The notes under the pieces: model-generated
Databases searched by the model: none
What the model was told of the DNA's origin: nothing
Seen by the model: the letters and a program-made list of their open reading frames with translations, nothing else
Source: Cyanidioschyzon merolae
Lineage: Eukaryota
DNA length: 64,000 nucleotides
Assembly (NCBI GenBank): GCA_000091205.1
Contig: AP006493.2
Reading direction: 5' to 3' (one strand)
Part shown: positions 1 to 64,000 of the stretch, piece by piece
How positions within the stretch are numbered: position 1 is the stretch's first letter
How the letters are laid out: each line of letters opens with the position of its first letter
Position numbers and translations under genes: made by a program

Positions 1-901
1 GTGGTGCAGCCAGGGTCATCCAATACCTGATTCTTCATCGGAGGACATTTCGTGGCGTCCCTAATCCGCATGCCTCTGTCCAAGTCATTGACAAGGTCGT
101 GCTCCATCACTCCATACGGTGCAGGCATACGCAGCTGCGGTTGGCGGAGTGTTGCTCACAGTGCCTGCTTCAGCGCCCGAATGCACAGAGTTCAATGCGT
201 CTCCTCTGTGGTAGAACGTCGCTTTTGTTTCGGCTCCGGGATCAGTCGACAAGCCGTTCGCATCCGTGACTCTGTTCTTCGACACGTCATTCTCGGGGTT
301 CAACATCTTCGTGCTGGTCGATCGCTTCAGTGATCAACCGCTGGGGGGAGTGGAAGTACATGCCTCGGTCCGCGCGCCTAGTCGCGACGGAGGTGTCCAA
401 GACGATTTACCTGGGGAATGTGGTATACATCGATGAAAAAGGCCAGTTTCAGTGCTACGGATCTTTAATTGCGTCTGAATCTCAAGGAAATTGCATAAGG
501 ATGATAGCGATTCCATCCAGGCAACTGCGTCCAGTAAAGGAGACGGAGAAGAAGAAGCCTGGCTCTGCGAGCAAGTATGATATTTATGAGCAGCTTTACG
601 AGGAACATCGGAAGTTCCCGTTCAAGTTTTGTTGTTTATAGGGATGATGGAGAACGACGGCATCTATATTTGTACGCACTTTGTGAAAACTAGGCCTGAG
701 TCAAACACAGGGACTCGCATTTAACCTTTCAAAGCACATGAAAAAGCGAAAGACGCTGCCGTGGGCGTGCATCCCGTGTTGAAAACCGACATCGCCGGTG
801 CCGTGTCTCAAACTCAGGAGGAGGGAGCCAATGATCCGAATGGAAAGCATTCGAAGCTCGTGAACGTTTCCAAGAATCCATAACATCGAGATGCGGGTAT
901 C

Positions 902-1564
902 ATGCACGGCAGGAGACATGTCAACAAGTCCAGTGAGCGTGTCACGAGGTGTCCTGTGCTCGGAACACCATATCGTGCAGTGCGGAATGCTTTGTGCGGT
1001 TCAGTCAGAGCGCACCTGATCGTCTACGAGGCTTATGCGGATGAACGTTGGCAGTGGTACACGAGATGGTGCTATGGATGTCGAAGGTTTCGGTTATTTG
1101 ATGGCAACGAGCGAGCACTCGCAAAGCTGTTCGACGAGGTGGAAAGCGATACGGCCGATAGTACGCGTCGTATGGTGGTAGTCCGTGGCGCTGGGCGTTT
1201 TCTAGTACGCAACTGCGGCACTCCTGCAACTTCGACGAGTCCGTGCAACGAGTGCAGGAATCGGATCCCTAGAGTGCTTATCGATACGTCCAGAAGGATG
1301 GATATGCACCATGAGCGCGGGTGCACGCTGAAACTGGTAAAGGAGAAGAAGCGTGTGAAACAGAGACCGCCGGATGAGAGGGTGCGCTGTAGCTTGATCG
1401 ACCGTCATTCGAAGAAGCAGCCGACTTTGAGACACTTCCTATGGTGCGATGCTACCGGCGACAATACAAGCAAGCGCTTTCTTCGCCGAATCGTGAGCGC
1501 CTTGATCAGTAGGCGGGACAGCGTTGTGCCTCTGGAGCGTCCACCAAGTTTATGTTTAGCGTGA
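902..1564 (+). CDS. hypothetical Cys-containing protein (220 aa), no recognisable domain
   Basis: Single 220-aa ORF. No motif I can assign. May be an exon or may be spurious. Confidence 0.2.
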   Translation: MHGRRHVNKSSERVTRCPVLGTPYRAVRNALCGSVRAHLIVYEAYADERWQWYTRWCYGCRRFRLFDGNERALAKLFDEVESDTADSTRRMVVVRGAGRFLVRNCGTPATSTSPCNECRNRIPRVLIDTSRRMDMHHERGCTLKLVKEKKRVKQRPPDERVRCSLIDRHSKKQPTLRHFLWCDATGDNTSKRFLRRIVSALISRRDSVVPLERPPSLCLA

Positions 1565-1869
1565 TTTAGAGAGCATTTTTTGGTACTCGGTGTAAGCATT
1601 GTACTGAAGCGCTGAAGACGCACGATGCAACAAAACCAGTGGCCAAGACAGAGAAGATTGCGAACTCGCACGGAGCGAGGCACTGGTGCGGTACGTTTCA
1701 GATGGCCAGCGAGACTAGAACCCAGTATGTGTCCATCGAAAATGATTTTCTCGGGCAGATTTCATCGACGATCATCACGTTCCATGATTCATTCGTACAA
1801 GATATACAAGAGAAACCTATCCGGTATCCGAATCGCCACGGAAGTTCCTCGACGCAAGTGTCCAGCGCT

Positions 1870-4800
1870 TTACAGCGCCAGGTGACCAACACTGTGATCG
1901 AGTGTCGCATGCAGTTGCGCAACTCGTTCCGCAGAGACGTGTTGGCGTAACCACTCCAGAAACACGCCATCATCATGACGCTCTGCTCGCCAGTCATGAA
2001 TCCAGGCGTCTGTTAGCGCCAGAGCAACCGCTAAGCGCGGCTTTTCGCTTGCCCAGTGCTGTGCCGCTGCCTCCACATGCGGCCTGACTTGTTGCCATGA
2101 AGCACGCGTCAAGTAGACGAGGCAACACGCCAAACCAATCCATAGAGGCCAAAGCGGCTTGTTCACTGACTTGTCGTCCGAAAGCGTATGCGTCCAGCCT
2201 GGAGCCGCTAGGGGTGACGGCTCCTCGGGCGTGCACGCCTCGAAGACAGACGCTCTGTCAGGCGGAGCGACGTGTGCCCATGCGGGCGCTAGTCGCTCAC
2301 CGACTCGCAACGAATTCGATTTGGATTCGAACACCAGCTGTCCCAGTTCACAGAAAAACTTCTGCAGTGAAGCAGACCAACTGAATGGCGCGTTGCTCTG
2401 CGGCTCGACCTCGGCACAAAGAAGGTCCGCTTCTAGGAGCTCGATCGCGCTTAGCGTCGTTTCGCCTCGAGCAGCGTTCTGTGCTGCTGCATTGGACGAT
2501 GTCAGCGTACTGGATAACTCCAAAATCGCTGCAACCCAGTGGGGTAAAAGGGAAAGCGCTTTCTCGGCTGGTGGACGCCACCGTTGCTGCCCCTGTGATG
2601 CCGTTTTCGCTGCTGGATGTGGCGCGCTGCCCACAGTACTAGTCGCATCTGCGACTGATTCCGGTCCCATCTGGTAGAGGAACAGTGCTAAACTAGCGAG
2701 CAGCAACGCACGTATTCGCAGCGGGGATCTGAGGACAGCTCCACGCTGAGCATCCGGGTAAAACGGTGCCGTAGGATACATCTTCTCGACGCTGCTTACC
2801 AGATTCTGAAGCATATCTTGCGCGTTGGTACGCTGCCCCTGAACGCAGAGCGGGAACAGAACAATCGTCTTCGCCGTCTTGCTGTCGACTGGGCCGCAAG
2901 CACATGACTGTACCAACGCTAGGTATGCTGCGAGAGCGCGCGCATCGTTTTGCAATGCTCGGCGATGACAGGACTCGTGCGCTACCGACAATCCCGCCGT
3001 GCTCATCGAGAATACCCACAACGGCTCGATGTGCACTGCTGCCTCGACTGCATTAGCGCTCGATATGTGACCATGAACAGCGCTTTGGCGCCGAAGCATC
3101 CTCCAGTTCCGAGAGAGGTCTAGTGCCTGGAGCACCACATAGGCACCAAGCGCGTCAGATGTATCGAGCGTATTCGTTTCTCGACAGAAGACACAGGTTT
3201 CGGCTGCCGCACTGCTTTCGTTGCGACATGCTGCCGCCTCCGGGCGTTGACAGAGTGCATCTATTTGACGCTGTATCGCTTGCGTTGCTCGCTGACGAGC
3301 AAGGAGCGCCGCCTGGCGCCGAGTGCTCTGCAAAAGCGCTGCAGCATCATGAAGGTGCTGTGATCCGGGACCGCCGACCCGGTTGATGGCCTCGATAAGG
3401 TCCTCCGCAGCGTTCCCGATGCTACTTGGCTGTCTAGCAAGCTGGATGAGGCTGCTCGCTACTTGGACAGAGTTCGGGAAATGCCCTAGGCGCTTTTGGA
3501 GCTCAGCTGGTGCACTCGTCACCGCCAGCTGGAGAAAGCGACATAGGTCCTCGATACGAATCTCTGTGCTTCCGGATTGCAGCGCCCTTGTTGCTGTCTG
3601 TGATCCAGTCGGTTGTGTGGACGCTGGTGGCAGCCTCTGATGCGGCACCTGCTCGGTGCCATTTGAGGAGCCGGTCTTCACGTCAGTACGCACGGCTGAC
3701 ATGAGATCCTGCAGGGTCTGTTGGCACCACGCGATAAAGCCGCAAGTATCGAGGGCGTTCCACAGATCGCCACGCGGGAGGAAGCTCAGCATGATGCCGC
3801 ATTGTCGTACGGCCGTCTTCGGCCAGTGCTCGGATGCTATTGATACAGCCGACGTAAGTGGAAGACGCAATGCGGTAAGCACCGTCGGGACGTCCCCGAA
3901 ACGCGCCAGCAAACGAAGCCACAGGCGTTCTTTCTCGGCAGTGGGGGCGTCCTGCGCACCCGAAAACGCCCCAGTTAATCCCGTGCAGCTGCGATGATCT
4001 CGCGCGGGCGGTTGCTTCTGTTGCTGTTGCTGTTGCCGAGGCGTCGAGCGTCGCAACCACAGACTCGCCTGTTCACATATCGCGGACGCACAGGGCGAGC
4101 AGCTGGTGTCCTGCTGTCGTGCCTCCAACGGTGTCAGCTGTTTCGCCAGCAGGTCCAGCAATTGGTTGGCTATTGCGGCAAGTTCCGGGGAGCCTCGTGC
4201 CGCTAGCTGCGCAGCAGCGAGGAACGCCTCGTTTGTAAGACGCTGCCGTCGGGCCGTATCTAGACATGCCGACCAACATCTTGCCAGCTCCGACTCCTTG
4301 ACCGATACCTGATGTGTGCTGCTGCGATGGCTATCATCCGACGCTTCCATATCAAAAAGGGCTACCAGCTGGTGAATAGCCGCAGACGGTGCGAGCGGTA
4401 TGAGTCGCACGACGTGTTCCAGCCCACCGCCCCGAACAAAGCTTTTGAAAAGGAGCCGTCGGACCACGCGGGATGGATTTGATCTTGCTGCCGTGCCAGA
4501 AGCGTCTTCGGCCGGTGGCTTTGCAGTTTCGACCGTAAAGTGCGGCTCAGTTGCCTCGCCATCAAGACCTGCCAACCGATAAATGACCACGATAGTGCTG
4601 GTGGCGGCTTCTATAGAGCGAATAACTGCAAGTAAGGGCAAGGAAAGCGGAACCAAACGCCCACCGATCAAAAGCTCAAGCGCAAAGTCGTCCGAAAGCA
4701 AGGATTTGAGGTCTAGCTGCAAGCAAATGAAATCCTTGAGCACTCGCATGGTCCAGGCATGAGGTTCCTTCAAGGAAAGACTGAGCCCAGCTCTTTGACA

Positions 4801-5112
4801 CGTTTCAACAATACGAGTCAAGCGGAACCGCTGCCCATAGAGCGAGCCTCGTATAAAGTCCTCTTGTGAGGGCGCCTTTTGAAACTCGAAGACCACGCTG
4901 TCGGTCTGGTGCTCGTTTGTCTGCGCTGGAGCCGCGCCCCGCCCTGGTGACGACACGTGCAGCTGACTTCGCTCCTGGTGTCGTTCTTGCTGCTCACGAA
5001 CCGCATAGAGGAACGGATACGGCGTCGCCGCTTCGGATACCTGCAGGTCAAAGAGCGCAAAGAGCGCCTCCGCAGACGCTGCACACGTTCTCGCAGACTC
5101 GGGCGCACTCAT
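1870..5112 (-). CDS. large hypothetical protein (1080 aa), low-complexity with a poly-Q tract, no recognisable catalytic domain
   Basis: Uninterrupted 3.2-kb ORF. This is far longer than chance allows in GC-rich DNA, where long random ORFs do occur but not at 1080 aa. Poly-Q 'QQQQQQKQ'. No family motifs seen. Confidence 0.45.
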   Translation of the reverse strand: MSAPESARTCAASAEALFALFDLQVSEAATPYPFLYAVREQQERHQERSQLHVSSPGRGAAPAQTNEHQTDSVVFEFQKAPSQEDFIRGSLYGQRFRLTRIVETCQRAGLSLSLKEPHAWTMRVLKDFICLQLDLKSLLSDDFALELLIGGRLVPLSLPLLAVIRSIEAATSTIVVIYRLAGLDGEATEPHFTVETAKPPAEDASGTAARSNPSRVVRRLLFKSFVRGGGLEHVVRLIPLAPSAAIHQLVALFDMEASDDSHRSSTHQVSVKESELARCWSACLDTARRQRLTNEAFLAAAQLAARGSPELAAIANQLLDLLAKQLTPLEARQQDTSCSPCASAICEQASLWLRRSTPRQQQQQQKQPPARDHRSCTGLTGAFSGAQDAPTAEKERLWLRLLARFGDVPTVLTALRLPLTSAVSIASEHWPKTAVRQCGIMLSFLPRGDLWNALDTCGFIAWCQQTLQDLMSAVRTDVKTGSSNGTEQVPHQRLPPASTQPTGSQTATRALQSGSTEIRIEDLCRFLQLAVTSAPAELQKRLGHFPNSVQVASSLIQLARQPSSIGNAAEDLIEAINRVGGPGSQHLHDAAALLQSTRRQAALLARQRATQAIQRQIDALCQRPEAAACRNESSAAAETCVFCRETNTLDTSDALGAYVVLQALDLSRNWRMLRRQSAVHGHISSANAVEAAVHIEPLWVFSMSTAGLSVAHESCHRRALQNDARALAAYLALVQSCACGPVDSKTAKTIVLFPLCVQGQRTNAQDMLQNLVSSVEKMYPTAPFYPDAQRGAVLRSPLRIRALLLASLALFLYQMGPESVADATSTVGSAPHPAAKTASQGQQRWRPPAEKALSLLPHWVAAILELSSTLTSSNAAAQNAARGETTLSAIELLEADLLCAEVEPQSNAPFSWSASLQKFFCELGQLVFESKSNSLRVGERLAPAWAHVAPPDRASVFEACTPEEPSPLAAPGWTHTLSDDKSVNKPLWPLWIGLACCLVYLTRASWQQVRPHVEAAAQHWASEKPRLAVALALTDAWIHDWRAERHDDGVFLEWLRQHVSAERVAQLHATLDHSVGHLAL

Positions 5113-6387
5113 GGCATTCGAACGTGTCCAGTACGCACAGAGTCCAATTCGAGCTCAACACGATAACTACGAAAGCAACAAAGATAGAACGCTCAATGAA
5201 AGGAGGAAAACTGTTATTCAAGTTGTGAGTGTTTCCGGTGTGTAGCTTGTCTCCTAGGTTTGTTAGGGAGTCGTTGAGCGTCGCTGGTTGACGCACTGTT
5301 GTTTTCCAGTGAAGCTGGCCGGTCGCTGGTCGAGGCGCGATCTCGAAATTGGCGCGAGCGGCGCTCGCTTTCTCTGTCTAGCGCCCGACGCAAACCAGAA
5401 GTTTTCATGGAATCTGTTGAGACAGGCGCGAAAACGCTGAGGCGCTGATATGTTATCCTTGGCTTGGAGGTACCCGAAAAGAGATTGTTGCTTGGGTAGT
5501 TCAAGAGAAACAGCGTCAAATAGCGGATGTGGGCGGGGATAGTGAAATGGTTGTATAGGGAACTGTTCCCGGTGCCTACTGGAGCGGTGGACTCCCGAAG
5601 AGCGTCTATTTACGGGAAGTATCATTCGGCGGTGCCGAGGACTAGTTCGGATACCTAGCTGCAAGCTATATGAGCGAAGAGTGTATAGTAAAGGGAAATC
5701 CTTTTGATACAAAAGTTGGACTGCGTGCTTTTGTCTCTTGAGGTCTCGAAAGCGGTGGCGTTTCTGTGTGGCCTATCGATACGTGTTATCTGATGGTGCC
5801 GGGCGTGCGTGACCTATGCTTTTCTGATTGACAGAGCGGTTACGAAGACCGAGAGTCCACCCGTCCTTCCCTCGGAGATAATGGTGATTTCGTACATTCC
5901 ATGGTACGCTGCACGGAGACAGAACGTCTTTGCCTGACGCTTACGCGCGGGTCCAGTGCATGTGCGTCCGCAAATGCCAGGCATCGATAGCGCCCCTACT
6001 GAGGCGAACTTGCGCGGGCGCAGATATCCAATATGCAGCGACTAATGGTTGTCGCTGCCCGCGTTACACACTCTGTGGGATGATATACATAGATTTATGG
6101 GAGTTCAAGCGGATTCGCAGCTCTCTGCCCAAAAAGAAGCGTTCGAGGTTCATGTATGTGCGAATTTTTCGGTATGACGCGACATGTCGTAACACGGCTA
6201 AATGAGCAGCCCCGAACAAGCCCGCTGATTCGATCAAGCGACCGCGTCCTTAGAGGACGTCGGGGGCGGCACCGCGGTACCCGTCCGCAATGCCACGCTC
6301 CACAGATTCTAGGCTAGTATCCGCCTATCGCTGGTCGCTTTATCGTGACACGAACGCATAGGCGAGACAGCTGCGGGGGGCTCTCGT

Positions 6388-7059
6388 TCACGTTCGTAAG
6401 GGGGCCGCAGCATCTGCAAACGGCACTGTTAAGTCAGCCGGGCCGAAGAATGCCGCGAACCAGCGCGGTGTCTCAAGAAGGCGGCATCCCGTCAGAGATG
6501 GGTATACATCAGACAGGAAATAGTATACATGGCCCACGGCAATACCAAGCAGATCGACGGTCGCTGACGCCCCGAAAAGAACCGTGAACAGCAACAGCAA
6601 CCACGGAAGAAACGGTGCTGAAAAGTTCACCAACCCCAGGAAACTCAAAGAAACACTCTCGTTCCGTCTTGACCACAGGTAAACCATGGCGAACGTTAGG
6701 GACGGACCCATAAACAATACATTCACGAAGGGTGCTGTCAAGGTTAGTAAGGTCCCACAGACCAGGAGGAACCAGGCGTAGTCTGCAGAGCGACCGCGAA
6801 ACGTCGTCTCTTCCAGCAAACGACTATACCGAGCAAGAAAAAATACGTGAAATATAAAGTCCAATGATATCGACGGTCCGAAAAACGTAAAATTCGTGAG
6901 CAACCGCCACGGCTGAACAGGAATTCGCGTCCACGACAAGTACAGTTTCAGCGGTGATACAACTTCCAGCGCGCACCCCAGCGTCGTCAACACAGCCAAC
7001 GTCACATACGTTCGTGTTACCGGGGGTATAGAGCGATATATTTCCTCAATGGACGACAT
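6388..7059 (-). CDS. Derlin (Der1-like ER-associated degradation membrane protein)
   Basis: 223-aa ORF. N-terminus 'IYRSIPPVTRTYVTLAVLTT...' aligns with the Derlin-1 N-terminus ('WFRSIPAITRYWFAATVAVPL'). Four hydrophobic segments, 'GHVYYFL' near the C-terminus matching Derlin 'GHLYFFL'. Confidence 0.85.
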   Translation of the reverse strand: MSSIEEIYRSIPPVTRTYVTLAVLTTLGCALEVVSPLKLYLSWTRIPVQPWRLLTNFTFFGPSISLDFIFHVFFLARYSRLLEETTFRGRSADYAWFLLVCGTLLTLTAPFVNVLFMGPSLTFAMVYLWSRRNESVSLSFLGLVNFSAPFLPWLLLLFTVLFGASATVDLLGIAVGHVYYFLSDVYPSLTGCRLLETPRWFAAFFGPADLTVPFADAAAPLRT

Positions 7060-7420
7060 TCAATCGACCTCAAACGTGTCGGATGGTGCACTAGCAACGC
7101 TGCTGCGTCGAGGCACACCCGCCCTGGAATGACTCGCCAGAGAACAAAGATCCGCGGGTGACGCGGCCTGTACAGCGCGTTGCGGGCATCTGTCCCGAAC
7201 GTGCGCGAAGGGCCTAGCGAGGCCGCACTGCTGGCGAGCGCCGCCTCCGCCCGAGATGCGATCGGCAGCGGCTGCGCGGGTGGATCCATGCATTGTCCTA
7301 GTCCATACTTTTATGTACAGTTATGTCCAGGATAGAGGATTCGACGAATGGCGCCCCATGGGGATACAGCAGGGGATCCCGCTGCGCGTCAGGCACCCGT
7401 TCGGACGCATGGTCCGAAAC

Positions 7421-8719
7421 CTACACCAACGACGATTCTTGTGCGCGCTCCTCCAGGAAAGTTTTGCACAGTTCGTAAGTGACAAAGGTCAGAACAGTTG
7501 CCGGCAAGGTGCGGAAAAGCGTTGCCCCGATACCCCGATAAAACGCGCTGATACCCTCTTCCTTAAGCATGTAGCGCACAAGCCGTAGCATTCGCACAGG
7601 CTCGGTACCGATACCTTTCGCGGTTCGATTAAGGAACGGTTCTGGTGGTGGTATACCGCTCTCTACTGACAATATGGATATCATTTGCAAGCGGCTTCGA
7701 ATGACCTCATGGGGATACGCTACAGCGCTGGCGACAATTTTGCTGACCGACGAGGCGACCATGATTCGCCATACTGGTGGGCGCGCCTCCGTTAGCGCAG
7801 ATGTGCTGGCCCCAGGTTCTTTGGAGCGCGGTCGGCTTACAACCCAGCTGCGCTTGAGTGCTTCGTATAGCGGGAACTGGACAGCGACATGAATCAGACC
7901 TAGGAGACTCGGGGTCAGGCCGCGATAGAGCGCGGCGAGGCCCTCCTCGCGAGCAATTCGGCGCAGGCATTCAAGCGGGTTCCGATATCGGGGAACTGAT
8001 CCCGGTAGGACAACCTCAGCTTGCATGCGCGTTTTCACAACCCAAAGCGGTGAGCAAAGCAGAGCCGTCGCAGCACCAGCGCCCATACTAGCCATCATCG
8101 AGGCCAGCATGTCCTTTGACAGACCTCTGCTGGGAAACAGGTTCGCCCCGAGTCGAGACCGTTTTGGCGGATTCTTCGACCACTGCTCCAGAAGCGTTCC
8201 CCGAAGTTGCTCGTACAGCGAGAAGTAAATCGCCCAGTTCGGCATGAACGCCATAAGCGATGCAGTTAAGCCGCGGTAGAAACCACCGATACCCTCCGTA
8301 CGAAACGTGGCACGAAAAACATCCCGAAAATGACGGAGCTCCAGACCGCTACCCGTACGCAGCGCGTGTGCGGTGTTCCCAAAACTTCCCACTTGCATGC
8401 GCGTACGTACCACGTCCAACGGACTGAGCACCAACGTGTTCACCATTCCAGAGACTGCTCCAGCAGTGAATGAGTACGAAAATTGCCGAGCATGTTTCGC
8501 CACTGAGTTGAATCGTTTGAAAAACAGTGTCTTTTTTGGATTCTTTTCCACACCCAGAGCGCCGTACTCTTCCTCGCCTCTCGAGTGCATGCCCGGTGGT
8601 GCGCTCCTGGAGCAGCCGCAGTCGCGCGGCAGTAGCCCGCTGTCTAAGCTTGTGGACAGAGGCACTGACGACAAGGACTGCAGCTTATTGGTCCGCGCAG
8701 TTCCAGAACGCGCGGCCAA
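7421..8719 (-). CDS. mitochondrial carrier family (SLC25) protein, NAD+/folate/pyrimidine-nucleotide carrier-like subfamily
   Basis: Three tandem carrier repeats carrying the signature motifs 'PLDVVRTRMQ', 'PLWVVKTRMQ' and 'YPHEVIRSRLQ', each followed by 'FYRG/LYRGL'. N-terminal extension of ~90 aa. Confidence 0.85.
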   Translation of the reverse strand: MAARSGTARTNKLQSLSSVPLSTSLDSGLLPRDCGCSRSAPPGMHSRGEEEYGALGVEKNPKKTLFFKRFNSVAKHARQFSYSFTAGAVSGMVNTLVLSPLDVVRTRMQVGSFGNTAHALRTGSGLELRHFRDVFRATFRTEGIGGFYRGLTASLMAFMPNWAIYFSLYEQLRGTLLEQWSKNPPKRSRLGANLFPSRGLSKDMLASMMASMGAGAATALLCSPLWVVKTRMQAEVVLPGSVPRYRNPLECLRRIAREEGLAALYRGLTPSLLGLIHVAVQFPLYEALKRSWVVSRPRSKEPGASTSALTEARPPVWRIMVASSVSKIVASAVAYPHEVIRSRLQMISILSVESGIPPPEPFLNRTAKGIGTEPVRMLRLVRYMLKEEGISAFYRGIGATLFRTLPATVLTFVTYELCKTFLEERAQESSLV

Positions 8720-8989
8720 ACGCCGTTCTAAACTCGAACGACGCCGACCGTGTACCGTAGTGGCGACGACAGCGCCCTAGACAAGAAGTCTCCGATTGAC
8801 GTGCAGACGCCCCCTCGCCTTTTGGACCGGCCAACTACTACTGCTTCAAACTTTTTCTCATATAGTTCGACTTTGAGAGGTTGTCCAACAAAGTTCTGTC
8901 TTGTCCATGCTGGAGGTCTCGTCTCCAGCACCGCACATCTCCTGACATTGATTTTTTTCATTGACAAAACGTTTACTTAGCCTATCGTT

Positions 8990-11900
8990 CTCCGATTGTG
9001 CGCTAGTTCTTTTCTTACTTTTTTGTTTTTTTCAGTGCGAGGTGAGATATCCATCAACCCCCTACCTCCAAGTTACGCTACCCAGAATTTTCCTCGGATA
9101 TTCTGGTCGTTTCATACGTCCTATCGTGTGTGCCTAGTACCTGCAGTTCCGTATCCGCCTCTGGGCCTGAACCGCTGGAGCAGATAATTCATAGAGACAG
9201 AACGGCGTTGCCGTACCACAGAGGGCGTCAGCTCGAGGCGTGGTTCACCCGGCGTAGAATCGGGTCTCATTGTCTGTCTGTGCTCGGACAGTCTGCGGAT
9301 GCAGGCTTGTCTTCGCTGCACGACACGCTGGAGAAACTTGGCTGTTAGGATATATCCTGGGAGCCGCCTCTCTCCTTCGTGATCATGCATGGAGTGCGTT
9401 GTTGTCGGTTGGCAATGCGGGTTTCTGCTTGACACCCACCACAGTGGGTAGACGCAGAAAGCGCACTGAGCCCGTGTGCGCATCCGATTCGCTGGACCCT
9501 TCTTTCTAGAAGGTAGCATGTGAGTTTGTTCGCCACTAATGAGCGCTGAGGCTCCGTTAGCGGGCCATCAGTTGCCAGTGCTACACTCAAAGTGTGTGTC
9601 CGGCCTTTGGCTATCAAGGTGATGCCCAGCTGCTGCTGTCCTCCAAGGAGCTCGCTGCGCTCGTGTTTCCAGCGCGGGCACTGTAAGCCTAACTATGTCA
9701 GCGTCTCGGGGTTCTCGTTTCCACAGCAGGGACAGTGTGACTCCCAGTGCGATTCCAGTGTTCCTATGCGGCTTAGAGCCGGTGCTGGTAGCCAGAAGCC
9801 ACCAACGCGCATTTTGGCCAGCCACTGGGTACCTCGAGCAAGTCCCGGGAACTCCAGCGTCTCCCACCAGTGCTTGCATGTGTATGCTAGGTTGTAGTTC
9901 CGGTATAGAGTCAAGCCGGCGTTACTCGCGCGACTGGTACCGTGTCTACGTTCCCATATTGGTGTTTGGACCTTTCGCTTCAGGTGACGGGAGAATTCTA
10001 TATTTCTGGGGAACGATTGGGTAGCGTGTTTTCGCCTGAGAGGCGCTTCACCGAAATCTGCGTCGATTTCATCCAAGTGTTCTTGCGGTGGGTTGGGGTC
10101 TTCATGAAACTCCGACTGAACCAGGTGCGCATAGTGGGCCCTTTGGCCCGTATACATGCCCGGCAGCCTGCTGCTATCGCTTATATCGAGAGTATTTGGA
10201 GTTCAAGTCCGAGTGTCAGCGGGTTGGTCGCTCTGCTCTGCACTGAGCATCCAACAACAACAACGAGTCGCATTGCCCTGTTGGCGGCTGTCTGCAGACG
10301 TGAGGCATTTGGGTGCTTCATGCCGCACCATTCAGCACCCCAGGTCGCAGGCTGGATGATACACATCCTTAGTGCGCTGGTACGGATTGCTATGCAGATA
10401 GAGGGGTCGGATAAGAATGGGCCTGCGATCGCTATACGTCTATGCATCTTGGCGATCATCTCGTCGATGTGTGCCTTTTCGTCGAGCGTCGGCGTGAGAC
10501 AGACCCCCGGGTAGCGATCTTTTTCCACGATTGGAATTTCCTGATTCTGCAACCGCCACGAGCGATTGCGAATGCTCTGCGAGTCTCCATGGATGACCAT
10601 GACGCCGCACTTCGATGCTCCTATGCTCATCTCTCAGCGATCGGTCCAGGCGCTGACTTGTTCCATGCTACCCGCAAGCGTTTCCGGGGCGGGTGCCAAC
10701 AGCACGACATCGTCCGCAACTAGACGGCCTGCGAGGCGGTTTCTATGTGAGGGCTCCTCACCGGACATCTCCACAGTCTATCCACGGCGCCTCAGCCGCG
10801 AATTGTCTGCAGTTGTTCAGCAGATCGTTGATGAAGATGTTGAAAAGGAGCGGGGATGCGGGGTCGCCCTGTCGCAGTCCACGGTGGATTCTTATGGAAG
10901 GGGTTCTTGAGCAGTCGCCCAGTCGGATGCGCATCCATGAGTCTGCATAGAGCGCACGGAAGAACGCTAAGCACTTTCCGGAGACTCCGGCTCGTTCCAT
11001 CTTCAGAAATGGAGCCTCGTGCGGGACCGTGTCCAAGGCCTTTTGAAAGTCGGTGAAGCATACGTAAGCTGGTTGTTGGCCGCTAATCGAGCAACGTTGC
11101 ACCACTTCAGTTAGGGTCAGGGTATGGCTCATGCACTCCTCGTGGCTCCGGAATCCAGCCTGTTCTGGGGCGAAGAACTTGCGTTCCTGGAGGCCTCTCT
11201 GGATCCGGTTCGTGGGAATGGCGCAAAGTAGCTTCATGATTGACGGGATGAGGCGCATAGTCCGGTAGATGTTCATGTCTGTGTGGGAGTCCTTTTTGAG
11301 GATCGGTACGACCTCGGCAGTCCTCCGTACATCTGGGATGCACGCTTCTTCAAACATGCGTTGAATGAGCTCCAGAAGGCGTTTGCATAAGATTGTGTCA
11401 GGTTCATCTGGTATCGATAGTGTCCCTGTTGTCCCGTCTTTTGGGGTCGCCAGTTTCATCCACTCCGCCGCGATGCCGCCGATGCCAGGTGTTTTGCGGT
11501 TGCTTGAGCATAGCAGGGTCCGAACAGATTCAGGCCAGAAGATTGGGTCGTTCCATTCCGGTACCGGTTCGAGGCGCCGTAGTTCTGCAGCATATTGGTG
11601 CCGATAGATTCGGTTTTGGCAGTGCCCAGTTGCGTCTTCATGCAGCTCTGGCCCGTGGTCCGTCCAGGCCTCATTCACTGAGGCACTCTCCGTCCTCAGC
11701 GCTTCCTCATAAACGATTGGTGTGAGCCCCAAGCACTTTTTCGGTGGGTCGAGTCTCGATCGAATGTAGCCTGGGGTTTCATCTTCGCTGGTGCTCTCTA
11801 GCATAGATTTCGCCAGGGCGGCGATTTTGCGGCTTCGATCCTCTCGTTTGTCTTCTCTGGAAAGTTTCTTCTTTTTTTTGATAGCTTCTTCATGTTGCGC

Positions 11901-12750
11901 CTGTAGCGCCAGTAGCGCTGCCTTCGCTTCCTTGTCTCCGGCGTTGGTGCGTATGGCGGTGCGGTTGACGTTCTTATTGAGTCGATGGCATTCATCAATC
12001 CGAGTTTTGGTACGTCGTTTCAGGTACTGAGGTTTGCAACTGTTGTGTTCTGGTGCAAGCAGTCCCAGTTCTCTGGCAGTCTTCTTATTCCCATCTACAA
12101 ACTCGCGTGCCAATTGGTCTAAAGATTTGCATGCACGGCTTTTCGGATCTTCAGCGCTGTGAGTAGGTGCCTGGGTTTGGCGACGGCTTTCTTGAGTTCC
12201 AGCTGGGGCACTCTTTCAGGGGATCACTCATGATGGGCTCGTTTGGGGGGGGGTCTTCTTTCTCTTCTTCTGTTTTTTCTTGTCGGTCTTCCTCGTCTTC
12301 TTCGGGCTCTTTCCTGAGCTAAATTCTCTGGTTATTTTGCATCTAGGTGGATCATGAGGTTTCTGTGCCTCCTTCTCCGTATCCCGTTGGGTCTCTTTCG
12401 CTATTGCAGAGTCCTCTATTCGTGTCTCTTCTTCGTTAATGTACTGATAATTCGTTATCTCGTAGTTCAATACCGAGGCTATCCCGCAAATATTCCATGA
12501 TGCGAAACCTATCGAGTCGTAGCGCATAAGTGAATAGGAATAGCGCTGCGGTACTCCAGAGGTACGTCGTCGATTTAGACGCACGCTCCATGGGGTGTGT
12601 GAGCGTACATGCCACAATTGCCTCCTGCATTCCACTCGTTCACTGAGTGTCTGCCGCAGCACAAGCGTAGAATCAGAAGTACAATAGTCAAGGTCGATTC
12701 GAATGCGACCTTTATCTTGCCGGACGCGTGAAGCTCCCCTCAATTACTGG
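8990..12750 (-). mobile_element. degenerate non-LTR retrotransposon (LINE), ORF2 broken by frameshifts, endonuclease mostly deleted
   Basis: Minus-strand series. A vestigial APE-start motif 'ASWNICGIAS' lies in ORF 12228..12743. RT ORF 10758..12113 carries motif 0-like 'TPGIGGIAAEW', then 'FTDFQKALDTV' and 'GLRQGDPASPLLFNIFINDL'. The RT thumb continues in a different frame (10181..10630, 'IVEKDRYPGVCLTPTLD...AKMHRRIAI'). C-terminal CCHC finger 'CPCCGNENPETLT' is in 9693..10157. A T-rich run on the + strand at ~9010-9040 is the A-rich tail. Confidence 0.75.
10758..12113 (-). pseudogene. LINE ORF2 reverse-transcriptase fragment (truncated before the F/YxDD motif by a frameshift)
   Basis: RT palm motifs as listed for the LINE. 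The ORF ends inside the RT domain and the remainder is found in other frames downstream. Confidence 0.8.
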
Positions 12751-13433
12751 GAACAGTCTACGAATTACCCTTTCAGCGGCTTCGTATCCGCTCCCCAAAC
12801 ACATCGGCGGGCAAGTCGCTTGTTCCAGCTTCTACCGCGAACATACCGCCAGCTGTCTTCCGAAGTATCCGCCGAGATTGTTTCCAGAGTTGAGGTAGGT
12901 ACCCAAGGTAGGAGGTAAAACTGAGCCCGATCTCGAGGATGGGTACAGGATTTGCGCCCGAACTTGCAGCGTCGATTCTAGAGCAGCGGATAACTACTCA
13001 GAATTCCCTTCAACATTCTCTGCTGCTGCTGCCTTCTACCCTCCGTTCGTTGCGGTCAAGGTCCCTGGCGTGGGCTTCCTTCCCAGTCGCCCAAACACCT
13101 CGGTTTAACCCACTTTCAGAGCTCCTCCGGTAAAACTAGACCTCTTAGGCGGACGTAATGTGTGGGGCTTTAAGATAGTTGTTCTTTGATAAATAGTTTG
13201 TGACTGGTTTGTTTTGTTGTTTTCCTATTCCGCCCGGTGCATTCGATGCAGGCTTTGGCGCGGCCGCACACCCGTTCGACTGCAAAACGGATTCATTCTT
13301 AAGGTCTATCTACTTTTGGAAATAGTTTGGAACGGTGCCGCAAGGCCCCAGTGGTGTCGTGCCAGCGTTGAACAGGTACCTGCCCACAGTCGAGAACTCC
13401 GAGCACCAGCATATACGCTCGAGTTTGACGCAA

Positions 13434-15770
13434 ATGTGTGGCATATTTGCCTATGTGGTCTACGGAGTGGAGCGCTCCCGAGACGACATCGCTGCAGTGC
13501 TGGTGAACGGGTTACGGCGCTTAGAGTACCGTGGCTACGACTCGGCTGGGATCGCGTTGGACGATATTGTAAATCCTTCAACTGGCGAGCGTAAGCCTTT
13601 GGTGATCAAAGGACCTGGCAGCGTGGGCTGTCTGGCGGAACAAGTAGCAACGGCGTTGCGCTCGAGTCCGAACTTCAAGGTCAGGCAGCACGTGGGTCTG
13701 GCGCATACGCGTTGGGCAACGCACGGCGCCCCCAGCGTCGAGAATAGTCATCCACAGGCTTCGGGACCTGAAAACGAGTTTCTCGTGGTGCATAATGGAA
13801 TAATCACCAACTATGCTGCGCTGAAGCAGGTTCTCGGGAAACGCGGCTACCAGTTTGTCTCGGAAACTGACACCGAAGTCGTTGCAGTGCTTCTGAAACA
13901 CCTCTATCTAGAGATGAAAGCTGTGTGCGATACAGTCTCTTTCCCAAGGCTCGTGATGCTCATGATGCACGAACTGGAAGGAGCGTATGCGTTAGCGATT
14001 CGATCACAGTTCTTTCCTGGCGAGCTGGTTGCGTGCAAGCGTGGTTCTCCACTCGTGCTCGGGATCGCGTACCATGACGGCGAACAGGTACACCTCGTCC
14101 AGCACAGCGAGCCGGCAAAAACTGATGCTTCAAGATCGCCAGCATCGACACCAGGTGCAGTGGAGAGCGAAGGAACGACGCGAGCGGCGATGTCCGCAGC
14201 AGAAACGGCGACCGCGAATGGACGCTTTGAATCCTCTGCTGTGGCCGCTGCCCGACAACGTGACGGACTAGAACCGGCATCTTCAGGCAGCGTCGCCAAG
14301 AGTACTGGAGGTAGGTGCTTCCGTCGCCGGACCCCGCGTCGCCACTCGATCGATTTCAAAGTCGCACAAGTGAATCTCGACTGTGAACTGCCGCACGGAT
14401 TCAGCTTCAATACTAGTACATCGGCACCGGACTCAGGAATGGGCGAAAGAGCGGGGGGTGTAGAGCTCTTTTTTGCATCAGATGTGAGCGCACTTGTGGA
14501 ACATACCCGTGAAGTGGTTGTGCTTGAAGATAACGATGTCGTCCATGCCAGCGCAGACGGATCGGTGGATATCTTTTCTTTTCTAGATGCGGAATCGCAG
14601 TCGCTGTTGACGCAAACACGTGCGCTTTGTACACTTGATATAGAGTTGGAACAGATTGAACGTGGTCGCTTCGAGCATTTTATGCTGAAAGAGATCTTTG
14701 AACAGCCTGAGAGCATCCGAGGAACAATGCGCGGCCGCGTGCAACCCGCGACGGGAACTGTACTGCTCGGTGGCTTACGCGAACGCCTCGATGACCTTGT
14801 TCGCAGTAACCGCTTGATATTTGTGGGTTGTGGAACCAGCTACCATGCGGCACTTGCATGTCGGCAACTTGTCGAACAGCTGACCGAACTTCCCGTCTCC
14901 GTGGAGCTGTCCAGCGATTTTTTGGATCGCGCTTGTCCGCTCTTTCGCTCCGACGTTTGCGTTTTCGTAAGCCAATCCGGGGAGACGGCAGACACCCTTG
15001 AGGCACTCCGGTACGCCAAACGACGACATGCACTAACAGTCGGTGTTGTCAACGTCGTCGGGTCTGCTATCGCCCGCATAACGGATTGCGGTGTCCACCT
15101 GAATGCGGGTTGCGAGATTGGAGTCGCATCCACGAAATCGTATACTTCGCAGATCGTCGCTATTATTATGATCGCGCTTTTGCTGAGCGCTGATCGTTTG
15201 AGCAAGCAAACTCGGCGAAGAGAGATTATTGACGGACTTGCCGCGTTGCCAACCGCAATTGAACGGGTGCTGATGCTGAATGATAAGTTGAGAATGTTGG
15301 CTGTAGGGGTCTTGCGGGACGCGGTATCCATTCTAGTGTGCGGTCGTGGGTACCAGTACGCTACGTGTCTTGAGGCAGCACTCAAAATCAAAGAGGTCAG
15401 TTATATTCACACCGAGGGTATTCACGCAGGCGAACTGAAGCATGGACCCCTGGCTCTAATCGATCAGGAAATGCCAATGATAGTCTTTGCGACTCGCGAT
15501 AACGGCTATGAGGCGATCTGTAACGCGGTGCACCAGCTTCTGGCGCGTGGAAACCCACAGCGCATGATTGTTGTATGCAGCGAGGGCGACGGCCATTTCT
15601 TTCAGGGCTTAGGTGTTGGTACCACGCTTGAAGTTCCGCACACTGCAGACTGCCTCCAAGGTGTCGTGAACATCGTTCCAATGCAGTTGATTGCCTATCA
15701 TCTCGCAGTTGCGCGAGGTTTAAATGTGGATCAACCACGCAATTTGGCGAAATCGGTTACGGTGCAATAG
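13434..15770 (+). CDS. glutamine--fructose-6-phosphate aminotransferase [isomerizing] (GFAT / GlmS-type)
   Basis: The true start is the internal Met at 13434 ('MCGIFAY', the catalytic Cys2 of class-II glutamine amidotransferases). The track ORF begins upstream at 13335. Two SIS domains are present, with the C-terminus '...LAVARGLNVDQPRNLAKSVTVQ' typical of GlmS. A ~100-aa low-complexity linker insert is typical of eukaryotic GFAT. Confidence 0.9.
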   Translation: MCGIFAYVVYGVERSRDDIAAVLVNGLRRLEYRGYDSAGIALDDIVNPSTGERKPLVIKGPGSVGCLAEQVATALRSSPNFKVRQHVGLAHTRWATHGAPSVENSHPQASGPENEFLVVHNGIITNYAALKQVLGKRGYQFVSETDTEVVAVLLKHLYLEMKAVCDTVSFPRLVMLMMHELEGAYALAIRSQFFPGELVACKRGSPLVLGIAYHDGEQVHLVQHSEPAKTDASRSPASTPGAVESEGTTRAAMSAAETATANGRFESSAVAAARQRDGLEPASSGSVAKSTGGRCFRRRTPRRHSIDFKVAQVNLDCELPHGFSFNTSTSAPDSGMGERAGGVELFFASDVSALVEHTREVVVLEDNDVVHASADGSVDIFSFLDAESQSLLTQTRALCTLDIELEQIERGRFEHFMLKEIFEQPESIRGTMRGRVQPATGTVLLGGLRERLDDLVRSNRLIFVGCGTSYHAALACRQLVEQLTELPVSVELSSDFLDRACPLFRSDVCVFVSQSGETADTLEALRYAKRRHALTVGVVNVVGSAIARITDCGVHLNAGCEIGVASTKSYTSQIVAIIMIALLLSADRLSKQTRRREIIDGLAALPTAIERVLMLNDKLRMLAVGVLRDAVSILVCGRGYQYATCLEAALKIKEVSYIHTEGIHAGELKHGPLALIDQEMPMIVFATRDNGYEAICNAVHQLLARGNPQRMIVVCSEGDGHFFQGLGVGTTLEVPHTADCLQGVVNIVPMQLIAYHLAVARGLNVDQPRNLAKSVTVQ

Positions 15771-15904
15771 ACTTAAAGTTCTACAGTGCGGGAAAATCGT
15801 TCTGCTGCCACTGCTGCCGATCGACTAGATCCATGTCTGTATGGAAGGAAACGGATGCACTCGAGTAACTGGGGTGTACAAACTGAAGTTTAAGCGTCAA
15901 GTCA

Positions 15905-18900
15905 ATGTCACGAAAGCCATCCCATGGCAGCTTTTGCTGCGGCTGATCGCTTTTCCTCTCTCTTAGCTCCGGGCTGGAATACGCCGGTCTCTACTTTCTT
16001 TCCAGCACTGTTGTAGGCTGTCGAGGGATGCTAATCGCGGCGTTGGGGTCGCAGTTTCACAGGTTCCGGCAGTTGCCTGCGTATTCGATGTACAGGCGGA
16101 GGTTGCGATTGACGGATCGCTTGCCGTTTTCTTCGTTTCCTAGAATTCAGTACTGGTGCGCGCCTCGTAGCGGTTAACCTGGTTGTGTTCAGATATTCCC
16201 GTATGTGTTCACGAGCTCGCATTCCCTGGGAGCCGACCTGCAGCATGCGAGCGCTTGCTGCATCCCTCCGTAGCTGTCGTTGACGGGTACAGAAGGCTCT
16301 ACGCGATGCCTTGCTCCGTTTTCGCGCCCAGTGCTGTGCCCCGTGATCATGCACTTGCTCTTCTGGACGACTTCTTGTGCGAGTGCGCTGCCCGCTGCAC
16401 TCGCAAGCGCACGCTATTCCATTCGGTACCTCAACAACCGATTCCTTGTGCGCTCTTGCTTTCCTGCGTTCCCTTCCCACAAACTGTGCAGATGAGCGTG
16501 ACGGGCCATCAGGTCCGATTGTGCCACATGCTTGTGATAATGCCGCCAAGGCTACTGGGACTCTCTCCTGTCTCACTCGTTTGCGCGTCGGACGAGTGCC
16601 TCACTCGCTCACCGTCCGCTTAGGCGAACATATGAGGTACTCGAGTCCAAGCTACGACTTTGAGCGGGAATCGGCGTGTTCGAGACTCGCGGCTCCAGTG
16701 CGTCGTCGGTGACCACAGGCAAGTCGGGCATCCCTTCGGATCTCGCAATCATCGTGAAGGTTCAGGGACCCGGTCTCTTTGGGTCCAAGTTGAGGCCGAT
16801 CGCATTGGGGAGCAAGTTCGCGCCGCCGCGCATCCCAGTTGTTCGTTGTTCATCCACACATTTCCCCCTCTAACCAGGGTGCATCTGCACCCTGACGATT
16901 CTTCAGTCGTATAGAGCGTTCGCGCTTGACGGCGATGGACACACTCGCGCTATCGGAAGCGAACGACGACTCTACTTCTCCTGTTGGAAGCGCGAAGCTC
17001 CGGTTCCTCCGGTCTCCCTTCGCCTCCGCGCCCTCCTGCGCGCTCCGTCGCTTCTCGCTCGTCAAGCGGTTCATGAGTTTCTTCGAATCTTCGGGTGCGG
17101 GCGCATAGTTCGCTGTCTGGGCTTGCACCTAGCGATCAGCCTCTCTTCCTCTTCCTCGACACACTTGTTCTCCATCGGACGCATCTGCGTAACCCTCGCG
17201 CGGCGTCACGATCCACGACAAAGCGAAAAAGTGTGCTTGCTGGCAGTGCCACGAGCCACGGAGACGTGCGTTCGTAAAAGCCGCGTACTCCTCCCCTGAC
17301 GGAGGCTCTGGACCGGCACGCTGGGTGCAGACGCGCCATCGCATTCGTGGGTGCGTTAGTCGCATGCGACAGGTCCATCTTCGAGACAACGTCCTCGTCG
17401 CGAAGGGCCAGATGACGGACATTCATCATGGTCTCCCAATCCTTCGAGCCGACTGGCTGCAATGAAGCGTCGGTCATGAAGAGCTCCTTCATACCGCCCA
17501 TGCCGGTCGCCGAGTCGTCGCACTTTCGCCTCCACCCCATAGAATCTTTCACGTGCCGGTGGAGGTGTATGCTCACCCTTCTCAGCGTCACTGTGCGTAT
17601 CATTCCCCGTACCCATTCGTATTATCTGGGGCGCTTTGAGTCACCAAGCGAGAGAGGCCCTCGACGCTCCCAATGCTGTCCAGCTTGGGAGCCGACGTCC
17701 GTGCGTCGCCGATGAAGGCTAGTTGCGGGTCAAGTCTGCCTGGTGCGCACTCGGGGACAACTAGGACGAAAAGCTTATCGGTGTCAGCTGCGCTTCTACA
17801 AAGTGCTGGACGTTTCCAAAGACCTCGGCACACTCGAAGCACGCGGACTTGAGTTTGAGGCAAGCGTGTCGCCGGAGCTTGCTGCAAAGAACCACCAGGT
17901 ACATGTCGCGTGCCACGTGTTCCGGTGGGAGCACGCACGTTCCAAGCTGGCACTGAACGACCGCCGTTTCCGGCAGTAACGATGAGCGCCGCTCCTCGTC
18001 CGTGAACACACCCAAGCGAAGCGTTCCGTTCAGGAAACCGCCCCGTCCGAGACTGGCGAGCTCGTCTGGAAGCGGTACGCATCTCTTTTCGTTACGCTCT
18101 TGGACGATTTTCGTCCAACTACACAGTCGTTTCTCTGAGACCTCTCGTGTGCGGCGGTTGTGTGCCTCCGTCGATAAGCATGCCGTATAACTAAAGTATT
18201 TATACCTTGTTTTTCTCTTCGTACTACTTCGGAATTCCACGAACCGCAATCGTCAGCGAGTTTCCCTATACAAACTCCAACAGGTCCATTGGTCTGAACG
18301 GCAGTTCCTCGAGCACTGGGCATCAGTTCGTGTCGAGAGCGAGCCGCGTTATCCCGAAGCGTGCATCGGCCTCTCTGAGGCTGCGTTTGACGGCCCCGCA
18401 ACCGTTCTCCATCGGTTTGAAACACAGAGCATAAGCTGGTGTGTGCGTGTGCAGGATGACCAATGCCCGCTCTTTGCTGTTTGCCGAATAGAAGGGAATT
18501 CGTGGAACGCGTTGCTGTCTATGATGAAACACGCAGTGGCTGGAGTGGAACTCCAGATTCGCGACGCAGCGTAGAAACGTCGATCCGTCGGCGCTCCTGC
18601 CGTGCCGCTAAGCGATGACGCACTTGCCACCGGAATCCATCGCTGCGATGACTGCAGTCCGCGTCCAGCACCCTTTCCCATGCGAACAGAAGAGACGCGA
18701 GCCTCTGGGAGCGGATCCCACGGGCGGGAATGTGGTTGTGGTGGTGGTGCTGCTGCTCCTGCTGCTGCTGCTGATTTCGGGTCCCTTCTCTTCGATGGCC
18801 ACGGAGCGGGCTGGAATTGTCTTTCGGGCGGGATCGATTGCTTAACGTGACGAGCTCATTGAGCTTTCGGCGGGAGCGTGTGGAGAAGTCACCAAGGGAT

Positions 18901-19293
18901 GGCGCCGCGCTCCTTTTCTCGTCGGGTCGGCAGCGCGAATCGTTGCGCCTACGAGTTGCGTCGCGACTGAAATGACGAAAACTCGAAGAATACGTGATTC
19001 GAGCGTGATAGACGTAAGGAAAGGAGGAGCGTGGCGGTCACTCACATGAACAGGACGGTGATATCGAATATTTTTTTGAAATCTTTTTTTAGGACGCCGC
19101 ATTTCGTCTTGATTCCAGAGCCGTAACGAGCTGCAGTTGTGAAGCATTGAACGAGCCATTGCGAAAAGACAACCTAGAGTCGGAGAACGGACCGTGAATC
19201 CGAAATTCCTTATTATTGGACTTTGAACGTCTAGGATGTGTATCTATAAATTTTCAGGAGGAAATTGAAAGATAGAAACATGTCGAACCGCTT
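15905..19293. repeat. inverted-repeat arm A (~3.39 kb), ~99% identical to the reverse complement of 26708..30100; non-coding dispersed element
   Basis: Every ORF in this arm has a mirror-image twin on the opposite strand of the other arm, with 0-2 aa differences (for example 17136..17603(-) versus 28403..28870(+)). Boundaries were found by direct comparison of the reverse-complement sequence. It contains a (GTG/GCT)n microsatellite at ~18722-18790. The longest ORF is 181 aa, basic, with no domain. Confidence 0.9.
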
Positions 19294-19945
19294 AGTGCTT
19301 TATTTCCAGATGACGCGAACGTTGGAATGCGCAGTGCAGCGCACGGAGAGCCGCGCCTGCGCACCGATTGCCTGCTGCGCTCGGTGACGTGTCTAGCACG
19401 CATCGCGCTCTTTGCACGCATCTCGGCGCATGCGTGTAACATAACATTTGCACGCTTGTTGTTGCGTAAAACTTCCGTTTTAAAGTTGTTTTTCTATTTT
19501 TGGAGTTCCTTGCTTGGGCGATGCGTTGCTCTGAACATGAAAAACTGGCAAGAATTTCAGGTATTTTGGTCGACCCACGTTTATCGCGAACGTGGGTCAC
19601 GAAACGCTCGCGACGAGTGCGTGGTACGGCCCGAGGTAACGTGCGACACAGAACGTACAGCAGTGGTGTGTTGCACTGGTTTGGTTGAGTTGTTTCGGCA
19701 ATTTCTGTCCTTAATCGTTTGCGCCAGGCATCTCGGGCCTCTTGGCGTCTATCTTTAGAAATATGCTTTCACACGGGAAACTGAACTTCGCTTGAACAAA
19801 AACAGCGCTTTCAATGCTGAAAAAGCTGCTCGAGGCGCTTTGCTTTGTTTCCTCGGTACCTCGGTAAGATTTTCTTATCCTTAGACTAGTTCACCCAAAC
19901 TTCATGGTGGTTGCTGGCTGGGGGCCGATCATCTTTCAAGGCGGA

Positions 19946-21229
19946 CTACGAGTCTTTCCTTGTCACTGGATTCATACCTGTTACGGAATTGCCGCCGCCG
20001 CTGCCCATTGGGCCGCCAGAGTTTTGCCCACCGAGGCCACCTCCAGTACCAGATCCGCTAGACATATCCGGTGCGTTCGGACGGGTCGGTGGTGCTTGCG
20101 TTTGCGGTGGTGGTGGTGGTGTAGGCTGCTTCGGTGGCGCCAATATGGGAGCCTGTGGTGCTGTAGGCCCATCCCCATTCATCATTTGTTGCCCATTTCT
20201 GGGGCCGTTGCCGCCACCGCTGCCTATTGATCCGCCAGAGTTTTGCCCACCGAGGCCACCTCCAGTACCGGATCCGCTAGACATATCCGGTGCGTTCGGA
20301 CGGGTCGGTGGTGCTTGCGTTTGCGGTGGTGGTGGTGGTGTAGGCTGCTTCGGTGGCGCCAATATGGGAGCCTGTGGTGCTGTAGGCCCATCCCCATTCA
20401 TCATTTGTTGCCCATTTCTGGGGCCGTTGCCGCCACCGCTGCCTATTTGTGCGCCAGAGTTTTGCCCACCGAGGCCACCTCCAGTACCAGATCCGCTAGA
20501 CCCGTCCAGCAGATTTGGCTGAGGCTGTGGTGTGTGCTGATGTGGTGGTGGTGTTGGCGGCTTCGGTTGCGTTGGTGTTGGAGCCTGTGGCGCTGTAGCC
20601 CCGTTCTCATTCATCATTTGTTGCCCATTTCTGGGGCCGTTGCCGCCACCGCTGCCTATTTGTGCGCCAGAGTTTTGCCCACCGAGGCCACCTCCAGTAC
20701 CAGATCCGCTAGACCCGTCCAGCAGATTTGGCTGAGGCTGTGGTGTGTGCTGATGTGGTGGTGGTGTTGGCGGCTTCGGTTGCGTTGGTGTTGGAGCCTG
20801 TGGCGCTGTAGCCCCGTTCTCATTCATCATTTGTTGCCCATTTCTGGGGCCGTTGCCGCCACCGCTGCCTATTTGTGCGCCAGAGTTTTGCCCACCGAGG
20901 CCACCTCCAGTACCAGATCCGCTAGACCCGTCCAGCAGATTTGGCTGAGGCTGTGGTGTGTGCTGATGTGGTGGTGGTGTTGGCGGCTTCGGTTGCGTTG
21001 GTGTTGGAGCCTGTGGCGCTGTAGCCCCGTTCTCATTCATCATTTGTTGCCCATTTCTGGGGCCGTTGCCGCCACCGCTGCCTATTTGTGCGCCAGAGTT
21101 TTGCCCACCGAGGCCACCTCCAGTACCAGATCCGCTAGACCCGTCCAGCAGATTCGGCTGAGGCTGTGGTGTGTGCCGATGTGGTGGTGGTGTCGGCGGC
21201 TCCGTAGTCGGTGTAGGCGGCTTAGTCAT
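19946..21229 (-). CDS. mucin-like glycoprotein, C-terminal repetitive part (Gly/Pro/Gln-rich 71-73-aa repeats), likely a continuation of 21222..22382
   Basis: Begins 'MTKPPTPTTEPPTPPP', which continues the PT repeat. It then carries ~5.5 copies of the unit 'GSSGSGTGGGLGGQNSG.QIGSGGGNGPRNGQQMMN..G.TAPQAP...PPTPPP'. Confidence 0.55.
   Translation of the reverse strand: MTKPPTPTTEPPTPPPHRHTPQPQPNLLDGSSGSGTGGGLGGQNSGAQIGSGGGNGPRNGQQMMNENGATAPQAPTPTQPKPPTPPPHQHTPQPQPNLLDGSSGSGTGGGLGGQNSGAQIGSGGGNGPRNGQQMMNENGATAPQAPTPTQPKPPTPPPHQHTPQPQPNLLDGSSGSGTGGGLGGQNSGAQIGSGGGNGPRNGQQMMNENGATAPQAPTPTQPKPPTPPPHQHTPQPQPNLLDGSSGSGTGGGLGGQNSGAQIGSGGGNGPRNGQQMMNGDGPTAPQAPILAPPKQPTPPPPPQTQAPPTRPNAPDMSSGSGTGGGLGGQNSGGSIGSGGGNGPRNGQQMMNGDGPTAPQAPILAPPKQPTPPPPPQTQAPPTRPNAPDMSSGSGTGGGLGGQNSGGPMGSGGGNSVTGMNPVTRKDS
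20016..21170. repeat. tandem minisatellite, unit 213-219 bp, ~5.5 copies (coding)
   Basis: 'ctccagtacc' recurs at 20041 and 20260 (219-bp spacing) and at 213-bp spacing further downstream. There are two unit subtypes. Confidence 0.85.
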
Positions 21230-21595
21230 TGGCGTTGGCGGCTCCGTAGTCGGTGTTGGCGGCTTCGTAGTCGGCGTTGGCGGCTTCGTAGTCGGTGTCG
21301 GCGGCTTCGTAGTCGGCGTTGTCGTGCCTAGTCGTCGGTGTCGGCGGCTTAGTAGTCGGCGTAGGCGGCTTAGTAGTCGGTGTAGGCGGCTTAGTAGTCG
21401 GCGTAGGCGGCTTAGTAGTCGGCGTAGGCGGCTTAGTAGTCGGCGTAGGCGGCTTAGTAGTCGGTGTAGGCGGCTTCGTAGTCGGTGTAGGCGGCTTAGT
21501 AGTTGGCGTCGGCGGCTTCGTAGTCGGTGTAGGCGGCTTAGTCGTCGGTGTTGGCGGCTTAGTCGTTGGCGTCGGCGGCTTAGTCGTCGGCGTTA
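21190..21595. repeat. tandem repeat, 21-bp unit (ggcggcttNgtagtcggYgtN), ~19 copies, encoding (PTTKPPT)n on the minus strand
   Basis: Direct reading of the sequence. The antisense frames give the spurious 'VGVGGLVVG' and 'RRLSSRRRRLSS' ORFs. Confidence 0.9.
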
Positions 21596-22382
21596 ATGTT
21601 GGTGTCGGCGTTGGTATTATTGTAATCGGTGGCATTGGTGTCGGTATCTGCGTAGTAGTCGGCGTTGGAGGTATCGTTGGCTTGACTATTATGATCGTTG
21701 GTGTTTGCGTTGGTGTTTGAATGGAAAATACCTCCTGATGACATACACGTTTCACTTCTTTGCAGATGATTGTACAAGCTGGCTGAGCGGGGCTCTTCGA
21801 CGCAACAGTTCCCTGAACTTTTCCCAGAGTAGTCTTCTGTGGTGTGCTAGGTATCCACCTATCCGAAACTGGAACCTTCCCTGATACGTCCTTCTGTGGT
21901 CCAAACACCAACGAGCACTTTTCCTCTGCTGTGAAGCTTTCAACGCACACTCGACAGATATTCTTCAGTGCATACATCTCGCACACTGTTTGGTTCTTAT
22001 AGATGCATTTCTGGTAACAGTCATTTGGAGCATGAACTGGCACGTTCCCTTTCCTCACATTTGTGTATCCTTCTGTCCTTGCATTCTTTGAAAGCCCATA
22101 CTTTTCCTTGGGCGAGGCGTTCTCGAAGTTCGAGCTCGCTGGACAAATCCAGACTTTCTTCTCACAGACTTTCACTACTGCCTCTTCAATGCAGACTTGC
22201 TCCAGACGGCAGTCTTCGATCGTGATCAAAGGCTGGCAGTAGTCCAGGTTGCGTTGGAGCGAGTTTCGTGCCGGCGAAACTTCGCTCCAAGTTTCTCGTT
22301 GGATACCATTGGTAAGCACAGCGCTGTTTAGGTACAAAAGAATGAGCAGCCAAAAGATCCCAACTGAAACAAAGCTTCTCAT
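21222..22382 (-). CDS. secreted mucin-like surface glycoprotein, N-terminal part: signal peptide, Cys-rich domain and (PTTKPPT)n repeats
   Basis: N-terminus 'MRSFVSVGIFWLLILLYLNSAVL' is a signal peptide. It is followed by a ~200-aa Cys-rich region, then ~19 copies of the 7-aa 'PTTKPPT' repeat. It overlaps the next ORF (19946..21229) in a different frame, so this is probably one gene with a real or sequencing frameshift. Confidence 0.65.
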   Translation of the reverse strand: MRSFVSVGIFWLLILLYLNSAVLTNGIQRETWSEVSPARNSLQRNLDYCQPLITIEDCRLEQVCIEEAVVKVCEKKVWICPASSNFENASPKEKYGLSKNARTEGYTNVRKGNVPVHAPNDCYQKCIYKNQTVCEMYALKNICRVCVESFTAEEKCSLVFGPQKDVSGKVPVSDRWIPSTPQKTTLGKVQGTVASKSPAQPACTIICKEVKRVCHQEVFSIQTPTQTPTIIIVKPTIPPTPTTTQIPTPMPPITIIPTPTPTLTPTTKPPTPTTKPPTPTTKPPTPTTKPPTPTTKPPTPTTKPPTPTTKPPTPTTKPPTPTTKPPTPTTKPPTPTTKPPTPTTKPPTPTTRHDNADYEAADTDYEAANADYEAANTDYGAANAND

Positions 22383-23799
22383 GGCTAACGAGCTTCTATT
22401 CTCAGAGAATGATGTACCCTTCCAAGTTCAGCAATATGTTTTCGTTATGAACTAAAATCCTGAGGTCAAAAACTCTGTGTTACCGTTGTCCACGGCCCAA
22501 GTCTATTAGGACTGAAAACAAAAAAAAAGATATGTGGTAGTGAGCGCCCCGGTGGTGAAGTAGAGACCTGCATCAGCTCGTTACCGCATAAAGTGCGGTA
22601 ATTCTCGCAACGCACGACATCGCGCGACAACGAATGAGGTATCCGCGACATGCACAGGGGTGCAACGATGAGTCTGCACCGTACGTAATGCCGATCTACG
22701 TCAAATGGATGGCTTTCGTTCCATGAAAATGATCTCATGCGCGTCGTTCATCGCACAGAATGCATCGCACAGAATGCATCGCACAGAATGCATCGCACGC
22801 GAGCGCCGGCGACGCGAATCGCGCGTGCTCCGCCTCGATGACACGTAGCTTATCGTTTTTACCGCACGCACGCTTGACCGCGAAATACCGTTGAGCAGGC
22901 CTCCGAATCGGGTGCGTATTTGACGCAAACTTGGACCGGCGCACAGATATTTGCACTTCTATCAAACCTTGCCCCTTAACTGCATTCCATCTCCAGGTGC
23001 AGAGATTCTGATGCGTTTTCGCGATTTGTAGCAGACGCGTTCGAAGTGCGATCGGTTCAAAAATAGAAAACATTGCAAAGGTACGGTATGGACACAGAAG
23101 TCGGGGATTCTGGAGGGCTCTCATCGCCAGCTGGTGGAAACAAAAGCCCCCGTCTCGTCGACCAACGCGGAATTTACGGATCTTGATCTTTGCAGCGTCG
23201 TTAGCTTGCTCTGAAACGTAGGCCCCAGCCTTTGGACAGCAAGCGAGGTTGCAGGCCGAATGCATCACTTGCGACCTGCTGTACTTTTGCCTGCCGATGT
23301 GCTGGTAGCGCCCCTCGACACTTGTTTAGAACGAAAAGCTGTGAGTGATTTCTCAGACAGTGCGCCCAAATTTTCCCTTCGCTAGGACACCGTCAATCAT
23401 AGTATAGGACTGAACGGAGCTGTTTCTATCAAAGGAATCGATATTCTATCACCAGTTTTTGGTAATAATGCTAGAAATGATAAAAATTTTAACGGAATCG
23501 CGAGCCGTCACGTAATTCACGGTTCTGTGCTCTGACCGAGGCTCGTGTACACCCGCAAAAGCTGTATGTATTTGTATCGTGATAGAATCAATCGACGTGC
23601 GATCACGTGCAAGAGGCTTCTCAGAAAATGGATTGCCGAATAGTGAATAAAGGATTCGCAATGGGGTAGCACCGGTGGCATCGCACAACCGGGATATCAA
23701 GAGAACGCCTTTCACGGAATAGAGAAAAGCTGCTGTTACGTGGTACTTTATATTGATTCACGAAATCTGCGTCACGAGAGGGAAACGTTGTCTAGTTTC

Positions 23800-24065
23800 A
23801 TGGAAGCCAATTCCTCGAGCCGACGCCCTCTGTGTGCTACGGCAACGCCGTTCTGTCTCCGTGCAGCGACCGCACCCGCGCTATAGGCGCCATTGCTGTC
23901 GCTTTCGGCAGGCTCGGCACAACATAGGACGTATGAAACGACCAGAATATCCGAGAAGAAGTAAAGGTAATGTAACTTGGAGGCAGGGCATTTGGCGGAT
24001 ACCTCATCGCGCACTGAATAAAACACAAAAAAGTAAGAAAAGAAAAAAGCGCAGAGTCGGAGAAC
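23800..24065 (+). mobile_element. 5'-truncated copy of the LINE 3' end (3'UTR plus A-rich tail)
   Basis: The reverse complement of 8990-9250 aligns here. Shared blocks are 'gagacagaacggcgttgccgta.cacagagggcgtc.gctcgagg', 'tcggatattctggtcgtttcatacgtcctat' and a T/A-rich tail ('aaaacacaaaaaagtaagaaaagaaaaaag' on + at 24030-24060). This explains the shared 'RIFWSFHTSY' peptide in ORFs 8996..9187 and 23837..24028. Confidence 0.7.
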
Positions 24066-24624
24066 GCTGGCCTATGTCAACATCTTGTTAATTTAAAAAA
24101 ATAGAAGCCGATTCCACGGAAATATGAAAAGAAAAATTACGTATGTAGTTACACGTGCACCGACGGGTAAATTGAAATCGAGAAGAAACCGTGAATCTCC
24201 TAGGACGTATGTGGCGGAACAGATGCATCCCGAGGCGAGTTCGTTGCTGGATGAGTCTTGCGTAGGTGACATGTAATGGACCAGCCCCGAAATGCGACGG
24301 AGGACCTCGGTGCAGCTAGCACTCGCTTGTTAGGTTACGTCCAAAAACTGGTGAACTAGCTGAAACTTGCATTAGCAGTAGTCTAGGCAAAAGGCATGAC
24401 AAATCATAATGCGGAACGTAAGTGTTTCTCAGATTTATCCATTTGAAATATATAGCACTACATAAGGGTTACCAAGAGATGCGCCTTCGAGTCTTCGAAA
24501 GTATCCTCATTTCGCTGCAAGTTTCAAACCGAAGACTGCATCCATTCAGGTCGTTTGCTGCTTTACATGGCAGCAAGGACATGAGTTCATTGCGAAAAGC
24601 GTAAGATAGACATGCAAACATCCA

Positions 24625-25701
24625 CTATATGAGAGTGACGATGGAGCTCACCGCGCTCAAGGGCGCCGACGGCGAGGCTACCGAAATCGATGGGCTTGTG
24701 CTCGGTGAGACGGAGGAGCTTATAGAGGTCGTCGCGCTCACGGACACCGACGGCGAAGCTACCGAAATCGATGAACTTGTGCTCGGTGAGACAGAGGAGC
24801 TTATAGAGGTCGTCGCGCTCACGGACACCGACGGCGACGCTACCGAAATCGATGGGCTTGTGCTCGGTGAGACGGAGGAGCTTACGGAGGCCGTCGCGCT
24901 CACGGACACCGACGGCGAAGCTACCGAAATCGATGGGCTTGTGCTCGGTGAGACAGAAGTGCTTATGGAGATAGTCGCGCTCACAGTCGCCGATGGCGAA
25001 ACGCTTCTTGACACTGTTGCTGACGGAGAGGCAGATGGTAGCAGTGTAGGCTGCACAGTCGGAGTCGGAAGGAAAGTGCCGATGATTACGTTCCTGCATT
25101 GCTTTCCGCTGAACAGACATTCATACTGACAGTTTCCATTTTGCTGTTGATACGACTGCCCCCAGCGCTTTGATACCGGATCGGAACCATCCAATGTCCG
25201 TTGAACCACAGTATCGCAAACTTCCACAAGCTCGTAATTCGTCCTGCATGCTGTGCACACATTTGCCGTGCGATACTCTACACAGGTTTGCTCGCCGAAA
25301 GACAAGCAGTCACCACATCCGCTATATTGATTTTGCCTCCAACGCAGCACCTTGAAATCTTTCGAGTCGAATCCCGCCAAACCCTGATTTTCTTTGGTAG
25401 CTTCACGGCCGAGCGTCTGGCTGCCGTGACCACTGCCAATCTCAGCAGAGGAGCGTAGCGTACATGCCGTGCCTGTGAGAGAACAGCTTCCGTTGACAAT
25501 CACTTTCGTGCATACGTTCTGCAGGGTGCAGTTATGCAGCGAAGAAGACGAGGGGCACACATAAACACTGTTTCCACCGCTCGTATACCAACGCCTTTCC
25601 GCTGGCCTCGCTGCTAGTACAGAGTCCACTCGCACTGCGTTCGTGAACAGAAGGAGCAACAAAACCGCCAAGGAATGTGTACGGAGCGCGTTATGAATCA
25701 T
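24625..25701 (-). CDS. secreted Ser-rich repetitive cell-surface protein (signal peptide, Cys-rich domain, S/P/T/V 28-aa repeats, hydrophobic C-terminus, possible GPI anchor)
   Basis: N-terminus 'MIHNALRTHSLAVLLLLLFTNAVRVDSVLA', then a ~200-aa Cys-rich region, then 4-5 copies of 'SVSPSTSPSISVASPSVSVSATTSISSS'. It ends '...SAVSSIVTLI'. Confidence 0.65.
   Translation of the reverse strand: MIHNALRTHSLAVLLLLLFTNAVRVDSVLAARPAERRWYTSGGNSVYVCPSSSSLHNCTLQNVCTKVIVNGSCSLTGTACTLRSSAEIGSGHGSQTLGREATKENQGLAGFDSKDFKVLRWRQNQYSGCGDCLSFGEQTCVEYRTANVCTACRTNYELVEVCDTVVQRTLDGSDPVSKRWGQSYQQQNGNCQYECLFSGKQCRNVIIGTFLPTPTVQPTLLPSASPSATVSRSVSPSATVSATISISTSVSPSTSPSISVASPSVSVSATASVSSSVSPSTSPSISVASPSVSVSATTSISSSVSPSTSSSISVASPSVSVSATTSISSSVSPSTSPSISVASPSAPLSAVSSIVTLI
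24650..25010. repeat. tandem repeat, 84-bp unit, ~4.3 copies (coding)
   Basis: The antisense + strand ORF shows the matching 28-aa periodicity 'LTDTDGEATEIDGLVLGETEELIEVVA'. Confidence 0.85.
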
Positions 25702-26707
25702 CCTGTATAGCCCCCTTGAGGTTGTTGAAGAACAACAATATTATTTTGAATATTTCCGGACGAAATTCTTTTTTGAGTGCTATGCACGGGGATGATGCAC
25801 GGATTCGCGCATCTGCGGACAGCGATTTTCCCGCCAACTTCAATTTCGCGAACGATTGATTACGTTCGCGCCAAATCGAACCGCTGCGCACCATACGATT
25901 GCGACGCTCGTATCCTTAAACATGCTGGAACGCTAGTCGCGCAAGCTCAGCTTTCCCGGGCAGTTATGCGAATTAAAACAGTTCCGACACGCTTTGGATA
26001 GAGTACCATTAGTCTTGTCACGTTGCAATAACGACTTGAGGCGTAAAACATGGATCATTGTAGCGGGGTGCTACCCTCGAGCGTCGGCGCCAGAGTAAGC
26101 CTCTGATCCTGAATAGGGTGTACAAGAGAAGATGCGAGCTCGCAAGTGCGAAGTAGCCAGTTCTATTGCACGTCGCAGATGCGTCCAGCGTGTGCGAATT
26201 GTCGATCGGGCAAGAGGGCAGGCGTCATAGCGACCGCATACGGATATTCGAAATCTATAGGGCATCGGTTCCGACCTGCTTTGGTATATAGATATTTTGA
26301 ACTTCTGCATGTACGTTATTTGGCGTATACACTGAAGACTTCTGTCGTGGAAAATTTTAAACCTCGTACGCTTAGGCTTGCGTCTCTCAAATCGGTGTGG
26401 CGAGGTGAAGGCCTCAAATAAATGTAGGTTTACGCATTCTTTTGCTCAACAAGGACCTGGCATCCAAATCATTAATTTCATATATTGAGAAATTTCTCAG
26501 AGAATGTATGTGAACGCCTCGCCCTATTGCCTTAAAAGACAGCTATTTGGCGACATGTCGTATGCGTGTTAACGAGGCGCTGAATATTGACAGCGCAAGA
26601 TCGCCTGCCAGAGCACCACAGGACTCTAGATATCCGAATCTAAAGTGCAATTTCTACTCAGTATAAAGAGCATTGGTGCAGTCTCTAAAGAAACTAGTTA
26701 TGATGGA

Positions 26708-29700
26708 GCACTAAGCTGTTCGACATGTTTCTATCTCTCCATTTCCTCCTGAAAATTTATAGATACACATCCTAGACGTTCAAAGTCCAATAATAAGGAA
26801 TTTCGGATTCACGGTCCGTTCTCCGACTCTAGGTTGTCGTTTCGCAATGGCTCGTTCAATGCTTCACAACTGCAGTTCGTTACGTCTCTGGAATCAAGAC
26901 GAAATGCGGCGTCCTAAAAAAAGATTTCAAAAAAATATTCGATATCACCGTCCTGTTCGTGTGAGCGACCCCCACGCTCCTCCTTTCCTTACGTCTATCA
27001 CGCTCGAATCACGTATTCTTCGAGTTTTCGTCATTTCAGTCGCGACGCAACTCGTAGGCGCAACGATTCGCGCTGCTGACCCGACGAGAAAAGGAGCGCG
27101 GCGCCATCCCTTGGTGACTTCTCCACACGCTCCCGCCGAAAGCTCAATGAGCTCGTCACGTTAAGCAATCGATCCCGCCCGAAAGACAATTCCAGCCCGC
27201 TCCGTGGCCATCGAAGAGAAGGGACCCGAAATCAGCAGCAGCAGCAGGAGCAGCAGCACCACCACCACAACCACATTCCCGCCCGTGGGATCCGCTCCCA
27301 GAGGCTCGCGTCTCTTCTGTTCGCATGGGAAAGGGTGCTGGACGCGGACTGCAGTCATCGCAGCGATGGATTCCGGTGGCAAGTGCGTCATCGCTTAGCG
27401 GCACGGCAGGAGCGCCGACGGATCGACGTTTCTACGCTGCGTCGCGAATCTGGAGTTCCACTCCAGCCACTGCGTGTTTCATCATAGACAGCAACGCGTT
27501 CCACGAATTCCCTTCTATTCGGCAAACAGCAAAGAGCGGGCATTGGTCATCCTGCACACGCACACACCAGCTTATGCTCTGTGTTTCAAACCGATGGAGA
27601 ACGGTTGCGGGGCCGTCAAACGCAGCCTCAGAGAGGCCGATGCACGCTTCGGGATAACGCGGCTCGCTCTCGACACGAACTGATGCCCGGTGCTCTAGGA
27701 ACTGCCGTTCAGACCAATGGACCTGTTGGAGTTTGTATAGGGAAACTCGCTGACGATTGCGGTTCGTGGAATTCCGAAGTCGTACGAAGAGAAAAACAAG
27801 GTATAAATACTTTAGTTATACGGCATGCTTATCGACGGAGGCACACAACCGCCGCACACGAGAGGTCTCAGAGAAACGACTGTGTAGTTAGACGAAAATC
27901 GTCCAAGAGCGTAACGAAAAGAGATGCGTACCGCTTCCAGACGAGCTCGCCAGTCTCGGACGGGGCGGTTTCCTGAACGGAACGCTTCGCTTGGGTGTGT
28001 TCACGGACGAGGAGCGGCGCTCATCGTTACTGCCGGAAACGGCGGTCGTTCAGTGCCAGCTTGGAACGTGCGTGCTCCCACCGGAACACGTGGCACGCGA
28101 CATGTACCTGGTGGTTCTTTGCAGCAAGCTCCGGCGACACGCTTGCCTCAAACTCAAGTCCGCGTGCTTCGAGTGTGCCGAGGTCTTTGGAAACGTCCAG
28201 CACTTTGTAGAAGCGCAGCTGACACCGATAAGCTTTTCGTCCTAGTTGTCCCCGAGTGCGCACCAGGCAGACTTGACCCGCAACTAGCCTTCATCGGCGA
28301 CGCACGGACGTCGGCTCCCAAGCTGGACAGCATTGGGAGCGTCGAGGGCCTCTCTCGCTTGGTGACTCAAAGCGCCCCAGATAATACGAATGGGTACGGG
28401 GAATGATACGCACAGTGACGCTGAGAAGGGTGAGCATACACCTCCACCGGCACGTGAAAGATTCTATGGGGTGGAGGCGAAAGTGCGACGACTCGGCGAC
28501 CGGCATGGGCGGTATGAAGGAGCTCTTCATGACCGACGCTTCGTTGCAGCCAGTCGGCTCGAAGGATTGCGAGACCATGATGAATGTCCGTCATCTGGCC
28601 CTTCGCGACGAGGACGTTGTCTCGAAGATGGACCTGTCGCACGCGACTAACGCACCCACGAATGCGATGGCGCGTCTGCACCCAGCGTGCCGGTCCAGAG
28701 CCTCCGTCAGGGGAGGAGTACGCGGCTTTTACGAACGCACGTCTCCGTGGCTCGTGCCACTGCCAGCAAGCACACTTTTTCGCTTTGTCGTGGATCGTGA
28801 CGCCGCGCGAGGGTTACGCAGATGCGTCCGATGGAGAACAAGTGTGTCGAGGAAGAGGAAGAGAGGCTGATCGCTAGGTGCAAGCCCAGACAGCGAACTA
28901 TGCGCCCGCACCCGAAGATTCGAGGAAACTCATGAACCGCTTGACGAGCGAGAAGCGACGGAGCGCGCAGGAGGGCGCGGAGGCGAAGGGAGACCGGAGG
29001 AACCGGAGCTTCGCGCTTCCAACAGGAGAAGTAGAGTCGTCGTTCGCTTCCGATAGCGCGAGCGTGTCCATCGCCGTCAAGCGCGAACGCTCTATACGAT
29101 TGAAGAATCGTCAGGGCGCCGATGCACCCTGGTTAGAGGGGAAAATGTGCGGATGAACAACGAACAACTGGGATGCGCGGCGGCGCGAACTTGCTCCCCA
29201 ATGCGATCGGCCTCAACTTGGACCCAAAGAGATCGGGTTCCTGAACCTTCACGATGATTGCGAGATCCGAAGGGATGCCCGACTTGCCTGTGGTCACCGA
29301 CGACGCACTGGAGCCGCGAGTCTCGAACACGCCGATTCCCGCTCAAAGTCGTAGCTTGGACTCGAGTACCTCATATGTTCGCCTAAGCGGACGGTGAGCG
29401 AGTGAGGCACTCGTCCGACGCGCAAACGAGTGAGACAGGAGAGAGTCCCAGTAGCCTTGGCGGCATTATCACAAGCAGGTGGCACAATCGGACCTGATGG
29501 CCCGTCACGCTCATCTGCACAGTTTGTGGGAAGGGAACGCAGGAAAGCAAGAGCGCACAAGGAATCGGTTGTTGAGGTACCGAATGGAATAGCGTGCGCT
29601 TGCGAGTGCAGCGGGCAGCGCACGCGCACAAGAAGTCGTCCAGAAGAGCAAGTGCATGATCACGGGGCACAGCACTGGGCGCGAAAACGGAGCAAGGCAT

Positions 29701-30100
29701 CGCGTAGAGCCTTCTGTACCCGTCAACGACAGCTACGGAGGGATGCAGCAAGCGCTCGCATGCTGCAGGTCGGCTCCCAGGGAATGCGAGCTCGTGAACA
29801 CATACGGGAATATCTGAACACAATCAGGTTAACCGCTTTGAAGCGCGCACCAGCACTGAATTCTAGGAAACGAAGAAAACGGCAAGCGATCCGTAAATCG
29901 CAACCTCCGCCTGCACATCGAATACGCAGGCAACTGCCGGAACCTGTGAAACTGCGACCCCAACGCCGCGATTAGCATCCCTCGACAGCCTACAACAGTG
30001 CTGGAAAGAAAGTAGCGACCGGCGTGTTCCAGCCCGGAGCTAAGAGAGAGGAAAAGCGATCAGCCGCAGCAAAAGCTCCCATGGGATGGCTTTCATGACT
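26708..30100. repeat. inverted-repeat arm B (~3.39 kb), reverse complement of 15905..19293
   Basis: See arm A. The mirrored ORF set (26847..27164, 27156..27404, 27924..28406, 29430..29975 and others) matches it. Microsatellite at ~27232-27290. Confidence 0.9.
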
Positions 30101-30645
30101 GAGGGAAGAGATGCGAGCTTTGCAGAGCTAGCCCTAGCTGGCTGGTCCGTTCCATTTCTGTCTAGTTTTGGAAGTAGCAAGTCGGTGGAGCGCTAGGGAT
30201 CAGAGTTCGCCAGAGTGACCGCCTCCAGAGATGCAGAAACGCCGACCTTTAACTTGTTCTTGGTGTTGCTTAAAGGAATGTTTCACCTAATCCGGATTAT
30301 ACACGATATCATGACTGCTTGATAGCAAGAACGCCAGTGCATTCCCTACCGCATTACACGTGGGGTTTCTCGGTGGTGTTGGAGAAGCAGTCTACCGATG
30401 AAGGCGGACCTCATTGCGACTAGATTCTTATCGTAACGGAATGACAATTTTCTCATATCTTTCGCTGATCGTACATCATGAAGAGAAGCAAAATAAGATG
30501 AAAACTTCCGCAGAAGCACATAGATGACGGATACCATGAAGGAAATAACCGCACGAAAAATGACGCATGCGGGCGGCGTCACCCGTGCCAGCGCGCCCCC
30601 GGCATCGCGCCTTCGACATGGAGCGATTCTCTCCACGGTTGGACG

Positions 30646-31671
30646 TTGAGGTATGCCTTTCGTGTCATCACGAGACATCAATCCTCAATGAAACTCGGCT
30701 ACCTTACTAGATTTGCGGCCCAGCCTTCGATCGGCACGGAGTACAAGGAACTGCCTCTCTACCTTTTTGCGCTGGTGGGCGTTATTGTAGTGCTTTTGGC
30801 TGGTGCGCAACTACTGCGCTTCCTTTACCGCCACCTGCTTCGAAGGCCCTCGCGCCTTGCCGACAAGTTTCGTGGGGATTGGGCCTTCATCACAGGAGCG
30901 TCCTACGGAGTAGGTGCAGGTTTTGCTAGAGAGTGTGCGCGTCGTGGTCTCAATCTTGTTCTGTTGGCACGCTCAGCAGAGAAGCTAGCGGCTGTTGCAG
31001 CGGACTGCGAACAGCACGGCGTTGCTGTTCGCGTGGTGGCTTTCGACCTGGCCCAGGCTTCAGAAGCGGAATGGAACGAACTCTTTGAAGGTATTTGTGA
31101 TTTGGAGATATCTGTCCTTATCAATAACGCTGGTGTCAACCTAGAGTTTCCTACGGAGTTTATCGATATGGACGAGGCAGCCATCGAGCGGATCGTGCGC
31201 GTGAACATTTGCGCTATGAACAAAATCACACGAAGACTACTACCGAAAATGATTGAACGGAAGAAGGGATGCCTCATATTTTTGTCTTCGGCCGGAGGTG
31301 CTGTAGTTCCCTGTCCGTTGCTCTCCGTGTACGGCGGCACAAAGGCGTACATCGATGCATTCGCCGTTGCGTTGTCTGGTGAAGTCCGTCGGCACAAGAT
31401 TGCGGTTCTGTCCCTGACACCATTTTGGATTACCAGCGAGATGAGCAAGATACGACGCGCCAACTGGATGGTGCCCTCCGCGGACGCGTTCGCACGGCTC
31501 GCTTTGGATCGTCTTGGATTGGAGCTGCGCTCGAATCCGCACTGGGCACATGAGCTCATAGCCTTGGGCTTAAAAGCCACCCGCAGCCTGCCCGCACAGG
31601 TTGCATATGTTGAACGTTTGCATCGGCGTATACGAGAGCGAGCCTTGCGCAAACTTAAGCGACAGCAATGA
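30646..31671 (+). CDS. very-long-chain 3-oxoacyl-CoA reductase (KAR / 17beta-HSD12-like short-chain dehydrogenase)
   Basis: N-terminal TM helix. Rossmann fold 'AFITGASYGVGAGFA', 'NNAGV' and catalytic 'YGGTKAYIDAF' (YxxxK). ~340 aa, typical for the KAR family. The start may be the internal Met at 30688 ('MKLGY'). Confidence 0.75.
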   Translation: MRYAFRVITRHQSSMKLGYLTRFAAQPSIGTEYKELPLYLFALVGVIVVLLAGAQLLRFLYRHLLRRPSRLADKFRGDWAFITGASYGVGAGFARECARRGLNLVLLARSAEKLAAVAADCEQHGVAVRVVAFDLAQASEAEWNELFEGICDLEISVLINNAGVNLEFPTEFIDMDEAAIERIVRVNICAMNKITRRLLPKMIERKKGCLIFLSSAGGAVVPCPLLSVYGGTKAYIDAFAVALSGEVRRHKIAVLSLTPFWITSEMSKIRRANWMVPSADAFARLALDRLGLELRSNPHWAHELIALGLKATRSLPAQVAYVERLHRRIRERALRKLKRQQ

Positions 31672-33067
31672 AACCGGGTAAATCCGTTCTTCTATAGAAG
31701 TCTCTGCTCCGATCGGACGAACCGTCCGAGCGCTGCGCAACGTGTGTATACCGTATTATGGCAGGTCAGCAGCCTTTCCAGCAACGCCTTCTCAGATACG
31801 AACATAGTTCGTTACGAATCAAATCCACGGCGCTCAACTAAAAGTGCCGATGATCAGATTTGGTTTAGATTTTAGAGTCCGGAGAAAGAGGTATTGGCCT
31901 TCGAGAAGAGAACTATGACGGCAGTGGTGCTGCTTCACTGGACACGACGCATACACAGACGATCGCAGCACGTACAGCATGCACTGGACTAGTGAAGCGT
32001 TCGCCTCAAAGCGTATTTGCAGCCATTTGCAGGCGGAATGGAAAGCGCATCACACAGCAAAGGTGCCAAAACTAAGAAACCAGTTCGCGCGTGCAATGTG
32101 CAGCTCGTCAAGCGACCCACGAGCGCATGCCATTAGGATATTATCACGAATTCTCGTGGCTGGACTTGAGCATTACTTAACAGGAAGGACTGCCCGCTCG
32201 TCTACAGAACCGTCTGATCGGCACGCACGCTCTGTAGAAAAGCAACAACAGCACAATGGTGAATTAGAAAACGCTACACGAATAGCACAAGCAAAATATT
32301 CTATGGTGCGAGATCGATGAATCTCTACAGGTTACCTAAACCGAGGTAGTTGCTGGCGGCAACCCGAGAAACGCGCACGGAGCTCGTTTGTTTGCCCGTT
32401 ACGACGCATTCGCCGCGTGCCCCGCACCAAACATACCCTTTTCTCTTCCTGCCTCCGGTGCAACGAAGAACCTCCCTTTGGGAATTGCTCCCAAGCGACG
32501 CTCAACCTGAAAAATGACAAAGGTGCGTCATCCAAAGTCCAAGCGAGACTGCAGTAATAAGGGATCATGCCGAATGACCAAGTCTGGAAGACGTCTTCCG
32601 GAACGGAAACCCGTATTCGGTGTGCATGAGACTTTGCGATCTCAAATGCTTGCCACTTCGTGTCTTTCTTTCCAAAATAAGTCACTCCAGGACCAGATGT
32701 ATGAGAGGTTGACCATGTAACATCAGATGCAGGTGCAAATCTGCAGGAAGATAATCTGTTATTCAAGTTCAATGGTTTGAACAAGCTTTTCCGCGGATCT
32801 ACAAGCGCTACGGGAAAAAATCGAGTCCAGGCGATGCGGCGTTTCGCTGCAGTCGAGCACCGGCCCAGGTGATCTTAAAATTAGCCTCTCGAACGGGCTT
32901 CGTAGCGCTCCGTGGCTTCGTCAACGCTGCTTCGTGCTGGAACGGCGCACGAGTCCTTTTTCTTCGTTCTGTCTGCGTTGCGATAGACCGATGCGGGAAT
33001 GTCTCGAGCGCGGTCATAGCTGGCCTGTATTCTCGTCACGCTCAGCGCTGGGCGCGGTTCCAGAAAG

Positions 33068-34783
33068 ATGAGTAACCGCAGCAGAGCAGACACGACAGGC
33101 TGCGTTGCGAGCTGGGTCCTCCAGTTTGCTGTTGCAGAGAGTCACGGTAAACACAACTATTTCGCTGAGTTCGCGCCTTGCGTGGAAAAGTCCGCGACGG
33201 ATCGAAGTTCCGCACAAGTGAGCGCCCAGTGGCAAGCTCGGCATACGGCAGGTGTCGGCGGACATAACGAGCAAAGATTTTTGTTAGCAACCTGTGGAGG
33301 GCCAGGCGCACGAGTATACGCTGCACCCACGGGTGAACCCGCTGTTCAAGATCTTCAGTTGCTCGTTTCATATGCAAGTTCTCTTCCAAGAGCTGATACT
33401 GACGAGTGTTTCTGTTGTACGTGGGCATTCGAGGAAGCGACCAGCGACGTTCTCCTGTGTTTGGGGTATGAAAGCGGTATCATTCGGGTCGTACATTTAT
33501 CCAACGATTCTCTGTGTCACACGTTGCTGGGTCACAGCGGGGCGGTGCACTGCCTCCGGTCCTGTCCGAAACGGCCTTCGTGGCTGCTGTCGGCGAGCAA
33601 GGATGAATCGCTGCGCCTTTGGGACTTGGGGACCGGAAATTGCTTTGCAATTTTTTGCGGACTACAAGGGCATCGTGGAGAAGTTCTTTTTTGCGACTGG
33701 CATCGCAGTGGCGAAAAGTTTGTCTCTTGTGGAATGGACGGCACAGTGCGGGTATGGAATATTGACGCGAAAGTGTTGCAGTCATTCGAAATGCAGAGAA
33801 GAAGAGCTTGCGTTGCGGAGCGCGCTGGAGAGGGCGCCAGGCATTCCGCTGCACTGCCGAAATTTCCGAGCAGTGCGCCCCAAAAAGTCACAGATCCGAC
33901 GCCACAAAAAGTGCTCTTCCGTGGAATACCAGGGGAAGTTGAGACTCCTGTGGCACCTCCTCATCCATCGAAGCGTCATCGTAGAAGAAGGAATGCTGTT
34001 GGTGTTGCACAAGCAGCGCCCCAAACGCTCGATGTGCCCAGAAATCTGGCATGCCCGTCAAGGGAAAATGCGAGCCCCTACGAGACTGAGCGCACCAGTT
34101 CTCCAGCCACAACGCCAAAGAAGATACCGAGCCCACGGCGCCCGAGTGCCTTGCGCCATTTCAATCGGAGCCCGGAAACGAGTGCAGCTGCAGACTTGGA
34201 ACGTATCCCATATACGACCGCGCCATTGGTTGATGGCGTTACGCTGGATGCCCCTGCACGGGGCGTACCTCCTCCGATGACTCTCGGCGATGATGCGGTG
34301 CGACAAGCCGCAGGTTCGCGCACCCGCCGCTATGTCGAGTTTGTTCAGTTTCCAGACCAGGTGTTCCGCTTTGTTCACGGGAACTATGTAGACTGCGTCG
34401 CCTATGTCGGGGATTTGATTCTATCCAAGTCGGTACATAGCAAGATTGTGCTCTGGGCTCCTGGTATGGATGATCGCGGTTTGCTTCCATCATCGAGCGA
34501 GCACCGCGTTCTTATTGAGTACCGATATCGAGGCGGTGATCTCTGGTATATTCGATTTGCGGTGGACCCCATGCAAACTTTGCTTGCCGTAGGCTCAAGA
34601 ATGGGTACTATTTATGTATTCCAGGTGGATGATCCAGGCGGCAAACCTATCGCTTGCCTGACGCATCCGCAAGCCACTGCTGCAGTGCGACATGTCGCGT
34701 TCAGCCCCGACGGGAAGATGATCCTGGCAGTTTGTGATGACAGCACCGTTTGGCGGTGGGATATAGAGTCGTTGACGCGCTGA
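33068..34783 (+). CDS. EED: Polycomb PRC2 WD40 subunit EED/ESC homolog with a ~170-aa low-complexity insertion
   Basis: Strong similarity to EED. 'LLGHSGAVHCLRSCPKRPSWLLSASKDESLRLWDLGTGNCFAIFCGLQGHRGEVLFCDWHRSGEKFVSCGMDGTVRVWNI' matches EED '[76 protein letters not shown]'. 'HGNYVDCVAYVGDLILSKS' matches EED 'HRNYVDCVRWLGDLILSKS'. C-terminal 'LAVCDDSTVWRWD' matches EED 'IAVCDDASIWRWD'. Confidence 0.85.
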   Translation: MSNRSRADTTGCVASWVLQFAVAESHGKHNYFAEFAPCVEKSATDRSSAQVSAQWQARHTAGVGGHNEQRFLLATCGGPGARVYAAPTGEPAVQDLQLLVSYASSLPRADTDECFCCTWAFEEATSDVLLCLGYESGIIRVVHLSNDSLCHTLLGHSGAVHCLRSCPKRPSWLLSASKDESLRLWDLGTGNCFAIFCGLQGHRGEVLFCDWHRSGEKFVSCGMDGTVRVWNIDAKVLQSFEMQRRRACVAERAGEGARHSAALPKFPSSAPQKVTDPTPQKVLFRGIPGEVETPVAPPHPSKRHRRRRNAVGVAQAAPQTLDVPRNLACPSRENASPYETERTSSPATTPKKIPSPRRPSALRHFNRSPETSAAADLERIPYTTAPLVDGVTLDAPARGVPPPMTLGDDAVRQAAGSRTRRYVEFVQFPDQVFRFVHGNYVDCVAYVGDLILSKSVHSKIVLWAPGMDDRGLLPSSSEHRVLIEYRYRGGDLWYIRFAVDPMQTLLAVGSRMGTIYVFQVDDPGGKPIACLTHPQATAAVRHVAFSPDGKMILAVCDDSTVWRWDIESLTR

Positions 34784-35707
34784 AATTTCACACGGCGCTC
34801 GCAGCTGCTTAGCTATGATGACTGTTCTTTAGCCAGTCATCCGTGTTCGTCTGAATCACAATATTCAGGGGCGCTGATGATTTAGTCGAGGGTTCTGTAC
34901 ACTGCTTCGTACAATCATAACGAACGCGAACTCGTATTTCTGTCAGTCAATTTTGAATAGATAGAGCACTGCATGCAGGTTCTGCCGTTGCCACAACGGC
35001 AAGATTGCGCTGCGGTTCGTCGGGATTCTTGATTGCGGCTGCATACTCGACGACCATCGTATCAGCTCCACGCTAGGCAACGTATGGTTCAAGAATGAAG
35101 CAGCGCTCAAGCGCCATAAAATAGCCGACGCCGTGTCTCCGTCCTCAAAGTCGACCGCGATCTCGCATCCGACAGACTCTGATTACATGCTTCAGATCGA
35201 TGCCGTTTAAATCACAGGCAGCGCACCTGCAGCACAATCTCCACACAGACACAGCCATTGTGTTCGTATTCCACTGCGATGCATTTAAATCGAGTAATAG
35301 GTTCTATGAGGGACAGCTAGCTGGATGAGAAAATCAAAAGTCTAGAACCTCTCAGTACCCCACTGAGCTTCAAACAGTATCTAGAAGCTTCTGGGGCATT
35401 TTGGATCGGTTCTGAGACCGTATCCATAAACGCATTCGCGTCGCCGAGGTCGACGCACTCGACATGCTAAGCTCTCCCATTACTCGAAATATGCATAAAG
35501 TATTAATATCTTTCGTAGAAAGCGCTCGCACTGCATCTTCATGCTCCCAGTAGCGATCAAAACTGATCTCATGAGCGCTGCACGCGATGCCTGCCGTCCC
35601 TTTTAAATAGAGCAATTCATCCACTTGATGCATTAAATGGCTGCCATTCTGAGAATCCATAGTTAGCGTGAATATTCGCGCAGTGAAAAATCCTGATCAC
35701 GTGTGCT

Positions 35708-36664
35708 TCAAATATAATGTATGTGCTGCGGATCCTCAGGTTCGCTCAAGAATGACGCGTCCGCATTACGAGCCAGGCGCCAGACATCGGAAGTTCGTTC
35801 CTCATCAGCGTCTCTCGAAGCGCCCGTATCCGCAATACGAGCATCCAAGACACATTCACACACGGCGCAATATCCTACCCAGTTCACCTTGGTGTGCTTG
35901 CCGCATAGGCCCTTGGTCATGAGCTCAACAGAAATGCCGTGACCGACAACAAGGATGTCACCCTCTTTGTACCTTTCCGTGATCAACTGGATGGCTTTTC
36001 TGCAACGCTGCGTTATCTGGTGAATATCCTCTGGAAACTCAGCCACGACGAGAGACCGATGCGACTCCAGGTCAAGCCGCGGCAGCTGGGCTTTCCACTC
36101 AGCTAAGGGCGTGAGCTCTGGGGCACGTTCCCCGAACCACTCGGCGTGCAACCACTCACTCGCCCCGTGCTCAACGTACAAAGGCAGCTCGAGCTCTTCC
36201 GCAACAACATGTGCTGTCTCCAGCGTTCGCGCAAACGGCGAGCTCAGAATCGTACGAATGTTGCCCGCAGACCGGAGGAAAACACCCAGCTCGCGTGCTT
36301 GACGGCGACCTCGGTCCGTAAGCGGTGGGTCTTGCGGATATGTCGCTCGCTCACCCCACGTGCGATCCACATGGTCTATGCGCTCGCCATGTCGTGCGAT
36401 GAAAACACGACGGAAGACGCTAGTTGCGTTCTCCATGGAAACGCCCGCAAAAGGCACCTCGAAAAGCGGCACTCTGAGCGCCTGCGCGGCAATGCACGCA
36501 CTGAACACTGCCCCGCCGCCGAAGATGACGATGACACTCCAACGCGATGCTTGCAATCGATGCAGATGCATTGAGGCGTTCGATGCGCGTAGCTTGTGGA
36601 GGCGCCTGGGTAGCGCTCTACATCCCTGGAACAGTGGTGGTAGCAACCCAGATAACGATTGCAT
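35708..36664 (-). CDS. histidine phosphatase superfamily (phosphoglycerate-mutase-like, branch 1) protein
   Basis: Catalytic 'RHGERIDH' (RHGE motif). The second His is in 'ILVVGHGISVEL'. ~318 aa with an N-terminal hydrophobic segment. Confidence 0.75.
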   Translation of the reverse strand: MQSLSGLLPPLFQGCRALPRRLHKLRASNASMHLHRLQASRWSVIVIFGGGAVFSACIAAQALRVPLFEVPFAGVSMENATSVFRRVFIARHGERIDHVDRTWGERATYPQDPPLTDRGRRQARELGVFLRSAGNIRTILSSPFARTLETAHVVAEELELPLYVEHGASEWLHAEWFGERAPELTPLAEWKAQLPRLDLESHRSLVVAEFPEDIHQITQRCRKAIQLITERYKEGDILVVGHGISVELMTKGLCGKHTKVNWVGYCAVCECVLDARIADTGASRDADEERTSDVWRLARNADASFLSEPEDPQHIHYI

Positions 36665-37651
36665 GTCTCACGCAATATGCAGGAGCTGCCTACGTTCGTC
36701 ACGAGAAGGAATAAGCATGCGACCGGGTGCTGGTGGCTGCAGGTTCTGGAGCCTGTTCGGGCGCAGCGCCACAGACGTTGGGTGACGCTCTGCGTGCTCT
36801 GCGCGGCTGTTATGCTGGGGGTGCTCGCAACATTTGGGCTTGTTCGCGACTTGCTGGCGGCTAGGCTCGAGAATCCGTCAGCGCATGCCCGAGGCAGTGA
36901 GGCGGCTGCGTCCTCACCTCTTTCACAGCTGAAACACCTCATCATTGTTGCGGGCAACGCCGTGTACACTGGGTCCAACTTTGCTTCTGCCAGTGATGAC
37001 CATCAGTGGTACCTTGAAGACTACCAGAAAGGTCAAGGTCTCGTGTTCCTTCAGCATCTACGCAGAGGTATTGAAATAGCACAGGCGGATCCACAGGCTT
37101 TGCTGTTGTTTTCGGGGGGAAAGACAAGGTTGGAAGCTGGGCCGCTGAGTGAAGCTGAGAGCTACTGGCGTCTGGCCAGTGCTCAAGCGTGGTGTGGCCA
37201 CGCGGAAGGCGTTTCCGGCAGGGTACTCACCGAAGACTTTGCTCGAGACTCGTTCGAGAACCTCCTTTTTTCAATATGCCGCTTTCGCCAGCTCACTGGA
37301 AACTACCCTCGCAACATCACGATGATCTCGCTCGAGCTGAAGCGCAAACGCATAGAGACGCAGCACCGAACAGCAATACGCTACCCAGCGGCTCAGTTTC
37401 GCTTCATTAGTACAGAAGAAGCATTACATTTTGGCGGGCCAGTGCCGGATTCGATGCCCGCCGATAGGGCGCTTGCGGCCTTCGCTACAGATCCATACGG
37501 ATGCCTGCACGAGGAGTTGCTGGAAAAGCGAAGGAAACGAAATCCCTTTCATGTGGTGATTCCGTACCCGTCCGGCTGTCCGGAAATCGCCCGCCTCATT
37601 CGATACTGTGGACGGAATATTTTCAAAGGGCGATTGCCGTGGGATCCCTGA
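36659..37651 (+). CDS. DUF218 (YdcF/ElyC-like) domain membrane protein
   Basis: N-terminal TM 'VTLCVLCAAVMLGVLATFGLV'. 'LIIVAGNAVYTG' and the hallmark 'TEDFARDSFENLLFS' match the DUF218 consensus (E..S.NT.EN..FS). Confidence 0.7.
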   Translation: MHVSRNMQELPTFVTRRNKHATGCWWLQVLEPVRAQRHRRWVTLCVLCAAVMLGVLATFGLVRDLLAARLENPSAHARGSEAAASSPLSQLKHLIIVAGNAVYTGSNFASASDDHQWYLEDYQKGQGLVFLQHLRRGIEIAQADPQALLLFSGGKTRLEAGPLSEAESYWRLASAQAWCGHAEGVSGRVLTEDFARDSFENLLFSICRFRQLTGNYPRNITMISLELKRKRIETQHRTAIRYPAAQFRFISTEEALHFGGPVPDSMPADRALAAFATDPYGCLHEELLEKRRKRNPFHVVIPYPSGCPEIARLIRYCGRNIFKGRLPWDP

Positions 37652-38305
37652 GCTAGCAGGTGCACTTCTATCCGCTCATTCGGCTCTTAAAAGCGAAAGA
37701 GGTGCCTTCAGCTTGTGCAGCTTGCCCGCTTTCCACAGCGTTTTTTTGTAAAGTGTTTCGGAAAGGTCTGTGCCGCACGCATGGTAATGGCGAGCTGCGT
37801 GATTCGTCTCCCGCAACCATGCATCCTGAATTCGAAATTCGCTAGACTTGTATGTGGAGCCTTTCGCGCCCCGAAAACCCACCAAGCGAAGGCGCGCCGG
37901 TGGTGCTCCACGCACGTATCCGACAACCGCAATATGCGAAAGTGACCGTGACTGCAAACTTCAGGCACGAAAGCACCGCATCCATTTATCCTTGCAGTAT
38001 TTTGTTCTTTAACAGGCATAAGATCTGGAAAAATGTTTCGTTGTGTTCTCCAGCTCCGATTGGGCATATTCCGTCGACAAGTGCTGACACGTCTACGCTT
38101 CATGTCGCGGAGAGTCCTCGGCCCAGCCGCGCGCGCTGTACCTCGCGCACCGATGCATCGCGTCGCACCGCTGTGCCATTCTGGTCTTTTTTGCAATCCC
38201 AGGCGGAAACCGCTTTTGCGCTGAGAGTTTCGACCATATTCTCAACAGTGCCGTTGTAGAATAACTGGGCAACGTAATCGTTGGGGGAGCGTACACTCTA
38301 CGAAC

Positions 38306-38896
38306 ATGATCAAAACGCGTGTCACAGCTTTCGTGCAACTCCCGGTTAGCGCTCAGTCGGGGCGTGCTGCCAGAGTGAACGCGCCGCGCAAGCACCGGCT
38401 GCAATCTCGAAAGTTCGTGCTCCATAGCGAGCTTCGTGTGGACCGTCGTGTTTTTCTGCGAAATAGTCTTGCGGTGTTTCTCGGGAGCCTCACCGCTGCT
38501 TTCTCTGCTTCGCGCACCGACTGGGGCGCGCAACCTGCAAACGCAGAAGTACTACGTCACGCAGCGCCGGGCTACGAGCTGCACGGCGACTACCACGAAG
38601 ACGCAACGCAGGTTGTGCAGTCGATGCGAACAGTAACTAGGTTGGAGCGGGGGACTCCTGGAATGAAAGAGAAAGTAGACGCAACTCGGAAGCAAATGAA
38701 CGATTTTGTCGCGCTTTACAGGAGGAACCCAAACGTTGCAGGGGCCGTGTCTTTCTCAACGCTGTATACTGCGATAAATACGCTGGCGGGTCATTTTGCA
38801 AGCTATGGCAGTACGTATCCTGTGCCGGAGAAAAGGAAAAAGCGCTTGGAGCAACAGCTCAATGACGTGGAGAGGGCCCTTAGTCGAGGTCGCTAG
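38306..38896 (+). CDS. PSB27: photosystem II repair/assembly protein Psb27, thylakoid-lumen targeted (twin-arginine signal)
   Basis: The mature region aligns closely with Synechocystis Psb27. 'MNDFVALYRRNPNVAGAVSFSTLYTAINTLAGHFASYGSTYPVPEKRKKRLEQQLNDVERALSRG' matches 'INDYISRYRRKGDAGGLKSFTTMQTALNSLAGYYTSYGARPIPEKLKKRLQLEFTQAERSIERG'. It is preceded by an S/R-rich presequence and the Tat motif 'DRRVFLRNSLAVFLGSLTAAFSA'. Confidence 0.9.
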   Translation: MIKTRVTAFVQLPVSAQSGRAARVNAPRKHRLQSRKFVLHSELRVDRRVFLRNSLAVFLGSLTAAFSASRTDWGAQPANAEVLRHAAPGYELHGDYHEDATQVVQSMRTVTRLERGTPGMKEKVDATRKQMNDFVALYRRNPNVAGAVSFSTLYTAINTLAGHFASYGSTYPVPEKRKKRLEQQLNDVERALSRGR

Positions 38897-40235
38897 ACAG
38901 ATTTAGTTCGTGAGCTATTATCCGCTACGGACTGGTGGTAAACGGGAGCATCTAATCGCGTTAAACATGTATGCATAACTGGAATTCCATTCTAGCAGCC
39001 CATCGAAGACGAGGCAGAGAGATAGAAACGAATGCAGTCCTTGTGCGCGCACGAAGCGCTGCATAACCAACGTCCACTGCCCTGGCTATCTACAAACCCA
39101 TGTTCGAGGGCGTTTTCTTTGATGCTTCTACCAACAACCATAAAGGTATGGAGATGGGTGCGCATGTCGTAGTTCAATTTTGCAGATCTCTAGAAACCTA
39201 TATCTAACTGTTTAGGAGCCAAAGCGTGCATAGGATCTCTGCTTTGGAACTGCAACGTAACGTCCTGCTGTGCATGGAGCATCGTATGCGCTGTGTGGCG
39301 AGCCGCATACTACGATATTCTTTAGTTTGCGGATATGGAGCACGTAGCAGCGGTGTCGGGGAACTCGTTGCGTTGTCAGCGTTTCAAGTGCAAGACCCTG
39401 GATCATATGGACCGCGAGTTGTGGTTAGCACCCTATCAGATGCGTCTCATGGGAACCAGCGCATTTTCCACTGCCTGCGTGAGCAAGCAGAAACGTGCAA
39501 AGACGCCATATGCACATTTTTCGGCTTTCGACACGAAGCACGCACTTGAAGCGAGTTGCTACACATCGTGCCTCCCTGGAACAAGCATACTTCCATGAGC
39601 AGCTGCATGTTTTCTTTATGGACGATCCGCGCAGCGCAACGATTTGATCACAAAACCTCCTTCATCTTTTTAACATCGCATCGTTCGTGGATTCACATAG
39701 CAGGCGCGCTCTTTCCAGTTAACGCGTTACAGTCCAGGTTCCCTTTTGCCTGTTCCCCAGTCGAAGTTATCGTTCCGCTGTGTGTCGTGGTTGATGAAGG
39801 GCATAATCAGCAGCGCCCGTGCACATGCAAGATTCAGTTCCCATTTCGACAGCACTCGTCCAGCATGTTCTGAAAAGTTTCTCCGCAGACAGTTTCCGCA
39901 CGTACTGCGCAGCACCGAGTGCACCTGCGCTGGCACAACGCGTTCCCGCATATCGTTCGGCAGCTAGTCGGGCGCCCCATCGCATTAATTCCTACTTAGT
40001 CAGTAAGACACGCCTCAATTTGCAACTTTAAAAAAAGGGACAGCAACCTGAGTTCCATATTGCCCGCGGGTAAGCACACGGCCTACACGCCACATCCGCT
40101 CCTATCGGCATTCTGCAGACGTGCGTCTATGCGCCGCAGAGCCATTCCATCTTCCGAGCAACGACCGCGGCAGCAGCGGCCATTCGCATTTCAGGCGTTT
40201 CCAGTCGGACTCGTTGGCATCGTTAAGAGGGTCCC

Positions 40236-40826
40236 ATGCAGCGCCTAAAGTCTCTGCTAACCGCATCACTATATCCCAGGTCGATCGATTCGGGGCAAGT
40301 CTCCAGATATGGCCGACGAGCTTTCAGCACGGAGCTTGAAAAGGGAGGAGCTGGTGAAGTGGCGCCGTTGGACTTGAAATCCCTCGCAGAGAACGCTGAC
40401 CCGGAGACTTTGGCTGAAATCAACCGGCTTCGTCAGGCAATCAATGAACTTCACGCCCAGTTCACTGTGCCAAGCAACGCTGAAAATCTTGACTGGGCCC
40501 AGTGGGAGGGCAGACTCCTCTCAAAAGGTCTCGTTACTTCGATGCGCAAAGCGTTCGAGTCCCTGCAACCGCCGGAACTCGAGAAGGAGCGCCAGGAGCT
40601 CTTGCGACAGATTGACTCCAGTTTTGAGCCGCTGATAAAGCAAGCACAAGAGCTAGCGAAAGATGCAGAGGCTCGTTTAAAAGCTCTTGACGATATGCTT
40701 AAAGAGCTCGACGGACTCCAAAAGAATCTACCACGCCTTACGGTTGATGAGCTCATGGCGAAACGGCCCGACTTGGCGAGCGAAGTTGAGTCCGATTTGA
40801 AGCAGTCGAAATGGTTCAGGCTGTAA
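40236..40826 (+). CDS. mitochondrial F1Fo-ATP synthase subunit d (ATP5H/Atp7 family)
   Basis: N-terminal mitochondrial-type presequence. 'NLDWAQWEGRL' and C-terminal 'RLTVDELMAKRPDLASEVESDLKQSKWF' match yeast Atp7 'KLDWAKVISSL' and 'ELTVDDLTKIKPEIDAKVEEMVKKGKW'. Confidence 0.7.
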   Translation: MQRLKSLLTASLYPRSIDSGQVSRYGRRAFSTELEKGGAGEVAPLDLKSLAENADPETLAEINRLRQAINELHAQFTVPSNAENLDWAQWEGRLLSKGLVTSMRKAFESLQPPELEKERQELLRQIDSSFEPLIKQAQELAKDAEARLKALDDMLKELDGLQKNLPRLTVDELMAKRPDLASEVESDLKQSKWFRL

Positions 40827-43800
40827 GTTTCGAGTCCGCAGGATATGCTTTCGTGCTGCCGAGCATGCCCCTCTGTCAGACTCTGGTCCAGGCGCAAGAC
40901 CCGGAAGCATGCGAGCGAGGTGCTCGTTATCCGTCGCTTGGAGACGAGGTCATCAATGGTGATTCAAGCTGCCTATGCAGCGAGATCGAGAGCGGTCTGT
41001 TTGCGCACTACACGGCTATGTAATCCAGGTATCAAAAGGAGGCACGTGAATAAATCCATGGAGCTGGCGTGGTTTGTTATCCGTACACTGCTTCGTCTTC
41101 ACGGCATCTGTCGGGCCACTGTATTCGTCCATACTCGCCACAACAGTGCGTTTCATCTCTTGGAAGAATTTGGCAAACCTCAGCATCGGTGGTAGGATCC
41201 AGATTCTTGTGACTCCAGCTCAATGACGTGGAATGTTCAGCGGGCTCGAGGGTCGCACCGCAGATGGTGTTGAGAATTGAGGATAAGCGGCGGTTTCGAG
41301 GCCGCGGAGCCCATTGTTTCTGACGGCAACGATACAGGAAAACTCTCTAACGCTCTGGATGACCTAGTAAAAGATATGAGTGAAACGCAACTTTTGTAGA
41401 AGCTTCAACGGCGGCAACGCAATTGGCCTCAGTGAATTCCCCATGCATCCCTGTTTACTTGCAATTCCATACGGAATATCGCCAGGATGTTTCGAAATCG
41501 AATGTCTGCACTCGGACTGCATCTTTCGATGCGCTATATGTTTCGCGACATGCGTTCTTGGCACCGTGCCTGCATCCGATACGAATATCGATCCACATTT
41601 TCCAATGCCTCAGACACCACTCCGTGAGCAATGCTTTGATTTAATCGTAGTCGCTCCGGGGAACTAGATGTCTATACAACTATGTCCTTGATTTTGCTCC
41701 ATGAACGCGTGCAACTCTATTTGCCCACCTAATAATGAACAGCGGGAGCTGCAGGCATGGAAATCTGCAGGTTCGGCTATGCTTCCGTCGTGAGCGCCAC
41801 GGCGACGTATATCCGTACGCGCTCTTCATGTTGACGTGATGTACAGTGCCACCTTCGCCAAGGAATACTCCATGGGTTCCACAGCGCGCCTGAAAGCATC
41901 AGAGACCCATTCATCGCGGTATGAATCAGAAGACTTTCCGAATTTTCCTCTTTCCAACGGGATCGAGCACTCGATCTCCTACCGATGGTGGACGCCTCGC
42001 GTCTAAAGCGAGCTTCAGATCCAACTATTGAGAAAGGATCGGCGAGCTCGAGATGCAATCTCAGAATTTCATTGGCACTGAATCATATCACATATACGAA
42101 TCAAACACCAGAAAAGGTGTCGAGAACCGAGCTTTCGGGAAAAAAGCTGATCAAGCTGCAGCGGCACGGCCGACCTCCGTTGTCGCGGTGATACCACTCA
42201 TATCCAGAGGCGAGCGTTGCTCGACGACATGAGATAACCCTTTCATTCCTAGCCTTGTTTCAAAATACGTCAAGCCTTTAAGCAGTATCACGAAGTGTTC
42301 ATCGAAATGCGTCTCGATGGAAGCGTCTGAGTACGGCTCGGAGCGGTCTCGCACGGAGCACGCAACAACCGCGTCGTATATTCTATTTCATAGAAAAGTG
42401 CAGCTCGATAATCGTTCACCAGTGACCAAGGGCGCGTGCTGCTAGTGTATATATGCGGTGCTGTAGCCTTGCTGGATCGCTGAACCGTACCATACCCGTG
42501 CTTTGCTCCTGGTGAGAGCTCAATCTCTTCTTTGCTGGCGACAGATATTTTTCATCGCAAGTCGACAGCCTTTCAGTAAAAAACCCACGTTGAGCACGAA
42601 ACAATTACCTCAAAATTTTGCTATAGATAAATCCACTGGACGCTGCGGAACCACGATCCAGATTCGAGTGTTGACCGAGGTGTCAGCTCTCGATGGAGAA
42701 ACTCCGTGCGAGCATGGTTGTTCGTGGAGTCACACAATGGAGCAAGGCTTTCGGCATCGATTGCCGCACCATCTGACTTTCGGTCAGCTTCTCGGACACT
42801 ATCTTATGCATCCGTCTTTTTTCTCACGCTGTCACTGTCCAGCAGTTTCAGCGCGCACTCGATCTCTTGACGCATGTACATTGTCATGAACGCTTCCGGG
42901 GGAATCGTGCAGAATCGATTGCTACTCTCTCATACTATCTCGTCGAAGGAATAAGGAGCCCAGAGTATACGCGCTTCTTGACGTCCAGCGACATGCACTA
43001 TCACTGAACGACGCGACTTACCCGTCAATTCTTTCTTCAGCTTTTTGAACAAGTTCGCGAACGCCCGCTTCTTGCTCGAGTACAACCAAAATCGTCAGGC
43101 GCTCAGCGTGATCTCAGATATTCCGACGAAAGCTCGTCCCCATGAGGCATTTTGACGCTGGTTTTGCGCTCTGAATGAAGCGTCCAGAGTATCCTACTCC
43201 TCAGCTCGCTGCGATGAGTCGAGCGTTGAGATGGGCTCTCACACCGTCTCTGCGTTCCTCGGTATGCTCCCTGGCGCCCTTCATGCATTACTTCCAATGA
43301 TAGTCGGCCCTGGCAAATCTGAACAGCTCCATCTGCGTCCCATTCAGGTTTTTGAAGCCGTCTTCTTGATTTAGCGGCATGGTGCCGTAGATCATGCCGT
43401 ATACCCGGGATCTAGGCAATATCTTTCCTTGCATCTGCTTTGAACGTTCGGAGACGAATCTCGTTGTCCGACCTGGGCCAAGGTTACGCGGAGTGCATGT
43501 GTGCCGATATTCTTTAAATCTTCGTCGTCCTCGTAAACTCTTTTTCATTTCCTCTCAGTAAACGAGAATCCCTGAATATGCTTCTCCTGTGCACTTCGCG
43601 TGGGTGCTCGAATACTTCCCAGTTGCTCGCAGGGACCGGCTCCTTCCTCGCCCTTTCTATCACTTAACGGGGCGGGATCGAAGAATGAACTATTTTCTAT
43701 TACCATTTTTTATCAAGAATTGGGCGGAATGGGTTGGTCGTGGGCCCGGGGCTTTCGCTCTTCATGCACGTACCCGTGATTCCCCAAAATGCCTCATCAT

Positions 43801-43920
43801 CAACTTGTTCGTCGCAAGCACGCCCACGGAACGAAGCGCGTCTTTACATTCCCTCCTGGTGACGAGCAGAGACGCAATAGACCAGTGCAGGGCTGGTGAG
43901 GGTAGCGGATGACTTGTCGG

Positions 43921-44232
43921 TTAACGGTCGGCGAAGAATGATATCACTGGTGCGAAGAACTCGTCCTTAGATCCGAGCACGTACGCCATGCGTTTGGCAA
44001 CAGACAATTCGCCTTCGACTGGGTTCAACCAGGAAGAATAGGCACGTACGAAGAGCACTTCGACGCCACTCTTGTCCGCGTATGCCTTGCCCGCTTTTGC
44101 CGAATGGAAGGCGACTTTGTCTAAGAGCAAAACAGAAGACTGTGCGAAGAAGCATACACGAGAAGTGCGTAGACGAAGGGCGCTGTGTTCTGCAGTCCTG
44201 TTCATTTGACCAGTTATAGACAATCTCTCCAT
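43921..44232 (-). pseudogene. remnant of a Tc1/mariner-IS630-type DDE transposase (C-terminal fragment only)
   Basis: 'ADKSGVEVLFVRAYSSWLNPVEGELSVAKR' resembles the DDE_3 C-terminal signature '...GIEVL.WPA.SPDLNPIE..W..LK...'. No upstream part is recognisable. Confidence 0.3.
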
Positions 44233-45549
44233 GGAATCGCCTTTAGGGCTACACTCAACAGATTGGTCGCTTGTCTCTTCTTCATGAACAGCATTTCGCT
44301 ATTATATGCGTGGCAACAGGCAGGCCAACGATTGCTCCCGAATGAGATCTAATCGAGTCAGACGAGCCCCTGTCGCTCCTGTACTGAGCATTCGCGTTTC
44401 AATATAGAATCGTTAGTGTATTCTTCAATGCACGACGGTCCCTGATGGAAGCAGGTATTTTCGTTTTACAGGCATTCTGTAAATCTCTGTTCTAATTATA
44501 AAAGAAGCACCTCGCTGCGGGAATGGATGAATGCGACCAAGCTGCATGGACGCTCCATGTCGACTGATGGTTCGCTGAAGACAGATAGGGAGCCTCTTCG
44601 TGCCCTCTACAGCACAGACTGCAACTTACAGCCATGTGCTGTATTTTCGGTGTACCAGACTACGAGGCACAGCGCCCTGGATCCCTGGTCGATGCGTCCG
44701 AGCAGCGCCTGCTCAACAGCTCCGTACCCGTGCGAAACCTGGCTTGCTAGCACGTCCTGTGCTGCCCAAACTAGACGCTAGCCGAGCGGTGCTGAACACT
44801 TCAAGGAGCACTCGTTGCCTCGCAGGAAGCATGCGCTCGGACAGCAACGGTGATGGAATACGAGCTACTCGGACTCGTTCGCGGGCTTGGATCTAGAGCC
44901 CTGCACGTCGAAGAGTAGCAACCCATGCGGCCTTCTCATGTGGAAACCAAACTCCTGGAGCGGTGATTTCGTTTCCGTCTATAGAGACGGAACTTGGAAG
45001 AGGTCTGTGTTTCCCGGCGCAGTGATTATGGCATGGTGGAACCAAGAGAAGCGACAACTACTCCACTTCCCGATTAAAATCAAACACTGGATTGCGCGCT
45101 ATGCTCATGCCTTTGTGCTTTTTTTCGAACCGTTTCTAGATGCGAACTCTCTGTGCAGTCGAAGGAGAGTAACATGGTCTGGCTGTCTCATACATAGTTG
45201 CAGCATTCCCGGTTGTATTTTCGGAGTGGCACCTTCGGAGCTGTGCCCTTGAAATTCGATACGTCACCGGATTCAAGATCATTCGCGAGGCTGTCGAAAC
45301 AGGGATCGTCAAACAAGCGACTTGATCATTCAGTTCATACGGATAACGCTCCGTTCTTTTCCTTGCCTTACTTGAGGCACGCTCCAATCACCCACTCTTC
45401 AACTTCACTAACTTTCTGTTTTAAACCGATTCGTGGGCATAGCAAGTGGCGCCGTTGGGCACTCAACGAAGACTACTTGACGTCATTTATTGAGGACCTA
45501 TTCTCACGCCCGTGCCGAACGTGTATTGAATTTCTAATTTCAGATCATC

Positions 45550-46150
45550 AATTTCGTTCTAAAGGAAAATTCGTCTCTCTTTATGGTCATGGATAATGCG
45601 GCATTCGACGGCAGCCTGATTCCTCTCCTGGGGGCATGCGCTCACAGACTCCCGTCGCTTCTGTTTGCATGAAAATGGGCCTTGGACTCGGAATCGAGTA
45701 GTCGCAGCGATCGCATCGAGCGGAGATAGTGTCAGCAATTGCACGAAGAGCGCGTAGACGGGTCTGCATTGCCTCGACTTATTCCCCAGCCTGGAGTTTC
45801 CATCTGGTAGTGATTCATTATGGACGAAATCTCGTTCCACACACACGCTATCGAATGGAACAGCGTGCGCTTGCGTGTGCAGCGGACAGAGCGCTTGCCA
45901 CGGCGATCGACTAGAAAAAGTCCGTGATCGTAGTGTACGCGGCCAGGCGCAGAAACGGAAGAGGCATCCACCGGAGCCTTCTGTACTCGTCAAGAGCGTC
46001 TACAAAGCAATGAAGCAATCCTTCATGCACCTCAAGACGGCCCTCGATTGATGAGTTGTGTTGAATGCATACGGGAACACCTGGCCTATGCCAAATGTCA
46101 TCCCTGGGAAGGACGTTCTGAGGCCGTCCATAAACAAGGTGAAAATGTTA
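45550..46150 (-). repeat. internally deleted, diverged (~70-75% identity) copy of the inverted-repeat arm element
   Basis: Reverse complement of 45855-46080 matches arm A 16200-16440 (for example 'ccgctgcac.cgcaagcgcacgct.ttccattcg', 'ttcccgtatg..ttca'; peptide 'CPLHTQAHAVPF' versus 'CPLHSQAHAIPF'). 45610-45690 matches arm A 18640-18720 ('IAATTRFRVQGPFSCKQKRRE' versus 'IAAMTAVRVQHPFPCEQKRRE'). The two blocks are ~200 bp apart here versus 2.3 kb in the arms. Confidence 0.6.
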
Positions 46151-46579
46151 AGTGAATCGTAGATCGCAACTTTCGCCTGCGTATGAAGTGCTTCGACTGC
46201 AGCCGGAAGCTGTGTAAACAGGTCTTGTACGCTGCCACCGACATCCTTCTGCTACTGACAATGGAGCTGGACGGAGACACTGGTGTACTCAAGGCCGAAG
46301 ATGAGGGAAAGGGAGAGCAAAAAAGTCGCAGCCAGAGCCTCCAAACGCTGTTTTTGATGGCAATGGAAACAGACCCAAACTTTAGCTTGTATGCCCGTGT
46401 TCTGTGACCTGCCCTATATTTTTCTGACATGCGGTTTAGATGCAAAGGGCCAATGTTCGGTGTGTACGAATCGCTGTACTGCAAATGTGACTGAAAGAAA
46501 AACCAAGCGCGCTTCGAATGCGTTCTAACACGTGCTCATAGTCTCTGGTATGTATCCCCTCAACCGTGGACACTGTTCA

Positions 46580-47962
46580 CTACTTGAGCATGGAAGAAAA
46601 ACCAAGCGCGCTTAGAATGCGTTCTCGCACATGTTCGCGAACTCTCTGGAGCGCATTCCTCATCACGCTGAGGATCACAACGAGAAATTTCGAAACGATC
46701 ACGCTGATAACGAGAGCGTAAAAGCCAACTAGCACGGAACGAGCTGGATTCACAGCGGTGCGACAACGCTCTGGGATGTGAAAATATCGGTGTAGGAACA
46801 CGTCTGCAACGGTATCAAACGCGAATTCGGTCACCAGACCACATATGAAAGATAGCAAAAAGCACACGGCAACTGACGCGGTGATCACCAGCGCGCGTAG
46901 TGCAATGTGCACCGCCCAAGACAAAGCGTGAAACTGAGCCTGCTCATCAACAGGATCTGTGAACCCGATTCGGTGTCGCGTGGCGTGCACGTCAACGACC
47001 GTGTCTATCAGTCCGAGTCGGGTCGCAGAGCGTTCATCACGCGTGCGCGCTGCCTGATCTGCATGATTCCGAACGATATTGCTTGAAAGCAGCGTCCTTT
47101 CGGTTCGTTGCACGACCCGTCGCATGAGCTGCTCATGCATTCGCATCGCAGCATTCGCTACCGCGACCAAGACGTGCCGAGGCTCGGCGTCAGCAAAGTC
47201 CGGATATGCGCAATCCAAAAGCAACCATTTTTCTCCTTCAACTCGGTCTATAACCGTGGACATACGTGGATCGTGCGGTGTCTGGGACCCTTCCTCCACT
47301 GCAGTGTTCGCCCATGGATCGGTCCATCGAAAATCAAAGCAAGCATTATCCTGGGTTTCCATACCCAACCATATCCATATAACCGCCTCCATACACTCGG
47401 TAGAATACATGTTTCCGCAGAGTTCGCATCGGAGCCTCTGCGCGCACCAATAGCTCCGGACGAAACTCGGACAACTGCTCACCAGTAACACACGTGGACT
47501 ACACAAAACAACCAACCATTCCGCTATAAACGCATAAAGCATCAGGTTCAATCGGTGCATGTGATTCCGACTCTCCTGAGTGGTGTGCGAAACCGAGCTC
47601 CACAGAGTCCGCGGAATGCCCGCACTGAAACCGCTGCAGCTGCCCTGGTCCTGCTCTGCTGTCCACAACGTGCAGTGCTTCTGGACTCGGCCACTATCGT
47701 CAGCATGCTCTTCCCACAGTGGCATTCTTCTCGTTGCGTCACAGTCACGATTCCGAGTCGCACTCTCCAGAACCCGCTGGGCTGCGGCGAGAACCCAGGG
47801 ATTCGGCCAAACACCCGTCGCGTAGCCCTGCTTGCGCAACCATAAAGCGAGACACTCGGCGTGGACGTGTGCAAGCGTCCCTCGACAACCACAGGCGCGG
47901 AATAGACGCTGCGTGCCTTCGTGAACCCCGCAAAGACACAGCCGGCAACTTGCTGCGTACAT
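46580..47962 (-). CDS. RING-CH (MARCH-type) zinc-finger membrane protein, putative E3 ubiquitin ligase
   Basis: N-terminal C4HC3 pattern 'CRLCLCGVHEGTQRLFRACGCRGTLAHVHAECLALWL'. C-terminal TM helices ('LVITASVAVCFLLSFICGLV', 'LVGFYALVISVIVSKFLVVIL'). Confidence 0.55.
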   Translation of the reverse strand: MYAASCRLCLCGVHEGTQRLFRACGCRGTLAHVHAECLALWLRKQGYATGVWPNPWVLAAAQRVLESATRNRDCDATRRMPLWEEHADDSGRVQKHCTLWTAEQDQGSCSGFSAGIPRTLWSSVSHTTQESRNHMHRLNLMLYAFIAEWLVVLCSPRVLLVSSCPSFVRSYWCAQRLRCELCGNMYSTECMEAVIWIWLGMETQDNACFDFRWTDPWANTAVEEGSQTPHDPRMSTVIDRVEGEKWLLLDCAYPDFADAEPRHVLVAVANAAMRMHEQLMRRVVQRTERTLLSSNIVRNHADQAARTRDERSATRLGLIDTVVDVHATRHRIGFTDPVDEQAQFHALSWAVHIALRALVITASVAVCFLLSFICGLVTEFAFDTVADVFLHRYFHIPERCRTAVNPARSVLVGFYALVISVIVSKFLVVILSVMRNALQRVREHVRERILSALGFSSMLK

Positions 47963-49746
47963 GGAGCGTCCGGTCGGCGACTGCCCTGCTGCAGCGGCTG
48001 CGCCCTGTGCGTTTCGAACCCCACCAGAGTCAGCACAAGAGCCTCCGCCGCTACTCTACTATCAACAGACACTTTTAGTCCTGCACCGGCACCCTACAAA
48101 AACTGCCTCAACTTGCAAAGTTACAATGATATGGAAAATGGTGAACATGATGATGCATGCGACGTGCACGAGATGCGTGCAGCACGCACGCACGCTGCAA
48201 CGTCGTAAACAGATCATCGCGATGACGGGCTCGATCTCTGTGCGCGACGTCGCATCGACGGTGTGCGTGCAGATGTCCACGTGGCAGCGGTGTGGTGCAG
48301 GGCACGGCATCCGCTGGATCGTACGCATCAGCGACGATCCACGAAGGGAAGTCCGGCAGGCGCACAGACCGCTAGCACTGCACTCTTGGGAGGTGGGAAT
48401 GGTGTGTTGTGGTTGACGCTTACCTCGGTGACGAGAGCGATTACGTACTGGGGAGCCCCGGCTAGACTCGACGATCCTTCACACAAAAGAAGAGGTTTTG
48501 GGTATAGGCTCGAACGGTGCGTTGAAGCGCACGAGCCGGAACGTGTCTATGCCAGTAGGAAGCAGTGAAAAGCGTTTAGCTGTGCGGCGGACGCCTCCAC
48601 TCTCCTGAAACTCGTTATAGTCCAGTAGATCCGTTCAGGAATAGCGGATCGATCGGTTTGACGCCCCGACCAGTGGCGTGCCCATTGTCATCGCTGTACC
48701 GAGGCAAGGCAGCTTGGAGAAGTCTTCAGAGATGTCTGCACGAGATGCGGGTAAGCTGGGACGGACCCGAGACGCGTCGCACATATGGACACTGACAAGC
48801 TGCGTAGGCAGGCTTGTCGGCATGACACAACGGATGCACGTGCGTGCGGCGACACTGCTGAATGGAGGGGTATCGCACCCGCCGCACGGGCGCGCCGCTG
48901 CAGTGCGAACCTCTTGCGAGAACTGAAGCGCGGAGGTTTCCAGATGTCCGCGAGTCTCAGGCAGCAGAGCGGGTTGCGTTGTATTGACCGCAACACGCAG
49001 TTGCTTCAAAAATCGCACTGTGGTTCTCAATTACTCCAGAACGTTCTCGTAACATCTGCGTATATGGAAAGACCTGTGAGCGCGTCTTGAAATCTTGCTG
49101 ATTCGCGACGAAGCGTTTGAGATCTCATTCATCACTCTTGGATGCCGTACAGGCTAGATCGCTGTACCAAGAAGTGACCTCAGCGCTGGTAGTGTTTCGC
49201 GGCCCGTGCTGAGATAACGAGAAGCTCGGGGCTGATCTCTAGCGAGCGAAGCTGCCTCTGCTGCGTCATTTCCGAAGCAACCCAGCTCATCCTCGTAAAC
49301 AACATGCATCAACTGTGGTTTCAGAACACACGAGTGCCGTTACTAAAGGCAAAGGTATGCACTTTGGCCACGGTCGACAAGCATCTCTCTCACTCTCTTA
49401 ACCTCGAATGGCAGTCCGAGGATGCCTTATCCGATGTTTGCCCGCGTGCCTAGTCCAGTGAATACGCAAGCAGGCTACCAACGACATCATTGTGTTTCAG
49501 CAGACGCTGCAGCACGCTTGACCCGGGAATGACGGCATGGCATCCGCTGAACTGTGCGAATGCAACCTTCGTCGGGCTAGCAACCCCCTTTGCCGCAGCA
49601 GGGCGTAACGTGCACTCCGAGGTAGCCTCAAGCGGACTCGGCGAGCCACCAGCGTCGAAGCTCAGAAAGAGGCCCGCACCTACGCATGGCATTGTTACCT
49701 TGAATAGTATCCGTCGCCGAGACTCCAGCAAAGTATCTCTCGCTAC

Positions 49747-50871
49747 TTATTCGCTCTTTGCGGTGCGTGGTGCCGCAGCGGAACCAGCCCCGAATCGGCT
49801 CAGTTGTGGATCCTCGAGCCCCAGCTCTCGAAATGCAGTATGCCTGATACGACAGGCGTCGCAGCGTCGGCACGGTTTCCCCGACTCATCTAACGGATCG
49901 TAACAGCTGTGCGTGATGGAGTAGTCCACACCGAGCGCCAGGCCTGTGCGAATGATCTCGGTCTTCGGCATCTGCAACAGTGGTGCATGGATTCGAAAGC
50001 GCCTTGCATCGGAAGGCGCCACACCAGCGCGGGTGCCCAGCTCGGCAACCCGCTCAAAAGCGTGAAAGAATTCCGGCCGACAGTCGGGGTACCCTGAGTA
50101 ATCCACAGCGTTTGCGCCGATGAAAATATCGTAAGAGCCCTGAACCTCGGCGAGGGCGAGCGCATACGCGAGAAATATCGTATTCCTCGCTGGCACATAG
50201 GTCAGCGGGATTGTTTCTGGGGTATGTTCCCAGACATCGTCGACGTTCGCTGCTTTGGGAACGGGTATATCGGGAGCTGTCAATGCTGATCCGCCAATAC
50301 TTCCGAGGTCAAGGCGGATCCAGTGCTGTCCAGTGACTTGCTGCGCTCGCGCTACGCGCCGTGCCGCTTCGAGTTCGCAGCGGTGCCGTTGCCCGTAATC
50401 GAAACTCAGGGCCTTGCAGATGAACCCTTGCGAGCGTGCAATCGCCAGCGTCGTTGCTGAGTCCAGACCACCGCTGAGCAGAACGATAGCGACGGCACCG
50501 TTTTGAACTCCAGCCTGTCCCTGAGCGAGACCTCTAGAAGCAGACCGTGGAGGTGTAAGGCTGCTCGCACCGCGAACAGACCCAAACCTCGAGTGCAGCG
50601 CCGAGCTGGCACGATCGGCGGTGAAGCGCGTGTTCAGGCCGGCCTGCAATGATAACACGTCGCCTGTGAAGCACACCGATGGGTGCTGATCACCGTTATT
50701 CCAAGTGCTTGTACAGCGTTTACCCAGCTGGTAAAGAGATACGTTCTGCAACTTGTGGCAGCGTTCGGCGTTTGCGGAACGGTATCGAGACGCCTCAGCC
50801 CATGGTCCCGTGCACTGCGTCGACCGCAACCACAGCCGACAAGCGGAGCGCAGTGCAACTGCACCGAACAT
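49747..50871 (-). CDS. queC: 7-cyano-7-deazaguanine (preQ0) synthase QueC with a ~120-aa N-terminal extension
   Basis: Core matches bacterial QueC throughout: PP-loop '[15 protein letters not shown]', '[15 protein letters not shown]', '[17 protein letters not shown]', and the C-terminal Zn site '[26 protein letters not shown]' (canonical 'TCYNG...CGHCAACNLR'). The N-terminal 120 aa are Ser/Arg-rich, consistent with an organelle presequence. Confidence 0.85.
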
Positions 50872-51134
50872 GTTCTCGATAGCTTCAGTGCACTACTACA
50901 AGCGTCACCAAAACCATTACCTTCAGAAGAAGCAACAACGTCACCAGAGGCTTCTGCCGTTTCTGCTGCACACCTTGCGTCCACGAACGCCTATAAAGCT
51001 ATTGCGGAGCGCGCGATCGTTAGATCAGGGCGCTGTGGAAGCGCACGAGCTCGAAGCCACTGCTTCGAAGCCGAGTTGTTGCTAGACCTCTCGGGTTTTG
51101 CTACCGCTGGACTCGGTTTGCGTCAACAGGCACA

Positions 51135-52238
51135 GTGAGGAAGCTGGTGCTAGATCACCTACCTCCTGGCGGTATGTGGACAGGATTGGTTGTTCCTGGT
51201 CAACAGTGGAAGAACACTGGAACAAGACGACGTTGCCGCAGGTGCTTAACTGGGTCGACACGAGCGGCTCTCGCGCAACCCTGGCAACGCCTCGTGCAGT
51301 GCCCGGTGCTGAAGCAACCCGCCAGGAACGCTCTGGCGGTGACTGCGACGCATCCGGCGCTTCGACGTGCGCTTGTCTCTGTGCTACTCGTGGGGCTATG
51401 TTTCACCAACGACAGCCGGGTGTACGCAGTTCCCGCTCACGAACCTGTGGAACAAACGGACTCGACCGAACGGAGCCAGGCTATCGAACGTGAGCTCGAA
51501 GCAAAGTTTACGCAAGCGCTACGCCTCACCGAACAAGCTTCCTGGGAAGAAGCGGACAAGGCATGGAGTGCAGTGTTGGCCTTGGACCCGGACAACGGAG
51601 CCGCGCTCTCGAACCGAGGTCTCGTTCGCTTGTCGTTGCATCGCCTGGACGCAGCGCTCGCAGACCTCCAGCAGGCCGTCGAACGCTCACCCGCTGAGCC
51701 GGTCCTTCACGAGAACCTCGGTCTCGTCTATGAAGCCCGTGGTGAATGGGAACCAGCGCTCGAAGAGTATACAAAAGTTTTACAGAGCGTTCCAGCAAGC
51801 GCGACGGCCTTGATAAACAGGGGAAACGTGCAGGTCTCGCGCGGAGCGTACGCTGAAGCGCTTGCAGACTACCAGGCGGCTGCAGACGCGGAAACTGGTC
51901 TGGCTGCTCCACGCGAAAAAATGGCCCTGGTTATGGCACAGCTGGGACGTTCTGACGACAGTATTCAGATCCTGCGTCAGGTGGTACGCAAGTATCCAAC
52001 ATATGCCGAAGCGCATGCAGCGCTTGCAGCGGTGCTCTGGGGCGCAAAACATGACTTTCTCAGTGCCGAGGATCAATGGGCCCGTATTTCGAACAACGAA
52101 TTACGGGAGGAGATGTCGGAACTCGAAAACCTGCGCATCTACTCCCGATGGCCACCGCGTATGATTGAATACCTGCGCGAATTCTTGAACTTGGAGACCG
52201 CAAATCAGGAGATCGAGTCTGCCGGTTTTGTGCTCTAG
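51135..52238 (+). CDS. TPR-repeat protein with a twin-arginine (Tat) thylakoid-lumen-type signal
   Basis: 'LRRALVSVLLVGLCFTNDSRVYA|VPA' (RR plus hydrophobic core plus AxA-like cleavage site). At least four TPR units follow ('AWSAVLALDPDNGAALSNRGLVRLSLHRLDAALADLQQAVE', 'YAEALADYQAAAD' and others). Confidence 0.55.
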   Translation: MRKLVLDHLPPGGMWTGLVVPGQQWKNTGTRRRCRRCLTGSTRAALAQPWQRLVQCPVLKQPARNALAVTATHPALRRALVSVLLVGLCFTNDSRVYAVPAHEPVEQTDSTERSQAIERELEAKFTQALRLTEQASWEEADKAWSAVLALDPDNGAALSNRGLVRLSLHRLDAALADLQQAVERSPAEPVLHENLGLVYEARGEWEPALEEYTKVLQSVPASATALINRGNVQVSRGAYAEALADYQAAADAETGLAAPREKMALVMAQLGRSDDSIQILRQVVRKYPTYAEAHAALAAVLWGAKHDFLSAEDQWARISNNELREEMSELENLRIYSRWPPRMIEYLREFLNLETANQEIESAGFVL

Positions 52239-52277
52239 GTATCGCGAATGCACGAGTGCGTTCTAGACAGAACGCCG

Positions 52278-54974
52278 TCAGAGACATCCCGCAGACTGTC
52301 GGCCAAGTGACGAACACCGCTTATCAAATATGGTCTGTGATGGTGCGTAGTTCGAATGTTGCCGCACAGCAAGTCGCTGGCGAAGGGATTCCGGCGTGCG
52401 CCGCTCTGCAGCTTCTGGCGAGGTGATGCTTCCGCGAGAGCTCGACGCAGCGGAAGACGGGCCCAGGTCCAATGCTGAAGACACGTTGACAGCGAGTTGC
52501 GTAACACGTTGTTCAGTGATTGCAGCGGCAGCAGCACTGTCGTTTCCATCTGCGGACTTGTTCTGCGTTTCAGGAGATATGCTGCTCGTGTGCGTCGTCG
52601 CCGTTACCGCCAATGCTGCGCACATTCCCTGCCGAGCTGCGCCTGCGTAAACGTCAGAGAGCCACGGGTGCTGCAGACACTGGGCCGCAGTTGCGCGCTG
52701 CATTGGCTCGAGCCTTAGCATCGGCTCCAGGAACATTGCAATTTCCTCCGCCTCGTGTCGCGAAAACTTGTACTTTTCTCGAAGCAAGTCCGAGAGGCTC
52801 CAAAAGTGTAAGCTCTTAATTTTCCGCAGCGCCCCGTCTTTTGTGAAATACTCACCAGAATACTTGCCTCGATCCAGCAGCGACCTGGGAAACGGACCCA
52901 GCAGCTCCATCATGAGTGCCAAATGGTCGTCGTCTCGGGAAAAGCTTCGGCCAGAGTGCGGATCGAAAAGAAAATCTCCCGTCAAAAGCTCGAAGAGCAC
53001 ACAAGCGCATGACCAGATATCCGCTGATGCATCGAAGCCTGCACCCAGAATGACCTCTGGAGAACGGTATTGGCGGGTCTGGATATCCTCCGTGAAATGC
53101 TTGTCAGTCCAGCACGCGTTCCCGAAATCGACCAGTTTAACCCGGCTGTTGGTCTCCCAGCCGTGCCATGCCAGCGGGCGTGTCGGCTCTACGTTGAACG
53201 TACACCCGCTGAGCGCCGCGACGCCGTTCTCGGTGCGAGCTCCCCCTGGGTGCTTCACGGTCGCCAACTGTTGTGCTGCACTTGGTTTCATTCGATCCGC
53301 CGCTGCCGTTGTTGTCATCGTGGAAAGTGCCCCATATCCCGAATCAACGCTGCAAGCTGTTGCCGCATCGTCCGCCTGCTGCATCCGCATGGGATCTTTC
53401 TCTTTCAGGTAGGCCAAGCGCGACACGACGCCCCCGTGCGCATCCTTGGTGAACTTCATAGACGCGTTTGAAGATGAAGCCTGTGACTGTTCAGATATCG
53501 ATGAGAGACTTGCCGATGTGAGCGTAGGCCCTTCACCCGAGAATTGGGTTCTGGCGTGGATCAGCTCAGTCGATTGACTTTGCAAGTCCCGCTGAGACGC
53601 GACTTCAGCGTCCACAGTGTTCAGCGCTGCACGGAGAGCATTATAGGTCTTGCGTATACGAGCAGGATCCGAGTCCTCGTTGCACGTGATCAGTTCCTCC
53701 GTAAGACCGGACTGCACTTGATCAGATATCTGAGTCTGAAGCCGGTCCGCGACTGCAGCACACGCTCGAAACGGAGGCATGCCCTCGCTTTTCGGTTTGC
53801 AAGCTCGCTCCGGTTCAGCAAACGTTGGTGCGCACAGTGCATCGGGCTCGGACTGTGGGCGCTTCGCGTTTGGTGTATCCAGCACGAGCTTTGGCTTGGA
53901 ATTGGATGCCACATCCGAGAGATCCACTTGCGCGTTCGAGGATCGCTGGCCCTCAAACGAATGCAGTATAGGTCCATATCGTTGTTCGAACATAGACAAA
54001 GCCTCCGAAATTGCTTGTCCGGCTAGCTCTACCGTTGCTTCACGTGGAGGCACAAATAAGCAGTTCTCTGGTTTGACGTCGGTGTGGATAATCCCGCAAT
54101 CACGATGGCAAAAATCGAGCGCTTCAAGTAAATGCACGATAACGCGTTTGGCGATGGGGAGCGGCACCCCACGATAGCCGTGATACCGAATAAGCGAGAG
54201 AAGACTGCGTCCCAGAACCTCGAACACCAAACATATATGTCGCCCATTCGGCCCGATCAACTCAAAGTGATCCAGGAAAGTGACAACAGGTGTTCCGCGC
54301 AAGGGCGCCTTCTCTCTAATGGTTGCCAACAGAGCGATCTCATCCCGTGCCGCGTCGGTGTAGTGTCGGGCTGATTTTTGGATCTTGAGCGCAACCAGCC
54401 CAGATCGCTCCTCATCCCAGCATAGCCAGACGGTGGAGAAATGGCCCCAGCCAAGTTTGCGAAGCACAATATACCGTCCGTTTTTCAGTGCGTCTCCGAT
54501 CTGGATCGGATGGTAGCCTCCGCTGCGGTAGTCTGCAGCATCTTCAGTGTCCGAATACTCCATGGCGTCCTCGGTGAGATACCAATTCCCCGTATCGCTT
54601 CGTGACGTCTCACTCCGCCCATGCGTTTGCACCGCCTCGCGTTGTGTCCTGTTTTGAGACGCCACGCTCTCATGATCCGCATCTGGTGCTTGTTCACTAA
54701 AGCTCAAAGCGGTCGTCTCCTTGTTGCGCTGCTGGTATTCCCAGTCGCGGGGAAGGTAGCCACCACCGGTACCCGGAGGCTCAGGACTCGCTCCTCTCCC
54801 CGCTGATGGACCTTCTACAGAATACGAAGACTCATAGCTTGGAGAGAGCGACTCGCTCGGTGTTTTGGCTACTGGGTAAGCAGGTACTTGCTCCATGACA
54901 GGCTCGACGTGTCGTAGTGGTGAGCGCGCCGGTCCGCCCGCCAGAGCAACGAACATGAAATCGAACACGATCAC
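52278..54974 (-). CDS. SRPK: SR-protein-specific kinase (SRPK family Ser/Thr kinase) with a long spacer insert and a C-terminal extension
   Basis: '[39 protein letters not shown]' matches human SRPK1 '[38 protein letters not shown]'. '[17 protein letters not shown]' matches SRPK1 'HTKCRIIHTDIKPENIL'. '[32 protein letters not shown]' matches the SRPK activation segment. A ~330-aa spacer splits the kinase domain as in all SRPKs. Confidence 0.85.
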   Translation of the reverse strand: [898 protein letters not shown]

Positions 54975-56338
54975 TTTGCGCTGTAACCACTACCTCGTAA
55001 GAACGCTCTCAATCAAAAAATCCACCGAGTAAGCGTCCGCCGCTCTCAAGCTATGCGTCTGAGGTCTGCTTGACTCCCTGACGAACTGTCTTCACGAGAG
55101 AAGTCACGGCGGTTCCTGTTCCAGTGGTCAGATCTTCGGAAACGGCGGTACTGCGTTCCTCACTAAACAAGACCGAGCATAGCGTTAAACACGACTCACC
55201 GTTCGCACAGAGTGCTCTGCTTTTAATCGGACCGTCGCTGAACCTCAGCAAGCAGATACGAGCCAGACGCTCTCTCCACTCCTTCGTGAATAGCTCTTGC
55301 GTTGGAAGAAATGCTCTACAGTCGACGTGGACGCTGGCAGATCTGCGATGCCGCCGCCGAACTCATGCCACACACCGGTCAACGCCGGTAAGCCTGGTGC
55401 CGCGAACGTTTTCGCGAGCTTGGAGGCGTATCTCCAGCACAAGATCGGGGCTCGTACCCGCGACACGCTTCGCGGCAGAGACACGTGTCCAGGTGGGCAG
55501 TTCCACTTCTGGCTTGAAGTCGCAGGATCTCACCGTACGCAAGTCACGTGACGTGTCGACGCGGGTGCTGGCCGATTGCGCGACGCTGCCGCCGTCGACG
55601 CATCGATCGCCGGGGTCGGGCAGCGTCACTTGCCGCGCAGCGCATGCATCACGCTGCCAGTGCATCCGAGTGGAGGTATGCGTGATGGACGGTATCCGAA
55701 ATGCGAATGTGTATCATGGGATCAAAGATCCATGATCTATGGGAACTTTTTGTTGAACACAAAATGAACCATACTGCATCATGTGTTGCTGTTGCGGAAT
55801 GACGGATACACGCCCTAATGGCGTTATCCATCGCGTATCGCGGGCGGTGATCCCCGGCTTATACACGAAATCGTACGCCAGAGCGCACTGCACCGTACCG
55901 CTGGTGGCTACGGGTGCAGGCACTGGATCGATCGATCGAACGAGTTCGGTTCTGGTGCAAAGATCTCACTGAATGATAATGGCGATTCAGAGACAGGACT
56001 CTCTGCCGTACAAAGGGCGAAAAGCCGTCCCCGATGCAGATGTTTCGGAAACTGCGTTTGCCCTTCACGTTCATGACTTTATCATGTTCCCGATAAAGTT
56101 GAGACGTGCTGTTTTCGCTATGCTCCATCAGGGCGTTGGATCACAGCTTCGGGGGACTGACTGTGGTCAACGGGCCCTGCACCCGCCTTCGAAAGTACAA
56201 GGCTCCGGTAGCGCGCTATCAGTTGGTTCTGGAGGGCATAACGAGGCGGGTTCGGATACGTTGCGGTAAGTCTCAGGTATATCCGCGTCGCCGGAAAGTG
56301 TGCCGCCGCGCTACGTACCAAGCATTGCATGCGGCTAG

Positions 56339-57628
56339 ATGCCATTATCGGTTATTCTGTTTCACTGCTCTGGTTCCTTCAACAGCTCGGAGCGTTATCG
56401 GGGACAACTGGCCCGGAACCCCGTGTGTGTGTGTGAAAGAGCGGTGTCGCAGCGCTGGAGCCGAACACCGATTGTTCTTGTTGCTGCCGCTGGTGCTGCT
56501 GAGCAGCGCGCGCCCTTGAAAGAGTGCGCTTGTACCTTGGACTGCACGGATATGTGTGTCTTCGTGCGAGTGCCTGGCAGGCCGGCGGCACTACGGAGTG
56601 TGGTTTGGAAGCGCAGCGCTCTTCTGTGCCAGTGGTCACCGGTCGCCTGGTGGTCGCGTCCTCGCCTCGCGCTTGGTTGCCGTGGAACGCGTCGAAGTGC
56701 CGCGGAGAGCACACCAGCGACGCTCGGACGAGTTATTTGCACAGCGCTTTCGTCCAGTCTACGAGTACGGGTCAACAAGGCGCTTCGAGAGCGCTTCTCT
56801 CGACGACAAGCGGATGAGCTGGTGCGTTCTGGCCGGGTCACGATTAACGGAAACCCGGCAACGCTCGGAGCGCGCGTCTCCGTGGACGACGTGATCGCTG
56901 TCGACGGAGAGCTGGTTTCCCTGTCGCAGAGCGCGTTCATTGCAGAAACTGACTTGGCTGCTATTGATTCGTGCTTTGTATATTTCAAGTACTGGAAACC
57001 GGTTGGTGTCGAGTGTACTACCGCCCCAGCCGTACCCGGCAACGTGCTAGAGGCGTCGGGGCTCGGTGCCTGGGCGGACCAGCACCATCTTCGTTTGTTC
57101 AACGTCGGACGTCTAGATAAAGACTCAACGGGCGTGTTGCTACTGACGAATGATGGACGCGTCGGGAACGCGCTTCTAGGAAGGAACAGTGGTTTTGTGA
57201 AAAGCTATCTGGTCACGCTGGACAAACCGATAGCTGACGAGGATATCGAGGCCATTCAGCAAGGCTTTGTGGTCGAAACCGAATACCGGCACGACAAGAA
57301 AGTGAAAACGATTCGCTTGCCAACCTTACCGTGTGCAGTGCGACGGCGCCCGCAACTCAACGAGATCGAAATCGATATTCATGAGGGCCGTAACCGTCAG
57401 ATTCGGCGAATGCTCATTTCACTTGGGTACCAAGTACGACGGCTGCATCGATTTGCCTTTTGCGGTATTGAACTGGGGCCAGAGCTAGATAAAGAGGGTT
57501 CCTGGGCGCCACTGAACGAACGTGAACTTGGAATCATTGCGGAGGCGCTGCGTATGCATGCGGAGCACAAAAGCATGCCCAGTCACAAGCGGCCTACCCA
57601 GTTTCGCATTCTCGATACAAGATCATGA
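56339..57628 (+). CDS. RsuA/RluB-family pseudouridine synthase (S4 domain plus PseudoU_synth_2), bacterial/organellar type, with an N-terminal extension
   Basis: S4-like 'RQADELVRSGRVTINGNPATLGARVSVDDVIAVDGELV'. Catalytic 'VGRLDKDSTGVLLLTNDG' (conserved Asp). 'IEIDIHEGRNRQIRRMLISLGYQVRRLHRFAFCGIEL' is the RsuA-family C-terminal motif. The first ~130 aa lie outside the domain. Confidence 0.75.
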   Translation: MPLSVILFHCSGSFNSSERYRGQLARNPVCVCERAVSQRWSRTPIVLVAAAGAAEQRAPLKECACTLDCTDMCVFVRVPGRPAALRSVVWKRSALLCQWSPVAWWSRPRLALGCRGTRRSAAESTPATLGRVICTALSSSLRVRVNKALRERFSRRQADELVRSGRVTINGNPATLGARVSVDDVIAVDGELVSLSQSAFIAETDLAAIDSCFVYFKYWKPVGVECTTAPAVPGNVLEASGLGAWADQHHLRLFNVGRLDKDSTGVLLLTNDGRVGNALLGRNSGFVKSYLVTLDKPIADEDIEAIQQGFVVETEYRHDKKVKTIRLPTLPCAVRRRPQLNEIEIDIHEGRNRQIRRMLISLGYQVRRLHRFAFCGIELGPELDKEGSWAPLNERELGIIAEALRMHAEHKSMPSHKRPTQFRILDTRS

Positions 57629-58285
57629 CGAATGCGCCTGACTTGGCCTCGTACAACATTCATTGTCTGCACGGCGGGTTCACGGGCGTGAGTCGTCTGT
57701 CGCTAGACGCATTGGTTCCGGTCTCGTTGAAGCTGGCTACATGGCCGTGTTTCATTGCGATATGACACGTACGGGGCACCACATGGCGTGCAGCCACTGC
57801 ACGATCCGGTGCGAGTGTGTCTCCGTTGAGCCGCTGAATCCAAAAAGTTGTTTCTGATACCTGAGTTGACAGGGCGATGTTGTCGCGCTCATGAGCGCTC
57901 GCGGCTGTCGGGAAACCGCCGTCGCCCGGTAAAGACGCTCTAATGTTTCGAGCATTACCTGTAATCCCGTCATTCTAGACGCATCTTTTGGTGCTGTGCT
58001 GCGGAGCATGCGCGAAGACTGGACGAAAGTCGCGCCCAATCGGACCAAACTAGCCCTGGTGTCGCCGTGGCTCCGGTTGCACCACCTGCGAGGCAATGTT
58101 GCACTTCAGAACGTTTGGGATCTGGGGCTGCATGCTCCAGTAGAACGTGGACGCGTGGCGTTCCGTTGCAACATGTGCAGTCAGCGCTGCGCGCCGTCGC
58201 GACAACAACAACGTCACCCTGTGGTATTCGTTTTATAAAGTGATCATTTTTCGCCCGCTGTTACCAGCAGCATTCTTCCTAGGGA

Positions 58286-59032
58286 TCAGTCAGATGGCTT
58301 CTCTTTGGTATAATTGCTTCTTTTGCGCGCTTCCTCGCTTACTCTTTGCATGATAAACGTATACGTCTTATCAAAGTCAGGAACTGCTCGAAGCTCCAGC
58401 CTCGCTCCGCCCTTGAGCAGAATCACGTAGTCTGCGGAGATACCGCCGAACCTTCGAACGTATCGTACTTCCTCAATATCACGATAAACTACTTCGGTTT
58501 CATCACGACCCATGAATCCTGCCCGAACGTATATGCTGCGGTTCGAAATACGGTAACGAACCCAGTACTGTCGCGCTAGCGCTGCCGCGAAAGGTATCAC
58601 GCCGATAACCGTGAGAATCGAAAGCCCCGGCAGAAGCAACTCCGTCCAGGAAGGCGGTCCATCATAGAACGTCTGTTCAGGCTCTAGCGATGATGGTTTG
58701 CGAATTGCTTCTTCCTCCTCGTCCACGGACTTTTTGCGAACCTTCATCACCGGAGACGGAAGTCTGCGAAGCGGCGGCCTCTGCGTGCGCCGTCCCACAC
58801 GCCGTTTCACGCTGGTGGGCGTCACAAGCGGTTGCACCACGCGTGCCGACACAACAGCTGGTAGCGCTACGAACATGTTTGAGACGTATGACGTTCCAAC
58901 TTGGACTGCTGTGGGAAGCGCTGTTCGCCAGCGTCTCAGTGAATGCCGGGCGTTCTGGTTGCCAACGCCCAGCTCAGTTCCAGAGCACGAGTAGCACACT
59001 AGTGTACCTCTGTGAACACCTTGAAAAACCAC
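58286..59032 (-). CDS. membrane protein with a bacterial PH (bPH_2/YdbT-like, DUF304) domain
   Basis: Two TM helices ('LLLPGLSILTVIGVIPFAAALA'), then 'RYRISNRSIYVRAGFMGRDETEVVYRDIEEVRYVRRFGGISADYVILLKGGARLEL', typical of bPH_2. Confidence 0.5.
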   Translation of the reverse strand: MVFQGVHRGTLVCYSCSGTELGVGNQNARHSLRRWRTALPTAVQVGTSYVSNMFVALPAVVSARVVQPLVTPTSVKRRVGRRTQRPPLRRLPSPVMKVRKKSVDEEEEAIRKPSSLEPEQTFYDGPPSWTELLLPGLSILTVIGVIPFAAALARQYWVRYRISNRSIYVRAGFMGRDETEVVYRDIEEVRYVRRFGGISADYVILLKGGARLELRAVPDFDKTYTFIMQRVSEEARKRSNYTKEKPSD

Positions 59033-59471
59033 GCAACCCTTTCCTCTGAGAGTCCTGAAAGCTCAAATGTCTCTAGAGCAGCGTACAGCAATGCGCTTTC
59101 TAGTACGCCAAACCGACTGACATAAACAAGGATACGCTTGTGCCTGGTGTGTGCGGCGCTGCACGCCCTGGATGCGGACACGCGGACGCCAGCGTTAGCG
59201 ATCGACAAACGTCGCTGTGATTTTGTTTTTCGATGACGAAACCACGAACATGGACCATAGATCCCAGATTGCCGGATGGATACTGACTTTCGGGAAAGCG
59301 TCCATCATGATGCGGCACTCTACCTCCAAGTTCCATTACTGATACTTCCTTTCGGATGCACTGGTCGTTTTTTACGTACTGTCGAGCGTCAAGCGCCGGT
59401 GCGTCACGGTGCATGGGCGAGGCAGCGAGTCCGTGTTCGGTGTGAGAGGCATGCTCATCCGGGGTTTCGCG

Positions 59472-61520
59472 TCATATGGGGTTTTCCTGGGCAAAGTCTA
59501 AGACAGCAAGTTTGTAGATACATAAATCGACCGCAGGATATGCGTGCAGGGGGCGTCGTTTTGTACTCGGCTTGTCCAAATGCTCCGCATATTTGCGCTC
59601 GTTACCGATCTGCGCAAAGTGCACGCGAACGATCGAGAGCGGCTCCACACAAACTTGTGGATCGACTCGGAGCGACACTCGGCAGAATCTTGTCTCACTG
59701 TTGCCGAAACAGTCATTTGGTGTCGATGTACCCTGGAGCGTGAACATCGCTGGCGAACGAAACGACAAAAGCGCTTCGTAGCGGACCTGCACGGATGGAG
59801 TTTCGTTTTGGAAGGATGCGTGCGCAGACGCACGACTCGTTGAAAAGAGCAGCATGATTGTTGCCGGACAGATCGGCTCCGACAGCTGGACTATCACTGA
59901 GGCAGAGCCACGGGGAACGTGCCAACACCGACCGCGTGAAAGCGGCGCATGAAGACCCTGCGACTGCAGCATAATGGCTGGCGCAAAAGGCAACGGGCGA
60001 TGGCAGTTGCGTGCAGCTCGCGATCCGAAAGCAGCCCTCAAGACGCAGCGCACGCGGTTGCTCCAGTAGCTGACAAATGTCCTTGTCCAGGAAGGCTGGG
60101 CGCGAATGATTCGTGCTCCAGCCGAGGCGAGCGCATAATCCGATGCTGCTGTCGACATCCACTGCGAGTTGTGCATGTGCGCACGCTGTCGACGCAGCAT
60201 GCCTTCGAGGCGCTCAAATCGAGTTTCCAAGTTGCGTACCAGTTGCATAGCGTCCGTGCGAACTGTTGCTAATGACTCGCGAAGCTCCCGTAGCTCTGTC
60301 GAGATTGCGGATGCCTGTTGTACATGTACATGTTGGAGATTATCGAGATCCACAAGCGCGCCTGCCTTGTTGTCACGCAAATATCCAAGCAATGTCTCCA
60401 CATCCGGCTGTGATTGAGAATCATCCCCGCGCCATGGGGACGAGGACGTATTCTCCATTCGAGTCAGTTGTTCGGAGAGGAGCGCTTCAATCCGATCAAT
60501 TCGATGGACGAGCTCATTCCAGTGGGAATCAGCGCGAGCAGGAGCGCGATGACGTAGCCACTCGGAATACCAGTGCATTCCAGGCAAAACATGATACGAG
60601 GCGATCGAAGCGCTCCACAGAGCTCTCCACGTGGATCTCTGGAACACGGATAAATGCCTAGCCCAGTCGAGTCCAGATCCAAAGTTCGATATCGCGCGTG
60701 GCCTCGTAGTTTGTATTGTTTCCCCTTTCATAGACGCTTTTGCATGGTGAGAGAATTGACGCAACCACACAGGCACACTACCTAATCGTGCAATGAGTTG
60801 GCCGCTCCGTTGAAAGCCGCTATAAAAGACGCTCACCAATTTTCGCGGCATCAGGTTCCCGGAGAATACTCTTCCCCGATCAGGGATCGAAAGCAATGCG
60901 GAGAAGGCTTTTCGATACGCTGGTGCGCCGGGCTTGAGACACCCTGTCAGAACACAGAGCAAACCGATAAGCACGAACATAGCTAGCTTGAAGGAACGAC
61001 GACGACGACGGGGTCGTGCTGCAAGGCTGGTCGTTTCCCAGCGGCGCCCGCGGCCGCCAGACGCAAGTCGCCCGTGTATGCTTGACCAGCGTTCGTGAAT
61101 TCGCGACACCGCCCATGCCAGAGAATAACTAACCAGATTCAAACTCCATACGAAGCGCAGTGCATCTGAAATCCGCTGAGAAGGCGCGTCTCGATCAGTG
61201 GCCTCGAAATGCACGCGCCTTGGGGTATGATTTGCCGGTAAGCGCGTTGCCCGCCCTGACGGGGTGCCAACAAGTTGGACATTGCCCGTTGTGCAACCAT
61301 CATCGTCAACTGGAGGTCGACACCTGCGGATCTTCTCACTGTGCCGAGTTGAATAATGATGCGCAAGCTTAGGTTCACTTCTGGGCGCGTCACCGCGCTC
61401 TGGGCTCTCCACAGAGAAGGAAAGACGCCGTCGCGTGCGTGGCGTTGCTTTCGGCTCTATAGCGGTTGGCGTATTGTTCCGCATGAAGCAACTCGTTACT
61501 ATTGTGCAGTGCTGCCCCAA
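59472..61520 (-). CDS. SUN-domain (Sad1/UNC-84) nuclear-envelope protein
   Basis: Classic architecture. N-terminal basic region, a single TM ('FKLAMFVLIGLLCVLTGCL'), long coiled-coil-like middle, and a C-terminal SUN-domain start motif 'DYALASAGARIIRAQPSW' followed by ~170 aa. Confidence 0.6.
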   Translation of the reverse strand: MGQHCTIVTSCFMRNNTPTAIEPKATPRTRRRLSFSVESPERGDAPRSEPKLAHHYSTRHSEKIRRCRPPVDDDGCTTGNVQLVGTPSGRATRLPANHTPRRVHFEATDRDAPSQRISDALRFVWSLNLVSYSLAWAVSRIHERWSSIHGRLASGGRGRRWETTSLAARPRRRRRSFKLAMFVLIGLLCVLTGCLKPGAPAYRKAFSALLSIPDRGRVFSGNLMPRKLVSVFYSGFQRSGQLIARLGSVPVWLRQFSHHAKASMKGETIQTTRPRAISNFGSGLDWARHLSVFQRSTWRALWSASIASYHVLPGMHWYSEWLRHRAPARADSHWNELVHRIDRIEALLSEQLTRMENTSSSPWRGDDSQSQPDVETLLGYLRDNKAGALVDLDNLQHVHVQQASAISTELRELRESLATVRTDAMQLVRNLETRFERLEGMLRRQRAHMHNSQWMSTAASDYALASAGARIIRAQPSWTRTFVSYWSNRVRCVLRAAFGSRAARNCHRPLPFAPAIMLQSQGLHAPLSRGRCWHVPRGSASVIVQLSEPICPATIMLLFSTSRASAHASFQNETPSVQVRYEALLSFRSPAMFTLQGTSTPNDCFGNSETRFCRVSLRVDPQVCVEPLSIVRVHFAQIGNERKYAEHLDKPSTKRRPLHAYPAVDLCIYKLAVLDFAQENPI

Positions 61521-63649
61521 ATCTAGCCAACTGGGTCCCGAAGACGCTCTCTTTCTCTCGCGAAAGCGCGTGGAAACTGTTTCGATCCGAGGCCAGGCCC
61601 CAACAAGCTGACTTGATGGAAGCTCAGATTTCGCTCCTCCAAACTGCTCTACGCCTCAAAGAGGTCGTGTTCGGTCTATCCACGGCGTGTCGAGACGGGC
61701 TGCACGGTCCCTCGGTGAGAGTCGAAACACCAGCGGCTTCGAGGCACTTCGCGTCCCCGCTCAGCGTCGTTCGCACTAGTGAGCGCCACGCACTCGTCGG
61801 CTCTGCGCTCACCAAAGGTGCGACGCGCTAGCCCCCCTGAAACACCGGAATACCTGAACCAATACCGTTGCTGAGGACAGCTGTGGATGAAGCGACAAGC
61901 CTCGCGCGGCTCTTGGTAAGAAAGTTTTTCGCGTGCAGCGCTGCGCCCGGCGTCCCCGAGCCAGAACGCTACGTGTGATCTTGGCGCCGAATCGCACCGA
62001 TCGGCACTGGACCTCAGAGCAACTGCCACAGCTGCCTGCTACACGAGTCCTCGACCAGGATCGATGCAGCGTAGGCGATCAGCAGTGTGTGTATTTGATT
62101 GTTTGCCTGCTTGCGATATCATTGGGTGGTGGTATGATTCCTGAATAGTACTGACTTCCAGAATCGGTAATCAAGCTAGATGCAGCATAGACGATCAGCA
62201 GTAGCTGTATGGTTGCTTGCCGGCTTGCTTGCCTGGAACACCATGGAACGCGGCATACTTCCGGTTCGATCATGAAGAATTGTCCTCGTAAATGTTCAGA
62301 GCATGCAATCGTTTCGCGATCACGAATTTTGCTGCGCAAGGGCTTCAGAGGATGTCGGCGTGCTCGCGATATCAGCGCGGTATCGGACGCTCGTGTGGGA
62401 TGCGAACTGCTTTGGCGCATCTCTTGGCCAACAATTTCAGATTGGCGCCTCTGACGCAAGCCAGCAGCGCATGGGTAAGTAGAAAAGATGCTTCAGATAC
62501 GGGGTATTTTCGGACAATGCCAGTGCGACACTTTTCACAGAGGTCTGGTTTGGCGTGCGAATGAAACGAGTTTCGGGTGTTCCGTCATCAAGCAGGCGCC
62601 TGCAGACCGCCATTGACACTGTATTCGAGTGCGCGTTTTCAGGTACTGCAAGCCGCACGAATGCTACGTGAGACGCGCCGCTGCGTCGAGCCGCACCGTC
62701 TCCCCCGACACAGCGCCCTGAATACAGCGAGTCGTATCGTAGGAAGCGGCGAATAGTTGCAGTGGATGCTACATCGCTTCAGATCAAACGTTCCAGATCA
62801 TCGAGGCAGCGTGGTGCACAGCTGGATTCCTGTAAACAGGGAAGAAACCTCCACAACGCGTTCGGGTATGGGATGCGCTTCTGGCGTGCGCTATGGACAG
62901 TTCAGGCAGGCCATGGAAAAGGGCTTGGCATCACGCGCACCCAGCAGCGTCAATTCACAACGACGCAGTTTGTCACGAGATGGCTGCTATGTTGACACTC
63001 GGCGCTGCGACGATATCGCTTCCATTTCATTTGCCATGCGGGGAATCGAGCAATGAGCGTCGCACTTGGCGGCGTGCTTCGCCGTCCGCAACGCGCAGCT
63101 ACCGCAGCTCGAGCGCCCAAGCACACCGCAGACCAAAATGGAGCACTGAACTGCTCGATGTGCTTTAGCAGTTCGATTTCTTGGACATTTTTGAGGTGCA
63201 CAGCCTCGAAGTACAAAATTTCGCACTAGGGGCTTACAGGTTCATACTCCATTCAAGCATTCTCGGGCGTCTTGTCGATGCGGATGCTTCGATACATCGG
63301 CGATGGCATTCGTGATGCCGAGGAAGGCAAGACGATTCGCAAAGCCCTCGAACACGGCATCGTACAATAACTGAGATCGTTATCCAGTTCATGGCTGCAA
63401 GCTCTCGCGCTTCCCTTTCGCTACTTGAAGCATGCTCAACTCATGTAGTCTTCATGCGTAAGATCTTCCTGCCTCAAGGCAAATATTTCGTACAACAAAG
63501 CTCGTAGCTAGGTTTAAGAGGAAAAATACTCGAGGCTGTCCATTGAAGATATCTTCACAAGTTCATGCTGAAAGCGCGCTGAGCTTTTTCACTAAATAAC
63601 GATGATTCCGGTTGAAGAACACATCCGCTTTTCTCTGTGGCCATTGACG

Positions 63650-64000
63650 AGCATGCATGCAGTATCTGCTTGATTTACCTCATGAGATGCGCCGTCGGAG
63701 GCGTGCATCCATTCTGTTTGCGTGGAGAAGGGGTTTTTGGACTCGGACTGGAGTCATTGCAGCGATTGCCCCTGGTGGAGCGTGCTTCACGCCATTGCGC
63801 GAAGAAAGTACAGACAGATCGAAGTTTCTCGACTTGAACTCCAGTCTGGGTTTTCCTTCTGGTACTTGTTTCGTCATCAACAACATTGCGCTAAAGAAAT
63901 TGCTCTATAAAAAATGGAACAGCGCGCGCTTGCGATGCGGCAGACAAGGCACTCGCCGAGGGCACCGCCCAGAATAAGATCGTCGTCCTAGATGCCACAT
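63650..64000 (-). repeat. partial, diverged copy of the inverted-repeat arm element (truncated by the window end)
   Basis: 63720-63790 is the reverse complement of arm A ~18650-18700 ('ggcaatcgctgcaatgactccagtccgagtcc'; peptide 'IAAMTPVRVQKP'). 63905-63950 'aatggaacagcgcgcgcttgcgatgcgg' matches arm A ~16420-16460 'ccattcg...' and copy 45855-45900. The spacing is compressed in the same way as the 45.5-46.1-kb copy. Confidence 0.5.

What the first reader, a model, noticed from the sequence alone, without database searches (positions are those of the whole stretch)
15905..30100. 3.4-kb near-perfect inverted repeat bracketing a 7.4-kb cassette of secreted, repeat-rich surface glycoprotein genes, a candidate invertible or recombinogenic surface-protein locus
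Arms 15905-19293 and 26708-30100 are reverse complements at ~99% identity. Mirrored ORFs differ by only 0-2 aa over 155 aa, which implies very recent duplication or ongoing gene conversion. Everything between them (19294-26707) is accessory-type content. It holds two signal-peptide-bearing mucin-like genes built from coding satellites (213/219-bp, 21-bp, 84-bp units), a LINE 3' fragment and simple repeats. The core genes GFAT (ends 15770) and KAR (starts 30646) sit immediately outside the arms. Long inverted repeats of this kind promote intrachromosomal inversion. Flanking hypervariable cell-surface genes with them is the architecture of phase- or antigenic-variation switches, and would also be a fragile or palindromic site. 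The symmetry centre (~23000) falls in non-coding DNA containing a 14-bp x3 repeat (22738-22800).
Basis: partly seen in the sequence, partly recalled or inferred. Interest (0 to 1): 0.78.

Follow-up and report, generated by a model that had tools for sequence, protein, structure and literature searches.

The report
Inverted repeat-element pair flanking secreted-protein genes
Two near-identical copies of a common red-alga repeat element sit in opposite orientation around an old pair of secreted-protein genes and exchange sequence with each other, but nothing shows that they act as a genetic switch.

Summary
The inverted repeat is real. The arms are 15907-19299 and 26707-30099: 3,393 bp, 40 substitutions, no indels, 7,407-bp spacer. 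The window is Cyanidioschyzon merolae 10D chromosome 11.

The arms are not a dedicated switch. They are two long-form copies of an interspersed, apparently non-coding repeat family. Two short-form copies lie at 45.1-46.4 kb and 63.1-64 kb. This is probably the ~3.2-kb, 253-copy element reported in 2007.

The arms occupy the two intergenic spacers around an ancestral gene pair. Cyanidiococcus has the same GFAT-mucin-mucin-KAR order and orientation with no arms. Cyanidium also keeps two secreted-protein genes beside GFAT.

The cassette genes are paralogous secreted Cys-rich, mucin-like proteins. Published RNA-seq shows CMK170C at ~1,600 TPM in walled diploids and ~3 TPM in haploids. Its upstream region lies inside the cassette, so inversion would not obviously switch it.

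Metagenome contigs from many samples carry the arm pair. Alleles are shuffled between arms within 83 bp of the unique flanks, which indicates ongoing arm-to-arm gene conversion. Only the reference orientation was seen.

Verdict: an ordinary repeat-derived inverted pair evolving in concert. Inversion is plausible but unproven.

The parts
15907..19299 (+). Left arm of the inverted repeat: a long-form copy of an interspersed repeat element. Homology to another family copy begins ~40 nt earlier, at about 15867.
   Evidence: arm limits, 40 substitutions. (nhmmer hits to other copies). (homology with copy 3 extends over 15867-15906). No Pfam or Rfam match, a non-coding codon-usage score, and no internal repeats, TIR or LTR.
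26707..30099 (-). Right arm: the same element in opposite orientation. It lacks the ~40-nt 5' extension seen at the left copy. It lies in the divergent intergenic region, 1,005 nt upstream of the CMK170C ATG and 588 nt upstream of the KAR ATG.
   Evidence: Spanned end to end by wild contig L001, and almost fully by L024, L031/L035, L036 and L043.
19300..26706 (.). 7,407-bp spacer: an ancestral two-gene cassette plus a LINE fragment.
   Evidence: Synteny with Cyanidiococcus locus L033.
21222..22382 (-). CMK168C (BAM80538.1): signal peptide, Cys-rich ~190-aa domain, then TKPPTPT repeats. The annotated ORF ends after a frameshift inside the 21-bp array.
   Evidence: exact match. (SP(Sec/SPI), 10-23 TPM in all phases). 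(paralogue of CMK170C, 14 aligned Cys). (frameshift).
19946..21229 (-). Downstream ORF that continues the CMK168C repeat frame: more TKPPTPT units, then 5.6 copies of a 71-aa G/Q/P-rich unit. It is the probable original C-terminal part of CMK168C.
   Evidence: The Cyanidiococcus orthologue is a single 2,427-aa ORF.
24625..25701 (-). CMK170C (BAM80539.1): signal peptide, Cys-rich domain, then 27-aa Ser-rich repeats (81-bp units at 24652-25000). It is a diploid-phase-specific secreted protein.
   Evidence: TPM 1634/1700/1387 in 2n against 1.9-3.4 in two haploid strains, logFC 9.65 and 9.17.
23813..24102 (+). 3' fragment of a non-LTR retroelement, between the two cassette genes.
   Evidence: 77% identity to 8951-9238, which lies downstream (3' side) of the reverse-transcriptase ORF at 10758-12113. 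In one search, CMK165C, the gene listed between the mitochondrial-carrier gene and GFAT (where that RT ORF lies), is described as 'retroelement, alive'.
22749..22798 (.). 14-bp x3.6 tandem repeat in the non-coding centre of the spacer.
13434..15770 (+). CMK166C, glutamine-fructose-6-phosphate aminotransferase. It is the left unique flank and is convergent with CMK168C.
30688..31671 (+). It is the right unique flank and is divergent from CMK170C.
45107..46361 (-). Third copy of the arm family, short form. Arm positions 5-523 are joined directly to 2592-3346, with 57-62% DNA identity to the arm.
63143..64000 (-). Fourth copy of the arm family, cut by the window end. It has the same short-form internal junction as copy 3. 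Its 3' terminus aligns with the arm's inner terminus.

Best explanation
The locus is an ancestral pair of paralogous genes for secreted, Cys-rich, mucin-like proteins. In the Cyanidioschyzon lineage it became bracketed by two copies of an interspersed, apparently non-coding ~3.4-kb repeat element in opposite orientation.

One copy sits in the convergent GFAT/CMK168C 3' spacer. The other sits in the divergent CMK170C/KAR spacer. The right copy lacks ~40 nt that the left copy shares with another family member, so the right copy cannot be the parent of the left copy. Either the right copy derives from the left one, or both derive from one recent master (inferred).

Since then the two copies have been kept ~99% alike by arm-to-arm gene conversion. 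This conversion is still operating in natural populations (shown, subject to assembly caveats).

Such a pair is a substrate for homologous recombination that would invert the 7.4-kb cassette (inferred). No inverted arrangement was seen. An inversion would carry both genes together with their upstream regions, so it is not expected to switch expression.

CMK170C is controlled by life-cycle phase: silent in wall-less haploids and very high in walled diploids. It is most plausibly a component of the protein-rich diploid cell wall (inferred).
For: Identity of the locus:
- The window proteins are exact matches to C. merolae 10D BAM80533 and BAM80537-41 on the 852,849-bp chromosome.

The arms are dispersed-family copies:
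- nhmmer with the arm finds two more copies in the same window, at 45107-46361 (E 1e-39 and 2e-40) and 63143-63903 (E 5e-48).
- Both extra copies share one internal junction, arm ~520 joined to ~2590.
- Copy 4 ends exactly where the arm's inner end is.
- Copy 3 reaches arm position 5, and its homology continues 40 nt beyond the left arm's outer boundary.
- tblastx matches carry stop codons on both strands.
- There is no Pfam or Rfam match. Codon-usage scores are -0.09 to +0.04 bits per codon, against +0.03 to +0.14 for 13 known genes.
- No gene model lies between CMK166C, 168C, 170C and 172C, even in the 2026 re-annotation.
- Nozaki et al. 2007 describe 253 interspersed elements averaging 3.2 kb, about 5% of the genome.

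The cassette is ancestral and the arms are derived:
- Cyanidiococcus yangmingshanensis (L033) has KAR, a 1,345-nt gap, the CMK170C orthologue (42% identity), a 2,427-aa CMK168C orthologue, a 677-nt gap, then GFAT. Relative orientations are the same as in 10D.
- L033 has no inverted repeat of 40 nt or more and no arm homology.
- Removing the elements from 10D leaves gaps of ~742-782 nt and ~1,593 nt. These are close to the Cyanidiococcus gaps.
- Cyanidium has two signal-peptide genes next to GFAT, and one of them is ~9,400 TPM and diploid-specific.

Gene conversion:
- Allele patterns at the four outermost arm-difference sites, 4-83 nt from the unique flank, are RRRR, RRLL, RLLL and LLLL on KAR-anchored contigs. 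They are RRRR, LLLR and RxRL (x = neither 10D allele) on GFAT-anchored contigs.
- Pairwise differences show no positional (orthology) signal. For example, the GFAT-anchored L005 arm has 25 differences from 10D-left and 21 from 10D-right. The 10D arms themselves differ at 30 of 2,830 sites.
- Contig L032 carries ambiguity codes at arm-difference sites.

Wild occurrence:
- Dozens of contigs from JGI, ENA and Logan samples enter the arms from GFAT or KAR. They break either ~170 nt inside the arm or in the ~600-nt stretch where the arms are identical.

Regulation:
- CMK170C is 1,387-1,700 TPM in the diploid and 1.9-3.4 TPM in haploids MS1 Ha3 and 10D.
- About 35-50% of secretory-protein genes differ between the phases, and the wall is described as largely proteinaceous.
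Against: - Identity of the arm family with the published 'WSV486-like' element was not tested. No WSV486 sequence or genome-wide copy list was available.
- The family's class and mode of spread are unknown: no TIR, LTR, target-site duplication or poly(A) tail was found.
- Two near-identical copies within 11 kb, in a family whose other local copies are only ~60% identical, is unusual for independent insertions. A local duplication that happened to have repeat-element ends cannot be fully excluded.
- The mosaics inside the arms could partly reflect chimeric short-read assembly. Only the outermost sites are safely phased.
- The polarity 'inserted in Cyanidioschyzon' rather than 'lost in Cyanidiococcus' rests on parsimony and on spacer lengths.
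- Absence of the inverted orientation rests on very few spanning observations.
Confidence: 0.7

Rival explanations
1. Invertible switch. Recombination between the arms flips the cassette and thereby changes which surface glycoprotein is made, as in phase or antigenic variation.
For: - The arms are long and nearly identical, with evidence of exchange between them.
- The cassette genes encode secreted, repeat-rich proteins.
- C. merolae recombines homologous DNA efficiently: transgenes integrate by homologous recombination (abstract listed).
Against: - The upstream regions of both genes (22383-24624 and 25702-26706) lie inside the spacer and would move with the genes.
- No ORF tested in the arms or the spacer has a Pfam match, recombinase or otherwise.
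- CMK170C differs ~600-fold between the diploid and two independent haploids, so it follows ploidy phase.
- The same gene order and orientation exist without arms in Cyanidiococcus.
- Only one orientation was seen.
- The organism is a free-living hot-spring alga with no obvious selective agent for antigenic variation (general knowledge).
Confidence: 0.03
2. One-off inverted segmental duplication. A replication or repair accident copied 3.4 kb from one side of the cassette to the other. The resemblance to other repeats is incidental because the duplicated segment happened to contain an old element.
For: - The two arms are 98.8% identical, while other family copies in the window are ~60% identical.
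- No target-site duplications were found.
- The right arm stops 40 nt short of the left copy's homology with copy 3.
Against: - The inner arm boundary coincides to the base with the terminus of an independent family copy (copy 4).
- The outer boundary lies within 40 nt of the family's other end.
- An arbitrary duplication would be expected to include flanking unique DNA on at least one side.
- Subtracting the elements restores spacer lengths like those in Cyanidiococcus on both sides. Both sites therefore gained just the element.
Confidence: 0.1
3. Co-opted chromatin elements. The two repeat copies serve as nucleation or boundary sites for Polycomb (H3K27me3) silencing. This keeps the diploid-specific cassette off in haploids while the neighbouring housekeeping genes stay on. 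It is not exclusive of the best explanation.
For: - In 10D about half of repeats and transposons carry H3K27me3.
- In Cyanidiococcus, 116 of the 126 genes marked in haploids are diploid-dominant.
- CMK170C is silent in haploids, while GFAT and KAR on either side run at 100-270 TPM.
- The right arm sits exactly between the divergent CMK170C and KAR start codons.
Against: - Cyanidiococcus has the same gene pair without the arms, and in Cyanidium a secreted-protein gene beside GFAT is strongly diploid-specific. Whether the Cyanidium locus carries arm-like repeats was not examined.
- CMK168C, inside the same bracket, is not phase-specific.
- No H3K27me3 data for this locus could be retrieved.
Confidence: 0.1
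4. Assembly artefact. The second arm is a mis-join or a collapsed or duplicated repeat in the reference.
For: - The stretch 18743-21520, including the left inner junction, is not covered by any independent contig retrieved here.
- The 2007 finishing paper reports earlier mis-assemblies elsewhere in the genome.
Against: - Independent assemblies enter the arm from both unique flanks. GFAT-side contig L005 reaches 18742, and KAR-side contig L001 crosses the whole arm into the cassette.
- The 40 arm differences and the shared polymorphism in wild samples require two physical copies.
- The genome was finished from BAC clones, telomere to telomere.
Confidence: 0.02

Closest known systems
The interspersed ~3.2-kb repetitive element of C. 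merolae: 253 copies, ~5% of the genome, with a truncated ORF weakly similar to white spot syndrome virus WSV486 (Nozaki et al. 2007, PMC1955436)
   Same: - Same organism.
- Similar unit length (3.39 kb against a 3.2-kb average).
- Interspersed and multi-copy: four copies in this 64-kb window.
- No intact gene.
   Different: - The WSV486-like ORF was not verified here.
- Two of the local copies are a 1.2-1.3-kb short form.
- The two arms are ~99% identical to each other, whereas the other local copies are ~60% identical to the arm.
Large inverted repeats that evolve in concert and mediate inversion by non-allelic homologous recombination. Examples are the human Xq28 FLNA-EMD region flanked by ~11-kb inverted repeats, primate sex-chromosome palindromes, and plastid inverted repeats with flip-flop isomers (own knowledge, not checked here)
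   Same: - Kilobase-scale arms at ~99% identity around a unique spacer that contains genes.
- Arm-to-arm gene conversion erases the positional (orthology) signal between strains.
   Different: - Spacer inversion, the hallmark of those systems, was not observed here.
- The arms are repeat-element copies without genes, rather than duplicated genes.
Bacterial invertible phase-variation switches such as hin/hix, fimS and shufflons (own knowledge)
   Same: An inverted repeat brackets DNA associated with surface proteins.
   Different: - Those use short repeats of tens of bp and a dedicated site-specific recombinase, and they move a promoter or coding segment relative to a fixed partner.
- Here the arms are 3.4 kb, no ORF tested in or next to the repeat has a Pfam match (recombinase or otherwise), and whole genes would move together with their upstream regions.
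Phase-specific secreted and cell-wall proteins of Cyanidiophyceae (PMC13353863)
   Same: CMK170C has a signal peptide and is ~600-fold diploid-enriched, like the FAS1, lysyl-oxidase and trefoil-like secretory genes discussed in that paper.
   Different: - CMK170C and CMK168C have no recognised domain: no Pfam match.
- The family has only 5 representatives among 1.84 billion proteins.
- Neither gene is discussed in the paper's text.

Membership tests
C. merolae interspersed ~3.2-kb repeat (Nozaki 2007) | Unit length around 3.2 kb | tested here: met
   The arms are 3,393 bp, or ~3,433 bp for the left copy with its 5' extension. The published average is 3.2 kb.
C. merolae interspersed ~3.2-kb repeat (Nozaki 2007) | Many dispersed copies in the genome | tested here: met
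   Within this window only: four copies, namely two long and two short forms. The genome-wide count could not be made with these tools.
C. merolae interspersed ~3.2-kb repeat (Nozaki 2007) | Truncated ORF weakly similar to WSSV protein WSV486 | not testable with these tools
   No WSV486 sequence was available. The two protein searches with arm ORFs returned nothing, not even the known self clusters, so they are uninformative.
C. merolae interspersed ~3.2-kb repeat (Nozaki 2007) | Transcribed | not tested
   No read-level RNA data were accessible. The 2026 re-annotation places no gene model in the arms.
Concerted-evolution inverted repeats / palindromes prone to homologous-recombination inversion | Kilobase arms at about 99% identity around a unique spacer | tested here: met
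   3,393-bp arms, 98.8% identity, 7,407-bp spacer.
Concerted-evolution inverted repeats / palindromes prone to homologous-recombination inversion | Arm-to-arm gene conversion (shared polymorphism, no positional signal) | tested here: met
   Both alleles occur on both arms at sites 4-83 nt from the unique flanks. The pairwise difference matrix shows no left/right clustering. Caveat: these are short-read metagenome assemblies.
Concerted-evolution inverted repeats / palindromes prone to homologous-recombination inversion | Spacer found in both orientations in the population | tested here: inconclusive
   Only the reference orientation was seen: in 10D, in contig L001, and in the armless Cyanidiococcus locus. 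The 10D vs MS1 Ha3 comparison reports one inversion, and the magnified views of rearrangements show chromosomes 3 and 19. There are too few spanning observations, and a 7-14-kb inversion could escape a whole-genome dot plot.
Site-specific invertible phase-variation switch | Dedicated recombinase encoded at or near the element | tested here: not met
   No Pfam family was matched at E<=0.01 by any of the nine arm ORFs or four spacer ORFs tested.
Site-specific invertible phase-variation switch | Inversion uncouples a promoter or coding segment from a fixed partner | tested here: not met
   Both genes and their upstream regions lie wholly inside the spacer. Expression follows ploidy phase instead.
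Long-TIR / foldback transposon carrying cargo genes | The whole unit (arms plus cargo) is absent from the orthologous site, with a target-site duplication around the unit | tested here: not met
   The cargo genes are present at the orthologous site in Cyanidiococcus without the arms. The outer flanks show no duplication.
Inverted-repeat centromere (S. pombe / Candida tropicalis type) | Gene-free or silent core, distinct (AT-rich in C. merolae) composition, CENH3 binding | tested here: not met
   The core holds a gene expressed at ~1,600 TPM in diploids. The lowest GC in any 400-nt bin is 0.41, and the region averages ~0.5.

The most novel reading that the evidence does not exclude
The two repeat copies may have been co-opted. 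They could flank a life-cycle-regulated cell-wall gene cassette as Polycomb (H3K27me3) nucleation or boundary elements. Alternatively or additionally, they could generate a segregating 7.4-kb inversion in natural populations that suppresses recombination across two fast-evolving surface-protein genes. Either would give a repeat family covering ~5% of a famously minimal genome a concrete role in haploid/diploid differentiation or in population structure.
Probability: 0.1. Interest if true: 0.55.

Novelty: new member of a known kind. Interest (0 to 1): 0.25.

Why it matters
The structure itself is ordinary. Two copies of a known kind of interspersed repeat in inverted orientation, homogenised by gene conversion, is a common eukaryotic arrangement.

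Its modest value is specific to C. merolae:
- It gives a clear natural example of ectopic gene conversion between dispersed repeats in a genome used as a minimal model. Sex and meiotic recombination were documented in this organism only recently.
- It marks a place where homologous-recombination-based engineering, or short-read mapping such as ChIP or RNA-seq, will be ambiguous.
- It draws attention to an uncharacterised, Cyanidiophyceae-restricted family of Cys-rich, mucin-like secreted proteins. One member is among the most strongly diploid-specific transcripts, which makes it a good candidate structural protein of the diploid cell wall.
- It shows that the 'WSV-like' repeat family has long and short forms with shared ends. 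That is a starting point for working out how the family spreads.

Tried and rejected
- **Coding arms.** The nine arm ORFs tested have no Pfam match. The codon-usage log-odds do not separate any frame. Six-frame inspection shows R-rich, stop-ridden frames. Rejected.
- **RNA genes.** No tRNA and no Rfam family at gathering threshold.
- **Viral origin.** No match in the phage collection, which is the wrong kind of collection for a eukaryote.
- **Protein searches with arm ORFs**. Both returned nothing, not even self clusters known to be in the database.
- **Orientation test from arm variants.** Abandoned, because the arm-specific alleles are not fixed across strains.
- **Left inner junction in wild contigs.** The junction-motif scan of metagenome contigs found only right-junction contigs. 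Exact look-ups of ORFs at the left junction are not on record. The likely cause is that the left cassette end is only ~690 nt long, lying between the arm and the tandem arrays.
- **Whole unit as a long-TIR transposon.** Rejected by the Cyanidiococcus synteny and the lack of a target-site duplication.
- **Centromere.** Rejected on composition and expression.
- **Mating-type region.** That region is CMK076C-CMK078C, elsewhere on the chromosome.
- **Helitron or Mutator ends.** None are recognisable.
- **LINE dependence.** One 14-nt match to the LINE 3' region is not conserved in the other copies.
- **Structure of the Cys-rich domain.** The AlphaFold model has pLDDT 48.6, too poor for a fold search.
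- **Bacterial promoter/terminator scan**. Irrelevant for a eukaryote and ignored.
- **H3K27me3 target lists.** These genes do not appear in the supplements held for Mikulski et al..

Full report
**What the window is.** Eight proteins translated from the window are exact matches to Cyanidioschyzon merolae 10D proteins on an 852,849-bp record, which is chromosome 11. The matches include:
- GFAT, BAM80537, CMK166C;
- two hypothetical proteins, BAM80538 (CMK168C) and BAM80539 (CMK170C);
- 'probable steroid dehydrogenase SPM2', BAM80540, CMK172C;
- BAM80541, CMK173C.

This genome was finished telomere to telomere from BAC clones.

**The observation.** The repeat finder reports a single inverted pair, 15907-19299 and 26707-30099. 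It is 3,393 nt long with 7,407 nt between the arms. A global alignment gives 40 substitutions and no indels, with sharp boundaries at both ends. Differences are clustered near the outer end. Two stretches of ~600-650 nt have none. Apart from this pair, the only long repeat in the window is a 290-nt LINE 3' fragment, 23813-24102 against 8951-9238.

**The repeat is real in nature.** Exact look-ups of the flanking proteins retrieved dozens of metagenome contigs at 97-99.9% identity.
- KAR-side contigs typically stop ~170 nt inside the arm, or in the stretch where the arms are identical (27124-27482).
- GFAT-side contig L005 reaches 18742.
- Contig L001 runs from KAR through the whole right arm into the cassette, to 23034, colinear with 10D at 99.25%.
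- Contigs L024, L025, L031/L035, L032, L036 and L043 cover the right arm and the right half of the cassette.
- Contig L032 carries ambiguity codes at sites where the two arms differ, as expected if two copies were collapsed.

No contig covering 18743-21520 was found, so the left inner junction rests on the reference alone.

**What the arms are.** Nothing in them looks like a gene.
- The nine arm ORFs tested have no Pfam hit, there is no Rfam family and there is no tRNA.
- A codon-usage log-odds score was trained on 13 genes of the window. It gives every known gene +0.03 to +0.14 bits per codon in its true frame and zero or negative values in all other frames. The arm ORFs score -0.09 to +0.04, with no frame standing out.
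- The 2026 re-annotation, which used haploid and diploid RNA-seq, lists CMK166C, CMK168C, CMK170C and CMK172C consecutively, with no new model between them.

The decisive result is that the arm has relatives elsewhere in the same window.
- tblastx and nhmmer find a copy at 45107-46361 (arm positions 5-523 joined directly to 2592-3346, 57-62% DNA identity). They find another at 63143 to the window end (arm 2589-3392, E 5e-48).
- The second copy has the same internal junction as the first. The family therefore has a long form and a ~1.2-1.3-kb short form.
- Copy 4 ends where the arm's inner end is (…TCGAGCAGTTCAGTGCT against …TCGAACCGCTTAGTGCT).
- Copy 3 reaches arm position 5, and its homology with the left copy continues ~40 nt beyond the repeat boundary, over 15867-15906. 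The right arm lacks this extension.

The arm limits are therefore, to within 40 nt, the limits of a dispersed element and not arbitrary duplication breakpoints. Nozaki et al. 2007 describe 253 copies of a novel interspersed element averaging 3.2 kb. It makes up about 5% of the genome, is transcribed, and has a truncated ORF weakly similar to WSSV WSV486. The arms very probably belong to this family. I could not verify the WSV486 similarity. The element has no TIR, LTR, internal repeat, poly(A) tail or target-site duplication that I could see. Its mode of spread is unknown.

**What the cassette is.** CMK168C and CMK170C are paralogues. Each has a signal peptide, a ~190-aa domain with 14 aligned cysteines, and then Thr/Pro- or Ser-rich tandem repeats. 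SignalP calls for both are given in Data Set S8 of PMC13353863.

The family is tiny. A profile search of 1.84 billion representative proteins found five, all from Cyanidiophyceae-like sources. One of these, KAK4531954.1 of Cyanidiococcus yangmingshanensis, led to the syntenic locus in that genome. There the order is KAR, a 1,345-nt gap, the CMK170C orthologue (42% identity), a 2,427-aa CMK168C orthologue, a 677-nt gap, then GFAT. The relative orientations are the same as in 10D. That 21-kb locus has no inverted repeat of 40 nt or more and no similarity to the arm by blastn, tblastx or nhmmer.

Removing the two elements from 10D leaves ~742-782 nt between the GFAT and CMK168C ends and ~1,593 nt between the CMK170C and KAR starts. 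Both are close to the Cyanidiococcus spacers.

Cyanidium caldarium also has two signal-peptide genes directly beside GFAT. Both are in the CMK168C orthogroup, and one is expressed at ~9,400 TPM in diploids against 5-8 TPM in haploids.

The cassette is therefore old and syntenic, not accessory. The arms are later additions in the Cyanidioschyzon lineage. That polarity is inferred from parsimony and from spacer lengths.

**Regulation.** In Data Set S8, CMK170C is 1,634, 1,700 and 1,387 TPM in the walled diploid MS1. It is 1.9-2.7 TPM in haploid MS1 Ha3 and 2.8-3.4 TPM in haploid 10D, with logFC 9.65 and 9.17. CMK168C is 10-23 TPM throughout. GFAT and KAR are 100-270 TPM throughout.

The paper notes that the wall of these algae is largely protein and that 35-50% of secretory-protein genes differ between phases. 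In Cyanidiococcus, most diploid-dominant genes carry H3K27me3 in haploids.

CMK170C is thus a life-cycle-phase gene. Its 1,005-nt upstream region, and the upstream region of CMK168C, lie inside the spacer. An inversion between the arms would move each gene together with its upstream region.

**Dynamics of the arms.** I scored each contig at the 40 sites where the 10D arms differ. At the four outermost sites, 4-83 nt from unique DNA and so safely phased by reads and k-mers:
- KAR-anchored contigs show RRRR, RRLL, RLLL and LLLL;
- GFAT-anchored contigs show RRRR, LLLR and RxRL (x = neither 10D allele), and 10D itself is LLLL.

Both alleles therefore segregate on both arms.

Over 2,830 shared positions, the GFAT-anchored wild arm (L005) differs from 10D-left at 25 sites and from 10D-right at 21. 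KAR-anchored L001 differs at 29 and 31. The two 10D arms differ from each other at 30. There is no positional signal. This is what frequent arm-to-arm gene conversion produces.

Exchange at the very outer ends cannot be produced by single crossovers, so non-crossover conversion or double exchange is required. Deeper in the arms, chimeric assembly may contribute to the mosaics.

**Orientation.** Every observation that links unique DNA across an arm shows the reference arrangement: 10D, and L001 (KAR-arm-CMK170C). The armless Cyanidiococcus locus has the same gene order and orientation. The published comparison of the 10D and MS1 Ha3 telomere-to-telomere assemblies reports one inversion and one reciprocal translocation. 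The figure legend's magnified views of rearrangements are of chromosomes 3 and 19. That comparison used whole-genome dot plots and could miss 7-14 kb. Inversion polymorphism is therefore neither shown nor excluded.

**Conclusion.** So does the inference of ongoing gene conversion. The functional reading does not stand.
- The structure is best explained as two copies of a known kind of interspersed repeat. One most likely derives from the other or from a shared recent master, because the right copy is 5'-shorter.
- They lie in inverted orientation around an ancestral pair of secreted-protein genes and evolve in concert.
- It works like the inverted low-copy repeats that mediate homologous-recombination inversions in other eukaryotes. 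It does not work like a site-specific switch.
- Alternatives considered were a long-TIR transposon with cargo, a centromere, the mating-type region and an assembly artefact. Each fails at least one defining test.

The least ordinary possibility left open is that the repeats were co-opted as Polycomb-related boundary or nucleation elements for the diploid-specific cassette, or that they maintain a segregating inversion. I give this about 10%.

Noticed in passing
window 21195-21593 and 19946-21229: The CMK168C reading frame is broken by a single frameshift inside the 21-bp TKPPTPT array, near 21330-21340. The next ORF continues the same repeat frame and adds 5.6 copies of a 71-aa G/Q/P-rich unit. 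The Cyanidiococcus orthologue is one 2,427-aa ORF. This is either a real truncation in the haploid laboratory strain or a reference error in a repeat.
   Followed up: partly
window 45107-46361 and 63143-64000: Two short-form copies of the arm family share the same internal junction (arm ~520 joined to ~2590). The 2.07-kb central segment of the arms (window ~16429-18496) is therefore either an insertion into, or was deleted from, a propagating ~1.3-kb form.
   Followed up: partly
window 33068-34783: This WD40 gene is CMK173C, which Mikulski et al. 2017 list as the C. merolae homologue of the Polycomb PRC2 subunit ESC/FIE. It lies about 3 kb from the right arm (the right arm ends at 30099).
   Followed up: no
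window 8951-12743: A non-LTR retroelement on the minus strand, with a reverse-transcriptase ORF at 10758-12113. It probably corresponds to CMK165C (BAM80536.1), which the source annotates 'retroelement, alive' and which is expressed at 27-66 TPM; that assignment rests on gene order, not on a sequence match. It lies just upstream of GFAT.
   Followed up: partly
window ~19176-19189 vs 23813-24102: A 14-nt exact match, AGAGTCGGAGAACG, preceded by GAAAAGA, links the 3' region of the arm with the LINE 3' fragment. About 6e-4 such matches are expected by chance for the segments compared. The motif is not conserved in the two short-form copies, so its meaning is unclear.
   Followed up: partly
L001 (ENA ERZ27247228 k141_764552), end at window 23034: The only contig that crosses a whole arm stops 31 nt from the exact symmetry centre of the inverted repeat (23003). 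Nothing repetitive lies there, and other contigs read through the position.
   Followed up: partly
L032 (JGI24721J44947_10005106): This contig carries ambiguity codes at the positions where the two arms differ, which suggests a consensus of two collapsed copies. Only 5.9 kb of the 18-kb contig could be read.
   Followed up: partly
L034 (JGI 3300005573 Ga0078972_1024364) 3742-6411: An 889-aa distant member of the CMK168C/CMK170C family from an unidentified organism in the same sample as C. merolae-like contigs. It has the Cys-rich N-terminal domain followed by repeated Cys-rich 'CPGGVVYTCLLGDICGCV' modules. Neither GFAT nor KAR is on the contig.
   Followed up: partly
arm ORFs 17136-17603 and 17600-18082 (and their mirror copies): the search for homologous proteins returned no hit for these ORFs. 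Their exact sequences are nevertheless cluster members or representatives in the same collection. Null results from that tool for short, Arg-rich ORFs should not be read as absence.
   Followed up: yes

What the first reader, a model, noticed from the sequence alone, without database searches (positions are those of the whole stretch)
15905..19293. IR arms are copies of a previously uncharacterised non-coding dispersed element with short deletion derivatives elsewhere in the window
The arm sequence recurs, in minus orientation and at ~70-75% identity, at ~45550-46150 and ~63650-64000. In both diverged copies the two conserved blocks (arm positions ~+475 and ~+2750) are only ~200 bp apart instead of 2.3 kb. 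These are therefore internally deleted derivatives retaining the element ends, which is the hallmark of a transposable-element family with non-autonomous members. The full-length 3.4-kb copy encodes nothing recognisable (longest ORF 181 aa, basic, low complexity), and I see neither terminal inverted repeats nor LTRs at its ends. So the class is unclear: it could be a non-autonomous DNA element, a SINE/LARD-like retroelement or a Helitron-type element. Conserved short peptides across copies ('CPLH[ST]QAHA[IV]PF', 'IAAMT.VRVQ.PF.C.QKRRE') suggest constrained sequence such as protein-binding or structural-RNA sites.
Basis: seen in the sequence. Interest (0 to 1): 0.55.

Follow-up and report, generated by a model that had tools for sequence, protein, structure and literature searches.

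The report
Dead Fanzor-carrying mariner-type transposon copies

Summary
The window is Cyanidioschyzon merolae 10D chromosome 11.

The 3,393-nt arms are 98.8% identical. They recur weakly (72-82%) at 45.6-46.0 kb and 63.7-64.0 kb, and there the two conserved blocks lie close together.

**"Non-coding, no TIRs, class unclear" is wrong.**
- Intact relatives exist in metagenome contigs. There a 317-aa DDE_3 transposase sits 71 nt upstream of a 765-aa Fanzor, in at least 7 genomic contexts.
- The predicted structure of that Fanzor best matches solved SpuFz (E 6e-15).

**The short copies are deletion derivatives.**
- They are about 1.35 kb, and the family counts 16 distinct copies in all (2 long, 14 short or partial).
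- All copies carry stop codons and frameshifts and are only 54-60% alike.

**The 99% arm identity** starts and stops inside two otherwise diverged copies. This points to gene conversion.

**Novelty.** The family is distinct from CMe-1A, the only Fanzor family published for this alga. It is a new member of a known kind, of modest interest.

The parts
15831..19316 (-). Left long copy: a complete but dead Tc1/mariner+Fanzor element, about 3.49 kb including the TIRs
   Evidence: The family profile matches 15842-16428 and 18496-19305. TIR relics lie at both ends.
19295..19316 (-). 5' TIR relic of the left copy (GCGTCATCTGGAAATAAAGCAC)
   Evidence: It aligns with the family 5' TIR consensus ..GTGTCAGATTAnAATGGAAC.
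18362..19243 (-). Tc1/mariner-type (DDE_3) transposase pseudogene
   Evidence: The intact 317-aa DDE_3 transposase, residues 68-270, aligns to 19024-18362 (E 1e-14). The consensus transposase peptide, residues 1-223, aligns to 19243-18533 (E 6e-50). Relics of the D..D..E triad were read.
15874..18144 (-). Full-length Fanzor (TnpB-like) pseudogene with stop codons and frameshifts
   Evidence: P0182 residues 4-105, 133-186, 185-285 and 510-594, and P0126 residues 27-105, 134-186, 191-285 and 510-596, align colinearly (E 2e-24 and 4e-20). The C-terminal zinc-ribbon/RD region is at 16374-15874.
16429..18495 (-). The 2,067-nt segment missing from all short copies. It holds the C-terminal part of the transposase, the intergenic stretch, and Fanzor residues ~1-537.
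   Evidence: The profile jumps from position 475 to 478 across it. The protein alignment crosses 16428/16429 without a break. A CG(G/A) microhomology lies at both edges.
15831..15852 (-). 3' TIR relic of the left copy (GTTTCCTTCCATACAGACATGG)
26691..30167 (+). Right long copy: the same dead element in the opposite orientation, head-to-head with the left copy
   Evidence: The family profile matches 26699-27510 and 29578-30157. Protein matches mirror those of the left copy.
15907..19299 (.). High-identity (98.8%) tract of the left arm. It begins and ends inside the element.
   Evidence: Identity jumps from about 40% to about 99% at 15907 and at 19299. Outside these limits both arms still match the family profile and TIRs.
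26707..30099 (.). High-identity tract of the right arm
45069..46431 (+). Short copy c2: the deletion derivative (~1.36 kb). It has both TIRs, a transposase N-terminal relic (45187-45924) and a Fanzor C-terminal relic (45855-46401).
   Evidence: The profile aligns over its full length at 46420-45072. tblastn hits are and the TIRs.
63124..64000 (+). Short copy c3, cut by the window end. It runs about 480 nt further in contig L015.
   Evidence: The profile aligns to 63131-63998. L015 12821-11466 holds the complete copy.

Best explanation
**What it is.** The arms and the diverged copies belong to one very old, now dead family of Tc1/mariner-type DNA transposons in Cyanidioschyzon merolae.

**How the autonomous form worked.**
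- It was about 3.4 kb long and bounded by ~22-nt terminal inverted repeats.
- It carried two genes on one strand: a ~320-aa DDE transposase, which cuts and pastes the element by binding the repeats, and directly downstream a ~750-aa Fanzor.
- Fanzor is the eukaryotic relative of TnpB, an RNA-guided nuclease. By analogy with TnpB, it probably helps the element persist by cutting empty sites.

**How the short form arose.** One internal deletion of 2,067 nt joined mid-transposase to Fanzor residue ~538 at a 2-3-nt microhomology. This produced a 1.35-kb non-autonomous derivative that kept both ends. It was then copied to many sites, presumably by transposase supplied in trans.

**What happened since.**
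- All copies have decayed neutrally, to 54-60% pairwise identity over the whole unit, with stop codons and frameshifts in every copy.
- The two long copies lie head-to-head, 7.4 kb apart. They were later homogenised by gene conversion over 3,393 nt, which is why they look like a fresh 99% inverted repeat.

**Shown:** homology, gene order, TIRs, the shared deletion, the decay, and the limits of the identical tract.
**Inferred:** the transposition mechanism, mobilisation in trans, the role of Fanzor, and gene conversion as the cause of the arm identity.
For: **Organism.** Exact protein matches to C. merolae 10D proteins BAM80534-BAM80547 on the 852,849-nt chromosome.

**Family.**
- A 22-nt core pattern found 27 metagenome stretches, forming 10 clusters.
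- A profile search found further copies, giving 16 distinct copies in all.
- Similarity falls to background outside a ~1.35-kb unit.

**Coding origin.**
- The family consensus restores reading frames.
- Those frames hit Pfam Cas12f1-like_TNB (E 1e-6, 29.1 bits, above the 26.3 cut-off), DDE_3 (E 8e-6) and HTH_Tnp_Tc3_2 (E 2e-3), in the expected order.

**Intact relatives.**
- P0182 (765 aa) is preceded, 71 nt upstream on the same strand, by a 317-aa DDE_3 protein. This pair occurs in at least 7 different contexts with sharp ends compatible with a TA target duplication.
- The consensus transposase matches that protein at 38% identity, E 1.7e-50. The consensus Fanzor C-terminal part matches P0182 at 39%, E 2e-34.
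- The AlphaFold model of P0182 (pLDDT 75.7) best matches SpuFz 9cez/8gkh, E 6e-15, then PpFz, GtFz and Cas12f.
- The P0122/P0126 group aligns with the published C. merolae Fanzor1 CMe-1 (E 2e-8), with the IETDG, GxDPG and NRDFNAAINI motifs conserved.

**Long versus short form.**
- Fanzor residues 4-285 and 510-596 map colinearly onto 18132-16249, crossing the breakpoint.
- The Fanzor N-terminal part occurs nowhere else in the fetched loci.
- Short copies align through the junction as a single hit.

**TIRs.** Consensus 5' end GTGTCAGATTAnAATGGAAC; reverse complement of the 3' end CATGTCAGAATnAAATGGAAC.

**Decay.** Stop codons in all copies, no codon periodicity (p = 0.14), and a star-like tree.

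**Gene conversion.** Identity steps from about 40% to about 99% at 15907 and 19299. Both points lie inside elements whose outer ends each still match the family.
Against: - No copy in the window is intact, and the arm's own translations give no Pfam hit. Classification therefore rests on the consensus and on homology to intact relatives.
- DDE_3 on the consensus scores just below Pfam's cut-off (26.3 against 28.6 bits).
- The TA target-site duplication cannot be shown for the C. merolae copies, because their ends are too decayed.
- The TIRs of the intact relative are not similar in sequence to those of the C. merolae family.
- In the tree the arms do not sit outside the short copies. The order of events is therefore inferred from the shared breakpoint alone.
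- One short copy (L007, 6203-5069) is aberrant after the core.
- The C. merolae genome itself could not be searched. Copy number comes from metagenome contigs of the same or a very close population.
Confidence: 0.88

Rival explanations
1. The short ~1.35-kb unit is the original element, and the arms carry an unrelated 2,067-nt insertion. This was my own first reading.
For: The profile alignment shows a clean break between adjacent positions 475 and 478 in the arm. Short similar motifs (TTCGGTA / GCCGAATA) at the two edges could pass for a target-site duplication. Only the arms have the segment.
Against: The segment is colinear with residues ~1-537 of the same protein whose residues 538-end lie next to it. 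A single protein alignment (P0126 510-596, P0182 510-594) crosses the edge at 16428/16429. The segment also supplies the missing C-terminal part of the transposase (residues 227-270). An insertion would not restore two genes in register.
Confidence: 0.02
2. This is a non-coding element of another class (a SINE/LARD-like retroelement, a Helitron or a MITE-like element), whose conserved blocks are protein-binding sites or a structured RNA.
For: No long ORF. No Pfam hit on the raw ORFs or on the arm's translations. The ends are not obvious in single copies.
Against: The consensus restores transposase and Fanzor frames with Pfam hits. Homology to intact proteins is strong, E 1e-50 and 1e-34. TIRs are present. 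There is no Rfam match, no tRNA-like part, and no significant folding of the consensus 3' end (z = -1.33).
Confidence: 0.02
3. The arms are copies of CMe-1A, the Fanzor1 family already published for C. merolae (Bao & Jurka 2013).
For: Same organism and same kind of protein. CMe-1A is about 3.2 kb, old (about 80% to its consensus), and present in about 150 copies (PMC3627910).
Against: The CMe-1A consensus has no DNA match to the arms, c2 or c3. It matches other places in the window instead: 8742-8952, 9061-9280, 23810-23987 and 59248-59397. The CMe-1 protein gives no significant match to the arms and is only 24-28% identical to the arms' closest intact relatives. CMe-1A is described as lacking TIRs and a transposase.
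Confidence: 0.02
4. The 99% identity of the arms comes from a recent inverted duplication of one 3.4-kb copy, not from gene conversion between two older copies.
For: Only 40 differences in 3,393 nt, with sharp limits to the repeat.
Against: Outside both limits, each arm carries its own diverged version of the element's last ~65 nt and ~15 nt, including TIR relics at the right distance. A duplication would have had to land exactly in register inside another copy, which amounts to recombination with it.
Confidence: 0.2
5. The arms are remnants of an integrated giant-virus fragment rather than of a cellular transposon.
For: Two close intact relatives, P0122 and P0126, lie in contigs whose neighbouring genes look viral: a very large Peptidase_S74 protein, ATG8, a UvrD helicase and an RNA ligase. 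Bao & Jurka proposed that viruses spread Fanzors.
Against: The arms are bounded by TIRs and contain only the transposase and Fanzor. The neighbouring genes are ordinary cellular genes (GFAT, CMK168C). Those virus-like contigs lack the transposase and are not in IMG/VR. The family is dispersed as discrete 1.35-kb and 3.46-kb units.
Confidence: 0.03

Closest known systems
PUl-1 / PUl-2 of Pythium ultimum and PGv-1: Mariner-type elements carrying Fanzor1 (Bao & Jurka 2013, Mob DNA 4:12, PMC3627910)
   Same: Same architecture and size: TIR, then a Mariner/Tc1-type DDE transposase, then Fanzor1 on the same strand, then TIR. PUl-1 is 3,620 bp with 24-bp TIRs and a TA target duplication. The C. merolae consensus transposase aligns colinearly with the PUl-1 transposase through the D, D and E positions (E 2e-4 to 7e-6 in a one-to-one comparison).
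   Different: Only about 22-23% protein identity, and the TIR sequences are unrelated. The C. merolae copies are all dead. Most of them are a single deletion derivative, and a TA duplication cannot be shown.
CMe-1A and TE-N2_CMe, the published Fanzor1 family of C. merolae (PMC3627910)
   Same: Same genome. Both are old, multi-copy Fanzor1-bearing elements of about 3.2-3.5 kb, each with a short companion family. The proteins share the IETDG, GxDPG and NRDFNAAINI motifs.
   Different: No DNA similarity to the arms, and the proteins are only 24-28% identical to the arms' closest relatives. CMe-1A is reported to lack TIRs and a transposase, to be of unknown class, and to have some intact copies. 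The family here has TIRs and a DDE_3 transposase, and I saw no intact copy.
Uncultured-organism element in contigs L036-L043 (317-aa DDE_3 transposase plus the 765-aa Fanzor P0182)
   Same: The closest intact relative found. It has the same gene order and spacing and about the same length (~3.4 kb). Identity is 38-39% to the consensus proteins, E 1e-50 and 2e-34.
   Different: It is intact and evidently recently mobile, with identical proteins in at least 7 contexts. Its host DNA has 43% GC and the organism is unknown. Its TIR sequence differs (CTACAATCTTGTTATG...). Its 3' end folds well (z = -3.65), unlike the C. merolae consensus.
Spizellomyces punctatus Fanzor (SpuFz1; PDB 8GKH, 9CEZ; Saito et al. 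2023, PMC10432273)
   Same: The predicted fold of the intact relative P0182 matches SpuFz best (E 6e-15, TM 0.48-0.60). Short copies that keep only the 3' end of the gene recall the "ghost loci" (omega RNA present, protein absent) noted in that paper.
   Different: About 15% sequence identity. The Spu-1 elements have no transposase between their repeats. Nuclease and guide-RNA activity are shown for SpuFz and are untested here.

Membership tests
Fanzor1 / TnpB-like RNA-guided nuclease (as a pseudogene) | The motif D-X(125-275)-[TS][TS]-x-x-C4 zinc finger-X(5-50)-RD (Bao & Jurka 2013) | tested here: met
   Intact relatives have GLDPG (D433), then 179 residues, then TTQKC-HRC...CEHC...RNRD. The C. 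merolae consensus keeps TTVKCHRC...CMKC...RNRE/DFNAAINI. The arm keeps the relics LDPKR and NCDPNAAISI.
Fanzor1 / TnpB-like RNA-guided nuclease (as a pseudogene) | Pfam PF07282 (OrfB_Zn_ribbon / Cas12f1-like TNB domain) | tested here: met
   The consensus peptide scores E 1.1e-6 and 29.1 bits, above the 26.3 cut-off. Several full-length relatives carry the precomputed hit. The arm's own translation gives no hit.
Fanzor1 / TnpB-like RNA-guided nuclease (as a pseudogene) | Fanzor fold (WED/REC plus a split RuvC with a zinc-ribbon insertion) | tested here: met
   Tested on the intact relative P0182 only. The AlphaFold model has pLDDT 75.7. The top PDB matches are SpuFz 9cez/9ceu/8gkh (E 6e-15 to 3e-14), PpFz and GtFz, then Cas12o, Cas12f and TnpB.
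Fanzor1 / TnpB-like RNA-guided nuclease (as a pseudogene) | An omega RNA encoded at the 3' end of the gene and the element end, with guide-dependent DNA cleavage | tested here: inconclusive
   The 3' 260 nt of the C. merolae consensus folds no better than shuffles (z = -1.33). The intact relative's 3' 250 nt does (z = -3.65). Rfam has no match. Activity cannot be tested with these tools.
Tc1/mariner (IS630-Tc1-mariner) DNA transposon | A DDE/D transposase of the DDE_3 type with an N-terminal helix-turn-helix | tested here: met
   The consensus scores DDE_3 E 7.7e-6 (26.3 bits, just under the 28.6 cut-off) and HTH_Tnp_Tc3_2 E 2e-3. It also aligns over residues 1-227 (38%, E 1.7e-50) with a 317-aa protein that has the PF13358 hit, and colinearly with the PUl-1 Mariner transposase.
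Tc1/mariner (IS630-Tc1-mariner) DNA transposon | Terminal inverted repeats | tested here: met
   The consensus of the 5' ends and the reverse complement of the 3' ends share (R)TGTCAGAWTnAAATGGAAC, about 19 of 21 positions. Relics are present in all four window copies.
Tc1/mariner (IS630-Tc1-mariner) DNA transposon | A TA target-site duplication | tested here: inconclusive
   TA or TAAA adjoins the repeat at about 5 of 13 readable ends in the C. merolae copies, too decayed to decide. In the intact relative all ends are compatible with TA (C-TA-element-TA-G/T/A).
Non-autonomous internal-deletion derivative | Both element ends are kept, an internal coding part is missing, and copies at different sites share the same breakpoint | tested here: met
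   Short copies align to the profile as single hits across the junction. Their flanks are unrelated. The missing part is present and colinear in the arms. One aberrant copy (L007, 6203-5069) is noted.
CMe-1A (published C. merolae Fanzor1 family) | DNA similarity to the 3,169-bp CMe-1A consensus | tested here: not met
   blastn of the published consensus against the window and all loci gives no match in the arms, c2 or c3. The matches lie elsewhere.

The most novel reading that the evidence does not exclude
The short copies are not just debris. By keeping exactly the Fanzor 3' end and the element terminus, the region where Fanzor/TnpB guide (omega) RNAs are encoded, they could have acted as "ghost" guide-RNA loci, or could still do so. 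In that role they would be served in trans by a Fanzor protein, for example one of the CMe-1A copies reported as intact. Their spread would then partly reflect RNA-guided cutting and copying rather than DDE transposition alone. A related possibility is that the 99%-identical, 3.4-kb head-to-head arms let the 7.4-kb spacer, with its two repeat-protein genes, flip by homologous recombination. The cell population would then hold two isomers.
Probability: 0.05. Interest if true: 0.6.

Novelty: new member of a known kind. Interest (0 to 1): 0.3.

Why it matters
- **A second Fanzor family for C. merolae.** This small, nearly intron-free model genome gets a second Fanzor-bearing transposon family. 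Unlike the published CMe-1A, this one can be assigned a class: a Tc1/mariner transposase partner and TIRs.
- **Unannotated sequence explained.** The reference record annotates nothing in the arms. This result accounts for that sequence and for the 14-kb palindrome as gene conversion between old transposon copies.
- **A practical lesson.** Very decayed coding relics can look non-coding in single copies. They became readable only in the family consensus, and on the other strand.
- **A useful by-product.** The work turned up an intact, apparently recently mobile mariner+Fanzor element in uncultured organisms, with a well-folding 3' region. This is a candidate for people who study or engineer Fanzor nucleases.
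- **Limits.** Nothing here changes what is known about how such elements work.

Tried and rejected
1. **Rfam and tRNA scans** of the whole window found nothing.
2. **Pfam on raw ORFs** of the arm, and on frame-stitched arm translations, found nothing.
3. **Paralogous gene family with a long intron in the arm.** Rejected: no conserved open frame in any copy and no three-base periodicity.
4. **Solo LTRs of the nearby reverse-transcriptase element.** Rejected: no similarity to 9-13 kb, and neighbouring copies in L007 are as diverged as any other pair.
5. **A 2,067-nt insertion in the arm.** I held this view, then reversed it once colinearity with intact Fanzor proteins was seen.
6. **Other copies of the 2,067-nt segment** in the fetched loci, searched by blastn, tblastx and tblastn: none.
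7. **PDB sequence searches** with P0122 and with a profile gave no hit. The fold search was needed.
8. **IMG/VR scan** for P0126 found no relative.
9. **The sister species** (GFAT 77% identical; L001-L005): no trace of the element in the 0.6-2.8 kb available downstream of GFAT. A weak tblastx hit was not reproduced.
10. **Organism of the intact element:** exact look-ups gave no names.
11. **Literature search** for other names of this family found only Bao & Jurka 2013. Repbase could not be consulted.
Full report
**Where the window comes from.** Six to nine window ORFs are exact matches to proteins of Cyanidioschyzon merolae strain 10D. They run from BAM80534 to BAM80547 on an 852,849-nt record, chromosome 11 with CMK locus tags. 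GFAT (13434-15767) is BAM80537. CMK168C is 21225-22382(-) and CMK170C is 24628-25701(-). No gene of the NCBI record lies in the arms. JGI metagenome contigs 98.5-99.8% identical to the window show that the same or a very close population is present in public metagenomes.

**Checking the observation.**
- The inverted repeat is real: 15907-19299 against 26707-30099, 3,393 nt with 40 mismatches.
- The weak minus-strand recurrences are also real. Arm 374-522 matches 45849-45993 (72%) and arm 2733-2813 matches 45633-45711 (75%). Arm 2710-2799 matches 63698-63789 (73%) and arm 473-517 matches 63913-63956 (82%).
- The two diverged copies align with each other. Both core motifs occur four times, against about 0.01 expected.

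**Finding the family.**
- An exact scan of metagenome contigs with the 22-nt core of block A returned 27 stretches. These form 10 clusters, three of which are the window's own loci.
- A DNA profile then found more copies in the same contigs, often clustered and in both orientations. I count 16 distinct copies: 2 long and 14 short or partial.
- Similarity between copies covers a unit of about 1.35 kb and drops to background on both sides. The copies therefore have unrelated flanks. This is a dispersed family, not a segmental duplication.
- Over the whole unit, copies are only 54-60% identical, and the tree is star-like.

**What the unit is.**
- No copy has a long conserved open frame, and substitutions show no three-base periodicity (p = 0.14). 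The copies are therefore evolving neutrally.
- In Pfam these frames hit Cas12f1-like_TNB, the TnpB/Fanzor zinc ribbon (E 1.1e-6, 29.1 bits, cut-off 26.3). Upstream of it they hit DDE_3 (E 7.7e-6, 26.3 bits, just under the cut-off) and HTH_Tnp_Tc3_2 (E 2e-3).
- tblastn with the consensus peptides shows the same order, with stop codons and frameshifts, in every copy.
Block B is the DDE_3 core (...WTRTVIAAIASGG...). The quoted peptides are wrong-strand translations of these.

**Intact relatives.**
- Profile searches of the large protein collection found full-length relatives.
- P0182 (765 aa) is encoded in at least 7 different sequence contexts. It is always 71 nt downstream of a 317-aa protein with a DDE_3 hit, on the same strand. 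The ~3.4-kb unit has sharp ends compatible with a TA duplication.
- The C. merolae consensus transposase aligns to that protein over residues 1-227 (38%, E 1.7e-50). The consensus Fanzor part aligns to P0182 residues 541-756 (39%, E 2e-34).
- An AlphaFold model of P0182 (21-sequence alignment, pLDDT 75.7) best matches the solved Spizellomyces Fanzor structures (9cez, 9ceu, 8gkh; E 6e-15 to 3e-14). Parasitella and Guillardia Fanzors follow, and only then Cas12o, Cas12f and TnpB.
- The group also aligns with CMe-1, the Fanzor1 protein that Bao & Jurka (2013, PMC3627910) described from C. merolae. The IETDG, GxDPG and NRDFNAAINI motifs are conserved.

**Long form versus short form.**
- The profile shows that the arm matches the unit in two pieces: positions 3-475 at 15950-16428 and positions 478-1120 at 18496-19181. 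Between them lie 2,067 extra nucleotides.
- I first read this as an insertion. That reading is wrong.
- P0126 and P0182 align colinearly with the minus strand of the left arm: residues 4-105 at 18132-17827, 133-186 at 17767-17609, 185-285 at 17618-17316, and 510-596 at 16512-16249. The last alignment crosses 16428/16429 without a break.
- The intact transposase aligns to 19024-18362 through residue 270. This is beyond the point (~227-235) where the short copies stop.
- The extra segment is therefore the missing end of the transposase gene plus the first ~537 codons of the Fanzor gene. The arms are the long, originally autonomous form, and the short copies carry a deletion.
- Short copies align through the junction in the same way. 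The junction shows a 2-3-nt microhomology (TTCGGTA at 16423-16429, GCCGAATA at 18484-18491). This fits one deletion event followed by amplification.
- The Fanzor N-terminal part occurs nowhere else in the fetched loci.

**Ends of the element.**
- Aligning all 5' ends and the reverse complements of all 3' ends gives two consensus sequences: GTGTCAGATTAnAATGGAAC and CATGTCAGAATnAAATGGAAC. This is a terminal inverted repeat of about 22 nt.
- TA or TAAA adjoins the repeat at some ends, but decay prevents a firm call on target-site duplication.
- With the TIRs included, the window copies are about 15831-19316(-), 26691-30167(+), 45069-46431(+), and 63124 to beyond the window end (+).

**The inverted repeat itself.**
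- Arm identity steps from about 40% to about 99% at 15907 and at 19299.
- Both steps lie inside the elements. Outside them, each arm continues for about 65 nt (3' end) and about 15 nt (5' end) with its own diverged version of the family sequence, including TIR relics at the proper distance.
- The simplest reading is gene conversion between two old head-to-head copies. It is not the fresh duplication of a 3.4-kb "element". I hold this sub-claim at about 0.7-0.8.

**Comparison with what is known.**
- Bao & Jurka (2013) list one Fanzor1 family for C. merolae. CMe-1A is 3,169 bp, has about 150 copies, and is reported to have no TIRs and to be of unknown class. It has a companion short family, TE-N2_CMe.
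- I took their consensus from the supplement. It has no DNA match to the arms, c2 or c3, though it matches four other places in the window. This is therefore a different family.
- Its architecture is that of their Mariner-type Fanzor1 elements such as PUl-1 (3,620 bp, 24-bp TIRs, TA duplication). The PUl-1 transposase aligns colinearly with the consensus here.
- The function of Fanzor as an omega-RNA-guided nuclease is established for other members (PMC10432273) and is only inferred here.
- The consensus 3' end shows no significant folding (z = -1.33). The intact relative's 3' end does (z = -3.65).

**Verdict.**
The claims of "non-coding", "no TIRs" and "class unclear" are wrong.
- What is there is an old, dead Tc1/mariner-type transposon family carrying a Fanzor gene, unannotated in the reference. 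It is a new member of a known kind.
- Interest is modest (0.3). The more useful by-product is the intact relative found in metagenomes.

Noticed in passing
window 8742-8952, 9061-9280, 23810-23987, 59248-59397: Fragments of the published C. merolae Fanzor1 element CMe-1A and its short companion TE-N2_CMe, 76-87% identical to the consensus. One lies inside the spacer between the arms. This explains the small inverted repeat 9060-9130 / 23918-23988.
   Followed up: partly
window 632-1582 (+): A third Fanzor-like relic. It is 27% identical to CMe-1 residues 373-698 (E 3e-29) and has several stop codons. Its N-terminal part is cut by the window start.
   Followed up: partly
window 42684-43094 (-) and 43957-44154 (-): Another dead transposase-plus-Fanzor pair next to short copy c2. 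It consists of a DDE_3 C-terminal relic (34% to the intact 317-aa transposase, E 1e-9) and a Fanzor relic (27% to CMe-1 residues 536-673). The 41-46.5 kb stretch is a transposon graveyard.
   Followed up: no
window 10758-12113 (-): An ORF with a reverse-transcriptase domain (RVT_1, E 1.6e-15). It lies in a 4.6-kb interval between the mitochondrial-carrier gene and GFAT. That interval is only about 1.9 kb in the sister species with 77%-identical GFAT, so this is probably a lineage-specific retroelement insertion.
   Followed up: no
window 19989-21201, 21195-21593, 24652-25000: Tandem repeats within the spacer between the arms: 213 nt x 5.6, 21 nt x 19 and 81 nt x 4.3. They lie in or next to the hypothetical genes CMK168C and CMK170C, so these are repeat-rich proteins of unknown function.
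   Followed up: no
L036-L043 (e.g. L036 544-3866): An intact, multi-copy mariner-type element with a 317-aa DDE_3 transposase and a 765-aa Fanzor, in 43%-GC metagenome contigs of unknown organism. The proteins are identical in at least 7 contexts, and L036 holds two copies tail-to-tail. The 3' 250 nt folds far better than shuffles (z = -3.65), a candidate guide-RNA scaffold.
   Followed up: partly
L034 8001-10139 and L035 5569-7224: Two close intact relatives of the C. merolae relic Fanzor lie without a transposase in 56%-GC contigs. Their neighbours look like large-DNA-virus genes: a 2,625-aa Peptidase_S74 protein, ATG8, a UvrD helicase, an RNA ligase and 2H-SAK. The contigs are not in IMG/VR. 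This may hint at virus-host exchange of Fanzor genes in acidic hot springs.
   Followed up: partly
window 15831-30167: No metagenome contig spans a whole arm; assemblies break inside the arms. It therefore cannot be judged whether the 7.4-kb spacer exists in both orientations in natural populations.
   Followed up: no
window 49750-50871 (-): A QueC (7-cyano-7-deazaguanine synthase) gene, annotated exsB in C. merolae. This is a bacterial-type queuosine-precursor enzyme in a eukaryotic nuclear genome.
   Followed up: no

Follow-up and report, generated by a model that had tools for sequence, protein, structure and literature searches.

Secreted mucin-like (PTS-domain) glycoproteins, together with the PRP and GRP wall proteins of algae or plants, are among the closest described counterparts of CMK168C from Cyanidioschyzon merolae, which has a signal peptide, a Cys-rich globular end, a long Pro/Thr array, and a Gly-rich block. 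The variation of repeat copy number between strains, at both CMK168C and CMK170C, is a further mucin-like trait. However, CMK168C has no sequence or Pfam relationship to the mucin, extensin, and GRP families, no Ser-Pro3-5 motifs, and no membrane or GPI anchor. The reading frame of the gene is also broken in the 10D sequence, and two other systems offer comparisons. The ACU-AGG-C of CMK168C, a heptamer of the form NNU-AGG-C with a rare AGG and a +1 shift, resembles the +1 site of yeast Ty1 and of ABP140 (CUU-AGG-C). It differs in that the P-site codon is ACU instead of CUU, and in that the frameshift is absent from a related strain (L015, described below). In CMO228C/Tic236, a single-base indel in the published 10D sequence likewise breaks an otherwise continuous ORF (PMC7291098). 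That case was settled by resequencing as a reference discrepancy, whereas CMK168C carries an insertion plus two substitutions in a tandem repeat.

The window, the whole stretch of 64,000 nucleotides analyzed here, derives from chromosome 11 of C. merolae 10D; three of its proteins that we tested are identical to 10D BAM80537.1, BAM80538.1, and BAM80539.1. CMK168C, a hypothetical protein of 386 aa, corresponds to the minus-strand ORF at 21222–22382, and its annotated form (BAM80538.1) includes an out-of-frame tail identical to the translation of the window. A second ATG-initiated minus-strand ORF, encoding 427 aa, lies at 19946–21229. Both ORFs had been proposed in a sequence-only reading of the window and were confirmed, and the two plus-strand ORFs antisense to the repeats that it listed (20243–21331 and 21319–21720) do exist. 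The RNA-seq-based reannotation of 2026, in which variants were not re-called, kept the 386-aa model. With RNA-seq from both life phases, it annotated no separate gene between CMK166C and CMK168C, and the expression of CMK168C was weak in both phases, at 11–22 TPM (PMC13353863). An exact look-up of the 427-aa Gly/Pro ORF showed it to be absent from the protein collection, and a literature search for CMK168C or the PTTKPPT motif returned no mention.

The start codon and signal peptide of CMK168C lie at 22311–22382 on the minus strand (as do all gene features below), with an approximate cleavage region. Of all 19-residue windows in the protein, only the one at the N-terminus is strongly hydrophobic (Kyte-Doolittle 2.17 at residue 5), and SignalP-5.0 lists CMK168C as SP(Sec/SPI) (Data Set S8, PMC13353863). 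The Cys-rich N-terminal domain that follows (21723–22244, residues about 47–220) holds 14 cysteines. The signal peptide and Cys-rich domain read earlier from the sequence were thus borne out. The designation as a "surface" protein was not: hydropathy analysis of the 811-aa conceptual protein detected no transmembrane or GPI-type hydrophobic segment beyond the signal peptide. The same conceptual protein contains no SPPP, the extensin Ser-Pro(3-5) motif.

CMK170C (24625–25701) is a tandem paralogue of CMK168C (BLASTP E = 1e-6). It too has a signal peptide and the Cys-rich N-domain, and 81-bp repeats at 24641–25045 encode its tail, which is rich in Ser, Pro, Thr, and Val. Its sequence is exactly that of BAM80539.1. 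Thirteen of the 14 cysteines of CMK168C align with CMK170C, and the remaining one, C122, lies next to a gap in that alignment. Conservation extends to all 14 in the alignment with a remote homologue, P0138, an uncharacterised metagenomic protein in which the same N-domain and PTS-rich and Gly/Ser-rich regions are encoded by a single 889-aa ORF. The three proteins share a signal peptide, an N-domain that spans about 175 residues and keeps its pattern of cysteines, and a tail of low-complexity tandem repeats. In contrast, their tails are unrelated in sequence, since that of CMK170C is built from the 81-bp Ser/Pro/Thr/Val repeats and that of P0138 from SPTTTSTS repeats, extra Cys modules, and a Gly/Ser-rich end. 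The frame break is found only in CMK168C. Expression differs as well, as CMK170C is diploid-specific (about 1,400–1,700 TPM versus 2–3, about 600-fold) and CMK168C is weakly expressed in both phases (PMC13353863). Because the paralogue is specific to the walled diploid phase, CMK168C and CMK170C probably constitute an extracellular-matrix protein family.

Within the 1.84 billion proteins that were scanned, the N-domain family is confined to Cyanidiophyceae. The CMK168C family has been grouped as OrthoFinder OG0000056 (PMC13353863); our N-domain search did not match its other members CMK153C and CMI046C. Both CMK168C and CMK170C lie on a 7.4-kb segment bordered by inverted repeats; Pfam scans of both ORFs, P0138, CMK170C, and the inverted-repeat-arm ORFs returned nothing relevant. 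A profile search of PDB sequences with the N-domain gave no match, and AlphaFold2 modeling of the domain from a two-sequence alignment yielded an unusable pLDDT of 35. The neighbor of GFAT (g1258) in Cyanidium caldarium is g1257, a signal-peptide-bearing member of OG0000056 (Data Set S9, PMC13353863). Orthologues named from that work are CdcalHa5_g1257 and CcyanHa1_g2950/g2960. The contigs of a relative with a 77% identical GFAT all end 0.5–2.8 kb past that gene.

The sequence and its translation show an irregular Pro/Thr/Ile-rich lead-in at 21594–21722, which is followed by the 21-bp array. Tandem-repeat detection placed this array at 21195–21593, with 19.0 copies and 86% matches. The number of copies agrees with the 19 PT units previously assigned to the signal-peptide frame, but their assignment to one frame does not hold. 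Unit alignment showed twelve intact units, all TPTTKPP, in the start-codon frame (frame A, 21342–21593), then one lesion unit, and then six further units at 21194–21319 (three TPTTKPP, two TPTTEPP, and one TPMTKPP) that yield the PT motif in frame B (+1) alone. The repeat is also not "perfect", as had been stated, with its units varying almost only at third codon positions. The 18 intact units vary at 7 positions, and 5 of these are third positions of PT-frame codons, both before and after the lesion; the twelve units upstream of the lesion vary at third positions exclusively. This pattern indicates that the downstream units evolved as coding sequence, in phase with the upstream units. The mucin-like features are an N-terminal signal peptide and 18 intact TPTT[K/E]PP-type units plus the lead-in, and Pro, Thr, and Ser together make up 66% of the 245 residues of the Pro/Thr region.

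The frame break maps inside the PT array, to the 22-nt unit at 21320–21341 (numbered unit 12), about 100 nt upstream of the PT/Gly-Pro boundary at which it had been placed. Alignment of this unit (ACA CCG ACG ACT AGG CAC GAC A) with its 21-nt neighbors revealed one inserted base and two substitutions, which convert CCG CCN to CAC GAC A, all within 7 nt. The 10D sequence AGGCACGACAACG spans 21315–21329 at the lesion, and a lesion-free alternative would read AGGCCGCC[G/T]AC[A/G]CCG. The 15-mer AGGCACGACAACGCC at the lesion unit occurs once in the window, and the site contains no homopolymer or short non-triplet tract. Past the lesion, frame A runs out of frame for 35 codons to a stop at 21222. 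This produces the tail (RHDNADYEAADTDYEAANADYEAANTDYGAANAND; 21222–21329 with the stop codon) of the annotated 386-aa CMK168C, in which the last six PT units read as ADYEAAN. The 10D-specific 24-mer at the lesion had 0 matches in JGI metagenome contigs, few of which span the array. We also predicted the k=31 unitig around the lesion (21125–21372), a 248-nt segment that is unique at this word length and whose partial products were without record in public run assemblies, and exact look-ups of the CMK168C and CMK170C gene positions were negative.

In frame B, an open stretch of 461 codons (21331 to 19946) covers the six PT units and the whole Gly/Pro block. The 8-bp overlap reported between the two ORFs is a product of starting the second ORF at its first ATG (21229), which is a T-to-M variant within one PT unit. 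The junction TPPPHRHTPQPQPNLLDG (21140–21193) connects the PT array to the Gly/Pro block without a break in frame B. Within the block, frame B is the sole stop-free frame of the six and also has the best codon-usage score. The 213-bp-period array (19989–21201; 5.6 copies, 95% matches) consists of three Gly/Pro/Gln/Asn-rich 213-bp units (71 aa each; 20501–21139) with 100% identical DNA, two 219-bp units (73 aa each; 20063–20500) of a second subtype with 4 differences between them, and, at the end, a partial unit (19946–20062) with a unique hydrophilic C-terminus (…GGGNSVTGMNPVTRKDS) and the frame B stop codon. The earlier derivation of the Gly/Pro units from 213/219-bp repeats is thereby upheld, but the satellites are not nested: the PT and Gly/Pro arrays are adjacent, and the 213- and 219-bp units are two subtypes of one family, each with a PT-like linker. 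Gly accounts for 23% of the block.

The Gly/Pro block shows no degeneration (three identical units, no stops), as would be expected if the lesion were very recent or did not exist. Its near-identical 213/219-bp units support a recent expansion or homogenisation of the block. The concerted evolution suggested for all the repeats is not supported for the PT units, among which synonymous sites have diverged. When the Gly/Pro ORF was used in a word-indexed homology search, no match appeared among at most 8,000 candidates, a list that low-complexity proteins probably filled. A back-translated scan for the block matched only the environmental contig L013, covering the 3' end. The BLASTP comparison with the Gly/Ser-rich end of P0138 was not significant, and the likeness of the two is architectural only.

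The frame at the lesion point was compared with that of L015, an independent ENA contig about 1% diverged from 10D. Starting at the same ATG, L015 has 357 stop-free codons that run through two ACT AGG CCG CCN units and into downstream-type units, which share the frame of the start codon. Its equivalent units are ACA CCG ACG ACT AGG CCG CCG/T, in frame, where 10D has ACT AGG CAC GAC A. The composition of the array differs, with at least two AGG units in L015 versus one in 10D, but the difference in frame is due solely to the 1-nt lesion and not to unit composition. The N-terminal region shows 4 substitutions in 789 nt against L015, and the flanking intergenic DNA is about 1.0–1.2% diverged, with 17 gap columns in 2,245 nt of intergenic DNA. 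CMK170C differs between the strains by three 81-bp units. L013 keeps the frame B stop codon and GMNPVTRKDS; its codon differences from 10D are 13 nonsynonymous and 2 synonymous, and it carries a 2-nt deletion in one Gly/Pro unit, observations that weigh against translation of the Gly/Pro block. Two other contigs were rejected as witnesses to the lesion, because the PT array folds back on itself at the end of L001 and L002 shows a rearrangement or chimeric join after codon 102.

Because L015 reads from the ATG through the lesion point in one frame, the ancestral gene would have been a single ORF of about 811 codons. The earlier proposal of one gene of some 800 codons, encoding a secreted PT-rich and Gly/Pro-rich protein, is upheld by the coding character of the PT units past the break, the single frame of L015, and the single 889-aa ORF of P0138. 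The ancestral product would have been a secreted, unanchored, mucin-like extracellular protein, comprising a signal peptide, a 14-Cys domain (presumably disulfide-bonded), a Pro/Thr stalk encoded by about 19 units of 21 bp, and a tail rich in Gly, Pro, Gln, and Asn to which the five and a half 213/219-bp units gave rise. The protein may be O-glycosylated and may act in the extracellular matrix or cell coat. In 10D, a complex lesion in one stalk unit would have shifted the frame by +1, so that the product ends after 386 aa at the stop at 21222, beyond which the final six PT units and all of the Gly/Pro block would remain untranslated.

We prefer, at about even chances, the explanation that this one gene, a fast-evolving and weakly expressed one for a matrix protein, carries a lesion that is real and belongs to the 10D lineage, a haploid clone without a wall that has long been kept in culture. 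A real lesion is plausible because the neutral DNA of 10D and L015 often differs by indels and CMK168C is weakly expressed. An appreciable but lesser probability belongs to the explanation that the extra base and the two nearby differences are an error of the 2004/2007 Sanger reference, in which case the true protein has about 811 aa and CMK168C is mis-annotated. The "assembly error" raised earlier is possible in this form, as a base-level reference error, since indels of this kind are documented in the published 10D sequence. Relative to the published nuclear genome, 288 SNPs and 81 indels are common to two 10D descendants, and these indels include the confirmed single-base deletion that falsely broke CMO228C/Tic236 (PMC7291098). 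The lesion lies in a GC-rich tandem array that is hard to finish, its three differences cluster in 7 nt and could represent a low-quality Sanger stretch, the downstream sequence is fully open and undegenerated, and L015, at about 1% divergence, is in frame. The absence of the lesion 24-mer from the JGI contigs points weakly in the same direction. On the other hand, the 10D reference was declared finished, two substitutions plus an inserted A are atypical of a GC-compression artefact, and the 386-aa model was retained in the reannotation, albeit with variants not re-called. Furthermore, we estimate that between-strain indels are about 300 times commoner per base than the reported reference discrepancies.

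The remaining explanations leave the 10D sequence as it stands and account for the second frame in other ways. Programmed +1 ribosomal frameshifting at ACU-AGG-C, by which one mRNA would yield a 386-aa majority and an 811-aa minority of the secreted matrix protein, is very unlikely. The required shift is exactly +1 at ACT AGG C, AGG is the rarest Arg codon in the window genes (7% of Arg), and the shifted reading carries the PT motif on seamlessly. The detailed scheme, in which a fraction of ribosomes would skip one base at the rare AGG to read …PTT-GTTT-PTTKPP… and most would terminate at 21222, is just as improbable. The tRNA-Thr is unable to re-pair on CUA, and in L015 no shift is required, because CCG CCN comes after ACT AGG in these units. 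The frameshift is therefore not conserved, and conservation is the chief mark of a programmed site. We consider it equally improbable that the Gly/Pro-rich protein is an independent gene product starting at the ATG at 21229, next to a 386-aa CMK168C. This ORF is ATG-initiated, and none of the other five frames scores as well as frame B in codon usage; but it would begin within a PT unit, without a signal peptide or promoter space, no gene is annotated there although both life phases were covered by RNA-seq, the databases contain no such protein, and the continuous frame of L015 assigns the upstream PT units to CMK168C. Removal of the break by an intron is more doubtful still. A GT at 21686 with AAG|CCG acceptors at 21305, 21284, and further downstream would join frames A and B in phase, but GTCAAG matches the strongly conserved C. 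merolae 5' splice site poorly. As the coding strand has no GT between 21686 and 21140, any intron would remove the entire PT array; L015 needs none, only 34 intron-containing genes were recognised after RNA-seq reannotation, and the CMK168C model was unchanged. The idea of a contingency locus, in which repeat copy-number changes toggle the frame of the Gly/Pro tail, is the one to which we give hardly any credence. It draws on the repeat-rich gene, on an array makeup that varies by strain (the AGG units), and on the 81-bp units of CMK170C. However, the units of 21, 213, and 219 bp (and of 81 bp) are all divisible by 3, so copy-number slippage cannot shift the frame, and the break comes from a change of other than repeat length in a single unit, where one nucleotide was inserted and two were substituted.

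The mechanism at CMK168C is nothing surprising, but C. merolae 10D is a widely used minimal model alga, whose gene models matter to many users. If the reference is in error, CMK168C is more than twice its annotated length. If the preferred explanation of a real lesion holds, the standard laboratory clone has a truncated allele of a matrix-protein gene that is intact in natural relatives. The locus defines a small Cyanidiophyceae-specific family that combines the 14-Cys N-domain with a variable low-complexity repeat tail. Because CMK170C, among the most strongly diploid-specific secreted genes, shows this expression, the family can reasonably be proposed as a component of the cell wall of the diploid phase, a recently discovered stage whose wall is acid-proof and consists largely of protein (PMC13353863). 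A tryptic peptide of the conceptual protein is NGQQMMNENGATAPQAPTPTQPK.

The CMK168C locus holds an ordinary gene for a repeat-rich secreted protein, with a reference model cut short by a one-base lesion; no new kind of system is involved. ORFs in the window encode eukaryotic domains (UBR4, GFAT, protein kinase, WD40), and three are identical to C. merolae 10D proteins: the GFAT ORF to BAM80537.1 (CMK166C), the 386-aa ORF at 21222-22382(-) to BAM80538.1 (CMK168C, 'hypothetical protein'), and the 358-aa ORF at 24625-25701(-) to BAM80539.1 (CMK170C). This places the locus on chromosome 11 of the 10D reference. Annotated CMK168C already contains the odd tail …RHDNADYEAADTDYEAANADYEAANTDYGAANAND.

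Tandem Repeats Finder delimited a 21-bp array (21195-21593, 19.0 copies, 86% matches) and an array with a 213-bp period (19989-21201, 5.6 copies, 95% matches), and the unit structure was obtained by cutting the minus strand into repeat units. Twelve intact 21-bp units, each encoding TPTTKPP, are in the start-codon frame. The lesion unit has 22 nt (ACA CCG ACG ACT AGG CAC GAC A; 21320-21341, minus strand), and the six units after it give the PT reading, TPTT[K/E]PP or TPMTKPP, in the +1 frame only. The PT-to-Gly/Pro junction on the same strand, TPPPHRHTPQPQPNLLDG, is unbroken in the +1 frame, which stays open for 461 codons from 21331 to the stop at 19946. The Gly/Pro block consists of three identical 213-bp units, two 219-bp units (four differing positions) and one partial unit, all on the minus strand.

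A frame break thus exists, as the sequence-only reading had stated, and the unit-by-unit reading places it inside the PT array, ~100 nt upstream of the PT/Gly-Pro boundary proposed there. The '8-bp overlap' of the two ORFs was a product of beginning the downstream 427-aa ORF (19946-21229(-)) at its first ATG, which is a Thr-to-Met variant of one PT unit. The long antisense ORFs were found as described. The 21-bp repeat, called perfect at the DNA level, is conserved in its peptide and not in its DNA, and concerted evolution fits the Gly/Pro block with its three identical units but not the PT array, which is not homogenised. A contingency switch driven by copy-number slippage was refuted: the units of 21, 213 and 219 bp are all multiples of three, so their gain or loss leaves the frame unchanged, and the break is a one-base insertion within one unit.

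Several observations supported the earlier proposal of a single ~800-aa protein. Among the 18 intact 21-bp units, five of the seven variable positions fall at third codon positions of the PT frame, a bias present on both sides of the lesion; the downstream units were therefore moulded as codons read in phase with those upstream. In the Gly/Pro block, the +1 frame alone is stop-free among the six frames and has the best codon-usage score, by a small margin. A 5,386-nt ENA contig from a strain ~1% diverged in intergenic DNA (L015; ERZ27247235) matches the window from 26950 to 21309 and carries an ORF that starts at the CMK168C ATG and stays stop-free over 357 codons. It contains nine TPTTKPP units and two TPTTRPP units (ACT AGG CCG CCG/T) and proceeds, in frame, to the 'ACT ACG AAG CCG CCA ACG' units, which 10D has out of frame. 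The AAG-to-AGG natural variant is common to these TPTTRPP units and the 10D lesion unit, which differs only in having CAC GAC A for CCG CCN (two substitutions plus the insertion of one base). The frame continuity in L015 is decisive for the two halves having been one ORF. When 1.84 billion proteins were scanned exhaustively by HMMER with the Cys-rich N-terminal domain (N-domain) of CMK168C, one remote homologue emerged, an uncharacterised 889-aa protein from a metagenome contig of 52.6% GC. It keeps 14/14 cysteines and continues, in one ORF, with PTS repeats, extra Cys modules and a Gly/Ser-rich end; the sequence similarity of this tail to the Gly/Pro block is not significant, so the homologue backs the architecture only.

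A lesion genuinely present in 10D is our preferred reading of the break, at about even odds. Indels between 10D and L015 are common in neutral DNA, far above the reported reference discrepancies, which supports a genuine lesion, as do the weak expression and fast evolution of CMK168C and the status of 10D as a long-propagated wall-less clone. An error in the published 10D reference is somewhat less likely. It would fit the 81 indels against the published sequence that are common to two 10D descendants, among them the CMO228C/Tic236 indel already recognised as a false frameshift (Sato et al. 2020, PMC7291098), as well as the position of the lesion within a GC-rich array, the crowding of three differences into 7 nt and the undecayed downstream sequence. 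A +1 programmed frameshift at ACU-AGG-C is a minor possibility: the sequence formally allows it, AGG is the rarest Arg codon and the PT motif carries on in the shifted reading, but L015 lacks the break. A separate Gly/Pro gene is also improbable, since it would be without a signal peptide, has no annotation at the site and would use an ATG that falls within a PT unit. An intron across the break was excluded in practice, as the coding strand has no GT between 21686 and 21140.

Between strains, the identity of the JGI metagenome contig L013 to 10D is 98.3% in the 3' flank but only 93.2% over the last 290 nt of the Gly/Pro block, with 13 nonsynonymous and two synonymous codon differences; the block is therefore hypervariable. 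The 13:2 ratio is compatible with neutrality, unit shuffling or diversifying selection. The stop codon and the GMNPVTRKDS sequence are conserved. L013 also has a 2-nt deletion at ~position 113 (window ~20232; GGCGCACAAATAGGC -> GGCACAAATAGGC), at the point where the Gly/Pro unit varies most, which breaks the +1 frame there and may be real or an artefact of collapsed-repeat assembly. Another JGI contig (L002, 1-2526) includes the 5' region of CMK168C, in which an 88-nt stretch occurs a second time, out of order, and past codon 102 it continues with ~1.9 kb that has no match in the window; the contig represents a rearranged allele or else an assembly chimera.

The conceptual 811-aa product contains 19.6% Pro, 14.4% Thr and 13.1% Gly. 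Its N-terminal signal peptide is the sole hydrophobic segment and its C-terminus is hydrophilic, so no membrane or GPI anchor is predicted. CMK168C was classified as secreted by SignalP-5.0, with 0 transmembrane segments by Phobius (Data Set S8, PMC13353863). Pfam and PDB searches found no relative of the protein, and the structure prediction of the N-domain (pLDDT 35) was too low for use. Substitutions relative to L015 amount to 0.5% in the N-domain and 1.0-1.2% in flanking intergenic DNA, consistent with a functional 5' part of CMK168C.

The adjoining CMK170C shares the N-domain (E=1e-6) and has an unlike tail, rich in Ser/Pro/Thr/Val and built from 81-bp repeats. In L015 (1249-2082), CMK170C has 277 aa, against 358 aa in 10D, exactly three 81-bp units fewer; either the copy number truly varies or the assembly has collapsed. 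Strain 10D is a wall-less haploid clone, and the diploid form of the alga is walled (Hirooka et al. 2026, PMC13353863); an earlier study, as cited there, puts the cyanidiophycean wall at about half protein. CMK170C is expressed at ~1,400-1,700 TPM in diploids versus 2-3 in haploids, and CMK168C is weak in both phases (~11 TPM in diploids, ~21 in MS1 haploids, ~14 in 10D) (PMC13353863). The OrthoFinder group of CMK168C also holds the strongly diploid-specific, secreted CMK153C and CMI046C together with Cyanidium and Cyanidiococcus genes, of which CdcalHa5_g1257 adjoins GFAT, like CMK168C (PMC13353863); CMK153C and CMI046C were not among the matches of our N-domain searches. The CMK168C product is most likely a secreted extracellular-matrix or cell-coat component, and the result is of use for annotation and for candidate wall/matrix proteins in Cyanidiophyceae.

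Some 370-420 bp before the CMK168C start codon, at 22749-22798, the 14-bp unit CATCGCACAGAATG is perfectly repeated in tandem (3.6 copies); the unit length is not divisible by three, but the array is outside the CDS. A ~290-nt stretch within the CMK170C-CMK168C intergenic region (~23.8-24.1 kb, via L015 2608-2896) has a 75% identical copy at 8952-9238 and may be a dispersed repeat. The only long repeat within the 64-kb window is a 3,393-bp inverted repeat with arms at 15907-19299 and 26707-30099 (40 mismatches, 0 indels, 98.8% identity), in which no annotated gene or Pfam domain was found. The arms enclose a 7,407-bp segment with exactly two paralogous secreted-protein genes, CMK168C and CMK170C, and could mediate its inversion. 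One inversion has been reported between the 10D and MS1 genomes (Hirooka et al., PMC13353863). In a related cyanidiophyte whose GFAT is 77% identical, 4/4 independent contigs (L003-L006) stop 0.5-2.8 kb downstream of GFAT, which suggests an assembly-breaking repeat where C. merolae has the inverted-repeat arm or the repeat-gene region.

Follow-up and report, generated by a model that had tools for sequence, protein, structure and literature searches.

A nuclear QueC gene with a putative organelle-targeting leader in Cyanidioschyzon merolae and its possible role in queuosine synthesis

The QueC gene and its chromosomal setting

The DNA analysed here, a stretch of 64,000 nucleotides from contig AP006493.2 of Cyanidioschyzon merolae, a unicellular, thermoacidophilic red alga of hot springs (the stretch is referred to below as the window), carries on its minus strand a complete coding sequence, CMK180C, for a precursor of the 7-cyano-7-deazaguanine synthase QueC and, head-to-head with it, a gene for a TPR protein, CMK181C. 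The features of this region are given below, each with the evidence on which it is based.

49747..50871, minus strand: complete CDS of CMK180C, nuclear QueC precursor (ORF; 374 aa plus stop, ATG start)
50497..50871, minus strand: presequence, residues 1-125, putative organelle-targeting peptide (composition, helix, disorder, orthologues)
49801..50496, minus strand: QueC catalytic domain, residues 126-357 (PF06508, TIGR00364 and 2pg3/3bl5 matches, pLDDT)
50458..50475, minus strand: PP-loop ATP-pyrophosphatase motif SGGLDS, residues 133-138 (translation; invariant in 46 sequences)
49852..49905, minus strand: zinc-binding cluster C323-x10-C334-x2-C337-x2-C340 (translation; 4/4 Cys invariant)
50872..51173, no strand: intergenic region of 302 bp between the head-to-head QueC and TPR genes, presumed divergent promoter region (sequence; arrangement kept in loci L011, L014 and L015)
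51174..52238, plus strand: CMK181C, conserved TPR protein (TPR Pfam matches; syntenic partner of QueC)

The translated CMK180C is identical at 374 of 374 residues to the C. merolae 10D protein deposited as BAM80547.1, XP_005536583.1 and UniProt M1VCZ6, and an in-frame stop is located 8 codons 5' of its ATG. The product name in GenBank is "probable transcription regulator exsB", exsB being an old name of QueC, and the automatic annotation of both UniProt and JGI is 7-cyano-7-deazaguanine synthase (QueC). QueC is an ATP-dependent, zinc-containing PP-loop enzyme which converts 7-carboxy-7-deazaguanine (CDG) and ammonia into preQ0. The preliminary description of this DNA had called the ORF an unambiguous QueC, and family models, motifs and fold all bear this out. 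The Pfam QueC profile PF06508 matches residues 128-350 over positions 2-209 of its 210 (E=3.2e-68; 229.8 bits for a threshold of 22), and the NCBIfam QueC equivalog TIGR00364 is matched from end to end (1-201 of 201) at 177.8 bits, above its cut-off of 150.3. The motifs named at the outset, i.e. SGGxDS, FDYGQRH (residues 157-163), SGYPDCR (residues 259-265) and a C-terminal Cys4 site, were all found and are invariant or nearly so in an alignment of 46 sequences that includes bacterial QueCs. The best PDB matches by sequence are the QueC structures 2PG3 (Pectobacterium ECA1155) and 3BL5 (Bacillus subtilis YkvJ); the same two entries came top in a Foldseek search with the AF2 model of CMK180C, with TM scores of 0.74-0.83 normalised to the target, and the pLDDT of the QueC domain in this model is about 85-98 (~90). 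Because the family models are passed, the motifs are invariant, and 2PG3 and 3BL5 are the best matches by both sequence and fold, it is safe to assign CMK180C as a canonical QueC, with the conversion of CDG to preQ0 as its predicted reaction.

CMK180C is encoded in nuclear DNA; its locus prefix and the 852,849-bp length of the contig that carries it suggest chromosome 11. The Pfam scans revealed only eukaryotic genes across the window, including an SRPK-like kinase, Der1, a mitochondrial carrier, a UBR4-like protein, GFAT, WD40 and RINGv proteins, and Psb27. The GC content near the gene is 0.57-0.59 within a window range of 0.50-0.59, in agreement with the initial remark that the gene resembles its neighbours in this respect. 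An identical CMK180C accompanied by the same TPR, SRPK-like kinase and RINGv genes is present in independent JGI, ENA and Logan metagenome assemblies, and the gene order is kept in a Cyanidioschyzon-like genome (GCA_041825655.1) and in Cyanidiococcus yangmingshanensis (GCA_026122185.1). The orthologues of CMK179-181 are also adjacent in another Cyanidiaceae strain, according to the available entries of a published table (PMC13353863). The preliminary description had raised the possibility that the gene is untranscribed; when this was checked, CMK180C transcripts from laboratory cultures were found in the accessible parts of two independent data sets (PMC6606799 and PMC13353863). Comparison of the QueC domain between species gave dN values of 0.10-0.13 with saturated dS (>2) and a dN/dS of ~0.04 where computable, showing strong purifying selection on this domain. 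The domain is of bacterial type and its nearest relatives outside the Cyanidiaceae are bacterial, as would be the case for a bacterial contaminant or a chimeric assembly, but this reading is refuted, and the early judgement that contamination is unlikely upheld, by the recurrence of this locus, neighbours included, in four independent environmental assemblies as well as in three genome assemblies, by the neighbour-like GC content, by the eukaryote-style leader, and by expression in laboratory cultures. CMK180C is a genuine nuclear, expressed, and conserved gene.

The divergently transcribed neighbour had been described as a TPR gene with a Tat signal at a distance of 264 bp. The TPR ORF is real, with matches to 12 TPR Pfam families, and its leader, ...HPALRRALVSVLLVGLCFTNDSRVYAVPA, resembles a transit peptide combined with a twin-arginine lumen signal, so that such a signal is plausible; it lies 263 nt from QueC if the GTG at the start of the mechanical ORF is taken as its beginning, and 302 nt if the first ATG, at 51174, is taken instead. 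A TPR orthologue (37% identity, E=1e-47) adjoins QueC in locus L011, and CMK181C is a syntenic partner of QueC, the association being positional.

Distribution of the algal QueC and its bacterial relatives

In a search across 5.8 billion proteins, the leader-bearing close relatives of CMK180C among the matches listed came only from Cyanidioschyzon (two species-level clusters), Cyanidiococcus, Cyanidium caldarium, and a high-GC alga whose 412-aa QueC (P0100) is encoded on a 5.5-kb contig of 65-74% GC, where an orthologous TPR gene also stands head-to-head with QueC. The best 120 matches of a profile built from the five eukaryotic QueCs contained neither an additional eukaryotic cluster nor a protein from Galdieria. 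Several candidate eukaryotic sequences were rejected. The long QueC forms P0166, P0172, and P0175 (50% representatives) have bacterial contexts and their starts are probably mis-called, and the QueC of Nemacystus decipiens in EukProt (231 aa, no leader) is a probable bacterial contamination and was left out of the eukaryotic set.

The other top matches among those listed are bacterial and share 57-66% identity with the algal protein; the named ones belong to Planctomycetota (Phycisphaerae, Algisphaera), Armatimonadota (Fimbriimonadaceae), and Deferrisoma, and no cyanobacterial or chlamydial name occurs among the QueC matches listed. Some of the bacterial QueCs with 60-66% identity are encoded within que operons, for example as QueC-QueE in L012 and as QueG/QueC/QueE-like/QueD in L008. 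A GTDB scan with exact 8-mer QueC peptides, which is very specific, returned 3 loci, one from Nitrosomonas and two from archaea. In a neighbour-joining tree of QueC sequences lacking a named cyanobacterial representative, the Cyanidioschyzon/Cyanidiococcus clade was supported at 200/200 and its joining with Cyanidium at 27/200, and the bacterial sister group is not settled. The shared synteny argues for a single acquisition of QueC in an ancestor of these algae. Regarding the donor, an organism other than the cyanobacterial ancestor of the plastid is more likely; a cyanobacterial origin, one of the possibilities put forward initially, is not favoured, the best named matches being from Planctomycetota and Armatimonadota.

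The N-terminal leader and its predicted destination

The leader of CMK180C, ~125-127 aa in length, contains 15 Arg and Lys residues, 5 Asp and Glu residues, and 24 Ser and Thr residues, corresponding to a net charge of about +10. An amphipathic, Arg-rich helix is located near its N-terminus, with a maximum hydrophobic moment of 0.51 for an 18-residue segment, and the AF2 model places a helix at residues 2-17 and shows a pLDDT of <50 for most of residues 1-119. CMK180C has no Met between residue 1 and residue 301 and, therefore, the leader must be translated if the ATG initiates. An extension is found in all five eukaryotic QueC orthologues, where its length varies from 35 to ~130 residues with the gene model, and in none of the bacterial proteins. 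The identity between the leaders of different species is only ~20%, with length and reading frame preserved, as is usual for targeting peptides. The organelle-style, S/R-rich presequence of ~120 aa reported initially is thus recovered here as a basic, Ser/Thr-rich, and disordered extension of ~125 aa occurring in every eukaryotic orthologue, and these features suggest that the putative leader directs QueC into an organelle.

Of the possible destinations, the mitochondrion is slightly favoured by our analyses over the plastid or dual targeting. The leader N-termini of the Cyanidium orthologue (MLLRRLSRAG...) and of the L011 orthologue (MALRAAALVRLAQRAAHYRARRG...) both resemble classic mitochondrial presequences. 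On the other hand, simple mitochondrial presequences are usually shorter than 125 aa, and the CMK180C leader itself starts with MF and continues with a ~100-residue Ser/Thr-rich stretch resembling a transit peptide; N-terminal Phe motifs occur in neighbouring plastid proteins of the window, as in Psb27 (...TAFVQLPV...). These observations would be in line with import of the same QueC into the plastid, or with its dual targeting, where it would serve the queuosine of plastid-encoded tRNAs with GUN anticodons. This is also in agreement with the listing of the C. merolae queuine tRNA-ribosyltransferase (TGT) as plastid-localised by Huang & Gogarten (PMC2530860), who noted that dual targeting is common among organellar tRNA enzymes. 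However, the Phe of the MF type is absent from the Cyanidium and L011 orthologues, in which the N-termini look mitochondrial, and two later papers predict a mitochondrial location for algal TGT, QueA, and QueG (PMC12301720 and PMC2376095, the latter describing red-algal TGT as putatively mitochondrial). A plastid or dual destination is therefore possible, although we consider it somewhat less probable.

A possible queuosine pathway in the Cyanidiaceae

The view that eukaryotes rely on queuine salvage, from which the preliminary description started, is still that of the literature: a specialist review states that eukaryotes salvage queuine only (PMC5699537), and a 2025 study concludes that all the eukaryotes studied rely on salvage (PMC12301720). 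The latter also reports that Chloropicon and some red algae have bacterial-like TGT, QueA, and QueG targeted to the mitochondrion, with the organellar pathway of Chloropicon proposed to use preQ1 imported via YhhQ. In C. merolae, a genome screen reported a chlamydial-type queuine tRNA-ribosyltransferase (PMC2530860, Table 1), and Moustafa et al. found that red-algal TGT groups with Chlamydiae (PMC2376095). In the available entries of the C. merolae annotation tables, CMO322C is QueA by product name, and CMG095C is annotated as PTPS-like, which could correspond to QueD or to a folate-type PTPS (PTPS-III). CMF055C is listed as GTP cyclohydrolase I (FolE), by product name only, in the available annotation and expression tables; a GTP cyclohydrolase I is equally expected in C. 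merolae for folate synthesis. The terms QueE, QueF, TGT, and "radical" do not occur as product names among the entries listed, which carry 2007 names and are uninformative in this respect. A search with an Armatimonadota QueE gave a best 120 that were all bacterial, with flat scores of 292-334 bits, and is likewise uninformative on C. merolae. Within the window, no other pathway gene was detected by Pfam scans or by tblastn with bacterial QueE, QueD, and QueG. For Galdieria partita, by contrast, the annotations in the available part of PMC13353863 include a queuosine salvage protein as well as a queuine tRNA-ribosyltransferase; there is only a hint of a split between salvage in heterotrophic and synthesis in strictly autotrophic cyanidiophytes.

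Together, these data lead us to propose a model in which the ancestor of the Cyanidiaceae would have gained the QueC encoded by CMK180C from a bacterium, and in which the ~125-aa leader would carry the protein into an organelle, with a slight preference for the mitochondrion. There, QueC would make preQ0, which QueF would reduce to preQ1, and preQ1 would feed the bacterial-type TGT and QueA encoded by C. merolae, so that organellar tRNA-Asp, -Asn, -His, and -Tyr would bear queuosine without external queuine. For this scheme we infer the presence of QueE, QueF, QueG/H, and of queuosine itself in C. merolae. The only known source of CDG, the substrate of QueC, is QueE, and the strong purifying selection acting on QueC thus argues that QueE is present. 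C. merolae is routinely cultured axenically in mineral medium, and a model that dispenses with external queuine fits an obligate photoautotroph living in a purely inorganic medium. Overall, we regard it as probable that a bacterium-derived, organelle-imported QueC supplies a queuosine pathway of bacterial type that acts on organellar tRNAs.

The model also has to be weighed against other fates of the QueC reaction. C. merolae might have kept QueC within an incomplete pathway and import precursors from the bacteria of its hot springs, for example CDG or preQ0/preQ1; true de novo synthesis would then not occur. Such import would parallel the use of salvaged preQ1 via YhhQ proposed for Chloropicon (PMC12301720), and neither QueE nor QueF was found by name in the accessible C. 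merolae table entries, uninformative as these are. However, the selection on QueC that argues for QueE and the axenic growth of C. merolae in mineral medium both speak against such a dependence, we know of no route for CDG salvage, and we consider this explanation rather unlikely. It is far less likely still that the preQ0 made by CMK180C goes into a different 7-deazaguanine compound, for instance a deazapurine metabolite, a Dpd-type DNA modification, or a Cap9-like protein conjugation. QueC homologues do act in toyocamycin-type pathways and in DNA modification (PMC5699537), reviews exist that mention both 7-deazapurine natural products and red algae, and the QueC-like Cap9 ranks third among the fold matches of CMK180C; yet in sequence CMK180C matches Cap9 only weakly and in part (E=3e-5), whereas it scores above the cut-off of the QueC equivalog and shares 60-66% identity with housekeeping QueCs of que operons. 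In addition, the tRNA-side enzymes TGT and QueA of C. merolae require preQ1, and no dpdA-like or toy-like gene is present in the window.

If the organellar queuosine model is correct, it may be extended to the view that the Cyanidiaceae (Cyanidioschyzon, Cyanidiococcus, and Cyanidium) are the first queuosine-autonomous eukaryotes, with a complete organellar pathway from GTP through preQ0 and preQ1 to Q-tRNA. Its genes would be of different bacterial origins, QueC being Planctomycetota/Armatimonadota-like and TGT coming from Chlamydiae, and the lack of queuine in the acidic autotrophic niche would explain its retention over hundreds of millions of years; the chances of this broader proposal appear to us about even.

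CMK180C is not new as a gene, because it has been deposited and named since the genome project. The novelty attributed to it in the preliminary description thus stands in part: the implication that the Cyanidiaceae make preQ0, and probably queuosine, appears to be unreported so far, but the gene has long been on record as CMK180C "exsB" and is machine-annotated as QueC, and the tRNA-side enzymes are known in red algae. No paper discussing a eukaryotic QueC was retrieved when the literature was searched for queuosine, queuine, or deazaguanine together with Cyanidioschyzon or Cyanidio-, and the locus and accession names of CMK180C gave no literature match; the gene is not mentioned in the eLife HGT paper, and a search for published measurements of Q, preQ0, or preQ1 in the tRNA of C. 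merolae came up empty. The GenBank name "transcription regulator exsB" is misleading and is corrected by the QueC identity. From a broader point of view, a selected, expressed, and organelle-directed QueC would, if the model holds, be the first counter-example to the statement, made in reviews and in the 2025 study, that eukaryotes are unable to produce 7-deazaguanines and depend on bacteria or the diet for queuine, and CMK180C would inform how gene transfer assembles a multi-step bacterial pathway in a eukaryote. C. merolae is genetically tractable, with ~4,800 genes, knockouts by homologous recombination, and a single mitochondrion and a single plastid in each cell, and would be well suited to study the role of queuosine in organellar translation.

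Among the systems to which CMK180C can be compared, ToyM of toyocamycin synthesis, Cap9 of type IV CBASS (PDB 9NTO), and the QueC of dpd clusters share its fold and adenylation chemistry. CMK180C differs from these in that the match to Cap9 amounts to 26.5 bits over part of the sequence, in that it passes the threshold of the housekeeping QueC family, and in that no partner genes of the CBASS, dpd, or toy type are found near it. The closest resemblance is to bacterial QueC, represented by YkvJ (3BL5), ECA1155 (2PG3), and the TIGR00364 family, with which CMK180C shares the same domain from end to end, including the PP-loop, the Cys4 zinc site, and the predicted fold; with the QueCs of Planctomycetota and Armatimonadota its identity is 60-66%. 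In contrast to the bacterial genes, CMK180C is nuclear, monocistronic, and outside a que operon, and its product differs by a non-conserved leader of 125 aa and, in the loop that follows VPK, by a few residues specific to the lineage. In having a nuclear gene of bacterial origin with a presequence, CMK180C resembles the components of organellar queuosine salvage in Chloropicon and some red algae (BL-TGT, QueA, QueG, and YhhQ; PMC12301720). A further parallel is offered by the chlamydial-type TGT of red algae (PMC2530860 and PMC2376095), C. merolae itself having TGT and QueA, although the nearest named relatives of its QueC are not Chlamydiae. Whereas these three studies report tRNA-side steps only, QueC represents the upstream, biosynthetic step.

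The TPR gene paired head-to-head with QueC

The gene divergent from QueC (CMK180C), the TPR gene CMK181C, has counterparts in the same head-to-head arrangement with QueC on three further loci, so that this order is kept in four genomes or contigs.

51174..52238, + strand, window: CMK181C, TPR gene
1808-3049, L011 (5.5-kb Logan contig of a high-GC alga): CMK181C counterpart, TPR gene
8695-9741, L014 (further locus): CMK181C counterpart, TPR gene
8709-9764, L015 (further locus): CMK181C counterpart, TPR gene

The TPR protein of L011, from a distant alga of 65-74% GC, shares 37% identity with CMK181C (E=1e-47). Conservation of the pairing may reflect a shared promoter or plain synteny. The leader of CMK181C ends in ALRRALVSVLLVGLCFTNDSRVYAVPA, which looks like a twin-arginine thylakoid-lumen signal.

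QueC in other algal data sets

3324..4562, L011 (Logan SRR31152685), high-GC alga: QueC ORF

The QueC of L011 carries an Ala/Ser-rich leader, and two of its surface loops hold insertions rich in His and Ala; with this protein the eukaryotic QueC clade extends past the named Cyanidiaceae. The EukProt entry P0027 (g12387.t1) from the data set of the brown alga Nemacystus decipiens is a QueC of 231 aa with no leader and 60% identity to the CMK180C protein; this sequence probably comes from contaminating bacteria.

Other features of the window

47963..49746: region of ~1.8 kb 3' of the QueC stop
10758..12113, - strand: reverse-transcriptase (RVT_1) ORF
~43921..44232: short DDE_3 transposase-like fragment (JGI gene call from the matching contig)
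56339..57628, + strand: RluD-type pseudouridine synthase (S4 + PseudoU_synth_2)
58286..59032, - strand: bacterial PH (bPH_2) domain protein, adjoining the synthase gene
38306..38896, + strand: Psb27 homologue with a bipartite leader

The region downstream of QueC contains no ORF >131 aa and no family match; the several small genes that prokaryotic gene callers predict for it on matching metagenome contigs are unsupported. The genome is otherwise compact, and the RVT_1 ORF and the DDE_3 fragment represent remnants of mobile elements. The pseudouridine synthase, encoded ~5 kb away from QueC and bearing an N-terminal extension of ~150 aa, is a further RNA-modification enzyme of bacterial type and seems to be organelle-directed. 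The leader of the Psb27 homologue comprises an N-terminal Phe motif (...TAFVQLPV...) followed by DRRVFLRNSLAVFLG, a Tat-type signal, and provides a useful example, inside the window itself, of a C. merolae plastid/lumen leader.

What the first reader, a model, noticed from the sequence alone, without database searches (positions are those of the whole stretch)
49747..50871. Nuclear-encoded QueC (preQ0 synthase) with an organelle-style N-terminal extension in a eukaryote
The ORF is an unambiguous QueC, with PP-loop SGGxDS, 'FDYGQRH', 'SGYPDCR' and a C-terminal Cys4 zinc site. It has the same GC and codon style as its neighbours and is transcribed divergently, 264 bp away, from a eukaryotic-style Tat-signal TPR gene, so contamination is unlikely. 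Eukaryotes are thought to lack de novo 7-deazaguanine (queuosine/preQ0) synthesis and to salvage queuine instead. A nuclear, probably plastid- or mitochondrion-targeted QueC (120-aa S/R-rich presequence) would imply either an organellar de novo Q pathway of cyanobacterial or bacterial origin, or another use of preQ0 such as 7-deazaguanine DNA or RNA modification.
Basis: partly seen in the sequence, partly recalled or inferred. Interest (0 to 1): 0.68.

Follow-up and report, generated by a model that had tools for sequence, protein, structure and literature searches.

The report
Nuclear QueC gene in red alga
A hot-spring red alga (Cyanidioschyzon merolae type) carries and transcribes a bacterial-type preQ0 synthase gene (QueC) with an organelle-style leader, which hints that this eukaryote may make the queuosine precursor itself, although the rest of the pathway could not be checked here.

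Summary
Window 49747-50871(-) is an intact 374-aa ORF. Residues 128-350 are a textbook QueC: Pfam 3e-68, NCBIfam equivalog above cut-off, all motifs present, and the best fold matches are QueC crystal structures. The 127-aa N-terminal extension contains no internal Met.

The window is Cyanidioschyzon merolae-type nuclear DNA, and the gene is CMK180C, still annotated 'transcription regulator exsB'. Contamination is excluded. The block kinase-TPR-QueC-RINGv-ATP synthase d-Psb27 is syntenic in Cyanidiococcus and Cyanidium. The four algal QueCs form one clade. Composition matches the neighbouring genes. Wild metagenome contigs carry the same intact ORF. Published RNA-seq gives about 120 TPM.

The leader is present in every ortholog but poorly conserved (about 20% identity against 65-79% in the core). 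It is basic, amphipathic at its tip and predicted disordered. Mitochondrion versus plastid is undecided.

A chlamydial-type bacterial TGT is already published for this alga. GTP cyclohydrolase I and a PTPS/QueD-like gene are annotated and expressed. QueE, QueF, QueA and QueG could not be tested because no genome is held and three indirect searches were inconclusive.

Best reading: an organellar preQ0 synthase feeding a bacterial-type queuosine pathway. De novo synthesis is plausible but unproven. I found no paper describing this.

The parts
49747..50871 (-). Complete QueC coding sequence (374 aa plus TAA); C. merolae gene CMK180C
50491..50871 (-). N-terminal extension, residues 1-127. It has a basic amphipathic tip (predicted helix 2-17) followed by an A/S/R/G-rich disordered stretch. 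It is a presumed organelle-targeting peptide with or without a linker.
   Evidence: Bacterial homologs start at about residue 122-128. Extension identity between algae is about 20-26%.
49822..50490 (-). QueC catalytic domain (residues 128-350), adenine-nucleotide alpha-hydrolase fold
   Evidence: Pfam and NCBIfam. pLDDT is mostly 80-98. Foldseek top hits are QueC 2pg3 and 3bl5.
50458..50475 (-). PP-loop ATP-binding motif SGGLDS (residues 133-138)
   Evidence: invariant in 32 aligned sequences
49852..49905 (-). Zinc-site cysteines C323, C334, C337 and C340 (CYDP...C..C..C)
   Evidence: invariant in 32 aligned sequences
50872..51173 (.). Spacer shared with the divergently transcribed TPR gene; presumed bidirectional promoter region (inferred only)
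   Evidence: The same head-to-head arrangement is found in Cyanidiococcus and Cyanidium.
51174..52238 (+). Neighbouring TPR protein with an RR-hydrophobic N-terminal motif. It is context only and not part of the pathway.

Best explanation
CMK180C is a nuclear gene of bacterial ancestry in Cyanidioschyzon merolae. It encodes an active 7-cyano-7-deazaguanine (preQ0) synthase. By established QueC chemistry, the enzyme uses ATP twice and ammonia to turn 7-carboxy-7-deazaguanine into the nitrile preQ0.

The 127-aa leader most likely sends the protein into an organelle, either the mitochondrion or the plastid, or possibly both. There, after reduction to preQ1, preQ0 would be inserted at position 34 of organellar GUN-anticodon tRNAs by the chlamydial-type bacterial TGT already known in this alga.

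Shown here: enzyme identity, nuclear location, conservation, expression, and the presence of a leader. Inferred: catalytic activity, import, and the existence of QueE upstream and QueF, QueA and QueG downstream. Together these would amount to de novo 7-deazaguanine and queuosine synthesis in a eukaryote.
For: QueC identity: the family models score above their curated cut-offs. All catalytic and zinc residues are invariant. The fold matches QueC structures with TM 0.74-0.81 normalised to the target.

Nuclear and vertically inherited: the neighbours are eukaryotic genes, namely Der1, mitochondrial carrier, UBR4-like, SRPK-like kinase, WD40, ATP synthase d and Psb27. The same gene order occurs in Cyanidiococcus (L001) and Cyanidium (L002). 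The algal clade has SH-aLRT 98. GC and codon use match the neighbours. The identical ORF lies in the same context on hot-spring metagenome contigs. Eleven population variants keep the ORF intact with at most 4 substitutions.

Selection: core identity is 65-79% against 20-26% in the leader.

Expression: CMK180C is at 105-129 TPM in eight wild-type RNA-seq samples (PMC12770821 Table S2).

Leader: it is present in all four algal orthologs and absent in bacteria. In three of the four orthologs there is no acidic residue in the first 25 positions; Cyanidiococcus has E8 and E24. Net charge of the first 40 residues is +3 to +5, and the amphipathic moment in three of the four orthologs is 0.5-0.6 starting at residues 4-7. 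A helix is predicted at residues 2-17, followed by a disordered stretch.

Pathway context: a chlamydial-type queuine/preQ1 tRNA-ribosyltransferase was identified from the Cyanidioschyzon genome (PMC2530860; PMC2376095). [quoted passage not shown] GTP cyclohydrolase I (CMF055C) and a PTPS-like gene (CMG095C, a QueD candidate) are annotated and expressed. In the closest bacterial relatives, queC sits next to queE and queF, so this QueC type belongs to the Q pathway.
Against: No QueE or QueF of cyanidiophycean origin turned up in two length-filtered homology searches or one representative search. Those output lists were truncated to the top 120 or 150 hits, so this is not evidence of absence.

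The stored part of the C. merolae annotation table (roughly chromosomes 1-13) has no entry named radical SAM, queuine, ribosyltransferase or nitrile reductase. However, the 2004-era names are poor and the table is cut off.

Localisation rests on crude sequence features. The leader is long for a mitochondrial presequence, its composition also fits a plastid transit peptide, and one ortholog (Cyanidium) has only about 36 residues.

No Q or preQ nucleoside data for this alga were found in the literature.
Confidence: 0.6

Rival explanations
1. preQ0 is made but used for something other than queuosine in tRNA. Candidates are a 7-deazaguanine DNA modification (Dpd-like), a preQ0-level tRNA modification, or a deazapurine metabolite.
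For: QueC-family proteins also serve Dpd DNA modification, toyocamycin-type pathways and CBASS (Cap9 is a fold and sequence hit). QueF was not found.
Against: The protein passes the QueC equivalog model, whereas Cap9 matches only weakly (26.5 bits). Its closest bacterial relatives sit in queC-queE/queF contexts. A Q-type bacterial TGT is already known in this alga. No DpdA-like gene is known or was seen.
Confidence: 0.1
2. It is an orphan relic: a once-transferred bacterial gene that is kept and transcribed but has no working pathway around it, or that has a moonlighting role. In this case no 7-deazaguanine is made.
For: QueE and QueF were not demonstrated. Cyanidiophycean genomes are highly reduced.
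Against: Every catalytic and zinc residue is invariant. Core identity of 65-79% is retained across three genera while the leader drifts. The ORF is intact in all wild variants. Expression is about 120 TPM. Streamlined genomes rarely keep useless genes.
Confidence: 0.12
3. The enzyme is cytosolic. On this view the N-terminal extension is a disordered regulatory or linker tail and not a targeting peptide.
For: Residues 16-119 are predicted disordered. The extension is 127 aa, longer than usual presequences. No predictor or experiment was available.
Against: The tip is basic and amphipathic; it is free of acidic residues in three of the four orthologs and strongly amphipathic in three of the four. 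The short Cyanidium leader (MLLRRLSRAG...RCY/A) looks like a classic presequence. Partner enzymes of the pathway are predicted to be organellar in algae (PMC12301720, PMC2376095, PMC2530860).
Confidence: 0.12
4. Bacterial contamination or a chimeric contig.
For: The best non-algal hits are bacterial at 55-66% identity.
Against: Conserved synteny with eukaryotic genes is seen in three independently assembled genera and in metagenome contigs. The algal sequences form a distinct clade with a long stem. Composition matches the host. The leader is absent from bacteria. By contrast, the brown-alga EukProt QueC (P0027) nests inside Phycisphaeraceae, which shows what contamination looks like.
Confidence: 0.01

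Closest known systems
Bacterial QueC (7-cyano-7-deazaguanine synthase; B. subtilis 3BL5, Pectobacterium 2PG3; TIGR00364 / PF06508)
   Same: It shares the domain, the PP-loop, the FDYGQRH and SGYPDCR motifs, the Cys4 zinc site and the fold. It is 55-66% identical to many bacterial QueCs.
   Different: It is encoded in a eukaryotic nucleus. It carries a 127-aa leader that no bacterial homolog has. It is monocistronic with eukaryotic neighbours and is not in a queCDEF operon.
Bacterial-type queuosine salvage and modification pathway proposed for Chloropicon mitochondria (YhhQ, BL-TGT, QueA, QueG) and noted in Galdieria (PMC12301720); chlamydial-type TGT of red algae (PMC2530860, PMC2376095; Manna and Harman 2016 as cited in PMC12301720)
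   Same: Both involve nuclear genes of bacterial origin for Q-tRNA formation that carry organellar presequences, in algae including red algae. The QueC here would plug into exactly this pathway.
   Different: Those reports cover only the steps from preQ1 onward and assume uptake of the precursor. QueC belongs to the precursor-synthesis half (GTP to preQ0), which has not been described in a eukaryote in any paper I could find.
QueC-like proteins outside Q synthesis (Cap9 of CBASS, 9NTO; DpdC; ToyM)
   Same: They share the fold and the C-terminal zinc region.
   Different: The match to Cap9 is weak (26.5 bits, C-terminal part only). The algal protein passes the strict QueC equivalog model, and its nearest relatives sit next to queE and queF.
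Eukaryotic queuine salvage (QTRT1/QTRT2, QNG1/DUF2419)
   Same: It gives the same end product, Q34 in GUN tRNAs.
   Different: The enzymes are unrelated and there is no 7-deazaguanine synthesis. Reviews state that queuine is made only by bacteria (abstracts of PMC4425180 and PMC10639084). Whether C. merolae has this system was not tested.

Membership tests
QueC (preQ0 synthase, TIGR00364 / PF06508) | Score above the curated family cut-offs | tested here: met
   TIGR00364 scores 177.8 bits against a cut-off of 150.3. PF06508 scores 229.8 bits against 22.
QueC (preQ0 synthase, TIGR00364 / PF06508) | PP-loop SGGxDS ATP site | tested here: met
   SGGLDS at residues 133-138; invariant in 32 sequences.
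QueC (preQ0 synthase, TIGR00364 / PF06508) | C-terminal four-cysteine zinc site | tested here: met
   C323, C334, C337 and C340 are invariant.
QueC (preQ0 synthase, TIGR00364 / PF06508) | Adenine-nucleotide alpha-hydrolase fold closest to solved QueC structures | tested here: met
   AlphaFold core pLDDT is mostly 80-98. Foldseek ranks 1, 3 and 4 are QueC 2pg3 and 3bl5, with TM 0.74-0.81 normalised to the target.
QueC (preQ0 synthase, TIGR00364 / PF06508) | Catalyses CDG + 2 ATP + NH3 to preQ0 | not testable with these tools
   Needs an enzyme assay on the mature protein.
Nuclear-encoded organelle-targeted protein | N-terminal extension relative to prokaryotic homologs, kept in orthologs | tested here: met
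   The extension is 127, about 125, about 130 and about 36 aa in the four algal orthologs and absent in bacteria.
Nuclear-encoded organelle-targeted protein | Presequence-like physico-chemistry (basic, few acidic residues, amphipathic or hydroxylated) | tested here: inconclusive
   The home-made metrics fit both a mitochondrial presequence and a red-algal transit peptide. No TargetP-type tool was available.
Nuclear-encoded organelle-targeted protein | Experimental localisation | not testable with these tools
   No localisation data were found.
Complete de novo queuosine pathway | FolE (GTP cyclohydrolase I) | tested here: met
   CMF055C is annotated as GTP cyclohydrolase I and is at about 115 TPM (PMC12770821 Table S2). 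This rests on annotation only, and the enzyme is shared with folate synthesis.
Complete de novo queuosine pathway | QueD (CPH4 synthase) | tested here: inconclusive
Complete de novo queuosine pathway | QueE (CDG synthase, radical SAM) | tested here: inconclusive
   No algal hit appeared among the top 120 or 150 of two searches. The lists were truncated and no genome is held.
Complete de novo queuosine pathway | QueF (preQ0 reductase) | tested here: inconclusive
   No algal hit appeared in the top 120 of 610.
Complete de novo queuosine pathway | Bacterial-type TGT | not tested
   Literature only. It was identified from the Cyanidioschyzon genome as a chlamydial-type queuine tRNA-ribosyltransferase (PMC2530860, PMC2376095).
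Complete de novo queuosine pathway | QueA and QueG/QueH | not tested
   They are reported for 'some red algae, notably Galdieria' (PMC12301720). C. merolae is not named there.
Cap9 / Dpd-type QueC-like proteins | Closer to Cap9/DpdC than to canonical QueC, with a defence or dpd gene context | tested here: not met
   Cap9 scores 26.5 bits against about 90 bits for QueC. There is no such gene context in the window.

The most novel reading that the evidence does not exclude
Cyanidiales (Cyanidioschyzon, Cyanidiococcus, Cyanidium) would be the first eukaryotes shown to be autonomous for queuosine. They would have a complete nuclear-encoded, organelle-located FolE-QueD-QueE-QueC-QueF-bTGT-QueA-QueG pathway of mixed bacterial origin. 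This would let an obligate photoautotroph living in acid hot springs, and in purely inorganic medium, modify its organellar tRNAs without any bacterial queuine supply. Through Q turnover it might also modify its cytosolic tRNAs.
Probability: 0.45. Interest if true: 0.75.

Novelty: new member of a known kind. Interest (0 to 1): 0.55.

Why it matters
Reviews state that queuine and queuosine are made only by bacteria and that all eukaryotes must salvage them (abstracts of PMC4425180 and PMC10639084). An expressed, conserved, leader-bearing QueC in a genetically tractable, axenically grown, obligately photoautotrophic alga challenges that rule.

It makes the question directly testable. CMK180C can be knocked out or tagged, and Q can be measured in organellar and cytosolic tRNA of cells that never see a bacterial source.

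It would also extend the recently proposed organellar bacterial-type Q pathway of algae from salvage to synthesis. It would add a case of pathway assembly from several bacterial donors, with TGT from Chlamydiae and QueC from elsewhere.

At the least, the public annotation 'probable transcription regulator exsB' should be replaced by '7-cyano-7-deazaguanine synthase, organellar precursor'.

Tried and rejected
1. Whole-genome search. No genome is held for the window, and the algal assemblies behind L001 and L002 cannot be searched.

2. Finding algal QueE and QueF with the search for homologous proteins.
- Ordinary bacterial queries would return only bacteria. I therefore padded bacterial QueE (Smithella, L003) and QueF (Pirellulales, L004) with upstream read-through, recoding the stops, and scored only the real domain. 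This let the tool's length window exclude normal-length bacterial proteins.
- The filter worked. Even so, the top 120 hits were bacterial mis-called starts, insertions or fusions.
- The result is inconclusive and says nothing about absence.

3. Representative-library search with a planctomycete canonical-type QueE. The long or offset hits turned out to be Rhodopirellula and similar bacteria.

4. Window and syntenic loci. No other Q-pathway gene lies within the 64 kb window or in the 21-kb flanks of the Cyanidiococcus and Cyanidium orthologs. No tRNA gene or Rfam element is in the window.

5. Literature. Nine searches found no paper on QueC, QueE, QueF or preQ0 synthesis in red algae. Supplements of the cyanidiophycean HGT and genome papers either are not held or do not list the gene. 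Annotation tables are cut at about chromosome 13.

6. Cyanobacterial origin. No cyanobacterium is among the named top-120 protein hits or the best 80 genome loci. I could not fetch a cyanobacterial QueC to put in the tree, so this origin is unsupported but not formally rejected.

7. Its 600-row and best-80 limits made recovery of the few algal contigs very unlikely.

Full report
**What is there.** On the minus strand, 49747-50871 is an uninterrupted ATG-to-TAA ORF of 374 aa. An in-frame stop lies 8 codons upstream. There is no methionine between M1 and the catalytic domain, so any functional product must include the whole N-terminus. Residues 128-350 match Pfam QueC (PF06508, 3.2e-68). They also match the NCBIfam equivalog TIGR00364 at 177.8 bits, above its 150.3-bit cut-off. 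The best PDB sequence matches are the two QueC crystal structures. They are invariant in an alignment of 32 algal and bacterial sequences. An AlphaFold model has a confident core (pLDDT mostly 80-98 from residue 122 to 365). Its closest solved folds are QueC 2pg3 and 3bl5.

**Whose DNA it is.**
- The exact protein is on record in NCBI, UniRef and EukProt on an 852,849-bp contig.
- The nearest named orthologs are Cyanidiococcus yangmingshanensis (76% identity) and Cyanidium caldarium (64%).
- The RNA-seq table of a C. merolae paper lists the gene between two hypothetical proteins as CMK180C, 'probable transcription regulator exsB'. ExsB is the obsolete name of QueC.
- The rest of the window is plainly eukaryotic. 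It holds Der1, a mitochondrial carrier, a UBR4-like protein, GlmS, WD40, an SRPK-like kinase, RING-CH, ATP synthase subunit d and Psb27.

**Contamination is excluded.**
- The gene order kinase - TPR - QueC - RINGv - ATP synthase d - Psb27 is the same in the independently assembled Cyanidiococcus and Cyanidium genomes. It is also the same on hot-spring metagenome contigs that carry the identical protein.
- In a maximum-likelihood tree with 78 of the closest bacterial QueCs, the four cyanidiophycean sequences form one clade (SH-aLRT 98) on a long stem.
- GC (0.59), GC3 (0.60) and codon frequencies are those of the neighbouring genes.
- For contrast, the only other 'eukaryotic' hit is a brown-alga EukProt entry without a leader. 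It sits inside Phycisphaeraceae next to a MAG, and that is what a contaminant looks like.

**Is it alive?**
- The catalytic core is 65-79% identical among the algae, while the leader is only 20-26% identical.
- Eleven population variants from metagenomes differ by at most four residues, and none disrupts the frame.
- In eight wild-type RNA-seq samples the gene is at 105-129 TPM. That is comparable to citrate synthase in the same table.
- The refuter 'untranscribed' therefore fails.

**The leader.**
- Bacterial QueCs begin about six residues before the PP-loop. The algal proteins add 127 aa (C. merolae), about 125, about 130 and about 36 aa (Cyanidium).
- The tip is basic. In three of the four orthologs it has no acidic residue in the first 25 positions (Cyanidiococcus has E8 and E24). 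In three of the four it is strongly amphipathic from residues 4-7. It is modelled as a short helix followed by about 100 disordered residues rich in A, S, R and G.
- The Cyanidium leader, MLLRRLSRAG...PRCY/ARV, looks like a classical mitochondrial presequence with an arginine at -3. This is my reading of the sequence.
- The long hydroxylated, acid-poor C. merolae leader beginning MF- would also suit a red-algal plastid transit peptide.
- I cannot decide between the two organelles, and dual targeting is possible.
- Published predictions for the partner enzymes also disagree. One paper puts the TGT in the plastid (PMC2530860). Two others put it, with QueA and QueG, in the mitochondrion (PMC2376095, PMC12301720).

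**Pathway context.**
- Published: Two phylogenomic studies that screened the Cyanidioschyzon genome found a bacterial-type, Chlamydiae-derived queuine/preQ1 tRNA-ribosyltransferase. A 2025 paper proposed a mitochondrial bacterial-type Q salvage route (YhhQ, BL-TGT, QueA, QueG) in Chloropicon. [quoted passage not shown] None of these papers mentions QueC or any step before preQ1.
- Upstream genes: the C. merolae table lists CMF055C as GTP cyclohydrolase I and CMG095C as a PTPS-like protein that could be QueD. Both are expressed.
- Bacterial relatives: in the nearest bacterial genomes, queC lies beside queE and/or queF. This QueC lineage is therefore the Q-pathway one.

**What I could not settle.**
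- No genome is held for the window or for the algal loci.
- To get around the flood of bacterial hits, I ran two homology searches in which a bacterial QueE or QueF domain was scored while a padded query length excluded normal-length bacterial proteins. I also ran one representative-library search.
- All listed hits were bacterial. Only the top 120-150 of 610-16,000 hits are shown, so these negatives carry little weight.
- QueE, QueF, QueA and QueG in C. merolae remain untested.

**Interpretation.**
- The best-supported reading is an active, organelle-targeted preQ0 synthase.
- QueC's only known substrate comes from QueE. A streamlined genome has kept this gene intact, in place and expressed across three genera. 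The alga is an obligate photoautotroph cultured without bacteria, and it also keeps a preQ1-type TGT. A de novo route is therefore the most economical explanation.
- That explanation is an inference. I put it at about 0.6 for the overall statement and about 0.45 for a fully complete pathway.
- The rivals are another use of preQ0, an orphan relic, and a cytosolic enzyme. They are listed with the results that would decide between them.

**Origin.**
- The algal clade groups with Phycisphaerae and a Fimbriimonadales MAG (SH-aLRT 93, not a secure branch). It does not group with the two Rickettsiales sequences in the set.
- No cyanobacterium appears among the named best hits.
- I could not add a cyanobacterial sequence. 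The origin is therefore 'bacterial, donor unresolved, no sign of plastid ancestry'.

**Novelty.**
- The protein is an ordinary QueC, and the sequence has been public for two decades under a misleading name.
- What appears new is its meaning: a precursor-synthesis enzyme of the queuosine pathway in a eukaryote. Nine literature searches found no paper stating this, while reviews still say only bacteria make queuine.
- I rate it a new member of a known kind. Interest is moderate to high and depends on the missing genes.

Noticed in passing
window 15907-19299 and 26707-30099: A 3,393-nt inverted repeat, 99% complementary, with 7.4 kb between the arms. The arms carry small ORFs without Pfam matches. 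The interior holds three ORFs of 358-427 aa (19946-21229, 21222-22382, 24625-25701), also without Pfam matches. Its nature is unknown.
   Followed up: partly
window 10758-11804 (-): An ORF with a reverse-transcriptase domain (RVT_1, 1.2e-15), probably a retroelement remnant. Short unannotated ORFs follow just downstream.
   Followed up: no
window 49747-50871 (gene CMK180C): The public C. merolae annotation still calls this gene 'probable transcription regulator exsB', an obsolete name. It should read 7-cyano-7-deazaguanine synthase.
   Followed up: yes
protein P0027 (EukProt EP00752 Nemacystus decipiens): The only other 'eukaryotic' QueC in the hit list has no leader. It nests with a Phycisphaeraceae MAG (SH-aLRT 99, very short branches), so it is most likely bacterial contamination of that brown-alga dataset.
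   Followed up: yes
window 56339-57628 (+), 58286-58876 (-), 38306-38896 (+), 51174-52238 (+): Several neighbours are also bacterial-type proteins with long N-terminal extensions. They are an S4 + RluA-type pseudouridine synthase (domain starts at about residue 154), a bacterial PH-domain protein (bPH_2, domain from residue 105), Psb27, and a TPR protein with an RR-hydrophobic Tat-like motif. All are syntenic in Cyanidiococcus and Cyanidium.
   Followed up: partly
window 51135 vs 51174: The TPR ORF listed with a GTG start at 51135 more likely begins at the ATG at 51174 in this eukaryote. That makes the QueC-TPR spacer 302 bp and not 263 bp.
   Followed up: partly
proteins P0137, P0138, P0150, P0164, P0175, P0201 and others (bacterial): Natural QueC-QueE fusion proteins of 420-490 aa are common among uncultured bacteria, and QueD-QueE and QueF fusions also occur. 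In Smithella (L003), queC and queE are in the same frame, separated by one stop and one codon.
   Followed up: no
window 59472-61484 (-), 902-1564 (+): ORFs of 670 aa and 220 aa have no Pfam match.
   Followed up: no
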